DNA from: Candidatus Saccharimonadota bacterium
Lineage (GTDB): Archaea; Micrarchaeota; Micrarchaeia; Micrarchaeales; Micrarchaeaceae
Length of the DNA stretch: 32,000 nt
Direction of reading: 5' to 3'
Assembly: GCA_963698035.1 (NCBI GenBank)
Contig: OY969114.1
Coordinates: forward strand, 480,001 to 512,000
The notes under the pieces were generated by a model, which searched no databases, was not told where the DNA came from, and saw nothing but the letters and a program-made list of their open reading frames with translations. Shown here piece by piece: positions 1 to 32,000 of this stretch (position 1 is its first letter; each line of letters begins with the position of its first letter). A program made the position numbers and the translations under genes.

Positions 1-75
1 CGCAGCCGTGCACTGCGCCAGGAAGCCCAGAACCATAAGCAGCGGCAGTAGATAGAGTACTCTTGCTCGAAGCAT
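1..75 (-). CDS. Partial CDS (N-terminus only, continues past the window start) with a hydrophobic signal/TM-like N-terminus
   Basis: The reverse complement of 1..75 reads MLRARVLYLLPLLMVLGFLAQCTAA, open to the window edge. A TATA-like TTTTATACATTT (minus strand, ~100-112) lies ~25-35 nt upstream of the ATG. Confidence 0.35.
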   Translation of the reverse strand, partial: MLRARVLYLLPLLMVLGFLAQCTAA

Positions 76-160
76 TAAACCAGATTAACATCAAGATAAA
101 TGTATAAAAGGGTTTTGTATCTCCTGTTCATTAGAAAATTGGACTCCCAACTCTTACTGT

Positions 161-1150
161 TCATACATGCAGTATACTGAAAAGTATCGCGTATGCAGAC
201 ATACCTATGGCGATGCCGAAGAGCAGCGGCGGTATCGCTGGAAGCGCCCTTTTGTAGCGCCTGAGTATGTGGGTCGTAAGAAGCAGACCGAATATCGCGC
301 CGAATATGATGAAGAAGCTCAGCACGAAGTTGAGCGTGACTTCGTACGCAGCTATGGCCACCATCAACGGTATTGCAAAGTCGCCGGTGCCGAGCTCAAC
401 CCTCGCAACAACCGGCAGCATGCCATTTCTGTAGAGCCGAGAGAGAGTTGGATTTTTTGATATGTCGGGTCCCTCTTTCTTGTAGTCTTCCAGCTCCTTC
501 TTGCTGAAATCGCTCCTTGGCAGAGCTTCGAACTCGCTTACGCCTACCAGGAAAGCGAGGTTCCTCGACGACATCGCCTTTGCCATGGTAATCATGTGCT
601 TGGTTACGAAGACGGCTATGAAGTCGTAGGCTGCGAGTATGACCATGAAGATGATGGCCGCAAGGAAGCTGAAGCTTATCCCGAGGATGAGCCCCACCCC
701 GATGCTTGCTATTATCGCAGTAGCATTCCTAAGCTTGGGCCACTTGTTCTTTGCTAGCACAAGCAGGAGCGCGCCGCCTATGCCGGCCACCAAGTTTGCC
801 GTTATGCCCGTGCCCGCCAGATTGAACAGTGTAGAGGTGCTGATAGTGCCGAATATTACCAGGAAGACGAAGAATGAGGATATGAACACCACGGCACCTT
901 CGAGAATCATGAAGAACTTATTTCCCCTGTATATTCTGAATAAGAATATCAGCACGACGCTGAATATCACTATATAAATGATGTAGAAGAGGGCACCTAC
1001 CGCCGACGAGACGACCTGCACGCTCTTGACCTGTTGGTAGGTGGAGCCACTGAAGACCATGCTCGCGAGCAACAGGCCGAAGAACTGCACGATCATGAAC
1101 ATTGCAAGTATCTGCAACAGCTGCCTGTTCTCTATGACCCTAAGAGGCAA
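161..1150 (-). CDS. Presenilin/signal-peptide-peptidase family (A22) intramembrane aspartyl protease homolog
   Basis: 329-aa polytopic membrane ORF. It has the family motifs YD ('LAAYDFIAVF'), GxGD ('LGTGDFAIP') and a PAL-like motif near the C-terminus ('ALPAIPPLL'). It lies 8 nt downstream of mcm on the same strand. Confidence 0.75.
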   Translation of the reverse strand: MPLRVIENRQLLQILAMFMIVQFFGLLLASMVFSGSTYQQVKSVQVVSSAVGALFYIIYIVIFSVVLIFLFRIYRGNKFFMILEGAVVFISSFFVFLVIFGTISTSTLFNLAGTGITANLVAGIGGALLLVLAKNKWPKLRNATAIIASIGVGLILGISFSFLAAIIFMVILAAYDFIAVFVTKHMITMAKAMSSRNLAFLVGVSEFEALPRSDFSKKELEDYKKEGPDISKNPTLSRLYRNGMLPVVARVELGTGDFAIPLMVAIAAYEVTLNFVLSFFIIFGAIFGLLLTTHILRRYKRALPAIPPLLFGIAIGMSAYAILFSILHV

Positions 1151-1158
1151 CCTTACAC

Positions 1159-3222
1159 CTACTCACTTTCGTGCCTTATGATTTTTATAATGCCAGGTTT
1201 TGGCCTGAATATATCGCCGCTTCTCTCAAGCTCCACTATATACTTATTGACAGTGGCAGCGTCCACTCCCGCTTTCTCGGCCTCCTCCACCAGCCTCTGC
1301 ATCTTCGCGCTGCCTTCGTCCGCCTCGAGCTTCCTTATTATGTTGAGCATCGTGTTTATCTTGTCAACCTTCTCCCTGGGCATGCCGGTTATTATCGCGT
1401 CGATGTCGTACCTGCCTCCACGATCCACAAGAAGCGTCTTAAGCATGAACTCGTTCAGTGATATCGCCACCTCCGCGTCGGCTATCTCCACCACTGACGA
1501 GAGCCTCGACTTGGCGCTCGCCTCAGCCATCCTTATTATTCCCTCTATCTGCCTCGGCGTTATTGGTGTGGCTCCCTGCTTCGCCCCCAGCTTCCTGAGA
1601 TCTATATAGTACTCCTGTATCCTCTTTGACGCCTCGACCATTATCCTCGGGAAAATGTTCTTCCTCGCATATGCTATGTACTTTCTGACGAACTCCCCCT
1701 CGATAGGCGGCCTCTCCACCTGCTCGTACTCCTGCACCTCAGATATCCTTGCCCCCGCAGCCTCGTGCTGCAGCAGTATGTGCCTAGCTATGCTTTTGTC
1801 CAGCTCGCTGTCCATTATGTCCCTTATCGGGAATATGAGGTCGAATCTTGAGAGAAGTGTAGGTGGTATGTCGAACTGCTCAGCAGGATATGCATTCGGG
1901 TCGAACCTTCCGAATTTGGGGTTTGCGGCTGCAAGCACCGCAGACCTCGCGGTGAAGGTCGCAATTATGCCCGCCTTCGCGACGCTGATTGTCTGAGACT
2001 CAAGTGCCTCGTGCAGCGCTGCCCTGTCGCTCTCATCTACTTTATCAAACTCATCGATGGCTACTATTCCACCAGATCCCAGTACCAGTGCTCCTGCTTT
2101 GAGCGTCCATCCCCCCTCTGAGAAGTCATCGCGCTCAGCTACCGCGGTCATTCCCCCTCCGGTAACAGACTTTCCGCTTACATAGATTCCCTTCGGCACC
2201 AGTCTCGAAACGGATTGGAGTATCCTGGTCTTTGCGCTTCCGGGGTCCCCTATGAGCAGTATGTGCATGTCGCTCCTGATTAGTCCCCCGTCGATGAGGG
2301 TCTTGCCTGGCGTGCCGCCGAAGAGCTGCAGCGCCACCGCCCTCTTTATCTCGTCATAGCCGTATATCGACGGGGCGATCGACTTCGCTATCTTCTCGAA
2401 TATCTTCGGGTCCTTGCCCAGCTCCTTTATCGTTCTCTCTTCCTCATCTGTTATCTCCAGGTCCGCAAACTCCTTCTGCTTCGGCACTATCGAAACCGTG
2501 TCAAGGAACATCGTATAGATGTCCCGCTCGAGCCTCCCCTTGGCGTTCCTCCTCGGCCTTATCCTCAATATTCCTGTAAGCTCGATCCTATCACCAGGTA
2601 TCACCGTGTTGACAAGGTCATCCTCTATCCAGACCTCCAGCTGCCACGTGGGCGAGCTCCCGCGCAACTTCTCAAGCGGATCCTGCACCGCAATCTTCTG
2701 CAGGTTTATGAATTCGGATTCCTCTGCTACCTGTTTCAGCGAGCGCCGCTTGCACGAGATGCAAAATTCAGGAAGCTCATCGTGGCCAGACCTGACCTTG
2801 TAGATCGCACCGCAGTATGTGCACTTGTAGGAGCCCATCTTGACCTTCGGGTTTATCTCAGACCTCTTTACTATCAGGCTGTCAAGCATTATCATCTTGC
2901 TTATGTATGCGGAACCGACGTCCTGCACAAGCGGGATGTTGACGTTCTGCCCAAAAAACCTTACGTGGACCTCCTTGCCTTCAAGGTCGAGGTTGCTCAT
3001 CTTTCCCCGCAGAGACTCGGTGGCGGCCTCCATTATCGGATCGGGCTGGTCGATAAGCGCCTCTGCTATCTCCGGGTCGAACTTTATCAGCTCCTTGAAA
3101 TCAACTGCAAGGCTCCTCTTGTCAGGAAAAGATATGACCAGTGAGTTTATTCCCTCCGAGCAGTACCTCTCGAAGAACTCGTCGAAGCGCGACTTTATGC
3201 CCTCCAAAGCGGCATCTACCAT
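1159..3222 (-). CDS. mcm: MCM replicative helicase
   Basis: Zinc motif 'CTYCGAIYK...CISCKRRS', Walker A 'IGDPGSAKT', Walker B 'AIDEFDK', arginine finger 'SRFDL'. The ORF track opens at a GTG (3237). The ATG at 3222 fits better with the TATA-like box at ~3252-3264. Confidence 0.95.
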   Translation of the reverse strand: MVDAALEGIKSRFDEFFERYCSEGINSLVISFPDKRSLAVDFKELIKFDPEIAEALIDQPDPIMEAATESLRGKMSNLDLEGKEVHVRFFGQNVNIPLVQDVGSAYISKMIMLDSLIVKRSEINPKVKMGSYKCTYCGAIYKVRSGHDELPEFCISCKRRSLKQVAEESEFINLQKIAVQDPLEKLRGSSPTWQLEVWIEDDLVNTVIPGDRIELTGILRIRPRRNAKGRLERDIYTMFLDTVSIVPKQKEFADLEITDEEERTIKELGKDPKIFEKIAKSIAPSIYGYDEIKRAVALQLFGGTPGKTLIDGGLIRSDMHILLIGDPGSAKTRILQSVSRLVPKGIYVSGKSVTGGGMTAVAERDDFSEGGWTLKAGALVLGSGGIVAIDEFDKVDESDRAALHEALESQTISVAKAGIIATFTARSAVLAAANPKFGRFDPNAYPAEQFDIPPTLLSRFDLIFPIRDIMDSELDKSIARHILLQHEAAGARISEVQEYEQVERPPIEGEFVRKYIAYARKNIFPRIMVEASKRIQEYYIDLRKLGAKQGATPITPRQIEGIIRMAEASAKSRLSSVVEIADAEVAISLNEFMLKTLLVDRGGRYDIDAIITGMPREKVDKINTMLNIIRKLEADEGSAKMQRLVEEAEKAGVDAATVNKYIVELERSGDIFRPKPGIIKIIRHESE

Positions 3223-3364
3223 CTTACCCCCGAACACTAAAACACCAGCAAATATAATATATCTGCATAGCGGTAAGAGTAGTATCGCTACTACGCCCTT
3301 TTTATTATCTCCAATAAAAAGCTTTTAGTGGCATACTACCAGATCAATGAGCAAGGTGTGAATA

Positions 3365-5008
3365 ATGGGAAGGTACATAGTGACGTCCGCGCTGCCTTAT
3401 GCATACTCTATGCCTCATCTCGGAAACTTTGTGGGTTCGGTTTTACCTGCAGATGTTTACTACAGATATCTAAAGATGAATAATGAAGATGCAATTTTTA
3501 TTTGCGGTTCTGACCAGCATGGCACTGCAGGTGAATTAAAGGCTGCAGAAGAACACACCACTCCAGAAGAGCTCTCAGAAAACATGCATGGAAAGCTCGA
3601 GCGGCTCTTCGAGAACTACAAATGCGCATTTACATATTATGGCAAGACAAACACCGAGACCAACAAACAGACTGTATACGAGTTCTTCAACGCCCTAAAG
3701 AAAAACGATTACATTGTAGAGATCGAAAACAGGCTGCCATACTGCGAAATAGACAAAAGGTTCTTGCCTGACACGTTCATAGAAGGCACATGCCCTAAAT
3801 GCAGTTATAAGCACGCAAGAGGTAACCAATGTGAGAACTGTGGAAGCCTGCTGGATCCCGACCAACTTATAGAGCCGCGTTGCAGGTTCTGCGGAAAGAG
3901 CGAGATAACATTCAAGACTGTCAAGAACCTCGCGCTTGCTTTCGACAAACTACAAGATAAAATATACGAGTTCATAAAGGTTGAATCCAAGAACGGCTGG
4001 AGCAAGAACTCTGTCAACAAGGCACTAAGCTACATAAAAGAGGGCCTGAAGCCTAGAGCTATAACTAGAAACACGAAGTGGGGGTTCCCCGTGAACGAAA
4101 AGGGCTTTGAGGATACCGTCTATTATGTTTGGTTCGATGCCGTGCTGGGCTACATCAGCATAACCAAAGATTGGGATGCCAAAAAATGGAAGAACTATTG
4201 GCTCAACGATGCAAAGCTCGTGCAATTCATGGGGAAAGACAACATAGAATTCCATACATTGATGTGGCCTGGAATGCTGATAGGGTCCAATCTCGGATAT
4301 ACGATGCCGACCACCATAAGAGCATCTGAATATCTGCTATCAAAGGGATTCAAGTTTTCGAAGACAGCAGGAGCTGGGATAGATATGCAAGATGCAATAA
4401 ATCTACTTAGCGCAGACTACTGGCGCTTTGTGCTGATGTACCTTTATCCCGAAACTGCAGATACGGAATTTACAGTCGAATTGGTGCTAAGCGTAGTCAA
4501 TGGAGTAATGAATGACAACATAGGCAACTTCGTAAACAGGGTGCTGAAGCTGTCTCAGGAGAACAAGGATATCATCAACAGAGATGCAAAACCCATAAAG
4601 AAGCATCTCGACGAAGCAGCGCAGATAATAGAAAAATACAAGCGCAGTTTCAACACTTTTGGTCTGAGAGAGGCACTCCAGTCTGTTGTTGAGCTTTCCG
4701 GACTCGGCAACTCCATAATGGGAAATTATCAGCCCTGGATGGTGGCAAAGAGAGCAAAGTCAGATGATGCGGCTAGAAAAGAGTTGTCTGAGCAAATGAC
4801 AACCCTAATAAAAATCGTATACCAGCTCGGTATACTGCTATGGCCCTATACTCCCGATTCAAGTATGAAGATATTGTCATATTTTAATGTAAGGAAAGAG
4901 CCAACAATGGAGCTTCTCGAACAGAACGAACAGCTAGATCTAGAGAAAAATGTAATACCACTATTCAAGAAGCTTGATGAGTCGTTCACCAAAAATTTCA
5001 ACCGCTAG
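3365..5008 (+). CDS. metG: Methionyl-tRNA synthetase (core enzyme, no fused C-terminal tRNA-binding domain)
   Basis: Class I signature 'PHLGN' (HIGH-type), 'KFSKTAG' (KMSKS-type), and the zinc knuckle insertion 'CPKCSYKHARGNQCENCG...CRFCG' typical of MetRS. Confidence 0.93.
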   Translation: MGRYIVTSALPYAYSMPHLGNFVGSVLPADVYYRYLKMNNEDAIFICGSDQHGTAGELKAAEEHTTPEELSENMHGKLERLFENYKCAFTYYGKTNTETNKQTVYEFFNALKKNDYIVEIENRLPYCEIDKRFLPDTFIEGTCPKCSYKHARGNQCENCGSLLDPDQLIEPRCRFCGKSEITFKTVKNLALAFDKLQDKIYEFIKVESKNGWSKNSVNKALSYIKEGLKPRAITRNTKWGFPVNEKGFEDTVYYVWFDAVLGYISITKDWDAKKWKNYWLNDAKLVQFMGKDNIEFHTLMWPGMLIGSNLGYTMPTTIRASEYLLSKGFKFSKTAGAGIDMQDAINLLSADYWRFVLMYLYPETADTEFTVELVLSVVNGVMNDNIGNFVNRVLKLSQENKDIINRDAKPIKKHLDEAAQIIEKYKRSFNTFGLREALQSVVELSGLGNSIMGNYQPWMVAKRAKSDDAARKELSEQMTTLIKIVYQLGILLWPYTPDSSMKILSYFNVRKEPTMELLEQNEQLDLEKNVIPLFKKLDESFTKNFNR

Positions 5009-5168
5009 CCATTTTCCATACCTCCTGCCTAGAAAGCTGGAAGATTGCACCTTCAGGAAGTTCAATGGCAAGGTTAGGAAGGGGGAGCTCATCTTCAGGA
5101 AGATTCCAGATGAGGAGCTGCAGAAATTGGCATGAAGCCGTTCTGGTCGGCTACCAAACAACCTTTCA

Positions 5169-5492
5169 TCATCTTACCTTGCTTCCGACCCGCAATTCCT
5201 TGTCAGGCTGCAGCAGCGAGATCCCGGTCTCGTCCTCTGCAGTGAGTATCATTCCTTCCGAGACAAATCCAGCTATGCTCTTCGGCTCGAGGTTTGCCAC
5301 CACAATCACCCTCCTGTTCAGCAGCTCATCCTTCGTGTAGATGTTCTTTATCCCTGCTGCTATGTTCTTTATGCCAAGCTCGCCAAGGTCCACCCTGAGC
5401 CCGTAGATGGGCTTCCTCGCCGCTACATCGTTTACTTCTATTATCTTGCCCACTCTGATGTCAAGCTGCATGAACTCGTTTATAGTTGCCAT
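5169..5492 (-). CDS. Stand-alone tRNA-binding OB-fold protein (Trbp111/CsaA/MetRS C-terminal domain family)
   Basis: 107 aa. 'FMQLDIRVGKIIEV...VVANLEPKSIAGFVSEGMILTAED' matches the conserved pattern of the MetRS C-terminal/EMAP-II-like tRNA-binding domain. Confidence 0.8.
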   Translation of the reverse strand: MATINEFMQLDIRVGKIIEVNDVAARKPIYGLRVDLGELGIKNIAAGIKNIYTKDELLNRRVIVVANLEPKSIAGFVSEGMILTAEDETGISLLQPDKELRVGSKVR

Positions 5493-5609
5493 GGAAGAGA
5501 GATGGAATTAGCAGATATAAATACCCTACCCGTGGGGTTTAAATATGGGCCGCGGTTCCACTATCCTACCAATATTTAAATATCTCGAATTTGATATTTT
5601 ATAGATAAA

Positions 5610-6095
5610 ATGCCGCTTGCCAAAGTGAAGGATTCCAAGCCGAAAAGCTTAAGCTATGCGATGATGCACGGCTCTAGCGAAATCGGCACATACTGTGAGA
5701 TAGAGGTTTTGAGCAAGCCAATAAAGATCTATGAAAGGGGCAACAGGCTTGCTAGCATAGGTTTGCCTGTAGACTTTCACGGTCCTTACACGGTGTACAT
5801 AAACGCGAAGATGGGCTCCGTAGCTATAGAGCTGTCAAAAATAGAGAAGGAGAAGCAGAATAACAGCGATGCCCTCGAGGTACTCGCTTGGAGGATTGAA
5901 GATGAGATAAAAAGGTCGGGATCCGCCATGATGCGTCTATCCCTCCTCAAGAGGCGCGCGTCGGGCCACCTCTACTGGGGCATCTCCAACGGCGATGTTG
6001 GCAGCATAAGCATAGTGCCCAAGGAGCATGCCGAGACTGCACTCCCAACGCCTGCCCCGATAGGGAATCTGGTCAGGACCCAAAGATATCTATAA
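5610..6095 (+). CDS. Hypothetical protein
   Basis: 161-aa ORF in an otherwise empty interval, preceded by AT-rich TATA-like sequence (TTTAAATAT at ~5575). No motif recognised. Confidence 0.5.
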   Translation: MPLAKVKDSKPKSLSYAMMHGSSEIGTYCEIEVLSKPIKIYERGNRLASIGLPVDFHGPYTVYINAKMGSVAIELSKIEKEKQNNSDALEVLAWRIEDEIKRSGSAMMRLSLLKRRASGHLYWGISNGDVGSISIVPKEHAETALPTPAPIGNLVRTQRYL

Positions 6096-6140
6096 ATAGC
6101 TTAATGCTAATACCATACCGTCTACTTTTGAGTGGTCAAA

Positions 6141-6539
6141 ATGAGCCAATTTGGAGTACAACTGCATTCAAAGTCAAACACAAAAGGCAGCGGCAACGGC
6201 AAGAGGGTAATAAAATCGAGGGACAAGAGAAGGAGCGAGATAGGCAGCTACTTCACCGGCACGAAAATGGCCGAGCAGGATGTCCTGAGGAGCCACAGGA
6301 TGCGCGGCGGTTCGGTAAAGGGTGTGCTCAAGGGAGCGGGCTTCGCCAACCTCCTGACGAAGGGCGGATACAAGAAGGTCAAGATAAAGGGAGTGCTAGA
6401 ATCTAAGGACAACAGGAACTTCGCCCGTCAGAACATAATAACGAAAGGCACCATAATCAATACGGAGGAGGGGAAGGCGCAGGTCATAAACCGGCCGGGC
6501 AGGGAAGGGAGCATAAACGCTAGACTGATAGAGGCTTGA
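6141..6539 (+). CDS. rps8e: 30S ribosomal protein S8e
   Basis: Basic N-terminus 'SKSNTKGSGNGKRVIKSRDKRRSE' and C-terminus 'AQVINRPGREGSINARLIE' are typical of S8e. The ATG is at 6141; the ORF track uses an upstream GTG at 6132. Confidence 0.85.
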   Translation: MSQFGVQLHSKSNTKGSGNGKRVIKSRDKRRSEIGSYFTGTKMAEQDVLRSHRMRGGSVKGVLKGAGFANLLTKGGYKKVKIKGVLESKDNRNFARQNIITKGTIINTEEGKAQVINRPGREGSINARLIEA

Positions 6540-6543
6540 AGAG

Positions 6544-6921
6544 ATGTCAACCGTTGTCTACGAGCTGGACGCAGCGGAATCATCAGAACTGAAGAAGTTC
6601 CTCGAGTACGATCCATACTTAGACAAGTCGCTCGGCGAGGAGGCCCTGAAGAAGCTTCACGATGACAAGCTCACCAACGTAATATTCTCGAGGCAGGAGT
6701 ACAGCCTGAGGGAGGGCTCGGCTCTCGGTCTCGACGAGAAGAAGTGCTATCTCTACCTGAAGGCGAACAACGATTTCCTCAAATTGGCGGACGAGAAGCT
6801 AAAGAAGAGCTTCAAGAGCGTGAAGCGCACGACCAAGGAACAGGAAGAGAAGTTCATAGCCGTAGTAGAGGACGAGCAGAACCGCGGCAACGCCGGGATA
6901 GGCGCAATATTTGGTGGTTGA
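6544..6921 (+). CDS. Hypothetical acidic/coiled protein with a ribosomal-stalk-like C-terminal tail
   Basis: 125-aa ORF, 4 nt after rps8e. It ends '...EDEQNRGNAGIGAIFGG', resembling the conserved archaeal P1 stalk terminus (acidic stretch followed by GL[GS]ALFG). Confidence 0.55.
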   Translation: MSTVVYELDAAESSELKKFLEYDPYLDKSLGEEALKKLHDDKLTNVIFSRQEYSLREGSALGLDEKKCYLYLKANNDFLKLADEKLKKSFKSVKRTTKEQEEKFIAVVEDEQNRGNAGIGAIFGG

Positions 6922-7818
6922 TTGAACCTGATAAGCTCCGACGACCTGTCAAGAGAGCACATAAACAGGATATTTGAAATTGCCGACGACCTCAAGGCGG
7001 AGAAGACTGAGCTCTCGCTGAAGGAGCACGCTGTAATGGCGCTGTTGTTTGAGATGCCATCCACTAGGACAAGGCTGGCGTTCGAGGTAGCCATGATTCA
7101 GCTTGGTGGCAGCGTTGTATACATAGACGCGGATAGATCGCAAATGAAGAAATGGGAGAGCATCCCCGACACAGCAAGGGTGATAAGCAGCTACTGCGAC
7201 TTCATAGTGGCTAGGATGTATCATCAATCAGAGCTTGAGGAGTTCGCCAAGAACTCTGCCATGCCTGTTATAAACGCGCTCACAGACCTTGAACATCCAG
7301 TGCAGGCGCTGGCCGATCTTTACACAATAAAGCAGCACGTCGGCAACATACGCGACACAAAGATCGCCTTCATAGGTGACATAACGGCCAACACAGCCAA
7401 TTCGCTTATGCTAACGGCAGCAAAGCTCGGAGCCGAAATGTCTCTCATAGGCCCGCAGGAGTATCCAAATGTGCTCTATTTCAACAAGGCGCGCGAATAC
7501 GGCAAGGTGCACAGCTACACCTCTATAGAAGCCGGCATGGAGGATGTAGACATAGTCTACTGCGATGCCTTTATCGGCATGGGCCAGGAGAGTGACGCAG
7601 AGAATAGGCGCAAGCTATTCATGCCCTACCAACTCAACGCAAAGAGTCTTTCATATGCTCCAAAAGATGCGCTTGTCATGCATTGCATGCCGGCGCACAG
7701 GGGAGAGGAGATAACCGAAGAGATTCTGGACGGGCAAAGGAGCATAATCTGGGAGCAGGTCAAGAACGTCCTTCTTATAGACAAGGCCGTGCTGCTCTTC
7801 CTCTCAGAAAACAGCTGA
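6922..7818 (+). CDS. argF: Ornithine carbamoyltransferase-like transcarbamylase
   Basis: 'PSTRTR' carbamoyl-phosphate motif, 'HPVQALADL', 'CDAFIGMGQE', and 'HCMPAHRGEE' (HCLP-type motif, OTC rather than ATCase). TTG start immediately after the upstream stop. Confidence 0.8.
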   Translation: MNLISSDDLSREHINRIFEIADDLKAEKTELSLKEHAVMALLFEMPSTRTRLAFEVAMIQLGGSVVYIDADRSQMKKWESIPDTARVISSYCDFIVARMYHQSELEEFAKNSAMPVINALTDLEHPVQALADLYTIKQHVGNIRDTKIAFIGDITANTANSLMLTAAKLGAEMSLIGPQEYPNVLYFNKAREYGKVHSYTSIEAGMEDVDIVYCDAFIGMGQESDAENRRKLFMPYQLNAKSLSYAPKDALVMHCMPAHRGEEITEEILDGQRSIIWEQVKNVLLIDKAVLLFLSENS

Positions 7819-7859
7819 TTTTCAGATAAGTATATAATCTTAACCAGGCATTCAGTATC

Positions 7860-8510
7860 ATGGACCTCCTCGAGAAAGTGGCGATAGTCGCAATCATACT
7901 CATTGTGATATTCAGCTCTGCGCTCCTGATATTCAAGTATGCGATAAAGGGAAACCAGAGCCTGACGGCAGTGCAAGCGCAGCAGATAGTGTTGAGGGAC
8001 CTGAGCCTAACGTACCCCAATGCGAGCATCACGGCCACAAATGTGTCACCATCAACGCTCTCCAAAGGGAGCTGGTCGGTCTATGTCAGCATAGTCTACA
8101 ACGCGACAAGGCCGTGCCCAACCCTCTATCTTGACCAGTATGATTATCCGGCGACCGGCCTCGTGCCAACCATCGCGAACCTCTACACGCAGCACTGCAT
8201 AATATACGGCCTTGCAGGGACGGCCCTGCCATATTACACCTATTTGATAACATCCCCAGAAATCGCAATCGCAAAATCGTACAACTCTTCATACCCCTCA
8301 CTAATAAGGTACGTCTCAACATTCGGCTATGACAACACTAACGTCTACGCGAAGAGGTACATAGTGCTCAACCGCACAACGATACCCGTGAACGTCACCT
8401 TCTACGACGCCTGGCTTATAAACTACACCGCAACCAACGCCCCCTATTCCGAGTACATAGTTATGAACTCAACCGGCTTCATACTATACAATTATTCGGT
8501 CTCAAAGTAG
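7860..8510 (+). CDS. Membrane-anchored extracellular protein, sequon-rich
   Basis: N-terminal TM helix 'VAIVAIILIVIFSSALLIF', then many N-x-S/T sequons (NQS, NAS, NVS, NAT, NSS, NRT, NVT, NYT, NST, NYS). Confidence 0.6.
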   Translation: MDLLEKVAIVAIILIVIFSSALLIFKYAIKGNQSLTAVQAQQIVLRDLSLTYPNASITATNVSPSTLSKGSWSVYVSIVYNATRPCPTLYLDQYDYPATGLVPTIANLYTQHCIIYGLAGTALPYYTYLITSPEIAIAKSYNSSYPSLIRYVSTFGYDNTNVYAKRYIVLNRTTIPVNVTFYDAWLINYTATNAPYSEYIVMNSTGFILYNYSVSK

Positions 8511-8699
8511 CCGATTCCAGTATAATTTGGTACATAATATAATACCAAGATAAAAGCTATTTTATCTTTGTAAACAAATATGCCGATTTTTGCCTACGCA
8601 AAATTCCCCATTTTTCCATTCTATTCAAAACTACTACTATCAAACGGCGAAGCACAAGGCTTTTAAAGCTTTTTAGAGCATTGCTAGATTGGCGATAAA

Positions 8700-9770
8700 A
8701 TGAACGACCTTGTTAACGACCTATTGGGACAACCGAACACAAGCACAGCAAGCAGCGCACAGGTGGCAGACTCTTCTGAAATCAAGATAGTGACAGTTGG
8801 ATTGGGTGGAGCTGGATGCAACATAGTGAACAGGCTTCTTAAGGCAGGGGTCAAGGGCACAGAGTTCATTGCGGTGAACACGGACGGCCAGCACTTCAAG
8901 ATAATAGATGACAGGATAAGAAAGATACTTATCGGAAAAGCGTTAACAAGGGGTCTCGGAGCGGGTGGTGATGTAAAGACAGGCGCAAAAGCGGCAGAGA
9001 TTGACAGGCCGCTTCTAGAAGCTGCGGTATCCGGCGCGCAGCTGGTCTTCCTTACCGCAGGCATGGGAGGCGGAACAGGAGGCGGAGCTATACCTATCAT
9101 GGCGCAGATCGCAAAGGAGCAGGGTGCGATCGTGGTCGCGATGGTTACCTACCCATTCGACCTTGAGCGGGTTAGGAAGGTAAAGGCAGAGGAGGGCATC
9201 CAGGAGCTCAGGAAGCACTGCGACAGCGTCATAATCCTGGACAACAACATGCTGGTCAAGCTGGTGCCGAACCTTCCGATGAACGAGGCGTTCGCGCTTG
9301 CGGACTCTGTCCTTGCAAAGGCGATAGGAGGCCTTGTCTGGACCATAACCCAGCCAAGCATGATCAACATAGACTTCGCCGACGTACGCGCAATAATGGT
9401 CGGAGGCGGCGTGGGATTCATAGCGGTCGGGACCGGAAAGGGAGCCGAGAAGGTCGAAGCAGCAGCGGAAGGGGTTCTTAAGAACAAGCTTCTTGACGTT
9501 AACTTCGAGAACGCAACAGGAGCCCTGATACACATCTCAGGCGGGTCATCGCTCACCATAGGCGACGCGATACACTCGGGCGAGATAATAACCGAGCAGA
9601 TGTCTCCAACAGCGAACGTAAAGTGGGGCGCAAGGATAATCCCAGGATACGAGGACACGCTAGAGATCGTAGCGATCGTAACCGGCGTCAAGGGTGCGAG
9701 TATCGTGGGAAGGCTGGAGGAGAGGAGCCAAGCGAGCGCCTCCTACGGCGACCTGGAGACAATCGGTTGA
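8700..9770 (+). CDS. ftsZ: Cell division GTPase FtsZ (paralog 1)
   Basis: 'GLGGAGCNIVNRL', tubulin signature 'GMGGGTGGGAIP', 'NIDFADVRAIM'. Confidence 0.95.
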   Translation: MNDLVNDLLGQPNTSTASSAQVADSSEIKIVTVGLGGAGCNIVNRLLKAGVKGTEFIAVNTDGQHFKIIDDRIRKILIGKALTRGLGAGGDVKTGAKAAEIDRPLLEAAVSGAQLVFLTAGMGGGTGGGAIPIMAQIAKEQGAIVVAMVTYPFDLERVRKVKAEEGIQELRKHCDSVIILDNNMLVKLVPNLPMNEAFALADSVLAKAIGGLVWTITQPSMINIDFADVRAIMVGGGVGFIAVGTGKGAEKVEAAAEGVLKNKLLDVNFENATGALIHISGGSSLTIGDAIHSGEIITEQMSPTANVKWGARIIPGYEDTLEIVAIVTGVKGASIVGRLEERSQASASYGDLETIG

Positions 9771-9795
9771 CCCTCGTTTACATTACGGTGGTTTA

Positions 9796-10805
9796 ATGTT
9801 GGCAGACCAAGGCGAAGAGGACTTCATAGCGAAGCTGGCGGTTGTCGGTGTTGGCGGTCAGGGAACTAACCTGGTGAACAGGTTGTACAACTCCGGGATA
9901 CGGAGCGCCGTAACGATATCCATTAATACCGATTCCAAGCACCTCAACATGGTCAAAGCCGATAAGAAGCTGCTGCTCGGCAAGAGCATAACCCACGGAT
10001 TGGGGGCAGGTGGCTTCCCAGAGGTCGCGATGAAGTGCGCCGAGGCTGACAGCAACGAGATCACAAAGCTCCTTGAGGGCTACGACATGATCTTCGTTAC
10101 AGCTGGCATGGGAGGCGGAACAGGAGGCGGAGCCGGACCGTCGATCGCAAGGATCGCAAAGGAGACCGGCGCGCTCGTTGTCGCCTTTGTCACATATCCA
10201 TTTGCGCTTGAGAGGAGCAGGAGGGTAAAGGCCGACTGGTCGATTGAACAGATGAGCAAGTACGCAGACACTACGATCGTGATAGAGAACGACAGGCTTC
10301 TCAGCTACGCACCAAACCTGCCGATGGACAAGGCGTTCGAGCTGATAGACAACGTCGCGTGCAACGCAGTGAAGGGCATAGCGGACACGATAATGCTGCC
10401 AAGCCTGATTAACTTGGACTTCGCTGATATAAGGGCGGTGATGGGTAATGCGGGCACCGCAGTGATAAACCTCGGGGTGGGATCGGGGGCCGACAAGGTA
10501 GAAGCTGCAGTAAGGTCGACGCTGAACCATCCAATGATGAACGTATCGCTTGAAGGATCCAAGAGCGCCATGGTCCATGTGACAGGGGGACCTCGCTCAC
10601 CATCCAGGAAGCCACCCAGATAGGGGAAGGGGTCACCGAAGGGCTTGACTCAAAGGCCAATGTAATATTCGGCGCAAGGCTCGTTCCCGAGCTGAAGGAT
10701 CAGATAAGGGTCATGTCGATCGTGACAGGGGTAACTCCGAAGTTAGGGATGGGAATAAAGCGCGAAGGAGTAGCCCAAATGGACCTGAACATAGGAATTC
10801 TCTAA
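9796..10805 (+). CDS. ftsZ: Cell division GTPase FtsZ (paralog 2), reading frame interrupted at a G5 run
   Basis: From the ATG at 9796: 'GVGGQGTNLVNRL', 'GMGGGTGGGAGP', 'NLDFADIRAVM'. The frame stops at 10623, but FtsZ homology ('TSLTIQEATQIGEGVTEGLDSKANVIFGARLVPELKDQIRVMSIVTGV') continues in the next frame from 10590 to the stop at 10803-10805. The switch is at GGGGG 10585-10589. Confidence 0.9.
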
Positions 10806-10888
10806 TAATTGTAAAAATTCTCAGCCCTCCCAACGCAGAGTTTATAAATGCGAGAGCAGAAACTAAACTGCTATTTTGCGGTGAACGG

Positions 10889-11293
10889 ATGGGCGATGAC
10901 ACAACCTTTGTATCGATGAAGGACATACGCATAGGAAGGTATGTGCTCATAGATGGGGTGCCATGCAGGATTGTGGATATTGAGACCAGCGCGCCAGGCA
11001 AGCATGGCTCAGCGAAGATGAGGGTCACCGGCATAGGGATGTTCGAGGGGCAGAAGAGGACCCTGCTGAAGCCAAGCAGTGCAGATGCAGAAGCACCGGT
11101 AATAACCAAGAGGAAGGCGCAGGTCGTCTCTGTCACAGACTCGACAACGCAGGTCATGGATTCAGAGACGTACGAGGTTTACGATCTCCCAATAACAGAA
11201 GACTTCAAGGGCAAGATCAAGCCCGGAATGGAGGTTGAGGTAATAGAGGCGATGGGCAGGAAGGCTCTTTCCAGGACCCTTACAAACGAGTGA
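10889..11293 (+). CDS. Translation initiation factor 5A (aIF5A)
   Basis: 134 aa with the hypusine-site motif 'SAPGKHGSAKMRV'. OB-fold C-terminal half. Confidence 0.92.
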   Translation: MGDDTTFVSMKDIRIGRYVLIDGVPCRIVDIETSAPGKHGSAKMRVTGIGMFEGQKRTLLKPSSADAEAPVITKRKAQVVSVTDSTTQVMDSETYEVYDLPITEDFKGKIKPGMEVEVIEAMGRKALSRTLTNE

Positions 11294-11297
11294 GCAC

Positions 11298-11717
11298 ATG
11301 GAAATAAACATACAATCGGATACAAACAACCCAATGCTGCAGAGGAGGGAGATAAGCTTCGTTGTGCTGCAGGAGAGCAGCACCCCTCCAAGGGAGGAGC
11401 TCAAGAAGGAGATATGCAAGAAGCTGAACCTTGATCCCGATCTGACCGTACTGGTTGAGGTTAAGCAGGAGTACGGTTTGAGGCGCAGCGCAGGCAGGGT
11501 TCACTCATACAAAACAAAACAGCAGCTCGAGGCATCCGAGCCCAGGTACTTGATGGAAAGGGCCTCCAAGAAGGCGGCCAAGAAGGAAGCTGCAAAGGAA
11601 CAGGAGGTGCCAGCCCAGGAGAAGAAGGAAGGGAAAGCGGAGGAAAAGAAAGAGGAGAAGCCGAAAAAGGAGAAGGAGCAAAAGAAGGCCAAGGACATGG
11701 CCGATAAGGTTGGGTGA
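11298..11717 (+). CDS. rps24e: 30S ribosomal protein S24e with a K/E-rich C-terminal extension
   Basis: '[13 protein letters not shown]...' N-terminal pattern of S24e, followed by a ~45-aa lysine/glutamate-rich tail. Confidence 0.85.
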
Positions 11718-11872
11718 TGCTGATGGCTGAGAAGAAAGGTAAGAGCGTAAAGGTATACAGGCCAGGAAGGCAGTGCCCCAAGTGCGGAAGGAGGATGGGT
11801 GAGCATGCAAACAGGCTTTCATGCGGGAAGTGCGGTTACACAGAATTCAAAGGCCACGACAAGAAGGTGTGA
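11717..11872 (+). CDS. rps27ae: 30S ribosomal protein S27ae (zinc ribbon)
   Basis: A 51-aa ORF absent from the ORF track because it is under 60 aa: [51 protein letters not shown]. CxxC-x14-CxxC and the conserved S24e-S27ae gene order. Its start overlaps the rps24e stop (TGATG). Confidence 0.85.
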
Positions 11873-12555
11873 TGTTGCCTCGCAGAGCAAGAGGCAGAAA
11901 GCAGAAAAAAGAGAGCCCCCCTGTAAGGTGGCTGGTATATGCCCTATTCCTGGGCTTTGCTGCCATATTCCTGAGCTCGATAGCGCTCAACTATCTCGGA
12001 ATGCTTTCGCAATCCGATTTCCTTGTCTACGCGACAATAGCGCAATCGATGCTCTTCTCGTTCATCGTCTTCGTCTACCTCTCTGTAAGGGGCAAGACGC
12101 TCAAGCAGGCGATAAGTGAGCTGGGCCTCAATAGGAAGGCCCTCAATAGGAGCACGCTCTTTCTCGCGCTCCTGCTCTTCCTGGTGGTGCTCGCCCTCGA
12201 ATTCGGAATCGGGATATTTCAAGTGGTGACAGGAATACAGGTTCCAACGAACGTCCAGCAGGTATTTGCCGGTCTGCCCCTTTACTTCGTAGTATTCACG
12301 GTCGTGGTCGCTCCGATCAACGAAGAGATATTGTTCAGGGGATTCCTGGTGCCGAGGATAGGCATAATATTCAGCGCACTCATATTTGCAGCGCTGCACT
12401 ACCTCTCATACAATTCGATAGCGGAGTTCATTGCGGCGCTCATCTTCGGTCTGCTTGCAGGCTACGTGAGAGAGAGGTACAAGTCGCTTTATCCCTCAAT
12501 AATCGCACACGTCGCGATTAACCTCATAGGGATGCTGGCGCTTGCAATACTATAG
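11872..12555 (+). CDS. CPBP-family (CAAX-type) intramembrane glutamic protease
   Basis: Polytopic membrane protein with motifs 'PINEEILFRG' (EExxxR), 'FAALHY' (FxxxH) and 'IIAHVAIN' (HxxxN). The ATG at 11872 overlaps the rps27ae stop; the ORF-track start at 11821 lies inside rps27ae. Confidence 0.8.
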   Translation: MLPRRARGRKQKKESPPVRWLVYALFLGFAAIFLSSIALNYLGMLSQSDFLVYATIAQSMLFSFIVFVYLSVRGKTLKQAISELGLNRKALNRSTLFLALLLFLVVLALEFGIGIFQVVTGIQVPTNVQQVFAGLPLYFVVFTVVVAPINEEILFRGFLVPRIGIIFSALIFAALHYLSYNSIAEFIAALIFGLLAGYVRERYKSLYPSIIAHVAINLIGMLALAIL

Positions 12556-12563
12556 TTGATTGT

Positions 12564-13253
12564 ATGATGCCGAGAGTAGTGATCGTAGAGCCAATATACC
12601 AGATAAACCTGGGATACATAGCGAGGATCTCTAAGAACTTCGGTATAAAAAGGCTGAACCTTGTCAATCCAAAGTGCAAATATAAGGGGAAAGAGGCGAT
12701 AAAGTACTCCAAACATGCAAGGGAACTGCTCGAGAATGCGAAGCTCTTCGGGTCGATCGACTCAGCCGTAAAGGGCACATTCGTGCTTGGCACGACGGCG
12801 ATATGGAGGAAGACGGGGGAGGCGTTCTTCAATGTTTACCCGCTTGAGAGGTTCATGAAGCTCGTGAAGAAGAACAGGATACGTGACATATCAATACTTA
12901 TCGGAAGGGACAACATAGGCCTGACAAAGGCGGAGCTGGCAAAGTGCGATGCAACCATATTCATACCAGCATCTGATGATTATCCAGCCCTGAACATTTC
13001 TCATGCATTGGGCATACTGCTCTATGCGTTCTCATCGATGAACGTAAAGGACCAGGTCGGCAACGTGAGCGCGACCCCGGATGAGATAGAAAGGGTGAAG
13101 CTTCTGTTCACAAGGTTGATCGCAAAGAGGAAGGATATCCGTGACAAAAAGGCGGTGGCGATGTCGTTCGAGCACATACTGAAGAGGTCCAGCCCGACCA
13201 AGAAGGAGGCGAGCGCGCTCTCCGTAGCGCTCTCGCCAAAATATAATCGATGA
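12564..13253 (+). CDS. SPOUT-class RNA 2'-O-methyltransferase (TrmH/TrmJ-like)
   Basis: 'RVVIVEPIYQINLGYIARISKNFG' and the knot region 'ILIGRDNIGLTKAELAKCDATIFIP...ALNISHALGILLY'. Confidence 0.75.
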   Translation: MMPRVVIVEPIYQINLGYIARISKNFGIKRLNLVNPKCKYKGKEAIKYSKHARELLENAKLFGSIDSAVKGTFVLGTTAIWRKTGEAFFNVYPLERFMKLVKKNRIRDISILIGRDNIGLTKAELAKCDATIFIPASDDYPALNISHALGILLYAFSSMNVKDQVGNVSATPDEIERVKLLFTRLIAKRKDIRDKKAVAMSFEHILKRSSPTKKEASALSVALSPKYNR

Positions 13254-13302
13254 CTGCCCCACTGCAGCAGCTAGGCCCAATAAAAACCTGCAGGGAAAGC
13301 GA

Positions 13303-13677
13303 TTACTTCTGCGTTCCTCTCTTGCTCTTTATTATCTTTACCTTTGATGGAGTAAGCAGTATCTTCACTTCATCGAGCCTCGCTATGTCGCCGTTCGTCT
13401 TCACTATGTATTCCTTCAGCGTGTCGATTATACTCTTCAATGTCTGCGGCCTCTTCGCGAGGTCTGTTATGTTAAGCAGTATTATGTTCTTCCTCTGCAG
13501 CTCCCCCTCGATTACCGCTACGTCGGACTCGTCCTTCAGCGCGAGCGGTTTTATATAGAAGTCAGCAGGCTCATTCATTACGTCTACGTTCTCCATCTCT
13601 GCGGAATTCATATATTCCTCAACATCAAGGTCCTTAGATCCTCCCAGCACGCCTCCAAGTCTGTTTAAAATGCTCAT
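13303..13677 (-). CDS. sepF: SepF-like cell division protein (FtsZ membrane anchor)
   Basis: 124 aa. N-terminal amphipathic 'MSILNRLGGVLGG'. Core 'IKPLALKDESDVAVIEGELQRKNIILLNITDL...TNGDIARLDEVKILLTPSKVKI' follows the SepF/DUF552 pattern. Confidence 0.75.
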   Translation of the reverse strand: MSILNRLGGVLGGSKDLDVEEYMNSAEMENVDVMNEPADFYIKPLALKDESDVAVIEGELQRKNIILLNITDLAKRPQTLKSIIDTLKEYIVKTNGDIARLDEVKILLTPSKVKIIKSKRGTQK

Positions 13678-13817
13678 TCTTTCACCTTGTCGCCATTCGG
13701 TTATATATGCATGAGTGCTTTTTTAATACTTTCTCTTTTGCGGAAGTGAAATCCTGCACCGTTAGGCAGTTCAAGAAGAAAGTTTTAAAGCACATAGTGG
13801 TTATACTATATGGTCTA

Positions 13818-14195
13818 ATGATCAAGATAAAGCGGGTTTATGAGAAAATAGACGTCCGTGACGGCGAGAGGGTACTGGTTGATAGGATGTGGCCCAGGGG
13901 GATACGCAGGAGCACCTCCCACATAGACATCTGGGTAAAGAACATAGGCCCGAGCACCGAACTCCGCAAATGGTATTCCCACGACCCGAAGAAGTGGGCG
14001 CGCTTCAGGTCGAGGTACATTGCCGAGCTGAAGCAGAACCGGACGATGAACAAGCTCATGCAGATAGTCATGAATGCGGACCCTGTCACCTTCGTATATT
14101 CGTCAAAGGACACGAGGCGCAACAACGCGGTCGTGCTGGCAGGTATCGTGAACCGCCTCCTCGCGAGGCAGCAAAAGCAGCAGACCGATCGGTGA
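13818..14195 (+). CDS. DUF488 (YeaO-like) family protein
   Basis: 'IKRVYE...GERVLVDRMWPRGI...IDIWVKNIGPSTELRKWYSHDPKKWARFRSRYIAEL...NNAVVLAGI' matches the DUF488 pattern. The ATG at 13818 is ~30 nt after the TATA-like GTTTTAAAG. Confidence 0.7.
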   Translation: MIKIKRVYEKIDVRDGERVLVDRMWPRGIRRSTSHIDIWVKNIGPSTELRKWYSHDPKKWARFRSRYIAELKQNRTMNKLMQIVMNADPVTFVYSSKDTRRNNAVVLAGIVNRLLARQQKQQTDR

Positions 14196-14199
14196 TGGC

Positions 14200-14574
14200 C
14201 TGCTCTACTCAATAATAGATACAAGCAGCATCCTTTTCGGGATGTCCGTCAGGAAGGACGTCTTCGAGTGCGTTAAGATGAGGTTCCCAATGAACAGCCC
14301 GCTTGTCTCACGCGGGGTACTCCGTGAGCTGGAAAGGATATCAAAAAACAGGAACGCGAGGGGCGCATCCGCGAGGGCCGCGCTCGCGCTGATAAAGGCC
14401 AAGAGGGTAAAGATCGAGTCCAACCCGGGATATGTCGACTCGTGGATTGCCCGTGCAGCAGCAAGGTATAATAATTCAATTGTAGTAACTAATGATACGG
14501 CTTTATTCAGGAAATTAAAGGCGGCCGGAACCAACGTATTCAGGCTCTCAAAGAGCGGAATCCTAAAAAGATAG
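14200..14574 (+). CDS. Fcf1/Utp24-like PIN-domain protein (the conserved archaeal neighbour of rpo7); start codon unresolved
   Basis: The ORF-track start is the ATG at 14242. PIN homology, including the catalytic-Asp segment 'LLYSIIDTSSILFG', extends upstream in frame to ~14200 with no in-frame ATG/GTG/TTG. C-terminal 'IVVTNDTALFRKLKAAG' is PIN-typical. Confidence 0.65.
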   Translation: MLYSIIDTSSILFGMSVRKDVFECVKMRFPMNSPLVSRGVLRELERISKNRNARGASARAALALIKAKRVKIESNPGYVDSWIARAAARYNNSIVVTNDTALFRKLKAAGTNVFRLSKSGILKR

Positions 14575-14582
14575 GTGTCAGA

Positions 14583-15161
14583 GTGTACAGCATCTATACC
14601 GTAAAAGACACATTTAAGATGCCTCCGGAGCATTTCGGCGATGACATAGAGAAGGTAGCCGCGCAGATACTGCAGATGAAGTACGAGGGCAGGATCGACC
14701 GCGACATGGGTGTCATCGTAACGGTATTCAACGTAAGGGGCATAGGCGACGGCGTGATATATCCTGGGGATCCATCGACCCACCACGATGCAGAGTTCGA
14801 TGTGCTATCGTACATGCCGCAGGTCGGGGAGGTGATATCCGGTGAGGTCACCGAGTTGGTGGAATTCGGCGCATTCGTTAGGATAGGCCCCATGGACGGC
14901 CTTGTCCACGTATCGCAGATTGCAGGCGATTTCCTAACCTTGGACAAGAAGAACCAGGCGTTCGTCTCGAGGAAGAACAACATAAGCCTCAAGAAGGGAG
15001 ACGCAGTCTACGCAAAGGTATCGACCGTGAGCATGAAGAACACGATAAAGGACTCGAAGATAGCGCTTACAATGAAGCCCGAGGGGCTAGGAAAGCCGGA
15101 ATGGGCCGGCACCCTTGCGAAGGCGAGGTCGAAGAGGCCAGGAGGCTCCAGGAAGAGATGA
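14583..15161 (+). CDS. rpo7: DNA-directed RNA polymerase subunit E' (Rpo7)
   Basis: GTG start. N-terminal Rpb7-like domain 'VKDTFKMPPEHFGDD...' and S1 domain 'GEVISGEVTELVEFGAFVRIGPMDGLVHVSQI'. Confidence 0.9.
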   Translation: MYSIYTVKDTFKMPPEHFGDDIEKVAAQILQMKYEGRIDRDMGVIVTVFNVRGIGDGVIYPGDPSTHHDAEFDVLSYMPQVGEVISGEVTELVEFGAFVRIGPMDGLVHVSQIAGDFLTLDKKNQAFVSRKNNISLKKGDAVYAKVSTVSMKNTIKDSKIALTMKPEGLGKPEWAGTLAKARSKRPGGSRKR

Positions 15162-15165
15162 GAAG

Positions 15166-15357
15166 ATGGAAGAGAAAGCATGCAGGGTCTGCAGGATCGT
15201 AGTGAAGTACACCGATACCTGTCCGATATGCGGGTCCAAGGACCTAACAGACAAGATGGGAGGCTACATCATAATACTCAACGCGGAGCAGTCTGCGATT
15301 GCAAAGAAGATGAACTTCAAGATGAACAGCGTCTATGCTCTTGACATAAAGAGCTGA
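15166..15357 (+). CDS. spt4: Transcription elongation factor Spt4 (RNAP subunit E'')
   Basis: 63 aa from the ATG at 15166. Zinc ribbon 'CRVCRIV...CPICGS'. Canonical position immediately after rpo7. Confidence 0.85.
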   Translation: MEEKACRVCRIVVKYTDTCPICGSKDLTDKMGGYIIILNAEQSAIAKKMNFKMNSVYALDIKS

Positions 15358-16086
15358 TTATTCCTTACTTTTTCCTTCTTCAGCAGTTTCGGGATTGCCC
15401 TCCCTTGTCATCTCTGCTTTGTCGTACTCCTCCTTTACTTCCACCTTGTCGAAGTCCTTCATCATGGTAAGCACTGATGCGACTAGGTTGGTCTTTCCTA
15501 TGAAGTAGTCAGCGCTCTTCTTGAACTTGCTGTCGTATCCTATCTCGACGACCTTGTCATGCACAGAGACCGACGTCGGCTTCGCGCCGTAGCTCCTGCC
15601 GAGCGCCTCTATCTTTGCTTTCTCATCGGTTATGTTCCTCACGACCTTAACTTCGTAGACTATGTCCCTGCCGGCGTAGGGGTGGTTCGCATCAACCACG
15701 ACCCTTCCCGAATTAACGCTCTTTATAGTTGCGACGGTATTCTCAATCTCGATTCTCATTCCCGGGTGCGGGTCTATGTCCTTGGCGCGGAAGTCGGATA
15801 GCGGCATGACCCTAACCAGCTCCTCCATCCTGTTTCCGAATGCGTCATCCGGCTTGAAGGTGAACCTCTTCTGGTCACCAACGCTCATGTTCCTGAGCTC
15901 CCTGTCGAGCCCCCTTATCACGCTGTTCGACCCGAGTATGACAAGCGATGGGCCGTATATGGTGCCCTTCTCGTGTAGGTCGGCGTCCTTGGCCATCTTC
16001 TCGTTCGTAGTCGCTATCAGCTCGTTGGTGGCAGCATCCCACGCACTATAGTCTACCTCTAGAAAATCCCCCTCCTTGAAAGCCAT
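15358..16086 (-). CDS. Long-type FKBP peptidyl-prolyl cis-trans isomerase (SlyD-like IF insert plus C-terminal domain)
   Basis: 'GDFLEVDYSAW', 'VIRGLDRELRNMSVGDQKRFTFKPDDAFG', 'VVVDANHPYAGRDIVYEVKVV' (the FKBP 'DFNHPLAGK'-type motif). Confidence 0.85.
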   Translation of the reverse strand: MAFKEGDFLEVDYSAWDAATNELIATTNEKMAKDADLHEKGTIYGPSLVILGSNSVIRGLDRELRNMSVGDQKRFTFKPDDAFGNRMEELVRVMPLSDFRAKDIDPHPGMRIEIENTVATIKSVNSGRVVVDANHPYAGRDIVYEVKVVRNITDEKAKIEALGRSYGAKPTSVSVHDKVVEIGYDSKFKKSADYFIGKTNLVASVLTMMKDFDKVEVKEEYDKAEMTREGNPETAEEGKSKE

Positions 16087-16185
16087 AGAATTACCGTTGA
16101 TAGAGCTAATATTGGCGAAATACCTATAAAAAGCCTCTCCAAATAATATATATAAGCGATCCTGCTGTTTTTACGGATTGGTGGT

Positions 16186-16827
16186 ATGGTCATGTCAGAG
16201 CAAGAGACAACGCAGGCGGCGCCGGAAAGCGGGCAAGAGAAGAAGATAACGAGAAAGCAGCTGCTTTTCCTGGTAGGCGCAGTCATAGTGGCGGTTATGT
16301 TCGTCAGCTCCTACGCAGCATTTGGCAGCGGCGGAGGCGTCAGCTCCGCCTCAACAAGCATAAAGCAGTCAACCTACGTGGTCTTCGGCAGCGCGAATGC
16401 GGTAGTGACTGGATACATGAACAGCATAACACTGATAGTCAAGCAGGGCAACGTCACGGGCACCATAAACCAGACCCTGTCGGGTCTGGAGGCTAACAGC
16501 TCGATAAATGATTACATACTGGCGTCCGGCACTTTCGTTATATACGCGTCGAAGTCAAATCCCTACCAGCTGCAGCAGCTCTTCCTATCGAAGCTGCCTC
16601 CAAACTCCATAGCGGTAAATGCGACCGAGAGGATTGCGATACCAAATGTCATCGCCCTCGGCCCACAGCCGCTAAGCGTATACACCAACATGACAAATTT
16701 CACCCTCTCGGTTGCAAGGCTGCAGCCACTCGGTGGCAACCTTACCGTCAGCGTTCAGGCTCTCGTATTTGAGAAGGGGCTCAATTGGTTCATATATCAG
16801 AACAACATTCAGGTATCTGAGGCATGA
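16186..16827 (+). CDS. Membrane-anchored extracellular protein, sequon-rich
   Basis: Charged N-terminus, single TM 'LLFLVGAVIVAVMFVSSYAAF', and multiple N-x-S/T sites. Overlaps the gltX start by 4 nt. Confidence 0.55.
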   Translation: MVMSEQETTQAAPESGQEKKITRKQLLFLVGAVIVAVMFVSSYAAFGSGGGVSSASTSIKQSTYVVFGSANAVVTGYMNSITLIVKQGNVTGTINQTLSGLEANSSINDYILASGTFVIYASKSNPYQLQQLFLSKLPPNSIAVNATERIAIPNVIALGPQPLSVYTNMTNFTLSVARLQPLGGNLTVSVQALVFEKGLNWFIYQNNIQVSEA

Positions 16828-18543
16828 GAATGGATAGCAATGTCAGCGATGTAATCAGGAAGTACGCGATAAAGAACGCGCACGATTATGGCAAGGCCGA
16901 TGCAGGCAGCGTGCTCGGCAAGGTGATCCCCACGGCGAAGGGCGCGCCTCTCCACGAACTGAAGATAGAGGTGAGCAGGATAGTTCGAGAGGTGAACCTA
17001 CTAAGTAGAGCAGAGATGGAAGAGGCGTACAAGCCCTTCAGTGCCGAGTTTGAGAAAAAGGCCGAGGAAACCTTCAGGAAGACCGAGAAGCCCAGGCTGG
17101 TGATAGAGGGCGCAGAGGAAGGAAAGGTGATTACAAGGATGCCACCTGGCCCAAGCGGCTACATGCACATAGGACATGTAAAGCAGGCATTTCTGAGCGA
17201 GGAGGCTGCAAAGATTTACAATGGTAAGTTCTACAGGTACTTTGACGATACGAATCCAGAGAAGTGCGAGCAGCGGTATGTTGACGAGATGATAAAGGAC
17301 CACAGATGGCTGGGGCTGAAGTTCGATAAGACCTACTATGCTAGCGACTTTGTGGATAAGATGTACCCGTATGCCAGAAGGATGATCGAAAAAGGTAAGG
17401 CATACGTATGCATGTGTTCAAAAGAGGAGATAAAAAAGAGGAGGTTTGAAGGCCGGGAGTGCGACCACAGGAAGCAGCTCGCGAAGGAGAACCTCGAACT
17501 ATTCGAAGGCATGCTGAACGGGGAGTTCAGGGAGGGACAGGCAGTTGTAAGATACAAGGGGGACATGTCCTCACTCAACTACAACCTCCAGGATCCGGTA
17601 CTGCTCAGGATAGTCGAAACAGCGCATTACAGAGCGGGAAACAAATACAAGGTTTGGCCCGTATACGATTTCAATACTCCCATAGTAGATTCGTTACAGG
17701 GAGTTACAGATGTAATACGGAGCAAGGAGTATGAGCTTCATGACGAGCTGGGGAGGCAACTGCTTCAGGCTCTCGGCCTGAGAATGCCGAGATTCCACCT
17801 AGAAGCTAGGCTCAACATAAAAGGGAATATAACAAAGAAGAGAGTCATTAAGCAGCTTATCGATGAGAAAAAGGTTGAGGGATGGGACGACCCGCGGCTG
17901 TTGACAATAATATCGCTGAGGAGGCGTGGCATAATGCCAGAGGCGATAAGGAACTTTGTCATGCGCCTCGGGATGACCAAGACCGACAGCTTCGTGCCAT
18001 TGGACATGCTACTAGCTGAGAACAAGAGGGTGATAGATCCAATTGCCAAGCACCTCTTCTTTGTTGCAGATCCTGTGAAGGTCACGGTAAGCGGTGCAGG
18101 AAATGTGGATGCAAAGCTGAGGCTGCACCCAACCAAGGACTTCGGCTTCAGGGAGTACAATGTTGGAGATATCTTCTACATAAGCAAGGAAGATGCAGAT
18201 GCTTTGAAGGTAGGCGAGGTAATAAGATTGAAGGATCTAATGGACGTGAAGATACTGCAGAGAGGGGGGTCAATCAAAGCAGAGAGGTGCGAAGGCGGAG
18301 CAGGAGGGAAGATAATACAGTGGGTATCAAAGAAGAAACTGCAGGAGGTGCGAGATCCTTGTCCCAGGTCCCATAGTCGATGATAACGAGAACTTCAACC
18401 CGAACAGCCTGCAGAGAGTAGCAGGATTTGTCGAAAGTTACATAAAGAAACTAAAGGCACGCGAGATAGTGCAATTCGAGAGGTTCGGATACTGCGTGCT
18501 TGACAGGAAGAGGCCGCTACAGTTCATCTACATATCTAGATAG
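16824..18543 (+). CDS. gltX: Glutamyl-tRNA synthetase (archaeal type), reading frame interrupted near the C-terminus
   Basis: 'PPGPSGYMHIGHVKQAF' (HIGH) and the conserved catalytic core. The frame ends at 18383 ('...QWVSKKKLQEVRDPCPRSHSR*'). The canonical GluRS C-terminus 'EILVPGPIVDD...REIVQFERFGYCVLDRKRPLQFIYISR*' is read in the +1 frame from ~18349 to 18543. Confidence 0.9.
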
Positions 18544-18555
18544 CGGTTGCTTCCG

Positions 18556-19215
18556 CTATTTCTTCCTCAACACACAGAACAGGTGCATCCTGTCGAAGGG
18601 CTCCAGCTCGACAGTCTCTAGGAGTTCGAACTCCTGTTTCAGGGCATCCAGCTCCATCCTGAATACATCCTTCGGCCTCATCGATACATCGACGCTCTGC
18701 GACTTTATTATGAAATAGGCGATACCCCCCCTATTCAGGAATCTAGAATTCATCCCCAGCATCTTCGCCTGCTCCCTCGTCGAGGCGTCCTGGTAGAGAA
18801 TGTCGCAATCCTCTACGCTGTCCGCGTAGAGCTCCACCTGCCTCGCATCTCCCAGTATGGGCAGCATGTTGGATCTCGCCTCGCATACCCTGATGAGCTC
18901 CCTCATGTTCCTCTCTGAGAGCTCTATGCAATATAACGCTCCTTCCTCGCCAACGATGTCGCTGAGGTGACTTGCCGTTGTTCCAGTCGCCGCGCCTATG
19001 TAAAGTATCTTGCTCCCCTTCCTCAACGCGAAGCTCTTCAGGCCGTTGAGCAGCGCGGCAGCCATCTTGCTCCTGTATGGATTCCAGAGCCTGTATTCAT
19101 CCTTTCCATCATTCACAAGCTCCTCGCTGTAGGATTTTGTCCCAGGCACCATGTTCTTCGTGGCGAGCTTTCCGCCTACCCTATAGACCCCCTCAAAAAC
19201 CCTCTTTACCTCCAT
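18556..19215 (-). CDS. flpA: Fibrillarin (C/D box sRNP 2'-O-methyltransferase)
   Basis: 'YRLWNPYRSKMAAALLNGL', SAM motif 'KILYIGAATGTTASHLSDIV', 'DILYQDAS'. Confidence 0.93.
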   Translation of the reverse strand: MEVKRVFEGVYRVGGKLATKNMVPGTKSYSEELVNDGKDEYRLWNPYRSKMAAALLNGLKSFALRKGSKILYIGAATGTTASHLSDIVGEEGALYCIELSERNMRELIRVCEARSNMLPILGDARQVELYADSVEDCDILYQDASTREQAKMLGMNSRFLNRGGIAYFIIKSQSVDVSMRPKDVFRMELDALKQEFELLETVELEPFDRMHLFCVLRKK

Positions 19216-19269
19216 TGAAGCAACCCGATAAAATAGTCTGCTTTGCCATGAGTCTCTTCGAACTGCTAC

Positions 19270-19674
19270 TTATTTGTTTGCTTCGGCGTAGCTTATCAGC
19301 CTCCCTACGACGTTGCCCTTGCTCAGGACATTGTTGTACTCGCTGTCAGTGCTGACTCTGTATCCCTCCGACCTCTCCATCTCCAGCTCCTCCTCCATCA
19401 CGTCGGACATCTCGTCCTGCTCCATGGTGAACAGCTCCGATGATATCTCGTCCGGAAGCTTCGCCTTCATGGCAAGATATGCTATGGATGCCTTCTCTGG
19501 AGGTTGCCTTCGCGTCTTCTTTATGAAGAGCGCCTTCAGCACCATCTCCGTCGCGCGGTTGTACAGGAGCGATGCAGTTATCAGCTCCTTTCCGTCCTTG
19601 TACTTCTTTGCCAGTTCGAAATCCTTCGCGGCCTCTTTAAGAAGGCCGTCTCTCGGAAGGTTTCCCCTGTTCAT
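19270..19674 (-). CDS. HEPN-like helical protein (non-catalytic; contains no histidine)
   Basis: 'AAKDFELAKKYKDGKELITASLLYNRATEMVLKALFIKK' follows the HEPN helix pattern. There is no Rx4-6H motif (no His in the protein). It occupies the position upstream of fibrillarin. Confidence 0.4.
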   Translation of the reverse strand: MNRGNLPRDGLLKEAAKDFELAKKYKDGKELITASLLYNRATEMVLKALFIKKTRRQPPEKASIAYLAMKAKLPDEISSELFTMEQDEMSDVMEEELEMERSEGYRVSTDSEYNNVLSKGNVVGRLISYAEANK

Positions 19675-19776
19675 CTTCCACCAAGTTCAAAACACAAAAC
19701 TGTATTTAAATACTTTCGATGCATTAGGTTTAATCACATACAAGCAAGTTACCTATTGTTCAAAATCGGGGATTAA

Positions 19777-21999
19777 ATGCCCGACCTTCCTACGACAAGA
19801 TTCCTTATCGGACTCTCCACGATAGCCACTGGCGGCGTCACCAGGGAAGAGCTGATAAAGTACTTTACCGACCTCGTCAAGGACTCCTTTGGGATAGAGC
19901 GCGCAAAGGTCGTCGACCTCGACAGCGAGCATAGCGGAGGTACCATAGGCGGCCAGCTGATAAGCACCAGGAAGCAGTACGTCGACAATAGCCTCAGTGA
20001 CTATTCCTCCTTTCCGGAGCTTATCGGCTACAGCAACGAGGGATTCAAGAGCTATGCGGCGGTGCCGATAATGGCGGACGGCAAGGTTGTCTCGATGCTC
20101 GAGCTCCTCTCGCCCGCCGAGAGCAAGTTCACGCAGGAGATGATCAGCGGAGTATCTATAGGCGCGATGCTACTGGGATTTGCCCTCGCTTACAAATCCG
20201 AATACGGAAAGAGCACCAGGCTCGCAGGGTACTTCGATGCAGCATTCAACAGCGACAGCCCGCAGATGCTTGTCTCGTCAAACGGGGTGGTTGCAAAGGC
20301 AAACAAGGCCGCCACCAAGCTTTTCGGCTTCATGCAGCAGAGAGCCGAAGTCAAGCAGCTCCTCGGCATGGATTATGATAGACTGCTCTCGATATCGAAG
20401 ACGGGCGTGGCCGCTGCACTCCCCGTAAAGGAGAACGGCACCGACAAGACCTATTCCCTAATGGTGAGCAGGGCGAGCGAAGGGCTCCTCTACCTCTCGA
20501 TGCAGGATGTCTCAGATGTCTCCTCACTGAGGAACGCGCTCGCCTCTGTGATGAACAGCGACGACGTTTTCATAGCGTTCACAGACGAGCACCTCAACAC
20601 CTTGGGCGTCACCGAAAACTTCCAGCGCATCCTCGGATACGACAAGGACATGATGTCTGGCAAGAGCATAAGCGACCTTGTTGTAGAAAAGCAGAGGGCG
20701 GACTTCAGGGAGCTGGTAAAGAAAGAGCAGAAGGGTTCATTGAAGAGCACGGACCTCGCCTCGATGAGCGGCTATCCGACAAGGATGCACTTCTCTGTCT
20801 CGAAAGCGCTGAATGGCTATGCGATAATGTTCGCCAAAGCAGATGCAGAGAAGTACCTGCAGGCCCTGAGGGAGAGCCTCGACGACTTCACCGCGAACGC
20901 GGCCGAGATAGTGATAAGGGTTGACAGCATGGGCTACATAGTCTCGTGCAATTCCTCAGCTGAGGCTATGCTCGATTACACCAGGCAGGAGCTTGCAGGC
21001 AAGGAAATAAAATTATTGTACAAGGACCCATCGACCGTAGACCACGATATGGCATACGCGAGGAACCTGGGCAAGCCCGACAATTCCTACATAGACCTAA
21101 TAAAGAGGGACGGCACGATGGTGCCTGGCACCCAGTCAATACGGCTGCTTACCGACTCGGAAGGCAACTCCGAGTACCTGATAGTGGTGAAGGAACTCGC
21201 CAGCAAGCGCAGGATGGACGACCAGGAGTTCGAGCTCGGCAAGAGCGAGAGAGAGATAAAGAAGCTAAGATCTACAGGAGACCTGAAGTCGCAGTTCATA
21301 TACAATATATCGCACGAGCTCAAGACACCGCTGACCAGCATAAAAGGCTTCGCCAAGCTCCTCTCGACCGGCGAATTCGGGAAGCTGAACGAGGAGCAGC
21401 TCCAGTACATTCAGACTATATGCGACGAATCCGACAGGCTCATGCTGATAATACAGCAGGTGCTGGATGCCTCGAAGCTGGATGCACAGAAGGTGAAGCT
21501 CGACTTTAAGGAAGTGGACCTGACACAGCTTGGGAACAACCCAAGCATAGCCTCACTCCGCGAGGCTGCCGTGGAGAAGGGGCTCGTCTTTTCATGGAAG
21601 GTCGACTACGACGTTCCAAAGGTGCTCGCAGACCCCAACAGGCTGATCCAGATATTCGTCAACTTGGTCGGCAACTCGATAAAGTTCACCGAGAAGGGGA
21701 GCATCCAGGTCCACATATTCAAGAGGCCCCGAAAGAAGATACAGTGCGACATAATTGATACCGGAATTGGCATAAGCGAGGATGATAAGCAGAAGCTCTT
21801 CAAGAAGTTCTACCAGGTGCAGAAGAAAGGCATAGTAAAGCAGGACGGCTCCGGCACGGGCCTAGGACTCTCAATAACAAAGGAATTGGTAAAGCTCCAT
21901 GGTGGGGACATATCCTTCGAGTCGCAACTCGGGAAGGGCAGCAGGTTCTGGTTCACGATAAGGGTAGACTCAAAGACGAAGAAGGGATCACACGACTAG
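19777..21999 (+). CDS. Cytoplasmic sensor histidine kinase (GAF + PAS repeats + HisKA + HATPase_c)
   Basis: No TM segments. H-box 'ISHELKTPLTSIKGFAKLL', N-box 'IFVNLVGNSIKFT', G1 'DTGIGIS', G2 'GTGLGLSITKELVKLHGG'. Confidence 0.9.
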   Translation: MPDLPTTRFLIGLSTIATGGVTREELIKYFTDLVKDSFGIERAKVVDLDSEHSGGTIGGQLISTRKQYVDNSLSDYSSFPELIGYSNEGFKSYAAVPIMADGKVVSMLELLSPAESKFTQEMISGVSIGAMLLGFALAYKSEYGKSTRLAGYFDAAFNSDSPQMLVSSNGVVAKANKAATKLFGFMQQRAEVKQLLGMDYDRLLSISKTGVAAALPVKENGTDKTYSLMVSRASEGLLYLSMQDVSDVSSLRNALASVMNSDDVFIAFTDEHLNTLGVTENFQRILGYDKDMMSGKSISDLVVEKQRADFRELVKKEQKGSLKSTDLASMSGYPTRMHFSVSKALNGYAIMFAKADAEKYLQALRESLDDFTANAAEIVIRVDSMGYIVSCNSSAEAMLDYTRQELAGKEIKLLYKDPSTVDHDMAYARNLGKPDNSYIDLIKRDGTMVPGTQSIRLLTDSEGNSEYLIVVKELASKRRMDDQEFELGKSEREIKKLRSTGDLKSQFIYNISHELKTPLTSIKGFAKLLSTGEFGKLNEEQLQYIQTICDESDRLMLIIQQVLDASKLDAQKVKLDFKEVDLTQLGNNPSIASLREAAVEKGLVFSWKVDYDVPKVLADPNRLIQIFVNLVGNSIKFTEKGSIQVHIFKRPRKKIQCDIIDTGIGISEDDKQKLFKKFYQVQKKGIVKQDGSGTGLGLSITKELVKLHGGDISFESQLGKGSRFWFTIRVDSKTKKGSHD

Positions 22000-22929
22000 T
22001 ATCCCGCATGCGTTCCCTACGATGGCAGCGTCACTGAGCCCTGTCATGAGGCTGTCATAGCTCTGTCCCTGCCAAGCGCCGCTGAATATGGTGTTGACTG
22101 GCAGGCCGCTTGTAAGATTCATGGTTATCGTGAGGGCAGGCCCGGTGCTTCTTGATGTCTGCGACACTGTTGAGTACACCACCGCCCAATCGCCATTGCC
22201 CACGTTCGTTATGTTGCGTGCTAGCAAATATGGCGTAACGGCCGTGATATTCTGATAGGTGAATGGTCCGTAGGGCGATTTCGTGTAGTGAAGTATATAG
22301 CTTGAGTTGTAGAGGTCGCCTGTGCAACTGGCGGTATTGGCGTAGTCTGTGGTGTAGTTCGCCATGAGTGGATAGTATAGGTTATTCTTTAGTAATCCAA
22401 TGATGCGCTGCTCGGCGCTCTGCGTCGAGTTTATCGTTGTGCTTGTAGATATCGTTGTGCTCTGCACGGATATGGTAACCGAGGTTGTAGAATACGCCGA
22501 TGCCGACACAACCACTATCCTTCCCGAGTCGGGCTGCTCATCGAGGTATGTCTGTAGTGGAGTGAGCGTGACCGAGACGCTATTGCTCGTTACCGCATCG
22601 AGGTACACCTCCATGTTCGCATAGGTTGTGCCTGCGTTTACCTTTGTGAAATTGTCAAGAAGCAGCGTAACGTTAAGCGTCTGGCTAACGAAAATAGGTG
22701 ATTTCCCGATAAGTATGTAAGCCGTGTCGGAGCTGGGATTAGTCTTGCTCAGAAGCAGCACGTACTGGCCGCCCTGCAGCTTTACAACCGTCGGTGTGCT
22801 CGTGAGGGTCAGCTTTGTGGGCCCGGATATGCCCACCGCACCGCTGAGTATAGCCAGCGACGCTACTACCGCAACCACGATTATTATTACCGCAATGACG
22901 GCTACGCCGGTGTACTTCTTACGGGCCAT
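21988..22929 (-). CDS. Membrane-anchored extracellular protein, sequon- and Thr/Ser-rich
   Basis: N-terminal TM 'GVAVIAVIIIVVAVVASLAILSG', a T/S-rich stretch 'SVQSTTISTSTTINSTQS', and multiple N-x-S/T. Its 3' end overlaps the kinase 3' end by 12 nt (convergent). Confidence 0.6.
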   Translation of the reverse strand: MARKKYTGVAVIAVIIIVVAVVASLAILSGAVGISGPTKLTLTSTPTVVKLQGGQYVLLLSKTNPSSDTAYILIGKSPIFVSQTLNVTLLLDNFTKVNAGTTYANMEVYLDAVTSNSVSVTLTPLQTYLDEQPDSGRIVVVSASAYSTTSVTISVQSTTISTSTTINSTQSAEQRIIGLLKNNLYYPLMANYTTDYANTASCTGDLYNSSYILHYTKSPYGPFTYQNITAVTPYLLARNITNVGNGDWAVVYSTVSQTSRSTGPALTITMNLTSGLPVNTIFSGAWQGQSYDSLMTGLSDAAIVGNACGILVV

Positions 22930-23058
22930 CGCATCGACCTATATCCTCGTTGAAGGTTTATTAAAGTTTGCACTTTGAAAAAAGGGTGCCTCTCGTCTTC
23001 CAAAGAAAAATAGAAAGCATAATATTCCTTCTGGTTGACTTATCATTTAGGTGACCAG

Positions 23059-24264
23059 ATGGCAGGGAATGTCCCCCTTAACGAAGAGGTACTTTCTATA
23101 GTGAATGAGAGGCAGCAGCTGAGCTACAATGAACTTACAGAGATGATGTTCAGTCGTGGCGTGTCGGAACCGGACCTCAAGCAGTCCCTTTCAGACCTTG
23201 AATCGGGCAAGCTGATAGCATCAAGGAAGAACGGCGGTGTGCTTACCTACTACATCCTCAAACAGGACGAGATTCTCAGGAGGATCCTGATAGTCGAGGA
23301 TGACAAGAACATAAACAAGCTGATGGCACTGTCGATCGGGAAGGGATTCGAAATAGGGCAGATATACGATGGAGGGGAGGCCCTGCAAGCGGTGAAAATA
23401 GCAAGGCCCGACCTAATAATACTGGATCTCATGCTCCCGCACAAGGACGGCCTTGAGATCTGCCAGACGATAAAATCGGACCCAGCTACGAGCGGCACGA
23501 TAGTGATACTCGTAAGTGCGATGGATCCAACGAGCAACCGCTTCAAGGGGCTCAAGTATGGCGCAGATTACTACATAAAGAAGCCGTTCGACCCGAGCGA
23601 GCTAAGGACCCTTGTAACGATATTCCTCAGGAAGAAGGGCAAGAGGTTCGATCCACTCATAGACCTGCCTGACGAGGAGAGAATATCGAAGGAGGTTGAG
23701 AGATCGATAAAGGAGAGCGAGGTCATAGGAACACTAAAGGTGGATGAACTTGGCGCCTACGCAAGGAGGTTCGGCGAGCATGCGGCAATGATAATACTCA
23801 GGCTGATGTCACAGCTCCTCCAGGACTCAATAAAGATGAAGGGCGGCGGCGTCTTCGTCGGATTCCTGAACAGCGACGAGTTCGTGGTTGCCGGGACCAA
23901 GGATGAGGTTGGAGCGGTAGTGAGGGAGATAACCGATGAGTTCGCGGCCGTGCTGCCTTTCATACTGCAGGATGCGGGCTACAAGCTTCTAGAGCTCAAC
24001 ATAGATAGCCTCTTCGAGTCAAAGGAGGTGCCCAAGCTCTCCATTGTCTACTCAGAATCGGACAAGGCGGAGATAAAGGAGAGGAGGAGCGAGATACTGA
24101 AGAGCAAGGGTGTCGCAGGGGACGTAGGCTCCTACACCTACGAGGAACTGCAGAGGCTCTTCGGGAGGGATGACCTCGACATAAAGATAACAAGGGACTC
24201 AAACGGGGTAAGGCTGCACATAGGAAAGAACCCCGAAGGAAAGGACACAAAGAGAGAACAATGA
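23059..24264 (+). CDS. Response regulator: wHTH-like N-terminus + REC + degenerate GGDEF-like domain
   Basis: REC: 'RILIVEDDKN...DLIILDLMLPHKDG...YYIKKPFD'. C-terminal domain: 'DPLIDLPDEE' (compare GGDEF-domain 'DPLTGLPNRR'), 'LKVDELGAYARRFGEHAA', and 'GFLNSDEFVVAG' in place of GGDEF. The ATG at 23059 is preferred over the TTG at 23035. Confidence 0.8.
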   Translation: MAGNVPLNEEVLSIVNERQQLSYNELTEMMFSRGVSEPDLKQSLSDLESGKLIASRKNGGVLTYYILKQDEILRRILIVEDDKNINKLMALSIGKGFEIGQIYDGGEALQAVKIARPDLIILDLMLPHKDGLEICQTIKSDPATSGTIVILVSAMDPTSNRFKGLKYGADYYIKKPFDPSELRTLVTIFLRKKGKRFDPLIDLPDEERISKEVERSIKESEVIGTLKVDELGAYARRFGEHAAMIILRLMSQLLQDSIKMKGGGVFVGFLNSDEFVVAGTKDEVGAVVREITDEFAAVLPFILQDAGYKLLELNIDSLFESKEVPKLSIVYSESDKAEIKERRSEILKSKGVAGDVGSYTYEELQRLFGRDDLDIKITRDSNGVRLHIGKNPEGKDTKREQ

Positions 24265-24268
24265 TGCT

Positions 24269-24817
24269 ATGGCGGCATTTGGTCGACCCAGAGCTCAGAC
24301 TGCAATCGACTTCATAACATCGTATGGAGTAGCGGTACTTGTTTTATCGGTTACGATCTACATAATCTTACAGCTCGGCGTCTTCAACCCGCAGATAGCG
24401 CCCAGCTACTGCAACACGGCGCCGTCATTCTCGTGCGCCGCCTACGTGATGTACCCGAACGGCACATTCACATTCCTGCTGGGGCAGACAATAGGAGGTT
24501 CCATAATCATAAGCGGCATAGGCTGCTCCAGTGAGATAAATGGGACGGGGGTTGGCCCGGAGTTCGGCAACGTCGGGCTTGTCGGCACATCCATGTACTA
24601 CCCGACAAATGGGTTCACAAAAGGAACGGTACTGCTGAGCAACTTGCCGCAGCAGTTCAGCGTCAACTGTTACAATAGCGGCAGTGGACTGCCTGCCACG
24701 GCGTCGCTCGGAAGCAGCTTCGCGGGCTTCCTCTGGTTGAATTACACCTATTCGGGGTTGCCGAGCACTTACCAGACAGTACAGCAGGTCCTCACGTTCA
24801 GCACCTCCTACACGTAG
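24269..24817 (+). CDS. Archaeal type IV pilin-like protein (class III signal peptide)
   Basis: N-terminus 'MAAFGRPRAQTAIDFITSYGVAVLVLSVTIYII' matches the class III prepilin signal ([KR][GA]Q[ST]AI[DE][FY]L... then a hydrophobic helix). Sequon-rich ectodomain. Starts 4 nt after the response regulator. Confidence 0.7.
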   Translation: MAAFGRPRAQTAIDFITSYGVAVLVLSVTIYIILQLGVFNPQIAPSYCNTAPSFSCAAYVMYPNGTFTFLLGQTIGGSIIISGIGCSSEINGTGVGPEFGNVGLVGTSMYYPTNGFTKGTVLLSNLPQQFSVNCYNSGSGLPATASLGSSFAGFLWLNYTYSGLPSTYQTVQQVLTFSTSYT

Positions 24818-24883
24818 CTCGGAAGAAATCATATTAAATAGATGATGTTGTATATTTCTGAAAGTGGTTCAGTGAAGTTCAAT

Positions 24884-25711
24884 ATGGTTGTGGCCTCCAT
24901 GTTCGCTGCGACAATGCTCCTGCTCATATCCGGGCAGCTGAGCAATGCGGCCTATGTTACGGTCATACAGCCCTTCAATTACACGGTCACGAGCAGCAGC
25001 CCAGTCTACCTGGGTAAGGACGGGCCGGGGCAGACTTTCTATGTGACCATATCAGCTACAACTACGAACAACAGCGGTGCGGTCAACCTGCTAGGATGGA
25101 ACAAGCTCGTGGTGACCAACCTTCCGCAAGGATGGATCGCCCAGAACTCTTCGTTGTACACCCCCACACTATCCGTAAAGATAACACCCTCGGCCACGGC
25201 GCAGAACGGTACATATGCCTTCAACCTTACCGCGGTAAACGTTGGCAACTACTCGAAGCTCGGCGCGCTGAGGTTTACCGCACTCATCAACATCACTCCA
25301 GACGTATTCAAACTGAGTGTCAGTCCAGCATCAATATCTGAAAGCACAGGCACACCAGCAGATGTCTACGTTACGATAAACAACACGGGGGTCTCTGACA
25401 GCCTCTTCCTGATAACGATAACTGGCATACCCGCCCAGAACATCACAGATACGGTAATAGCGCTGCACGGCACATCGCAGCGTTACGCCTATCCCATAAC
25501 CCTCAGCCAGCCGGGCAGGTACACGCTGAACATAAACGTCGAATCGATATCGAGCTCCCTGGTGCGAAGTCAGGCGAATGTGACGGTGGTGGCTAGGGCG
25601 ACGCTGCTCAGTGACTACACAGCAATAGGCAGTGGCATCGACGCCTTCCCTGTAGTCTATGAGCCCATCTATGCAGTGATGTACCTGATAAGCAGGCTCT
25701 TCCCCGCCTAA
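24884..25711 (+). CDS. Secreted sequon-rich protein with beta-sandwich-like repeats and a hydrophobic C-terminus
   Basis: Signal peptide 'MVVASMFAATMLLLISGQLSNA' (the ORF track opens earlier at 24842). The pattern 'FKLSVSPASISESTGTPADVYVTINNTGVSD' resembles CARDB/NEW3-type domains. Hydrophobic tail 'IYAVMYLISRLFPA'. Confidence 0.55.
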   Translation: MVVASMFAATMLLLISGQLSNAAYVTVIQPFNYTVTSSSPVYLGKDGPGQTFYVTISATTTNNSGAVNLLGWNKLVVTNLPQGWIAQNSSLYTPTLSVKITPSATAQNGTYAFNLTAVNVGNYSKLGALRFTALINITPDVFKLSVSPASISESTGTPADVYVTINNTGVSDSLFLITITGIPAQNITDTVIALHGTSQRYAYPITLSQPGRYTLNINVESISSSLVRSQANVTVVARATLLSDYTAIGSGIDAFPVVYEPIYAVMYLISRLFPA

Positions 25712-25758
25712 TTCAAATAAACAAAAGGCTCAAAAAGGATGGTGAGCAAACAAAATAA

Positions 25759-25830
25759 GCCCGAATAGCTCAGTGGTAGAGCGACTGGCTGTTAACCAGT
25801 AGGTCGCAGGTTCAATCCCTGCTTCGGGCG
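25759..25830 (+). tRNA. tRNA-Asn (anticodon GUU)
   Basis: Hand-folded cloverleaf. Acceptor GCCCGAA/TTCGGGC (7 bp), D stem GCTC/GAGC, anticodon stem ACTGG/CCAGT with loop CTGTTAA, T stem GCAGG/CCTGC with loop TTCAATC, discriminator G. No encoded CCA. Confidence 0.92.
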
Positions 25831-25891
25831 TTATGGTAAGGTTCAACCCCCTTTCATAAGTATTATAAACACATACATCTAATATCCCTCT

Positions 25892-27193
25892 ATGGCCACT
25901 TTAGAGGATTGGAAGGTCAGCGCTGACAAGCTCAACAAAAGGGTCATGGAAGACCCTCGCATAAGCGCAGTCAACAAGAAGCGCATAGCAGAACACGTTG
26001 TAAACCTGAACGGAGAGCGCAAGAACCCACGAAGCATCATAAGACATCTTTACGGGTTGCTCAAACTTATGGAATGCGTATCTTACAAAAGGGACATCAA
26101 TACCTTTACGGACAGGGACATAAAGAAAGCCATCCACGTAGTAGAGGAACAAACTTATCCTAAAAAGATTATGGAGAACGGGAAGCTCACAACAAAACAA
26201 GTCCCTTACAGCGAAGAGGTAAAGCTCCACTTTTACGCTGTGTGGGTCAAGTACTACAAGCTGGCGCTCGGTAAAGGCTACATGAAACCCGACAACGTGG
26301 CCTTCATAAAGATTACAGGTAAGGCTAACCAGAAACGAGACCCCGACTCGATACTCGAGCGTGAGGACATAATGAAGATGCTGGGTAAGTGCTACAATAT
26401 TAGGGACTCGGCCTTCCTATATTGTCTCTGGGAATCTGCGACCAGAATAAATGAGATACTATCATGCACAAAGAAGGACTTGCAGATTGTAAGCGCAAAG
26501 AAAGGGGAGTACGAAGCGATCCTGCACATCCACGTATCTAAAACAAAACAGCGTAAAGTCCCGTTGTTCGAATCCGTCCCTTACCTGCTTTCATATTTAG
26601 AGTCAAAGTATCTTCAGGATGCTCCCGACGAAGCTCCGCTCTGGCAACGAGTTCATGCTGGGCACGGCGCTGATAAAGGACTACAAGAACCCGAAGCCAG
26701 AAAACTATTAGCAGAGATAGGCATGCGAGCTGGGATAACGTCGAAGCGCCTTAATCCCCACAGCTTTAGATTCTCCCGAATAACTTATGAAAGCGAAATA
26801 GGTGTCCCGCAAGCATGGATAAAGGAGAAGACAGGCTTAACGCAGTCGAGCAATAGGATAGATGTCTATGCGAGGTTAAAGGGTACTGCGGTACAAGAAG
26901 GTTATCGCAAGCTGATACACGGGGAGACGACGCCGAAGGAAATAGTAATGCCTGTCGCTCCGTTGCAGAGATGTCCGAAGTGCGACAACGATATAAGGCT
27001 CAACGCTCTATTCTGCGACAAGTGTGGAGCTGTGCTGTCGCAGGACAAGAAGGATGTTGTCGATGAAGTAGACAAGAACCTTATCGATAAGGCGCTGGAC
27101 GAATACCTGAAAGACCCTGCGAACTTTAAGAGAGCGCTCGAGCGAGTATCCCATCAGGCTTTAGTAGAGGACAGAGAGCGAAAGAGGAAATGA
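25892..27193 (+). CDS. int: Tyrosine recombinase/integrase with a C-terminal zinc ribbon
   Basis: Catalytic-domain motifs 'ESATRINEIL' (Arg I), 'VSKTKQRKVPL' (Lys), 'NPHSFRFSRIT' (HxxR), 'NRIDVYARL' (Tyr). C-terminal 'CPKCDNDIRLNALFCDKCG'. Confidence 0.85.
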   Translation: MATLEDWKVSADKLNKRVMEDPRISAVNKKRIAEHVVNLNGERKNPRSIIRHLYGLLKLMECVSYKRDINTFTDRDIKKAIHVVEEQTYPKKIMENGKLTTKQVPYSEEVKLHFYAVWVKYYKLALGKGYMKPDNVAFIKITGKANQKRDPDSILEREDIMKMLGKCYNIRDSAFLYCLWESATRINEILSCTKKDLQIVSAKKGEYEAILHIHVSKTKQRKVPLFESVPYLLSYLESKYLQDAPDEAPLWQRVHAGHGADKGLQEPEARKLLAEIGMRAGITSKRLNPHSFRFSRITYESEIGVPQAWIKEKTGLTQSSNRIDVYARLKGTAVQEGYRKLIHGETTPKEIVMPVAPLQRCPKCDNDIRLNALFCDKCGAVLSQDKKDVVDEVDKNLIDKALDEYLKDPANFKRALERVSHQALVEDRERKRK

Positions 27194-27197
27194 TACC

Positions 27198-27344
27198 ATG
27201 AAAAAGAAAACTGGGTACGTATGCGAGTGTGGGTTTAGATTCTCTGGCGCTGGGGAGATAAGAAACCACGATGTCTTTATCGCAAAGGATGGGAAAGGGG
27301 GAAGCATCTGTCCTAAATGTAAAAGACGATATGTTTGGTTGTGA
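27198..27344 (+). CDS. Small zinc-ribbon protein (48 aa)
   Basis: Hand-translated: MKKKTGYVCECGFRFSGAGEIRNHDVFIAKDGKGGSICPKCKRRYVWL. CxC...CxxC. Starts 4 nt after the int stop. Below the ORF-track length cutoff. Confidence 0.45.
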   Translation: MKKKTGYVCECGFRFSGAGEIRNHDVFIAKDGKGGSICPKCKRRYVWL

Positions 27345-27347
27345 AGG

Positions 27348-28349
27348 TTATACCAATCCCCATGCACGTACAAGGCCTATTGTCGATAGGTAAATAGATT
27401 CGTGTGTGGTTGTAAAGTTTAAGAGATAAAAATCAAGAACCCTAACCGAATACTTTTGTACCATGATACGAGACGCTATCGCTTCAGGGGACTCAACAAG
27501 AGGAATAGAACGAGGAAGCATACGAGTATTGAGTGGTTGCGCTTCAGGGATTACTTTAGGGTACTTGGATACTTCAACATTATACTCGTCGATAATCTCT
27601 TTCCTTCGTGCAAGCCAGTACTTATAAAAGAACCTGTCAAGCTCCCACGAAGACGTTGCAGTAGTACGCAGGTTCTTTGAACTTGTCCCTATATATTTCA
27701 GCTTATCGGATGCAAGGTACATAAGGTCGGACTTTATTTTGCTGTTTGATGGAATCTTGGTATTGAACTGCTTATTTAACTCTGCGACCAGCTTTACCCT
27801 TATTTCCTCTGGGGTCTTTTCCTCTGTAATGCGAACCCGACCTTTTTCTTTTGTCGGTATCTCTTTAGGGTTAAACATACGAAACCCTATCGGCTCTCCT
27901 TTGAGGATAGAGACGATTTGTGTTTGGTACTGAAGAGCGTCGAAGGACATCAACGCTATAATCGAGTGTAAGATACCTGCTTTGATCTCTTTCTTTGTAA
28001 TATACTCCCCGACATAAGAGGTTATCAGAGACATTAATTCTTGATGGTACTTCTTTTCTGAGTGCTTTGTTATTTCTCTTAGCTTTTCTGCAAAATGCAC
28101 GTCAAAAATCTCTTTCTGTATCTGCTCGAGGTACTTTGCGATGTAAGAATATTGTAGCTGGCGCTCTATGGTCTTCGTCGTCATAGGTTGCTTGTTCAAC
28201 AAGAGAATGACCATTACCTCGTATGGTGTTGTTAACGATATAGGAATTGTATCGAGGTCGTTCGACATACCCAGCATCGATTCTTTCTGTAAATTACCGA
28301 CGACAGAGCGGTAAGTGTCCTCGACACGTTCGGCCACAAATATACCCAT
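27348..28349 (-). CDS. Orphan 333-aa protein, possible N-terminal wHTH
   Basis: The only long ORF in an AT-rich stretch. 'TPYEVMVILLLNKQPMTTKTIERQL' resembles a winged-helix recognition segment; the rest is unrecognised. A TATA-like TTTAAATA (minus strand, ~28368-28378) lies upstream of the start. Confidence 0.6.
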   Translation of the reverse strand: MGIFVAERVEDTYRSVVGNLQKESMLGMSNDLDTIPISLTTPYEVMVILLLNKQPMTTKTIERQLQYSYIAKYLEQIQKEIFDVHFAEKLREITKHSEKKYHQELMSLITSYVGEYITKKEIKAGILHSIIALMSFDALQYQTQIVSILKGEPIGFRMFNPKEIPTKEKGRVRITEEKTPEEIRVKLVAELNKQFNTKIPSNSKIKSDLMYLASDKLKYIGTSSKNLRTTATSSWELDRFFYKYWLARRKEIIDEYNVEVSKYPKVIPEAQPLNTRMLPRSIPLVESPEAIASRIMVQKYSVRVLDFYLLNFTTTHESIYLSTIGLVRAWGLV

Positions 28350-28544
28350 GTAGCAATCAACAATAGAATATTTAAACGTTCCTAATAGGCTTTTAATAGG
28401 TAGTCCTGTATAAAGCTAATATACATTATATGGCTAACTGCTATACGGCTTTTACATCCTTACCCTCGAAGTAGGGTATAGCTTTTTATATCTTTATATC
28501 TTTATATATAAGATTGAGTATAGGTTTTTGTATAAACCTAATAG
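28350..28544. promoter_or_regulatory. Divergent control region of the element (promoters/operators, possible origin)
   Basis: AT-rich 195 nt between divergent genes. Contains CCTAATAGG (28381) / TTAATAGG (28393) / CCTAATAGA (28537), GGCTTTTA at 28388 and 28447, the palindrome TACCCT-N6-AGGGTA (28461-28478), and tandem TATATCTT units (28487-28510). Confidence 0.6.
28487..28510. repeat. 8-nt tandem repeat TATATCTT TATATCTT TATATATA (three phased TATA-like boxes)
   Basis: Read directly from the sequence. Ends 35 nt upstream of the RHH gene ATG. Confidence 0.8.
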
Positions 28545-28775
28545 ATGATGGAAATGGAAAACGAAGACCCGAACGCAACCGACGGCCTGAAGACAACCCA
28601 CGTAAAGAAAATCAACCTTACGTCGATATATCTGAACCCATCCCCCGAGCTGAAGTCGTGGATAGCGGAGCAGAAGGCTCGACATGGTGCAACGTTCTCG
28701 GCGCTGGTAAGGGTTGCGCTGGTTGAGAAGATGCACCGGGAGACGACGCCGATAGTGGCGCAGGCGACAGCATGA
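28545..28775 (+). CDS. Ribbon-helix-helix (CopG/Arc/MetJ-type) DNA-binding protein
   Basis: After an acidic N-terminus: beta-strand 'KKINLTSIYLNP', helix 'ELKSWIAEQKARHG', helix 'FSALVRVALVEKM'. Confidence 0.6.
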   Translation: MMEMENEDPNATDGLKTTHVKKINLTSIYLNPSPELKSWIAEQKARHGATFSALVRVALVEKMHRETTPIVAQATA

Positions 28776-28963
28776 CGTACGAAGATTATATTATAAGAGC
28801 GGTTGTAGACGCACTCCCTCGCCTGAGGGACAATAGCAGGCTTACGCCAGCGCACAGGCGTTTCGTGGCGATGGTCGAGGGGTATGTTAATGCAAGGAAG
28901 CAGGACGGGATGATAGCCACGCAGGCTGGAAGGCCTGCTGTCGCTAAAGAGGTTATTGCATGA
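28772..28963 (+). CDS. Orphan small protein (63 aa)
   Basis: ATGA overlap with the upstream RHH gene. No recognisable motif. Confidence 0.45.
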   Translation: MTYEDYIIRAVVDALPRLRDNSRLTPAHRRFVAMVEGYVNARKQDGMIATQAGRPAVAKEVIA

Positions 28964-29124
28964 GATACAGACGCAGACACCAACCACCATCACAGGAGAT
29001 AATCGTGCGGAAGACGTTGCAGACCACAACACAGCGTCCTCAGGTACTCCAGCCTGGAAGCGCCGGTGCGGTGTTTATCGGTAAGGTAAGGCAAAAGATC
29101 CAGGAAGAACAAAAGGCGAGATGA
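28960..29124 (+). CDS. Orphan small basic protein (54 aa)
   Basis: Hand-translated: MRYRRRHQPPSQEIIVRKTLQTTTQRPQVLQPGSAGAVFIGKVRQKIQEEQKAR. ATGA overlap upstream, and its stop is 1 nt before the next ATG. Below the ORF-track cutoff. Confidence 0.35.
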   Translation: MRYRRRHQPPSQEIIVRKTLQTTTQRPQVLQPGSAGAVFIGKVRQKIQEEQKAR

Positions 29125-29125
29125 A

Positions 29126-29578
29126 ATGGAAGCGTGCTATCGATGCGGTTATGTTAATTCTCCTTTGCTGAGTTCAGGCCAGCCGTTTAATTGTATCCGA
29201 TGCGGAGCGCCACTCGGAAGACAGGGATGGCTATCAAAGAACGAACGACCACAGCCGAGACCTCAGAGGGAGGATACCAAAGACGCAGAAAGAGATGACA
29301 AAATGGATGGGATAACGCTTATGCAAGTTCAGGAACAGGGTAAGACGCTGTGGCCGACTGACCTTCAGGTAAAGACTCTGCTATCGCTCGGGGTCTCAAG
29401 AGAAGACATCGAAGGCCTATCTCGTACTGAAGCTGGGGAGCTTATTCGCAAGAAGCTCGAGGAGAAGGGAGCGAGGTATACAGAAATGCTATGGTGTCCC
29501 TTTTGCTCTGAACTGCATCCTGTTCAGCATAGTAAATCGGTACGGGATTTCAAGGAATGGAAAGCGAAACAAAAATAA
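29126..29578 (+). CDS. Orphan zinc-ribbon protein (150 aa)
   Basis: N-terminal 'CYRCGYV...CIRCGAP' zinc ribbon, a charged linker, and a C-terminal 'CPFCSELHPVQH' Cys/His cluster. Confidence 0.5.
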   Translation: MEACYRCGYVNSPLLSSGQPFNCIRCGAPLGRQGWLSKNERPQPRPQREDTKDAERDDKMDGITLMQVQEQGKTLWPTDLQVKTLLSLGVSREDIEGLSRTEAGELIRKKLEEKGARYTEMLWCPFCSELHPVQHSKSVRDFKEWKAKQK

Positions 29579-29590
29579 TCGGCGATAATT

Positions 29591-29773
29591 ATGGATTTGA
29601 ACTTGAAAGGGAAACAGGTTTTAGTAATAATGAAGGACGGCTTCATTAAACATGGTCTACTTCTCGATGCACAGCCGAACTTCGTTGTCCTGCAATTTCA
29701 GGATGGTAAAGAGGAGATAATCAGCTTCAGCACGATTTCTGTAATAAAGGAAAATGGGGGGCGGACACGATGA
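29591..29773 (+). CDS. Sm/Hfq-like fold small protein (60 aa)
   Basis: 'LKGKQVLVIMKDGFIKHGLLLDAQPNFVVLQFQDGKEEIISFSTISVIKE' follows the Sm1/Sm2 strand pattern (compare Hfq '[25 protein letters not shown]...VYKHAISTVVP'). Confidence 0.45.
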   Translation: MDLNLKGKQVLVIMKDGFIKHGLLLDAQPNFVVLQFQDGKEEIISFSTISVIKENGGRTR

Positions 29774-30843
29774 CCATAGACGACGTTATGAAGCAAATAA
29801 GCGAGAGGGGGTACGGGTTCGTAAACCTTTCATACGACCCCAAGATAAATTCCGAATTTCTGGGACTCAAGTATTACCGCCTGCTCCCTGAAAAATTTAA
29901 TGATTATGAGCATCAGCTCCAGCGCCATCGTTTTGATAAGCTGGTAAGCAATAATGGATACGCTCTCGACTCAACCCTCTACTGCATTATGAAGGTCGAC
30001 AACGATTCGCTGAATCGCCTCTGTGCTACTCCTGAGTTCGAGGACTTTACATACACGCTGGGTTTCTTTGACATCCCAGAAGCAGAGTTAAATGACATCG
30101 AGGGACGGAAACAAAATCTTCAGGAAGTCAGAGGTATGTTTAGCAAGCATCACACAATCGAGGAGATAAAATCCGAGATTATCAAATGTTATACCGACCC
30201 TAATAACAAGGGAAGCCACAATCAAGCAATATGGACAAGCCTGCCTCTCGATAGCGTAGAAAAGCGCTCGATAGGGGACACTACAACCTACAAGATAAAG
30301 ATTGCAGGACGGGAGATGGCGCTTACCAGCATGAAGCTCCTCGATTCAAAGAGTTTCAGGGCAAAGTTTCAAGACTTGTTCGGTGTCCAGCTCCCGTTTT
30401 GCAGAACTGAATTATGGTCGATGTTTACCCTTTACATAAATTCGTTAATATGTACCGAAGTAGTCAGAGACACAACAAGCGAGCGGGATATGATCAGAGA
30501 GAATGTAAAGAACCACATCGAAGGGAGTATCGCTGTCCCGACCTATGACGAAGCTATGAATTCATGGAACAGCATAAGGATAGGCGAAGGCGACAACCTC
30601 TACATCTTTCCTAAGCATCTTTTAGAGGGCATTAAAAATCAGGTGGGACGGGAGATAAACGTGAACAACGTTGTCGATGCTATTGCAGATTGGTACATCA
30701 CGTCAACTCCACGCAAGTTAAAGGATAATAAAAAGCAGGTGAGGTTCTGGCGATTAAGGAAGAGCGCCTTTGACCTTTCAGGCATCGCACAGGAAGAGGA
30801 TGACCGACAAGGCGCTTTAATCGAGAGTGGCGAGCATGAATAA
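29770..30843 (+). CDS. Orphan 357-aa protein; tentative primase-polymerase (AEP)-like motifs
   Basis: ATGA overlap upstream and an 8-nt overlap with the helicase gene. Weak AEP-like motifs 'LYCIMKVDND' (hhhDxD), 'NKGSHNQAIW' (sxH), 'LDSVEKRSIGDTTTYKIK'. Not a secure assignment. Confidence 0.5.
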   Translation: MTIDDVMKQISERGYGFVNLSYDPKINSEFLGLKYYRLLPEKFNDYEHQLQRHRFDKLVSNNGYALDSTLYCIMKVDNDSLNRLCATPEFEDFTYTLGFFDIPEAELNDIEGRKQNLQEVRGMFSKHHTIEEIKSEIIKCYTDPNNKGSHNQAIWTSLPLDSVEKRSIGDTTTYKIKIAGREMALTSMKLLDSKSFRAKFQDLFGVQLPFCRTELWSMFTLYINSLICTEVVRDTTSERDMIRENVKNHIEGSIAVPTYDEAMNSWNSIRIGEGDNLYIFPKHLLEGIKNQVGREINVNNVVDAIADWYITSTPRKLKDNKKQVRFWRLRKSAFDLSGIAQEEDDRQGALIESGEHE

Positions 30844-32000
30844 GACAATAATCTATGGTATTGCTGGGTCGGGTAAGACTGCAAAGATAATAGAGCTTAT
30901 CCGTACACGACATCCTGACAGGCTAGGCGAGTGCTGTGTAATCAGCTTCTCAAGGTCGGCTGTACGCAACCTTAGGGAGCGAATAGGGGTAAACAACGCC
31001 AAGGAAGAGTACGACCGCAAGGATTTAGAGGGGTTTAGGACGATTCATAGTATTTGCTCAAGGTTAATGGAGTTGAGCAAAGAAATATTTTTGACAGAGG
31101 GAGACATCGAGAAGTTTATGGAGCAAAAACACATAGATTTCAAACAAGAGGACGAGCTGTACGACGAGCAGAGCGATGGCCAGCGCCTTCTTTCATTAAT
31201 CGACTACATAAGACACACGCAAGTAAAAAGCATAGATAACTTGAGCGCCAGAGACCTGCATCTTCAGATAGGGTACTATCTGGCGCAGTATGGCCACTTC
31301 GACAAAATCATAGCGGACGTTCAGATAATTCGAGACTTGATACAAGCATACGAGGACTATAAGAAAGAAATCGGTAAGCTCGACTATACTGACATCCTGT
31401 TATTGTACCTAAGCAATCCCGTACAAACAGGGTATAAAGTTCTTGTAGTAGACGAGTTTCAAGACATGAGTCCGCTTATCTACAAGATCATAAAAACATT
31501 CGAGCAGGGAGCGGACTACGTTTACTACGCTGGCGACCCGAATCAAGCAATCTATACATGGATGGGAGCTGACCCCCACTTCCTAATAGACGAGATAAAG
31601 GATGCTGACGAAGAGATACTGCTCAATAAGTCGCATAGAGTAGCGGATAAGGTCTATGTTGTCGCAAAGGATACCATAAACAGCAACTCGAGGGACAAGA
31701 TAGATTTTGAAATAGAGTGTGTAAACAAAGGGGATGTAAAAAGGATTTCTGAAGACGATGTGGTCAGCATAGCGAAGACGACAGGCGCTTCAGGGACGAC
31801 CTACATACTGGCTCGTACCAACTGGATGAAGAGACGCATACTAAAGGCGCTTATGCAAGAGGGGGTCGAATTTTCAGAGATAAGCGGAAATAAGGTATGG
31901 ACAATTAAGTTAATCAACATAACCAACGCTCTCTTATCGATAAAGAACGGGACAGCGCTCAAAATCGACTGGCTGAAGGCCTTTATCGATGTAGTACCAT
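30836..32000 (+). CDS. UvrD/Rep/PcrA-like superfamily 1 helicase (partial; runs off the window)
   Basis: Hand-translated open frame from the ATG at 30836 with no stop to 32000. It is absent from the ORF track. Walker A 'YGIAGSGKT', motif II 'VLVVDEFQD', motif III 'AGDPNQAIYTW', motif IV-like 'NKSHR'. Confidence 0.85.
   Translation, partial: MNKTIIYGIAGSGKTAKIIELIRTRHPDRLGECCVISFSRSAVRNLRERIGVNNAKEEYDRKDLEGFRTIHSICSRLMELSKEIFLTEGDIEKFMEQKHIDFKQEDELYDEQSDGQRLLSLIDYIRHTQVKSIDNLSARDLHLQIGYYLAQYGHFDKIIADVQIIRDLIQAYEDYKKEIGKLDYTDILLLYLSNPVQTGYKVLVVDEFQDMSPLIYKIIKTFEQGADYVYYAGDPNQAIYTWMGADPHFLIDEIKDADEEILLNKSHRVADKVYVVAKDTINSNSRDKIDFEIECVNKGDVKRISEDDVVSIAKTTGASGTTYILARTNWMKRRILKALMQEGVEFSEISGNKVWTIKLINITNALLSIKNGTALKIDWLKAFIDVVP

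Follow-up and report, generated by a model that had tools for sequence, protein, structure and literature searches.

A response regulator (RR) gene located in a 32,000-nucleotide stretch of DNA (hereafter, the window) encodes a protein that ends in a GGDEF-like domain, and a gene for a pilin-like protein follows immediately downstream. This arrangement raises the questions of whether the domain is a true relative of bacterial diguanylate cyclases and, if so, what an archaeal regulator does with it.

Domain architecture and partner kinase

The RR gene identified by ORF calling in the window (23059-24264, plus strand) specifies 401 aa counted from the ATG and ends with a TGA codon at 24262-24264. 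In an upstream alignment, the related loci keep GGTGAC or GGCGAT at the position of the Shine-Dalgarno-like sequence (Table 1). An alternative start at an in-frame TTG (23035) is unlikely. [quoted passage not shown] AlphaFold models show a pLDDT of about 85, and the high pTM of the three-domain model (0.85) suggests packing of the wHTH onto the rest of the protein. Conservation within the family is highest in REC, with a mean pairwise identity of 79%; that of the GGDEF core is 64%.

The match of REC to Pfam PF00072 covers aa 76-186 (E 7e-24), and in NCBIfam, REC is matched best by RpaB, PhoB, and MtrA. The 45 orthologues show no variation in the acidic triad E80-D81-D82, the acceptor D123 (codon at nt 23425-23427), S153, or K175, and the protein thereby has the fold, acidic pocket, acceptor Asp, Ser/Thr, and Lys expected of a receiver. 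The sensor histidine kinase (HK) encoded two genes upstream, which had already been recognized as a GAF-PAS kinase, matches HATPase_c (E 2.6e-28), HisKA (1.5e-21), PAS_9 (4e-19), and GAF (about 3e-5) in Pfam, and no hydrophobic 19-mer was found in it. The kinase orthologue precedes the RR gene on the same strand in 49 of 67 loci, and in 9 further loci it occupies another position. The kinase is the predicted cognate partner of the RR, to which it would transfer a phosphoryl group.

According to the AF2 secondary structure, aa 7-67 have the topology a1-b1-a2-a3-b2-b3 of a wHTH fold, the wing of which (IASRxxGGxxTYY) is invariant in the RR orthologues. The domain carries a net charge of -3.9. 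Helix a3, the presumed recognition helix, is acidic (-1.6), variable, and devoid of conserved DNA-contacting residues, and the wing alone is basic (+2.2) and invariant. Among solved structures, the wHTH profile matched MecI/BlaI best (E 0.002), followed by CodY and SmtB, and a divergent family member (P0140) matches Pfam TrmB (E 1e-4). The alignment with the BlaI/MecI repressors spans aa 5-71 and takes in the YY motif in the wing strand, but the match is marginal; where the recognition helix of MecI contacts DNA, the RR has acidic or variable residues, and it contains no C-terminal dimerization or cleavage domain of that type. An acidic wHTH with a variable a3 would fit a protein-interaction winged helix about as well as a DNA binder.

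Table 1. Features of the RR locus, numbered from the first nucleotide of the window
Feature	Position	Strand	Characteristics and basis
Sensor histidine kinase, 740 aa	19777..21999	+	GAF-PAS-PAS-HisKA-HATPase_c; cytoplasmic, without TM; Pfam
Divergent 313-aa protein	21988..22929	-	N-terminal membrane anchor, 25% Ser+Thr, 8 sequons
17-bp quasi-palindrome AAAGCATAATATTCCTT	23014..23030	+	Conserved, about 42 nt before the RR start codon; upstream alignment
Shine-Dalgarno-like GGTGA	23050..23054	+	5 nt before ATG 23059; sequence
RR domain 1, acidic wHTH (aa 1-72)	23059..23274	+	AF2, invariant columns, profile matches
RR domain 2, intact REC of OmpR/PhoB type (aa 74-192)	23278..23634	+	PF00072, E 7e-24
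RR domain 3, GGDEF fold, predicted catalytically dead (aa 194-390)	23638..24228	+	Sequence homology, structure, residue mapping
Pilin-like protein, 182 aa	24269..24817	+	Class III signal RPRA/QTAIDF and hydrophobic helix, 4 conserved Cys, 3 sequons
Secreted protein, 289 aa	24842..25711	+	N-terminal signal peptide, 10 N-x-S/T sequons, C-terminal hydrophobic tail

GGDEF homology and loss of catalytic and c-di-GMP-binding residues

The single RR sequence, searched as the whole protein and as the isolated C-terminal 208 aa, gave no GGDEF match in Pfam at E <=10 and none in NCBIfam; therefore, evidence at the family level was needed. The PF00990 search that the preliminary description had suggested was thus negative for the RR alone, but 27 of 45 orthologues matched this model at E <=1 (best, 2.1e-5), and one of them (P0094, 24.8 bits) was the sole orthologue to exceed the gathering cutoff of 23.8. 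When the profile of the domain was run by hmmsearch on 1.84e9 representative sequences, the tail of the matches extended from E 6e-11 to 1e-3. All nine tail members tested were Pfam-verified GGDEF proteins (46-69 bits), which the RR domain profile had reached at E 6e-11 to 9e-6. Against PDB sequences, the best match of the C-terminal profile was a weak one to the GGDEF protein 6eib (E 0.23), and hhalign with the single DgcZ sequence gave the correct register with a non-significant score.

A structural comparison with PleD and WspR had also been suggested. In a Foldseek search with the full RR model, WspR, WpsR, PleD, and DgcR were placed on top (3bre at 2.8e-13, then 3i5a, 9g85, 2v0n, and 6zxb). 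The AF2 model of the GGDEF domain alone (pLDDT 84.8) has the palm-like b-a-a-b-b-a-b fold of this superfamily and retrieved exclusively GGDEF domains as its top 20 PDB matches (DosC, 4zvg, at 8.6e-5; TMt 0.54-0.57, probability 1.00). The domain holds an insertion of ~30 aa with a helix at aa 336-350. The three motif correspondences proposed earlier, namely DPLIDLPDEE with DxLTGLPNRR, LKVDELGAYARRFGEHAAMIIL with DIDxFKxxNDxxGHxxGDxxL, and GFLNSDEF with RYGG[DE]EF, were upheld when the domain was aligned with DgcZ, DosC, and bridging GGDEF proteins. These data confirm, at the family level only, that the C-terminal domain is homologous to GGDEF domains beyond chance.

The former functional sites were mapped on an alignment (A3) of the RR domain with DgcZ, DosC, and bridging GGDDF proteins. 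The first metal-binding Asp is replaced by K227 (K/R across the family), the canonical FK by LG, the guanine-binding Asn by Ala in both the RR and the family, and the Asp of GD by Met (Ile/Met/Leu in the family); we take the replaced positions to correspond to D327, N335, and D344 of PleD. The pseudo-signature NSDEF (aa 271-275, nt 23869-23883) lacks the two Gly of GG[DE]EF and reads NTEDF, ESEVF, TSSVF, NNTEF, NSDVF, or DGEIF, among others, in orthologues. The D-E-F of the signature (D273-E274) and the second Asp of DxD (D229) are retained in the window protein, and D229 is replaced by E, N, G, or R in orthologues. A search for RxxD over the whole RR protein found none, and the loop in which the RxxD of an I-site would stand, five residues before the signature, reads KMKGGGV and is variable across the family, in accordance with the loss of cyclase motifs and of the I-site that had been described. 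Because the catalytic, guanine-binding, and I-site positions are replaced and NSDEF itself is variable, the RR is expected to lack both cyclase activity and canonical binding of c-di-GMP. An I-site c-di-GMP receptor of the PopA/PelD type was rejected on the absence of RxxD and the variability of the corresponding loop.

The invariant residues of the domain are found in helices a0 (FDPLxDLP), a2 (RLxSQLLQD), and a3 (EFxxVxxFxxQD), away from the former active site. DPLxDLP at the N-terminus, the Gly of the 'FG' turn, and the fold itself have been preserved in the family. Considering the identity of its core, the dead domain appears to be under purifying selection without catalysis.

Surface-gene neighbourhood and promoter element

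The spacer between the RR stop codon and the ATG of the pilin-like gene is 4 nt long (tgct), as had been reported. The pilin-like gene is located directly downstream of the RR gene in 73 of 78 related loci, and the gap is mostly between -50 and +35 nt (76 loci). The N-terminus of its product, RPRA followed by QTAIDFITSYGVAVLVLSVTIYIIL, has the features of a class III signal, i.e. a basic stretch, Q at +1, an acidic residue at +5, and a hydrophobic helix of ~20 aa, and the motif basic-x-Q(+1)-x-x-x-D/E(+5)-F/Y with a hydrophobic helix is present in 72 of 76 orthologues. No curated pilin or class III model for the 182-aa protein was found in Pfam or NCBIfam (a weak match to DUF7287 only, E 0.12), no relative was found in PDB, and its homologues are annotated as 'hypothetical protein' in all sources.

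The next gene encodes a secreted, sequon-rich protein, also in line with the preliminary description; the Met at 24881 may be its true start. In 45 of 56 loci, an orthologue is located no more than 3.5 kb downstream (mean identity, 53%), and searches gave no Pfam or PDB match and nothing usable in NCBIfam. The divergently transcribed 313-aa protein, with a TM-like segment at aa 4-37, is a predicted surface glycoprotein; it has no match in Pfam, NCBIfam, or PDB, and in 54 of 74 loci, its orthologue is the immediate, divergently oriented neighbour.

In the core clade, the whole neighbourhood, including the fibrillarin and GluRS genes, is syntenic, and the RR-pilin adjacency is for this reason weaker evidence than it looks. 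The adjacency is absent in P0129 and P0135, the two most divergent family members examined. No genes for a pilus ATPase, a platform protein, or a prepilin peptidase were identified in the 32-kb window or in the syntenic loci examined. The parallel drawn earlier with the bacterial control of type IV pili by c-di-GMP is no more than an analogy. According to Golyshina 2017, Micrarchaeota genomes encode, at other sites, two type IV pilus (T4P) systems and a single FlaK-like peptidase. The genes of the RR neighbourhood are not mentioned in a Micrarchaeota S-layer preprint or in an archaeal type IV pilus census.

The quasi-palindrome upstream of the RR gene has the consensus AAAG-N9-CTTT around a TATA-like core, as deduced from the upstream alignment and position statistics, and conservation is lower in its right arm than in its left. 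It is unique within the window, and neither the divergent 313-aa gene nor the 289-aa gene has a second copy upstream. A PWM, trained on the same loci on which it was tested, was run on 967 kb of related loci and gave 41 matches at RR promoters, at least 12 reverse-strand readings of the same site, and 3 matches elsewhere. In this search for a regulon in the window and the related loci, the element thus proved to be confined to the RR promoter. We assign it as the BRE/TATA promoter of the RR operon and regard it as a candidate operator, the half-sites of which, at a distance of about 13 bp, would be suitable for a dimer of the wHTH; it could also be simply a well-conserved orthologous BRE/TATA.

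Distribution, related systems, and possible modes of action

The RR family was found in 233 species genomes, essentially all of them from Micrarchaeota, with identities of about 55-94%. In the census of Galperin, Makarova, Wolf and Koonin 2018 (PMC5847659), Ca. Micrarchaeum acidiphilum ARMAN-1 BK997_02000 (OJI07771) and ARMAN-2 UNLARM2_0239 are listed as "WspR-like REC + inactivated GGDEF", the only response regulator in ARMAN-1/2 (Table 1 and Table S3 therein). The same census counted the RR of the complete Micrarchaeota genome as HTH-containing, left contamination open for the ARMAN REC-GGDEF genes, and argued that the output of archaeal two-component systems runs mostly through protein-protein interaction; a single HK and a single RR are encoded in these genomes, with no c-di-GMP enzymes reported. 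The ARMAN proteins share with the window RR the phylum, a REC with an inactivated GGDEF, the status of sole RR in the genome, and, judged from the spacing of locus tags, the gene order HK-one gene-RR. On the basis of taxonomy, architecture, and layout, the window RR is almost certainly their orthologue. The N-terminal wHTH of the ARMAN entries, the residue-level loss of sites, the pilin-like neighbour, and the palindrome are not described in the census text. The novelty claimed for this protein is thereby reduced, the domain combination having been catalogued in 2018 and the family being widespread. Functional characterization is another matter: a literature search for functional studies of Micrarchaeota or Marsarchaeota RRs, or of archaeal degenerate GGDEF domains, yielded the census only.

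The bacterial cyclases WspR, PleD, and DgcR resemble the window RR in the order of REC and GGDEF, in the phospho-acceptor set, as the best full-length structural neighbours, and probably in activation by dimerization. They differ in that the window RR lacks GG[DE]EF, the metal- and guanine-binding residues, and RxxD, and is a predicted non-enzyme with an additional N-terminal wHTH, the insertion in the GGDEF domain, and an archaeal host. An inactive GGDEF domain is likewise kept for non-enzymatic signalling in PopA, PelD, SgmT, YdaK, and FimX. The first four are I-site c-di-GMP binders, PopA also carrying a REC, and FimX (REC-PAS-dGGDEF-dEAL) controls type IV pili. These degenerate-GGDEF receptors work because their RxxD I-site or an EAL domain still binds c-di-GMP, whereas the window RR has no I-site, no EAL or PilZ partner, and no known source of c-di-GMP in its organism. 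LtrR of Methanococcoides burtonii and FilR1 of Methanosaeta harundinacea share with it an N-terminal (w)HTH before REC, unlike the REC-first bacterial regulators, and, as transcription regulators paired with a cytoplasmic or PAS-type kinase, the type of kinase. Both occur in haloarchaea and Methanosarcinales and have no GGDEF-like domain, and the wHTH of the window RR differs from theirs in being acidic with an unconserved recognition helix.

We lean towards the interpretation that the RR regulates its own operon in a non-enzymatic manner driven by phosphorylation. The cytoplasmic GAF-PAS kinase would phosphorylate D123 of the OmpR-type receiver, the two proteins forming the single two-component system of Micrarchaeota. 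The C-terminal domain would have descended from a bacterial WspR-like REC-GGDEF regulator and, because its active site and inhibitory c-di-GMP site have been lost, would neither make nor canonically sense c-di-GMP; as a fossil diguanylate cyclase, it may have been kept as a structural, dimerizing, or interaction module. Phosphorylation would cause REC and the dead GGDEF domain to dimerize and thereby reposition the N-terminal winged helix. In the version that we prefer, the winged-helix pair binds the 17-bp quasi-palindrome, which overlaps the BRE/TATA of the RR promoter, and the outcome would be control of the presumably co-transcribed RR and pilin-like genes and probably of the neighbouring surface glycoprotein genes. 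The RR would also be a clear case of an enzyme domain that was co-opted as a scaffold once its gene had been transferred between domains of life. The RR gives no evidence for c-di-GMP signalling in archaea.

A possible but less probable explanation is that the phosphorylated RR binds a protein target instead of DNA through its dead GGDEF domain and acidic winged helix. Candidate targets include a type IV pilus component, a prepilin peptidase, a secretion or glycosylation factor, and a general transcription factor, and the assembly of a pilin-like/glycoprotein surface structure would then be controlled after translation. The acidic, variable a3 and the invariant polar patches elsewhere (N16/Q19/Q20, S32/R33, and SQLLQD and QD in a2 and a3 of the GGDEF domain) are consistent with such an adaptor, as are the frequent scaffold role of bacterial degenerate GGDEF domains (PopA, FimX, and CsrD), the view of the archaeal census, and the T4P systems and FlaK-like peptidase encoded elsewhere in the genome. 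In contrast, the conserved neighbourhood encodes no candidate partner besides the kinase and the secreted proteins, the latter being located across the membrane. Among solved structures, the wHTH is closest to repressors that bind DNA, and the clade-specific palindrome lies exactly at the RR promoter, both of which speak for DNA binding; the acidity of the wHTH, the possibility that the palindrome is a plain BRE/TATA, and the lack of a second copy of the motif at the neighbouring genes speak against it. The census view of protein-protein output, the wHTH packing suggested by the pTM, and the loss of pilin adjacency in P0129 and P0135 also count against regulation of the RR's own operon.

Micrarchaeota, which live as obligate partners of Thermoplasmatales, have genomes of about 1 Mb with exactly one kinase-RR pair, and the target of this pair is probably central to their lifestyle. 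That the sole two-component system of these host-dependent, genome-reduced archaea is an ex-diguanylate cyclase switch, non-enzymatic and controlled by phosphorylation, that uses its atypical acidic winged helix and dead GGDEF scaffold to turn on a dedicated pilin-like/glycoprotein surface structure for contact with the Thermoplasmatales host is a speculative and doubtful extension of the own-operon interpretation. If correct, it would represent an archaeal, c-di-GMP-free re-invention of the bacterial logic by which GGDEF proteins control pili. A rarer variant would have the remodelled GGDEF domain bind an archaeal or host-derived nucleotide signal. Orthologues in the cultivable A_DKE and in Mia14 make the RR a testable entry to surface regulation in a DPANN archaeon.

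It is improbable that the remodelled GGDEF domain is a sensor that binds a small molecule, such as GTP/ATP, c-di-AMP, a cyclic oligoadenylate, or a host-derived metabolite, at a non-canonical site and integrates it with phosphorylation. Bacterial precedents exist in the degenerate GGDEF of PdeA/CC3396, which senses GTP, in the GGDEF of GdpP/YybT, which binds ATP, and in the I-sites of PelD and PopA. DPLxDLP, the 'FG'-turn Gly, and the fold are kept, and one orthologue weakly matches a GdpP-type GGDEF model (E 0.015). However, the known base, phosphate, and metal contacts are all replaced, including those to GTP/Mg2+ (A-site) and c-di-GMP (I-site), and, unlike in an expected ligand pocket, the pseudo-signature and the I-site loop are unconserved within the family, leaving the repurposed nucleotide-binding role suggested in the preliminary description unsupported. 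The one-HK, one-RR genomes without reported c-di-GMP enzymes likewise offer no support, and c-di-GMP was undetected in two archaeal models tested (PMC8646023).

That the resemblance is a generic palm-fold likeness (class III adenylyl cyclase, Cas10, or Thg1), or that the gene is a bacterial contaminant of archaeal bins, is highly improbable. Class III adenylyl cyclases and Thg1 are among the weaker Foldseek matches, the Cas10 palm2 model is weakly matched by some bridging proteins, and the TM-scores of the RR domain against GGDEF domains are about 0.45-0.57. However, the adenylyl cyclases and Thg1 appear from rank 21 on, behind GGDEF domains exclusively, the profiles tie the domain specifically to PF00990 proteins at E values down to 6e-11, and one orthologue passes the Pfam GGDEF threshold. 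As for contamination, the RR gene lies among archaeal fibrillarin, GluRS, MCM, and FtsZ genes both in the window and in 80 loci, which include the closed chromosome of Ca. Micrarchaeum sp. A_DKE. For practical purposes, the GGDEF-specific matches and the archaeal gene context refute both, and the kinase-RR pair, conserved in at least 233 species, is genuinely archaeal. An unorthodox nucleotidyl cyclase (diguanylate cyclase or Hypr-like) still active through D273-E274 of NSDEF is scarcely credible and was rejected, as the first metal Asp, both signature Gly, and the guanine-binding Asn and Asp are all missing, and the D-E-F and D229 that the window protein retains vary among orthologues that are otherwise 60-80% identical.

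Architecture of the response regulator and identity of its C-terminal domain

The region singled out in the preliminary description comprises two genes, encoding a 401-aa response regulator and a 182-aa protein. The regulator gene starts with an ATG preceded by GGTGA, and its TGA stop codon is followed, after 4 nt, by the ATG of the 182-aa ORF. An upstream in-frame TTG at 23035 is unsupported as the start in homologue alignments. The regulator matches 2,600 database proteins, the top 120 of which are ~400 aa in length, share 62–94% identity and are labelled Micrarchaeota, Micrarchaeia, or 'Marsarchaeota'. Its only Pfam match is REC (aa 76–186, E = 7e-24), and the closest NCBIfam matches of this receiver are the receivers of RpaB, PhoB, and MtrA. 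An alignment of 45 orthologues shows no variation at the REC signature residues (E80, D81, D82, D123, S153, and K175). Modelling with AlphaFold2 on the basis of this alignment gave a confident structure (pLDDT 85.8, pTM 0.85) with three domains, i.e. a winged helix with the canonical a1-b1-a2-a3-b2-b3 topology (aa 7–67), the REC domain, and a C-terminal domain with the order b-a-a-b-b-a-b followed by extra helices and a b-hairpin.

The single sequence yields no Pfam match to GGDEF at E ≤ 10, either as the whole protein or as the isolated C-terminal 208 aa; at the family level, four independent lines identify the domain as GGDEF. PF00990 matches 27 of the 45 orthologues at E ≤ 1 (best E, 2.1e-5), and one family member, P0094, exceeds Pfam's own cutoff (24.8 vs 23.8 bits, profile positions 12–108 of 161). 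An exhaustive hmmsearch of 1.84 billion representatives with a profile of the domain returned ~23 family representatives and then a tail of ~90 proteins (E, 6e-11 to 1e-3); all nine tail proteins tested contain a Pfam GGDEF domain (46–69 bits), and several of these nine are REC-GGDEF proteins of ~310 aa. In Foldseek searches with the full model, WspR (3bre, 2.8e-13), WpsR, PleD, and DgcR rank above every REC-only structure. The domain-only model (pLDDT 84.8) retrieved 20 GGDEF domains as its top 20 matches (probability 1.00, TMt ≤0.57), including those of DosC, TM1788, VC GGEEF, PA0575, Dcsbis, and DgcB, with class III adenylyl cyclases and Thg1 ranking below them. The segment-by-segment GGDEF correspondences proposed in the preliminary description were reproduced by HMMER against 6eib, by hhalign against DgcZ, and by MAFFT with DgcZ, DosC, and bridging proteins, and the overall arrangement reported there (wHTH, REC, degenerate GGDEF, and a tight position upstream of a pilin-like gene) is confirmed.

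The nearest non-family relatives of the domain, the bridging proteins P0143–P0148, form a distinct group of ~310-aa proteins whose REC-like N-terminus is either intact or degenerate. They have the signature 'GH[IVL]GGDDF' and, at the C-terminus, a conserved 'IDRR', and a few show weak matches to the Cas10/Cmr2 palm2 model.

Residues were mapped using the MAFFT alignment with DgcZ, DosC, and bridging proteins (A3). In the regulator and its family, the first Asp of DxD, a metal ligand, is replaced by Lys or Arg (K227 in the window protein), FK by LG, the guanine-binding Asn by Ala, and the Asp of 'GD' by Met or Ile. The GG[DE]EF signature is NSDEF in the window protein and varies among orthologues (NTEDF, ESEVF, TSSVF, NNTEF, NSDVF, and DGEIF). 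The family counterpart of the RxxD-bearing loop of DosC or PleD is a stretch of variable sequence, K-x-K-x-x-x-x, and no RxxD is present anywhere in the window protein. Bridging bacterial-type relatives, unlike the regulator, retain D-x-D-x-FK, YND, GD, and GGDDF. The C-terminal domain is thus predicted to be catalytically dead, and it lacks an I-site. Mean pairwise identity is 64% in the GGDEF domain, 79% in REC, and 54% in the wHTH, and the dead domain is under purifying selection. Helices a0 (FDPLxDLP), a2 (RLxSQLLQD), and a3 (EFxxVxxFxxQD), together with the C-terminal hairpin, carry its invariant residues, a pattern that points to a structural or interaction module rather than to ligand binding where the active site used to be. 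The scaffold role suggested in the preliminary description is plausible. The protein is very probably a non-enzymatic wHTH-REC-dead-GGDEF regulator.

Distribution and gene neighbourhood

The window is part of an archaeal chromosome, containing genes for MCM, MetRS, ATCase, two FtsZ proteins, a presenilin-type signal peptide peptidase, GluRS, and fibrillarin. When the domain alignment was scanned against one genome per GTDB species, 233 genomes were found to encode the family domain. The best 80 loci of these are essentially all from Micrarchaeota, one of them being on the closed chromosome of Ca. Micrarchaeum sp. A_DKE. Three loci deposited as Methanothrix sp. (L026), Candidatus Acidoferrum sp. 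(L011), and Acidiferrales bacterium (L085) carry the Micrarchaeota-specific locus and are probably mis-binned contigs in those MAGs.

Features of the window and their conservation. Counts refer to loci with enough flank among the best 80 loci; adjacency is to be read in the light of the entire neighbourhood, including fibrillarin and GluRS, being syntenic in this clade.
Feature	Position (strand)	Conservation or remark
FtsZ/tubulin-family ORF, first	8700–9770	
FtsZ/tubulin-family ORF, second	9694–10623	FtsZ_C match partial only
Candidate 170-aa ORF, TTG start	19313–19825	between fibrillarin and kinase genes
Kinase, cytoplasmic GAF-PAS-PAS-HisKA-HATPase; HisKA-HATPase core at aa ~500–740	19777–21999 (+)	upstream of regulator, same strand: 49/67; 9 more elsewhere in locus
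313-aa protein, N-terminally anchored, Ser/Thr- and sequon-rich	kinase–regulator interval (−)	adjacent and divergent to regulator: 54/74
Second conserved element, (A)AGGTTTATTAAAGTTTGC	22950–22970	recognisable in many related loci
Palindromic element, AAAGCATAATATTCCTT	23014–23030	~42 nt upstream of regulator ATG
Response regulator, 401 aa	23059–24264 (+)	
182-aa pilin-like protein	24269–24817	directly downstream of regulator: 73/78
289-aa secreted protein with 10 sequons	downstream of 182-aa gene	≤3.5 kb downstream of regulator: 45/56
tRNA-Asn(GTT)	25759–25830	
Tyrosine integrase, C-terminal zinc ribbon	25892–27193	

Because the gaps between the regulator and pilin-like genes are mostly −50 to +35 nt, the pair is consistent with an operon. 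The pilin-like gene does not follow the regulator in either of the two most divergent family members for which context is available; the downstream gene there is unrelated, encoding a Dpo4-type polymerase in one case and being convergent in the other.

The N-terminus of the 182-aa protein, MAAFGRPRA|QTAIDFITSYGVAVLVLSVTIYIIL, is laid out like an archaeal class III signal: basic residues precede Q at +1, positions +5 and +6 are acidic and aromatic, respectively, and a hydrophobic helix follows. Cleavage would be expected before Q10, and the layout is common to 72 of 76 orthologues. Beyond this signal, the protein found no support in curated models, solved structures, or database names, and no pilus-assembly genes lie near its gene; two type IV pilus systems and one FlaK-like peptidase are encoded elsewhere in Micrarchaeota genomes (Golyshina et al. 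2017). 'Pilin-like' is a fair description, and 'pilin' would go further than the evidence. In locus L031, the usual 182-aa protein has given way to another prepilin-type surface protein: the gene after the regulator encodes 283 aa with a LamG/pentraxin domain and a textbook class III signal (KSQSAMEYLMTYGWAILII).

In many related loci, the pilin-like and 289-aa genes are separated by a small AAA_18/AAA_33 kinase-like gene (~160–180 aa; e.g. 7758–8303 in L001 and 7800–8348 in L002); the window has no such gene, and 24 nt separate its pilin-like and 289-aa genes. The kinase and 313-aa genes are convergent, their 3' ends sharing 12 nt (21988–21999). The candidate 170-aa ORF overlaps the kinase start by ~50 nt and has no Pfam match; its counterpart position in related loci is occupied by a 136-aa gene on the opposite strand.

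Galperin et al. 2018 (PMC5847659) described a WspR-like REC with an inactivated GGDEF domain in Ca. Micrarchaeum acidiphilum. Their Table S3 lists HK BK997_01990 and REC-GGDEF BK997_02000 in ARMAN-1 and HK UNLARM2_0237 and REC-GGDEF UNLARM2_0239 in ARMAN-2, locus tags with the same HK–one gene–RR spacing as in the window. That study recorded one response regulator per Micrarchaeota genome and left open whether the ARMAN genes were contaminants. Given these census entries, and since no functional study was found in the literature, the window gene joins a family that is catalogued but uncharacterised. New in our analysis are the demonstration that this family belongs to archaea and spans the clade, the evidence from individual residues that both nucleotide sites have been lost, the recognition of the wHTH and of its atypical features, the conserved association with the pilin-like gene, and the promoter palindrome. 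More than 300 BLAST-detectable GGDEF proteins occur in archaea, many in DPANN and Asgard lineages, and c-di-GMP was undetected in two model archaea (Braun et al. 2021, PMC8646023). The present finding is no evidence for c-di-GMP signalling in archaea, and the parallel with c-di-GMP control of pili drawn in the preliminary description is an analogy only.

Promoter element, winged helix and possible mode of action

The element upstream of the regulator gene has the consensus of a 17-bp quasi-palindrome, AAAG-N9-CTTT, around a TATA-like core, and occurs once in the window. When related loci totalling 967 kb were scanned with a PWM, the element was recovered at 41 regulator promoters, but the training and test loci overlap, so that orthologous conservation alone could explain this distribution. 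At least 12 further hits represent the same site on the other strand and only 3 lie elsewhere; the palindrome is therefore not the generic promoter of these genomes. It is the BRE/TATA of the regulator operon and also a candidate autoregulatory operator, the distance between its half-sites being one that a wHTH dimer could span. The second conserved element lies 28–37 nt upstream of the ATG of the divergent 313-aa gene and is probably that gene's own BRE/TATA.

The wHTH profile matches MecI/BlaI over the whole domain length (E = 0.002), followed by CodY and SmtB, and one divergent family member has a Pfam TrmB match. DNA binding by this domain is plausible but not assured, because the whole domain is acidic, with a mean net charge of −3.9, the presumed recognition helix (a3) is likewise acidic and also varies in sequence, and it is the basic wing, IASRxxGGxxTYY, that is conserved. 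Other invariant residues in this part of the regulator include N16, Q19, Q20, S32, and R33, next to S55 and R56.

The regulator combines an intact receiver and a conserved partner kinase with a dead but conserved GGDEF fold and a wHTH; its coupling to the class III signal protein is operon-like, and its palindromic promoter is clade-specific. In a possible mechanism, the kinase would phosphorylate D123, and REC would dimerise with the help of the GGDEF fold, which had to form dimers for its ancestral function. The wHTH pair, thereby released or aligned, would act on the promoter palindrome, regulating the operon of the regulator and the pilin-like gene and hence a surface structure. This DNA-binding version may well apply, although we favour it only tentatively. 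Its main rival, in which the regulator is a protein–protein adaptor, is less likely; it fits the general conclusion of the archaeal TCS census as well as the acidity and variability of helix a3. A remodelled ligand sensor is improbable and a residual cyclase scarcely credible, since the residues in question have been replaced and vary across the family, which also leaves the repurposed nucleotide-binding role of the preliminary description unsupported.

Other features of the window

The tRNA-Asn and integrase genes are followed by a block of ORFs without Pfam matches, and GC content falls from ~0.52 to ~0.45 in the segment 25759–32000, which looks like a mobile element or provirus integrated at the tRNA gene. 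At this position, syntenic loci instead carry a gene for a 225–248-aa protein together with ribosomal-protein or PadR genes.

The two FtsZ/tubulin-family ORFs form a tandem pair on one strand. As listed, they share ~77 nt; the second probably starts further downstream.

Follow-up and report, generated by a model that had tools for sequence, protein, structure and literature searches.

A probable plasmid-type cryptic element integrated at a tRNA-Asn 3' end in an uncultivated archaeon

What kind of element has entered the chromosome behind the tRNA-Asn(GTT) gene is the question raised by this locus, which lies at the end of the window, meaning here the whole analysed stretch of 32,000 nucleotides. 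An earlier note on this DNA had described an integrase-bearing island made almost entirely of orphan genes, leaving it open whether plasmid, virus, or defence island. The host is an uncultivated archaeon of a rare and almost unstudied archaeal family. We propose that the island is probably a complete plasmid-type cryptic element that has integrated into the 3' end of the tRNA-Asn(GTT) gene, and the element shows three parts, namely a backbone, a replication-like module, and a second Xer-like recombinase. The features located in the window are collected in Table 1, and all the ORFs listed in the earlier note are present, of 48, 333 (minus strand), 76, 63, 54, 150, 60, and 357 aa, besides a helicase from 30836. 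The ATGA overlaps claimed for the operon hold at 28772, 28960, and 29770, where the ATG lies over a TGA stop, but not at 30836, which does read ATGA while the upstream stop is the TAA at 30841..30843, the overlap therefore being one of 8 nt.

Table 1. Features of the element and its target site in the window (window coordinates).
Feature	Position	Strand	Basis or remark
tRNA-Asn(GTT), integration target	25759..25830	+	ARAGORN; Rfam RF00005, 77.1 bits, model positions 1-71 of 71
attL core CTGCTTCGGGCGTT	25819..25832	.	last 12 nt of tRNA + 2 nt
Right arm GTAAGGTTCAACCCCC of imperfect inverted repeat	25836..25851	.	candidate integrase core-binding site
Int433, tyrosine integrase, 433 aa	25892..27193	+	PF00589, Zn_Ribbon_1, phrog_216, phrog_1
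zn48, possible four-Cys zinc-ribbon mini-protein, 48 aa	27198..27344	+	predicted ORF only
wh333 (P0123), 333 aa, winged-helix domains	27348..28349	-	conserved partner of integrase family
Divergent AT-rich control region	28350..28544	.	read directly from sequence
rhh76, first gene of co-directional operon, 76 aa	28545..28775	+	ORF; also called on Logan contig
p63, small conserved operon protein, 63 aa	28772..28963	+	weak relatives in same position
p54, small very basic protein, 54 aa	28960..29124	+	12 K+R, 3 D+E
zn150, 150 aa	29126..29578	+	N-terminal zinc ribbon + C-terminal C2H2-like CPFCx3Hx3H; Zn-ribbon match sub-threshold
sm60, Sm/Hfq-like 60-mer	29591..29773	+	pairwise similarity to plasmid Hfq-like domains
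orf357, 357-aa near-orphan	29770..30843	+	translationally coupled to helicase
SF1 UvrD/Rep-like helicase (P0001), 530 aa	30836..32000 in window; end at window-equivalent 32428	+	PF00580, phrog_1967

ARAGORN and Rfam agree on the tRNA-Asn(GUU) that had been read as ending at 25830, and the gene remains complete at attL. The tRNA-derived direct repeat that the earlier note proposed to look for beyond the window was found 10.2 kb downstream, where the 14-nt CTGCTTCGGGCGTT has its sole second copy, attR, at 5360..5373 of the contig L004 (window-equivalent 36020..36033), the tRNA region having no longer exact match in the 10.2 kb that follow it. The repeat bounds the element and restores the tRNA at attL, and the element thus measured is 10,201 bp with 19 ORFs, from window 25833 to window-equivalent 36033. 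Its right part was read from short-read (Logan) contigs of the same sample, ERR10755947, which match the window at 100% over 3343 nt and 1340 nt, and one of which runs 4049 nt beyond position 32000.

It is very improbable indeed that this right boundary is wrong, with the 14-nt match arising by chance in a larger island whose true repeat lies farther out. A match of at least 14 nt did appear in 9 of 2000 shuffles (about 0.5%), just 16 nt of presumed host DNA can be read past the attR core, and the same Logan assembly breaks also at 29145 and 30661, so that contig ends are not always att-related. Against this, the match is exactly the tRNA 3' end, it sits 197 nt past the last ORF, and beside it lies the arm that pairs, as an inverted repeat, with the one on the attL side; in the reconstructed attP, GTAAGGTTCAACCCCC stands opposite GGGGGTACAACCTTCC (L004 5336..5351) across the core with 13 of 16 positions complementary, which is suggestive of a candidate core-binding site of the integrase. 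In addition, both Logan contig ends, 25803 in the contig L001 and 5389 in L004, lie exactly 30 nt off the core edges, i.e., k-1, with k=31 and each 31-mer unique within one accession; the first 31-mer of L001 is the first to include base 25833, and the last of L004 is the last to include base 5359. Such ends are the branch points expected if an empty attB (tRNA + CGCTCCCC...) co-exists with attL and attR, and both occupied and empty sites seem to be present in the population. Neither an empty site nor a circular junction was seen directly, and the attP junction is absent from the assembly graph. The expected empty-site junction is the tRNA-Asn 3' end joined to CGCTCCCCAGCAAATA.

The element is compositionally foreign. 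The two hand counts of G+C reported earlier (24/60 and 37/60) were exact, and the deviation that they hinted at holds when computed, with 0.450 in the island vs. 0.510 in the host (SD of host 2-kb windows 0.021) and a doubled tetranucleotide distance to the host profile, i.e., 20-24 for the island vs. 9-12 for host-only 5-kb chunks and 13 for the chunk 22501-27500 straddling the junction. In the MetRS gene of the host (3365..5008), G+C is as low as in the island, and therefore, G+C alone is not diagnostic. Such a foreign segment may also be a fixed remnant, a mere genomic island that entered at tRNA-Asn and whose integrase is now inactive; the absent attP junction and an att core of just 14 nt would fit, as would a Leu in Int433 at the site of a Trp in its relatives and of His or Trp in other recombinases, a substitution that leaves the activity of Int433 unproven. 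We consider a remnant distinctly unlikely, given that all 19 ORFs are intact at a coding density of 91%, that the att repeats are perfect, that the contig breakpoints are compatible with co-existing empty sites, and that a second intact recombinase is present, the 208-aa Xer-like Int208, with its full R-K-HxxR-H-Y signature.

The intact tyrosine integrase that had been noted from 25892 is borne out by its 433-aa ORF, which scores 35 bits against PF00589 (cut-off 27.1). R185, R293, and Y326 are invariant across the relatives of Int433, and its Zn ribbon (residues 358-382) is a C-terminal CxxC...CxxC followed by a helical tail. Int433 is assigned to the class II tyrosine integrases of the lambda/pNOB8 paradigm, described in archaea for the pNOB8 type (Badel et al. 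2021, PMC8371274), with which it shares an int gene that adjoins att and stays intact after integration, as well as the 3' end of a tRNA as target. Since the int gene is intact and beside att, the earlier view that this is not SSV-type partitioning stands. Unlike those integrases, Int433 carries the C-terminal ribbon and helical tail common to its metagenomic relatives, has an HxxR active site where pNOB8 has YxxR, and shows the Leu in place of Trp/His; in tblastn, the integrases of some viruses of haloarchaea and methanogens match beyond the ribbon residues.

The description as almost entirely orphan has to be given up, because the integrase, wh333, p63, tm77, and p112 are members of a small family of integrative elements in archaea, while the helicase and the Sm-like protein are distantly linked to pTN2/pEXT9a plasmids. 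For wh333, 24 relatives were found among 1.84e9 representatives, and the AF2 model built with that alignment (pLDDT 79.6, pTM 0.76) gave weak wHTH matches only by Foldseek; individual relatives have MarR_2 or TrmB matches, or MazE/AbrB or HNH fusions. An Int433-type integrase shares the element with a wh333 relative in 4 of 4 informative contexts, the two occurring together in L008, L009, L018-L020, and L021/L022 (integrase E 1e-12 to 1e-41), with tRNA-Phe (L008) or tRNA-Glu (L009) immediately next to the integrase. The backbone of Int433 with its Zn ribbon, wh333, and a divergent small-ORF operon is common to these relatives at tRNA-Phe and tRNA-Glu, and so are tm77, p112, and p63 to the related elements. 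In the control region, there are three tandem (T/C)TTTATAT units (28484..28507), a palindrome TACCCT-n6-AGGGTA (28461..28478), and, some 25 nt before the wh333 start, TTTAAATATT, motifs that would be archaeal TATA boxes or an operator.

Among the small ORFs, no relatives were found for zn48, whose RING-like match is sub-threshold, nor for p54, and p63 has its weak relatives in L021/L022 (3e-4) and L007 (1e-3). The gene rhh76 has positional counterparts in L007, L008, and L010; it gave no significant family match and is RHH-like by pattern alone, so the earlier call of an RHH regulator is without statistical support. The gene for zn150 lies directly upstream of that of the Sm-like protein, and by analogy zn150 may be likened to the ZF-Hfq fusions of pTN2-family plasmids.

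The sole membrane protein of the element, tm77 (77 aa, two adjacent hydrophobic helices), has a conserved counterpart in the related element L018 (4e-16). In spindle-shaped archaeal viruses, the major capsid proteins are small and hydrophobic, and the element might be the provirus of a very small novel archaeal virus, for example with a spindle-shaped or membrane-vesicle-type virion made from tm77 and small ORFs. Further points in favour are that many genes are common to pTN2-like plasmids and the virus PAV1, that the closest annotated relatives of Int433 are archaeal tailed-virus integrases, and that seven downstream ORFs are without known function. We nevertheless hold a provirus to be unlikely, since the ORFs gave no PHROG, Pfam, or BFVD match to virion, packaging, or adsorption proteins, no large or secreted receptor-binding candidate accompanies the single membrane protein, orf357 and wh333 are without relatives in IMG/VR, and, to our knowledge, all known spindle-shaped viruses are larger than 10.2 kb. 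No ORF among all 19 matches capsid, terminase, conjugation, or a complete defence system, so what had been noted of capsid, terminase, and conjugation genes for the visible part holds across the complete element, which shows no sign of a virus, conjugative element, or defence island.

The replication-like module is centred on the helicase, which matches PF00580 (1.9e-26) and phrog_1967 (2.8e-64) with its motifs intact (GSGKT, DEFQD, GDPNQ, TIHSAKGLE, VAFTRSK). Its best plasmid matches are of the pTN2/pEXT9a family (pCIR10, pIRI33, pAMT7, pTN2, pP12-1, pMETVU01, pEXT9a), at 24-26% identity over 94-97% of the protein, the helicase being about equally distant from phage helicases, haloarchaeal chromosomal UvrD-like proteins, and plasmid helicases. 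Over 50 aa, sm60 shares 36% identity with the Hfq-like domain of a pMETVU01 protein (pairwise E 7e-5), with pairwise E 6e-4 to pP12-1 and a sub-threshold match to Pfam DUF2642 (E 0.031, 14.6 bits, cut-off 22.7). The gene string is not widespread, given that orf357 and the helicase have one relative each above 30% identity among billions of proteins searched; the sole relative of orf357 (35% identical, in L005/L006) is likewise encoded directly upstream of, and overlapping, a helicase homologue. With the repeat and the composition, each of the three refuting conditions set out in the earlier note has thus turned out on the side of an insertion. No Pfam, NCBIfam, PHROG, PADLOC, or PDB match was found for orf357, nor any similarity to pTN2-family Reps, and its AF2 single-sequence model (pLDDT 35) is unusable; we regard orf357 as a putative initiator of replication or partner of the helicase. 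The 252-nt non-coding stretch 3' of the helicase has 34% G+C vs. 45% in L004 overall and holds TACTAC seven times within 144 nt (L004 total 11 vs. 2.3 expected); L005, with the same layout, has CTACACC seven times in its block (locus total 8 vs. 0.27 expected), and the two blocks are 63% identical (shuffles 44 +/- 3%), the helicase coding DNA being 57% identical.

This same module could be read as a defence island or satellite, in which orf357 and the UvrD-like helicase would be a two-gene anti-virus system of Gabija-like logic and no replication module. The helicase does match many PADLOC GajB models (best 2.4e-24) and, like GajB, it is an SF1 helicase of UvrD type with ~500 aa and a coupled partner gene, here uncharacterised and translationally coupled; the related L021/L022 have type IIG R-M and GmrSD as their cargo. 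However, the GajB score of 84 bits is at generic domain level, no better than the 94 bits of the UvrD domain and far under the 219 bits of the phage/plasmid family phrog_1967; no GajA (OLD-family ATPase-TOPRIM) is present, and orf357 lacks a PADLOC match as well as any signature of an ATPase, TOPRIM, or nuclease. The iteron block conserved after the helicase in both known copies suits an origin and not a defence operon, and the element is without any other replication gene, all of which makes a defence role highly unlikely.

The plasmid reading is strengthened by the pTN2/pEXT9a superfamily of Thermococcales and Methanocaldococcus (pTN2, pP12-1, pCIR10, pIRI48, pEXT9a, pAMT7, pIRI33, pMETVU01; Krupovic et al. 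2013, PMC3543421), plasmids of 8.6-13.3 kb (10.2 kb here) in which the helicase gene is immediately preceded by a Rep ORF and adjoined by an Hfq-like gene, and which have RHH genes in common. Shared with our element are the SF1 UvrD/Rep-like helicase, the overlapping ORF directly upstream, an Sm/Hfq-like protein and Zn-finger partner within one operon, and small RHH-like or wHTH genes near the replication cassette. In contrast, the upstream ORF has 357 aa here vs. >650 codons there, the large Rep being absent and orf357 without similarity to any Rep variant, prim-pol or other; the Sm-like gene lies upstream (theirs downstream) and unfused to the Zn finger; our element is integrated and has two tyrosine recombinases, while those plasmids are episomal with none; the host is no hyperthermophile of those orders; and no other genes are in common. 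In Thermococcus onnurineus NA1, a chromosomal int, prim-pol, and SFI helicase cassette (TON_1378-1380) was read as an integrated mobile element (PMC3543421); compared by description, it likewise joins an integrase to a putative replicase and then an SF1 helicase, but has three genes and a prim-pol replicase, whereas our element is complete, with 19 ORFs and att sites, and its helicase has a partner that is not a prim-pol.

As for the class itself, cryptic integrated elements (CIE) were defined for Thaumarchaeota (Krupovic et al. 2019, PMC6563490), and they share with our element an integrase, short flanking direct repeats, a size <20 kb, mostly unknown genes, variable replication modules, and no virus or conjugation hallmarks; that paper also describes some thaumarchaeal integrative-conjugative elements as having SF1 helicases of UvrD type. 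CIE are an operational class and no homologous family, the backbone of Zn-ribbon integrase and wh333 does not appear in the passages considered, and our host has euryarchaeal-type division genes, namely two FtsZ paralogues and SepF.

The class once left open is now most likely that of a plasmid-like cryptic integrated element. In its life cycle, Int433 would recombine attP, with its core between imperfect inverted repeats, with the tRNA end, and given that the int gene is left intact, excision is still possible. Divergent from the long operon across AT-rich TATA-like repeats, wh333 would most likely be the switch or regulator of the element, and less likely an initiator. Regarding the episome, we infer wholly that replication would start at the conserved AT-rich iteron block just 3' of the helicase gene, with orf357 initiating or else loading the helicase, the SF1 helicase as the unwinding enzyme, and the Sm-like/Zn-finger pair as accessory, while Int208 would resolve episome multimers, the roles of wh333, Int208, sm60, and zn150 being proposed from position and weak similarity. 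Such a replication logic would be the same as that of the Rep-SFI helicase-Hfq cassette of the pTN2/pEXT9a plasmids.

In the window, a segment of foreign composition is inserted at the 3′ end of a tRNA-Asn(GTT) gene, between perfect 14-nt att repeats and with an intact integrase beside the left repeat (attL), and this element works like a small integrative plasmid. The tRNA gene, which the earlier note had ending at 25830, is complete according to both ARAGORN and Rfam, with no RNA families besides tRNA found by Rfam, and the tyrosine integrase read from 25892 is indeed an intact 433-aa ORF (Int433), starting 62 nt past the tRNA and 60 nt past the att core. Two Logan short-read contigs of sample ERR10755947, both 100% identical to the window sequence, carry the reading onward: L001 corresponds to window 25803..29145, and L004 (5389 nt) begins at window 30661 and runs 4049 nt beyond the window edge, so that positions past 32000 are given here as window equivalents (L004 coordinate + 30660). 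The element sequence is thus independently verified, which matters because the host part of the window has at least one homopolymer frameshift, in ftsZ2. The downstream repeat of the tRNA 3′ segment, proposed earlier as a check, exists: CTGCTTCGGGCGTT is the longest exact match (14 nt) between the tRNA region and everything downstream in the composite sequence, and it recurs once, 197 nt past the last ORF. With these limits the element measures 10,201 bp and holds 19 ORFs at a coding density of 91%.

A wrongly placed right boundary is unlikely, given that a match of 14 nt was reached in only 9 of 2000 shuffles, that in the reconstructed attP the core is flanked by GGGGGTACAACCTTCC and GTAAGGTTCAACCCCC, imperfect inverted repeats complementary at 13 of 16 positions, and that the contigs end at branch points. 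A core flanked by inverted repeats is the usual architecture of tyrosine-recombinase sites. As for the branch points, Logan builds its contigs on a de Bruijn graph with k = 31, and within an accession each 31-mer is unique (PMC12424806). The first 31-mer of L001, at its start at 25803, is the first one containing 25833, the first element-specific base, and the last 31-mer of L004, at its end at 5389, is the last one containing 5359, the last element-specific base. Both ends are therefore the branch points expected if an empty site, with the tRNA followed directly by CGCTCCCCAGC..., is also present in the sample; at the circular attP junction, no branch is found in the Logan contigs. These ends argue well, if indirectly, that the boundaries are right and that occupancy is polymorphic, indirectly because the Logan assembly also breaks at 29145 and 30661. 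The alternative that the element is a fixed remnant is weakened by this graph evidence for empty sites, and also by the intact ORFs and the perfect att repeats.

The two internal breaks of the ERR10755947 assembly fall inside zn150 and inside orf357, respectively, and possibly arose because strains in the sample vary or because it contains another version of the zn150-sm60-orf357 segment. The gene-position index searched has no intact 357-aa orf357 product.

Features of the tRNA-Asn-linked element and of related elements (window positions unless a contig is named; ORF names give the length in aa; a slash marks a junction)
Feature	Position	Strand	Description
tRNA-Asn(GTT)	25759..25830		complete
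attL core	25819..25832		last 12 nt of tRNA + 2 nt; CTGCTTCGGGCGTT
Element	25833..36033
Int433	25892..27193	+	PF00589, Zn ribbon
zn48	27198..27344		putative gene
wh333	27348..28349	minus
Divergent control region	28350..28544		between wh333 and operon, 195 nt, AT-rich
Start of co-directional string			rhh76, p63, p54, zn150, sm60, orf357, helicase, in this order
zn150			N-terminal Zn ribbon, C-terminal C2H2-like motif; directly before sm60
Helicase	30836..32428		530 aa
Non-coding block	32429..32680		252 nt
CTAC-iteron block	L004 1830..1990
After the block, in order			p58, zn73, p128, tm77, p98, p152, p112, Int208, p103, attR
Int208	34752..35378
attR core	L004 5360..5373 = window-equivalent 36020..36033		sole second copy of CTGCTTCGGGCGTT
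attL junction			...GGTTCAATCCCTGCTTCGGGCGTT/ATGGTAAGGTTC
attR junction			...CCGTAATCCTCTGCTTCGGGCGTT/CGCTCCCCAGCAAATA
attB junction (empty site), predicted			...GGTTCAATCCCTGCTTCGGGCGTT/CGCTCCCCAGCAAATA
attP junction (circular form), predicted			...CCGTAATCCTCTGCTTCGGGCGTT/ATGGTAAGGTTC
Empty site, predicted	downstream of tRNA-Asn		tRNA, then directly CGCTCCCC...
L008 element			tRNA-Phe, integrase (E 1e-25) sharing the C-terminal Zn ribbon and tail of Int433, wh333 homologue, divergent small ORFs
L009-L013 elements			tRNA-Glu, integrase, 7 kb cargo, wh333 homologue, divergent small ORFs
L018-L020 elements	L018 3298..9062		integrase adjoining wh333 homologue; homologues of tm77 (4e-16) and p112
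L021/L022 elements	L021 1603..6931, L022 860..6188 (cargo)		closest integrase (1.5e-41) adjoining wh333 homologue; type IIG R-M and GmrSD cargo

The two G+C counts made by hand in the earlier note were exact, and the compositional deviation that it claimed is borne out, with a G+C of 0.450 in the island vs. 0.510 in the host (SD of host 2-kb windows 0.021) and a tetranucleotide distance to the host profile of 20–24 for the island vs. 9–12 for host-only chunks. Spot G+C is insufficient by itself and can mislead, since the host MetRS gene (3365..5008; region 3001..5000) is as low as the island at 0.43–0.45 G+C, the tetranucleotide profile of that region being host-like.

Among the host genes of the window are those of MCM, fibrillarin, two FtsZ paralogues and SepF. 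The second FtsZ gene (ftsZ2, 9790..10830, plus strand) is split by a frameshift near 10586..10590, in a run of five G; the frame 1 reading ends at a stop at 10623 (...HVTGGPRSPSRKPPR), and frame 3 carries the canonical FtsZ C-terminus. The gene is either a pseudogene or affected by a homopolymer error of the assembly, in which case long reads would be suggested as its source. Directly upstream of the tRNA, at 21988..25711, the host encodes a run of proteins that are secreted or pilin-like (313, 182 and 289 aa) and rich in N-x-S/T sequons, none of the three matching NCBIfam, and a response-regulator-like gene adjoins this run.

Int433 scores 35 bits against PF00589 (cut-off 27.1) and has a Zn ribbon at residues 358-382. 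Its R185, R293 and Y326 are invariant and it retains H290 and the Lys region, with the caveat that Leu occupies the conserved Trp/His position. Integration follows the logic of class II archaeal integrases (PMC8371274), in that, as in the lambda/pNOB8 paradigm, the integrase ORF is intact with att outside the gene, and direct repeats flank the element, one of them within the tRNA gene. Since homologues of Int433 abut other tRNA genes as well, it is likely the integrase of the element. Toward the other end, about 650 nt before attR, ends Int208, which has a complete Xer-like catalytic domain (PF00589, 1.8e-21; XerA model, 5e-32) with the R, K, HxxR, H and Y positions all present, and which might, speculatively, be a multimer resolvase; it has no pairwise similarity to the short recombinase-like ORF of L018, a contig bearing a related element. 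With Int433 intact, attP outside int, and the Int208 domain complete, the view that this is not SSV-type int partitioning was correct.

All the ORFs listed in the earlier note, of 48, 333 (minus strand), 76, 63, 54, 150, 60 and 357 aa besides the UvrD-type helicase crossing the window edge, are present. The ATGA overlaps reported for them are real at 28772, 28960 and 29770, the one at 30836 being instead an 8-nt overlap that ends in TAA, and the assignment of rhh76 as an RHH regulator could not be supported. The description of the island as made almost entirely of orphan genes goes too far: its backbone, wh333 included, has relatives in a small family of integrative elements. Between wh333 and the operon, a TACCCT-n6-AGGGTA palindrome followed by three tandem (T/C)TTTATAT units occupies 28461..28507, and these are likely an operator and archaeal TATA boxes, respectively.

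The earlier note had found no capsid, terminase or conjugation genes in the visible part and had left the class of the element open. This absence extends to the whole element: the 19 ORFs contain no capsid, portal, terminase or spike/adsorption genes by Pfam, NCBIfam, PHROGs and PADLOC, no conjugation genes (VirB4/TraG-type ATPases, multiple membrane proteins) by Pfam and NCBIfam, in 10.2 kb with one membrane protein, and no complete defence system by PADLOC. Therefore, the class question is answered, given that the rest of the element has now been read without hallmarks of a virus, of conjugation or of defence. A tiny provirus with tm77 as its capsid or membrane protein is improbable, as no virion hallmark was matched and tm77, the only element protein with transmembrane segments, is a single small membrane protein.

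The central module is replication-like. Its helicase has the full set of SF1 motifs and matches most strongly phrog_1967, a phage/plasmid helicase family (2.8e-64). Among 5.8 billion proteins, its relatives are P0002 (49% identity), P0003 (30%) and others all below 30%, and P0002, encoded on the 3.2-kb JGI contig L005, is preceded and overlapped by an orf357 homologue of 35% identity. Searches with the orf357 alignment against metagenomes and IMG/VR gave nothing besides this already known contig; the helicase pair found in IMG/VR only helicases 26% identical, probably from phages, and the helicase found only an irrelevant Legionella locus in the contigs of species-representative genomes, a set in which the source genome and its close relatives are absent. 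For orf357 itself, no library searched gave a match, the PDB profile search returned noise, the AF2 single-sequence model was unusable (pLDDT 35), and its positional counterparts in pMETVU01 (671 aa) and L018 (339 aa) showed no homology to it. The non-coding block after the helicase, of 34% G+C, holds five direct TACTAC-type motifs followed by a pair of inverted ones, all seven within 144 nt, and the 13-mer ACTACGCCTTACT twice, 21 nt apart. An equivalent block with the same place and layout is found on L005, with CTACACC motifs (8 in the locus vs. 0.27 expected), and the two blocks are 63% identical vs. 44 ± 3% for shuffles and 57% for the adjacent helicase coding DNA. Because of this conserved position, the low G+C and the iterons that drift together with the neighbouring proteins, we propose the block as the origin, and orf357, the SF1 helicase and the iteron block would together form the replicon of an inferred episomal form, a reading to which we give moderate confidence. 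The helicase does give GajB-like matches, but the GajB scores stay at the generic UvrD level, no ORF matches GajA (OLD-family ATPase and TOPRIM nuclease) in PADLOC and the origin-like block is conserved, all of which weakens a reading of orf357 and helicase as a defence pair. One reverse-orientation origin iteron, ACATCGCCTTACTAC, also occurs at L004 5192..5209 (window-equivalent 35852..35869), far from the iteron block and about 150 nt before attR, and may be a second candidate binding site near attP.

Among 72,556 plasmids, the best matches of the helicase are exactly the pTN2/pEXT9a superfamily of Thermococcales and Methanocaldococcus, and tblastn against all seven of these plasmids in PLSDB gave 24–26% identity over 94–97% of the protein (E 1e-23 to 1e-27), which shows no specific affinity, since UvrD-like proteins of phages and of cells lie about as far away. 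The defining genes of that family are an SFI helicase and, immediately upstream, a large Rep ORF, and this unit often has RHH genes and a ZF-Hfq-like gene in addition (PMC3543421). Of its two invariable genes, our element has the SFI (UvrD/Rep-like) helicase, whereas the Rep (>650 codons; prim-pol or other variant) is absent and a 357-aa ORF lies upstream of the helicase; therefore, the element is not a member of the family. Neither hhalign nor phmmer found similarity of orf357 to the Reps of pMETVU01, pEXT9a and pTN2, and Pfam gave no match, so that orf357, at half their size, shares with them only its position and its overlap with the helicase. The small Sm-like protein sm60 does resemble the Hfq-like domain found in proteins of pMETVU01 (pairwise E 7e-5) and pP12-1 (6e-4), and the gene before it closes with a C2H2-like finger; in pTN2/pEXT9a, the ZF-Hfq-like gene, a semi-conserved feature, lies directly downstream of the helicase, whereas sm60 lies two genes upstream and is separate from zn150. 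By analogy with pTN2-like plasmids, one may speculate that sm60 and zn150 are accessory nucleic-acid binders. The logic of the replication cassette is that of pTN2/pEXT9a or of the integrated int-primpol-helicase cassette of T. onnurineus (PMC3543421), and operationally the element is a “cryptic integrated element” as PMC6563490 uses the term.

For wh333, an exhaustive HMMER search of 1.84 billion representatives found 24 relatives, with none in IMG/VR; in every context long enough to judge, an Int433-type integrase is present in the same element. The layout of L008 is identical to that of the window element. The L009-L013 cargo comprises ParE, a phosphatase, a KaiC-like ATPase and UbiA, and the L021/L022 cargo, with a 1079-aa type IIG enzyme and a 676-aa GmrSD-type nuclease, indicates that the backbone can ferry defence genes. 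On L018, a 339-aa ORF and a 496-aa AAA+/DnaA-like ATPase take the place of orf357 and the SF1 helicase, which looks like the exchange of a replication module on a common backbone, this element also having a serine resolvase and a short integrase-like ORF. From these layouts, Int433, wh333 and the divergent small-ORF operon constitute a conserved backbone for differing replication and cargo modules. The AlphaFold model of wh333 built with the family alignment, a confident one (pLDDT 79.6, pTM 0.76), found nothing better than E 0.7 by Foldseek in PDB and BFVD, the partial matches being only MarR-, PadR- and Orc-type winged-helix pieces, and single family members have MarR_2 or TrmB matches, or N-terminal MazE/AbrB or HNH fusions. 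All this fits a DNA-binding regulator, and the position of wh333 suggests with moderate support that it regulates the divergent operon. In two different samples, an ENA MEGAHIT and a Logan contig (L009 and L012, both at 117) have the same terminal base, which lies 116 nt upstream of P0131, a wh333 homologue; assembly may break recurrently in the divergent control region of the element concerned.

In summary, the novelty lies in the gene families (orf357, wh333 and most of the small ORFs), in the conserved integrase-wh333 backbone and in the candidate origin. A bolder joint proposal, which we hold only tentatively and consider rather doubtful as a whole, is that orf357 founds an unrecognised initiator/helicase-loader family, acting together with a plasmid-type SF1 helicase at an origin whose CTAC iterons co-evolve, which would define a new type of archaeal replicon outside hyperthermophiles, and that the double winged-helix wh333 is a new obligatory switch or directionality partner of a family of Zn-ribbon tyrosine integrases, one whose modular elements target tRNA genes and carry exchangeable replication and defence cargo. 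No general concept is changed, of course, since tRNA-targeted integrase islands are commonplace. Little is known of the mobile elements of uncultivated, non-extremophile archaea, and it is usually from small self-replicating elements that genetic tools are made. This locus provides an element of about 10 kb that is complete and has defined ends, a candidate origin whose conservation in another element backs it, a candidate for a new pair of initiator and helicase, and a conserved integrase and winged-helix backbone found again, with other cargo, at further tRNA genes. A new family of archaeal integrative plasmids could therefore be defined starting from it.

Follow-up and report, generated by a model that had tools for sequence, protein, structure and literature searches.

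A compact UvrD-like helicase and its overlapping partner gene most likely serve the replication of a mobile element that is integrated in an archaeal tRNA gene

The window analysed here is a stretch of 32,000 nucleotides of contig OY969114.1, and it ends in two overlapping genes, one for a 357-aa protein and one for a UvrD-like helicase. Most likely, the pair serves for replication, and not for defence, in a mobile element of ~10 kb that occupies an archaeal tRNA gene. The initial annotation had offered a replication module and a defence cassette as alternatives. Our analysis supported the former and not the latter, and the primase motifs that had been put forward for the replication reading proved to be the wrong reason for it. 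We consider it probable that the two genes form a cassette for replication like that of pTN2/pEXT9a, in which the Rep partner has a new domain, and that they are carried by a plasmid- or virus-like element of ~10.2 kb in tRNA-Asn. With similar, fairly high confidence, the gene before the helicase is assigned as a Rep that lacks a primase and is based on a novel non-catalytic domain, called here domain X. The partner protein is most likely non-enzymatic and has most likely not been described before.

The left end of the element is marked by a tRNA-Asn(GTT) gene, detected with ARAGORN at 25759..25832 on the forward strand, where the GC content changes from ~0.52 to ~0.45. The 3′ end of this gene forms the left attachment repeat (CTGCTTCGGGCGTT, 25819-25832). 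A 14-nt exact copy of the repeat was found 10.2 kb downstream, at extended coordinate 36020 (position 5360 of L002); beyond this exact core, the match amounts to 19/20 with one indel. The ORF at 25892..27193 on the forward strand encodes a 433-aa tyrosine integrase that ends in a zinc ribbon (Pfam Phage_integrase, E 1.6e-8; Zn_Ribbon_1, E 8.5e-6), and its match to the NCBIfam XerA-like model is under the family cut-off. A divergent, AT-rich intergenic region at 28350..28544 lies upstream of the forward-strand operon, and a repeat search revealed in it the short repeats TTATATCTTTATATCT and TGTATAAAGCTAATA (twice). In pTN2-family plasmids the predicted ori is located ahead of the replication operon (PMC3543421), and by analogy this region may be a candidate promoter or origin. 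The operon that carries the genes for X and the helicase also includes small packed ORFs (76 aa, 63 aa and a 150-aa zinc-ribbon protein; 28545..29578, forward strand), for which no secure family matches were obtained with Pfam. No replication protein other than the X/helicase pair was recognised in the element by Pfam, PHROG and a further scan. The element may be a degenerate remnant that does not replicate.

The gene at 29591..29773 (forward strand), whose last 4 nt are also the first of the X gene, codes for a 60-aa protein. Its AF2 single-sequence model (pLDDT 82) has five beta strands. In a Foldseek search of the PDB, the best 21 matches were all Hfq; S. aureus Hfq (1kq2) was matched with TM 0.77, rmsd 1.2 Å and 28% identity, and M. 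jannaschii Hfq with TM 0.75-0.81. LSM/Hfq sequence profiles gave no match, and DUF2642 alone was found, with E 0.03. The protein is 32% identical to a 56-aa ORF located directly upstream of the helicase gene in L010. The modelled structure indicates that the 60-aa ORF probably has the Hfq/Sm fold.

The helicase ORF starts with the ATG at 30836, in a different frame than the 357-aa ORF, and runs off the window, as had been described; 388 of its 530 codons lie within the window (30836..32000, forward strand), and the gene ends at extended coordinate 32428. The complete helicase was recovered as P0002 (530 aa). It contains only the UvrD-helicase, UvrD_C and UvrD_C_2 domains, and no fused nuclease or other C-terminal domain, which had been considered a possibility, was found in it. 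The motifs read earlier from the truncated sequence were confirmed: Walker A GIAGSGKT at residues 8-15, VDEFQD at 205-210 and GDPNQAIY at 233-240. Motifs I, Ia, II, III, IV (LNKSHR), V (TIHSAKGLE) and VI (YVAFTRSK) were all located. Because Walker A begins at residue 8, there is no room for a Q motif. The SFI helicase of the pTN2 type has every UvrD/Rep motif but the Q motif (PMC3543421). The Pfam UvrD-helicase model matched the window fragment with E 1.9e-26 (94 bits), and phrog_1967 matched the protein over residues 3-525 with E 2.8e-64 (219 bits). The helicases of pTN2, pCIR10, pP12-1, pEXT9a, pAMT7, pIRI33, pIRI48 and pMETVU01 were found by tblastn over ~96% of the length (E 1e-27 to 1e-18), and three plasmid helicases scanned with phrog_1967 scored 307 (pTN2), 247 (pMETVU01) and 178 bits (pIRI48). 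The best annotated relatives are phage helicases, whose genes overlap an upstream AEP primase gene or lie between primase and DNA polymerase genes, and plasmid SFI helicases of the pTN2/pEXT9a type. The enzyme belongs to a clade of compact, Q-motif-less SF1 helicases specific to mobile genetic elements (MGEs), which comprises the pTN2-type SFI helicase and phrog_1967. The helicase genes of this clade regularly follow a gene for a modular replication protein.

In the pTN2/pEXT9a family of Thermococcales plasmids and in pMETVU01, a modular Rep ORF is located directly upstream of the SFI helicase gene (Soler 2010, PMC2926602; Krupovic 2013, PMC3543421; Gill 2014, PMC3973330). The locus resembles these plasmids in the family of its helicase (by tblastn, and with pTN2, pMETVU01, pIRI48 and the window all matching phrog_1967), in the Walker A motif at the extreme N-terminus without a Q motif, and in a partner gene that lies directly upstream on the same strand with an overlap of 4-8 nt (8 nt in pMETVU01). 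The partner is modular in both, with a prim-pol part that may be absent, as in the pEXT9a-like plasmids. An Hfq-like gene shares the transcription unit of the cassette, and Hfq-like genes are present in the helicase transcription unit of several, not all, pTN2-family plasmids (PMC3543421). Intergenic DNA with repeats adjoins the cassette in both cases. The differences are also clear. The window partner has 357 aa in contrast to > 650, and no similarity of X could be detected to PolpTN2, to the PriL-like domain at the C-terminus of PolpTN2, or to the Reps of pIRI48 and pMETVU01: an X-domain HMM found nothing better than E ~1 among all ORFs of pTN2, pIRI48, pAMT7 and pMETVU01, and hhalign of the X family profile with the pMETVU01 Rep gave E 0.44. 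The Hfq-like gene lies upstream of the Rep gene in the window, whereas theirs lies downstream of the helicase gene. The window element is integrated in a tRNA gene, has its own integrase and resides in an archaeon with 52% GC, probably outside Thermococcales. The arrangement had been expected to be new for this lineage. A cassette of helicase and upstream Rep has already been described for pTN2/pEXT9a (PMC2926602, PMC3543421), and novelty is left for the partner domain, of which no prior description was found in the profile libraries and literature examined.

The 357-aa ORF (29770..30843, forward strand) overlaps the helicase start at 30836 by 8 nt (ATGAATAA), as had been reported. Coupled expression of the two genes is a reasonable interpretation of this overlap, and it is reinforced because relatives show the same layout; the overlap is 8 nt in L003 and 4 nt in L004. 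The two genes also co-occur, since a compact UvrD-like helicase adjoins the X gene in 9/9 informative contexts (the window, L003, L004, L005, L006, L007/L008, L009-L011, L024 and L025/L026). The order is X followed by the helicase in eight of the nine, and it is reversed in L009-L011. The adjoining helicases have 530-574 aa. In L024, the ORF downstream of X starts VKKIKVFGCAGTGKTT and is present as a 47-aa fragment only, and the phrog_1967 scan was run on the eight full-length partner helicases, all of which were matched end to end (200-219 bits). Helicase identity, measured in two contexts, is 30-49%, and the helicases cluster roughly by partner type. Small elements with the pair contain no further recognised replication gene.

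The 357-aa protein had been called an orphan. This is correct in that it has no Pfam, PHROG or PADLOC match and that a word-index search returned only the protein itself. An exhaustive phmmer search of 1.84 billion representative proteins revealed 22 other proteins at E <= 1e-3. Two of them, P0132 and P0141, are giant repeat proteins whose match is confined to a short NNGYALD-type motif within residues 45-101 of the 357-aa protein. They were rejected, and 20 genuine relatives were retained. A word-index profile search with the X-domain alignment gave P0133 (Candidatus Aenigmarchaeota) as the sole match. Closer X subsets yielded no related loci in IMG/VR and only the already known contig in metagenomes, and tblastn of the 357-aa protein against phages and plasmids gave 0 matches.

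The protein consists of a lineage-specific N-terminal part (residues 1 to ~150), the conserved X domain (~152-340) and an acidic tail (341-357). The relatives have only the C-terminal X domain in common, which is ~190 aa long; it ends in a basic winged-helix-like part, at residues 281-340 of the 357-aa protein, and an acidic tail follows. The mean net charge across the family is +7 for the winged-helix-like segment and -4 for the tail, and this charge pattern suggests that X may bind DNA. No conserved catalytic residues were found in the X domain in the family alignments. Some X proteins end in Zn ribbons (P0123, P0125 and P0131). A role as a rolling-circle nickase was considered and rejected, as the HUH / Tyr motif is not conserved in the family alignment. 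Modelled with AF2, residues 110-343 reach pLDDT 80-96 for the most part, with a single dip to 64, and residues 20-102 have pLDDT < 50. No solved relative was found in the PDB by profile, and the best Foldseek match in the PDB had E 0.15; the function of X is therefore deduced from context.

The model of the X domain was matched by Foldseek to AEP primases of phages with E 1e-8 to 3e-4, in matches given without aligned coordinates, which suggests a similar fold. One of them (E 4e-7) is the primase of Dinoroseobacter phage R5C, whose gene overlaps a homologue of the window helicase gene. By sequence, the similarity to phage primases is weak (E 8e-4 to 0.2). In the best hhalign result (E 8e-4), residues 168-311 of the 357-aa protein were aligned with the C-terminal portion of a phage primase, and hhalign and hmmsearch together mapped X to the C-terminal, post-AEP part of three phage primases. 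Comparisons of the X family profile with the R5C primase, HTVC027P gp05, the PMBT28 252-aa protein and the HTVC027P primase by hhalign were not significant. Pairs of an AEP primase and a UvrD-like helicase occur in the tailed phages of Nanhaivirus (Dinoroseobacter phage R5C gp076/gp077, Pseudanabaena phage Pan1), Pelagibacter phage HTVC027P and Podoviridae sp. ct3Et533. Their helicases are homologous to that of the window over the full length (26% identity, E up to 4e-35). In R5C and Pan1 the genes for primase and helicase overlap by 14 nt, and the C-terminal non-AEP part of the primase appears to resemble the X domain in fold and, weakly, in sequence. In contrast to the window protein, which has no primase domain, these phages have the X-like domain at the end of an AEP primase that looks active (AEP-TOTE domain). 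They infect bacteria and also encode DNA polymerases of their own.

A broader reading, which we hold only tentatively, is that X is a helicase-coupling and origin-binding module of MGE replisomes made of an AEP primase and an SF1 helicase, common to tailed bacteriophages and archaeal plasmid-like elements, and that it acts as part of the primase polypeptide or, standing alone as in the window, as an initiator by which the element's own helicase is recruited to iterons. The C-terminal domain of DnaG binds DnaB, and X would then be its counterpart. A stand-alone X with the Hfq-like protein would perhaps also recruit host priming to the iterons. SF1 UvrD-like helicases are, to our knowledge, the least understood among MGE replication helicases, and we know of no explanation of how this helicase is loaded and coupled to priming in pTN2-type plasmids and in many phages, including Z-genome phages. 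X is a small, apparently well-folded, non-catalytic domain that always accompanies this helicase, alone, fused to AEP or as the tail of a phage primase, and it is a concrete candidate for a coupling or loading factor of such helicases. The locus ties archaeal plasmid replication modules to those of bacterial phages. With it, pTN2-like cassettes are no longer confined to hyperthermophilic Thermococcales and Methanococcales but extend to elements integrated in other archaea, DPANN among them.

The following mechanism can be proposed for the replication cassette. The operon with the order Hfq-like gene, X gene and helicase gene would be expressed by coupled translation, and the basic C-terminal winged-helix-like part of X would bind DNA. 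The most plausible target is an iteron-like array of ACTAC repeats, located directly downstream (3′) of the helicase gene at extended coordinates 32498-32646. The same repeat-array architecture, with diverged repeat sequence, is present in the closest relative, L003. X would then recruit or activate the helicase, in a manner similar to RepD, which activates PcrA on rolling-circle plasmids, or to phiX174 gpA, which activates Rep. In those systems, an MGE-encoded origin-binding partner recruits and activates an SF1A helicase, so the likeness would be one of functional analogy; RepD and gpA are HUH nickases that use a host helicase, whereas X has no HUH or Tyr motif and its helicase gene is part of the element. 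Priming and synthesis would be carried out by host enzymes, as the element has no recognised primase or polymerase. Where X is fused to AEP, or forms the X-like end of a phage AEP primase, it would tether the primase to the helicase. The contact between X and the helicase and the use of a host primase are thus predictions of the scheme. The Hfq-like protein, X and the helicase constitute a three-protein system that can be tested in vitro together with the candidate iteron site.

The array allows another interpretation. It contains a TATA-like box, which precedes the next ORFs by ~60 nt, and the repeats could be the operator/promoter of the downstream operon instead of an origin. X would in that case be chiefly a transcription regulator and the repeats its operators, with the helicase acting separately in repair, recombination or rolling-circle replication with a host initiator. 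The basic winged-helix-like part of X and the position of the repeats on both sides of the TATA-like box fit this proposal, but it leaves unexplained why the genes for X and the helicase strictly adjoin and overlap even in very divergent elements, and it accounts neither for the AEP fusions nor for the rough co-clustering of helicases by partner type. We therefore consider it unlikely. Regulator and initiator are, moreover, compatible roles, as plasmid initiators often autoregulate.

A two-gene anti-virus defence cassette, Gabija-like or of another system with a UvrD-like helicase, carried as cargo of the integrated element, is very improbable. Gabija consists of GajA, an OLD-family ATPase with a TOPRIM nuclease, and the UvrD-like GajB, and it resembles the window pair in having two genes, one of which encodes a UvrD-like helicase. 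Integrated elements often carry defence genes, X has no recognisable function, and AEP-TOTE, the best Pfam model for the related phage primases, takes its name from a conflict system. The helicase matches many GajB models in PADLOC (best E 2.4e-24, 84 bits). This similarity appears to be generic for UvrD, as the Pfam UvrD-helicase model scored as high or higher on the fragment (94 bits) and the end-to-end match to phrog_1967 was far above it. The Gabija analogy fails on the partner. The family alignment contains no Walker A or TOPRIM motif, in agreement with what had been noted for the 357-aa protein and different from GajA, and X has no nuclease motif or conserved catalytic residue. PADLOC gave no match for the 357-aa protein or for its relatives P0124 and P0143. 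Fusions of X to AEP (P0143 with Prim-Pol/PriCT_1, P0140 with weak LigD_Prim-Pol), the location of helicase relatives between phage primase and DNA polymerase and in the pTN2-family replication operon, and the small pair-carrying elements in which no other replication gene is recognised all argue against defence.

Also very improbable is a primase-plus-helicase replicon in which the 357-aa protein would be a far-diverged AEP primase-polymerase with the catalytic DxD and His in its N-terminal part. The initial annotation had pointed to CIMKVDND (72-79) and GSH (148-150), and both are present in the protein. The N-terminal 150 residues have no assignment, the D-x-D follows a predicted beta strand (E70-75) and could match the DGD of P0122 if shifted by one residue, and other X proteins do have an N-terminal AEP domain. 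However, the proposed motifs are not conserved. The closest homologue, P0122, has KDGDA / EGRR where the window protein has VDND / GSH, and the DxD is out of register in both alignments; examined as AEP motif I (hhhDhD), VDND has no counterpart in the other 19 family members and is replaced by DGDA in P0122. GSH, examined as motif II (sxH), sits in a predicted helix (H144-156). No Pfam AEP family matched the protein at E <= 1, and ~150 residues, predicted to be largely helical and modelled with low confidence, are short for an AEP core. Reps that lack a primase are known beside this helicase type in pEXT9a-like plasmids (PMC3543421). AEP matches within the X family were obtained for P0143 and P0140 only. 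P0143 contains a clear Prim-Pol (E 4e-17) and PriCT_1 (E 6e-10) region with the X domain downstream of it, and P0140 has a weak LigD_Prim-Pol match (E 4e-4) N-terminal to its X domain.

Modules of a comparable kind have been seen in a fused form. In small integrated archaeal elements, the arCOG07809 protein Mpal_2033 combines a primase, an SF1 helicase, HTH and a Zn finger (Makarova 2014, PMC4158269). According to their description, these elements are likewise small, archaeal and tRNA-integrating, and some variants lack the primase among the prim-pol, SF1 helicase, HTH and Zn-finger modules, the last of which may be compared with the Zn ribbons of the X proteins named above. In contrast to the window, where X and the helicase are encoded by separate genes, the modules of arCOG07809 are joined in a single polypeptide.

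Homology, architecture, co-occurrence, gene fusions and genomic context all point to a pTN2/pEXT9a-type replication cassette whose operon runs Hfq-like gene, X gene (Rep), SF1 helicase gene, where X is the conserved C-terminal domain of the 357-aa protein. The same lines of evidence support the replication module proposed in the initial annotation. Its alternative, a two-gene defence cassette resembling Gabija, is not supported; the one point in its favour was the generic similarity of the helicase to GajB.

The 357-aa ORF was found in the ORF list at 29770..30843 (+), and an ORF search placed the helicase ORF on the same strand from an ATG at 30836 to beyond the window end. As had been stated from the sequence, the two genes overlap by 8 nt (ATGAATAA) and the helicase is of the UvrD/Rep type (Pfam UvrD-helicase, E 1.9e-26). 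Walker A (GIAGSGKT), motif II (VDEFQD) and motif III (GDPNQAIY) were located at residues 8-15, 205-210 and 233-240, respectively, and motifs IV, V and VI are likewise intact in the full helicase. The complete protein, P0002, has 530 aa. The question of a fused nuclease or other C-terminal domain had been raised; a domain scan revealed UvrD-helicase, UvrD_C and UvrD_C_2 only, and no C-terminal nuclease. As inferred from alignment end points, the stretch between motifs IV and V, including the 2B region, is ~75 residues shorter than in PcrA, and the C-terminal extension of ~100 residues is absent. The protein leaves no space for a Q motif.

Of the phage proteins, those of Pseudanabaena phage Pan1 and of the Dinoroseobacter phages R26L and R5C match the helicase best, along 97% of the length (E 4e-35 to 3e-30). 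Both R5C and Pan1 have an upstream AEP primase gene that overlaps the helicase gene by 14 nt, and in other phages the helicase gene is situated between the primase and DNA polymerase genes. In Acinetobacter phage vB_AbaS-Bhz20 and Salmonella phage PMBT28 (L014 and L015), the helicase homologue lies immediately upstream of the DNA polymerase gene, with PurZ-type adenylosuccinate synthetase genes nearby; these phages are of the 2-aminoadenine (Z-genome) type. The best plasmid matches were the SFI helicases of pCIR10, pTN2, pIRI33, pAMT7, pP12-1, pEXT9a, pIRI48 and Methanocaldococcus pMETVU01. All three plasmid helicases scanned (pTN2, pMETVU01 and pIRI48) belong to phrog_1967. In pTN2-family plasmids, a large modular Rep ORF, which is a proven primase-polymerase in pTN2 and lacks the prim-pol domain in pEXT9a-like plasmids, lies immediately 5' of the helicase gene; the helicase clades follow the Rep type, the helicases have no Q motif, and Hfq-like genes occur within the helicase transcription unit (PMC2926602, PMC3543421, PMC3973330). 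The window helicase is like them in lacking the Q motif, and in pMETVU01 a 671-aa Rep ORF overlaps the helicase gene by 8 nt, as the upstream partner gene does in the window.

The 357-aa protein had been called an orphan, which stood as far as Pfam, PHROGs and PADLOC are concerned, where no match was obtained, but an exhaustive phmmer search of 1.84 billion representatives listed 22 other proteins, 20 of them genuine relatives. One family member comes from Candidatus Aenigmarchaeota. The remaining two, P0132 and P0141, were left out as giant repeat proteins with only a short motif in common. Residues 45-101 (window 29902-30072; …LVSNNGYALDSTL…) resemble the motif repeated many times in these two proteins (…NNNGYALDADLAAIAKSGDW…; E 1e-8 and 1e-4, respectively), and this likeness may be only that short common motif.

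In both the full alignment and the domain-only one, family-wide conservation is limited to residues ~152-340, that is, domain X. W327 is invariant, and L208, P209, I250, R325 and F329 are nearly so. No conserved acidic, His, Cys or Tyr column was present in the family alignment, and an enzymatic role for X is therefore very unlikely. Residues 110-343 of the AlphaFold2 model have mostly a pLDDT of 80-96, with a single dip to 64. The modelled fold consists of a beta-meander, helices and a C-terminal helix-helix-hairpin unit resembling a winged helix. Across all 21 sequences this unit is basic, with a net charge averaging +7, and an acidic tail (mean -4) comes after it in each. The N-terminal parts of X proteins vary: some look wHTH-like from their sequences, that of P0143 matches Prim-Pol (E 4e-17) and PriCT_1 (E 6e-10), and that of P0140 gives a weak LigD_Prim-Pol match; P0123, P0125 and P0131 terminate in zinc ribbons. 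The N-terminal 150 residues of the window protein are poorly modelled and common to P0122 only. A primase role for the 357-aa protein, proposed from DND and GSH as primase-polymerase motifs, failed the motif-conservation and profile tests, as P0122 has DGDA and EGRR at these positions and no AEP profile was matched.

A compact UvrD-like helicase gene adjoins the X gene in nine of nine informative contexts (the window, L003, L004, L005, L006, L007/L008, L009-L011, L024 and L025/L026); contig L023, too short for a judgement, was not counted. The helicase is 49% identical with an 8-nt overlap in L003, and 30% identical with a 4-nt overlap in L004. In L005 a Prim-Pol-X fusion precedes the helicase, in L009-L011 the order is reversed with a 313-nt gap, and in L024 the downstream ORF starts VKKIKVFGCAGTGKTT. 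End-to-end matches to phrog_1967, at 200-219 bits, were obtained for the eight full-length helicases found in these contexts. They form a cluster separate from the phage and thermococcal-plasmid clades in a rough NJ tree that carries no support values.

Foldseek found no relative of X in the PDB (best E 0.15). The top BFVD matches to the X model were phage AEP primases. They include a 572-aa 'DNA primase small subunit' (E 1e-8), the R5C primase (E 4e-7) and a 611-aa Prim-Pol protein (E 3e-4); an unnamed 215-aa viral protein (E 3e-7) was also among the top matches. It is the gene of this same R5C primase that overlaps the gene of a window-helicase homologue; the primase has AEP at 42-168 as its sole Pfam domain, and ~400 of its residues are without one. 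With hhalign, window residues 168-311 of the X family profile aligned with residues 328-469 of the Podoviridae sp. ct3Et533 primase (E 8e-4). When every ORF in the phage and plasmid loci retrieved was searched with the X-domain HMM, three phage primases ranked first (E 9e-4, 0.017 and 0.18), all in their C-terminal part, and the Reps of pTN2, pIRI48, pAMT7 and pMETVU01 gave no signal. X thus resembles the domain that follows the AEP in one class of primases working with phrog_1967-type helicases. In the phages the X-like domain goes with a primase, whereas in the window X stands without one.

A 60-aa ORF at 29591-29773, whose end overlaps the start of the X gene by 4 nt, has a predicted Hfq/Sm fold. 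Its AlphaFold2 model is a five-stranded Sm fold (pLDDT 82), and its best PDB matches by Foldseek are Hfq proteins (S. aureus Hfq, 1kq2: TM 0.77, rmsd 1.2 A). A homologue with 32% identity precedes the helicase in L010. The window shares an Hfq-like gene in the helicase operon with pTN2-family plasmids.

The Logan contig L002 lengthens the window by 4 kb; extended coordinates continue the window numbering past 32000. The 430-bp gap 3' of the helicase gene holds an iteron-like array (L002 1838-1986, extended 32498-32646): 6-7 direct (T)TACTAC(G/A)YC copies around a palindrome with 12-nt arms, then a TATA-like box, then two inverted copies. Five of the 17 [TC]TACTAC sites of the whole 36 kb fall inside 130 nt, a density reached in 0 of 200 shuffles. 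The closest relative, L003, has an array of the same layout after its helicase gene (L003 2516-2675), with six direct copies of a diverged unit, CTACA(C/G)CT, a TATA-like box and inverted copies. Position kept while sequence diverged would be expected of sites co-evolving with a DNA-binding protein, and the array is a candidate for origin iterons and/or operators. Paired inverted CCTATATAGG-like boxes adjoin the helicase gene in distant relatives (L007 10657-10773; L009 1745-1910), and a weaker pair flanks the array of the window element (L002 1778-1798 and 1945-1965); these may represent TATA elements of promoters or belong to an origin.

RepD with PcrA and phiX174 gpA with Rep are precedents for helicase partners. 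By analogy, X may contact, load or activate the helicase. It would also bind the repeats via its basic winged-helix-like end, and synthesis would be done by host primase and polymerase. The cassette type is already known. Domain X appears new, having no Pfam or PDB counterpart, and we found no earlier description of it in the papers checked; its link to phage primase C-termini and the cassette in tRNA-integrated elements outside Thermococcales and Methanococcales, with Candidatus Aenigmarchaeota among the sources, also appear new.

The genes flanking the element show the host to be an archaeon that has FtsZ and two-component systems; they include MCM (1159-3237, minus strand), MetRS (3365-5008), FtsZ (8700-9770), archaeal-type GluRS (16824-18383) and two-component kinases, among them a PAS histidine kinase (19777-21999). 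After a tRNA-Asn gene (25759-25830) comes the gene of a zinc-ribbon-bearing tyrosine integrase of 433 aa, and at this point GC falls from ~0.52 to ~0.45. A direct repeat of 14 nt, CTGCTTCGGGCGTT, is present both at the tRNA 3' end (25819-25832) and 10.2 kb downstream (L002 5360-5373, extended 36020), 16 nt before L002 stops. It comprises the final 12 nt of the tRNA and 2 more, with a 19/20 match if one indel is allowed. The left copy lies exactly at the canonical att position, and the estimated chance expectation of such a 14-mer match is ~0.05. The two copies are probably attL and attR, and the pair therefore lies within an integrated element of ~10.2 kb.

Its recognisable gene content, besides the X/helicase pair, amounts to two tyrosine recombinases, a small membrane protein and several small and zinc-ribbon ORFs; none of the genes could be recognised as a primase, a polymerase or another initiator. 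The second recombinase is short (208 aa; Phage_integrase, E 1.8e-21) and lies near the right end (L002 4092-4718, extended 34752-35378), at the opposite end from the 433-aa integrase; one element could carry both, or there could be tandem elements. A 333-aa ORF (27348-28349, minus strand), divergent from the replication operon, has no family match besides faint PADLOC hits to KwaA and PglX (E ~1e-3). The small membrane protein is a 77-aa ORF with two hydrophobic segments (L002 2808-3041, extended 33468-33701). Since such proteins serve as capsid or envelope proteins in some archaeal viruses, the element could be viral instead of plasmid-like.
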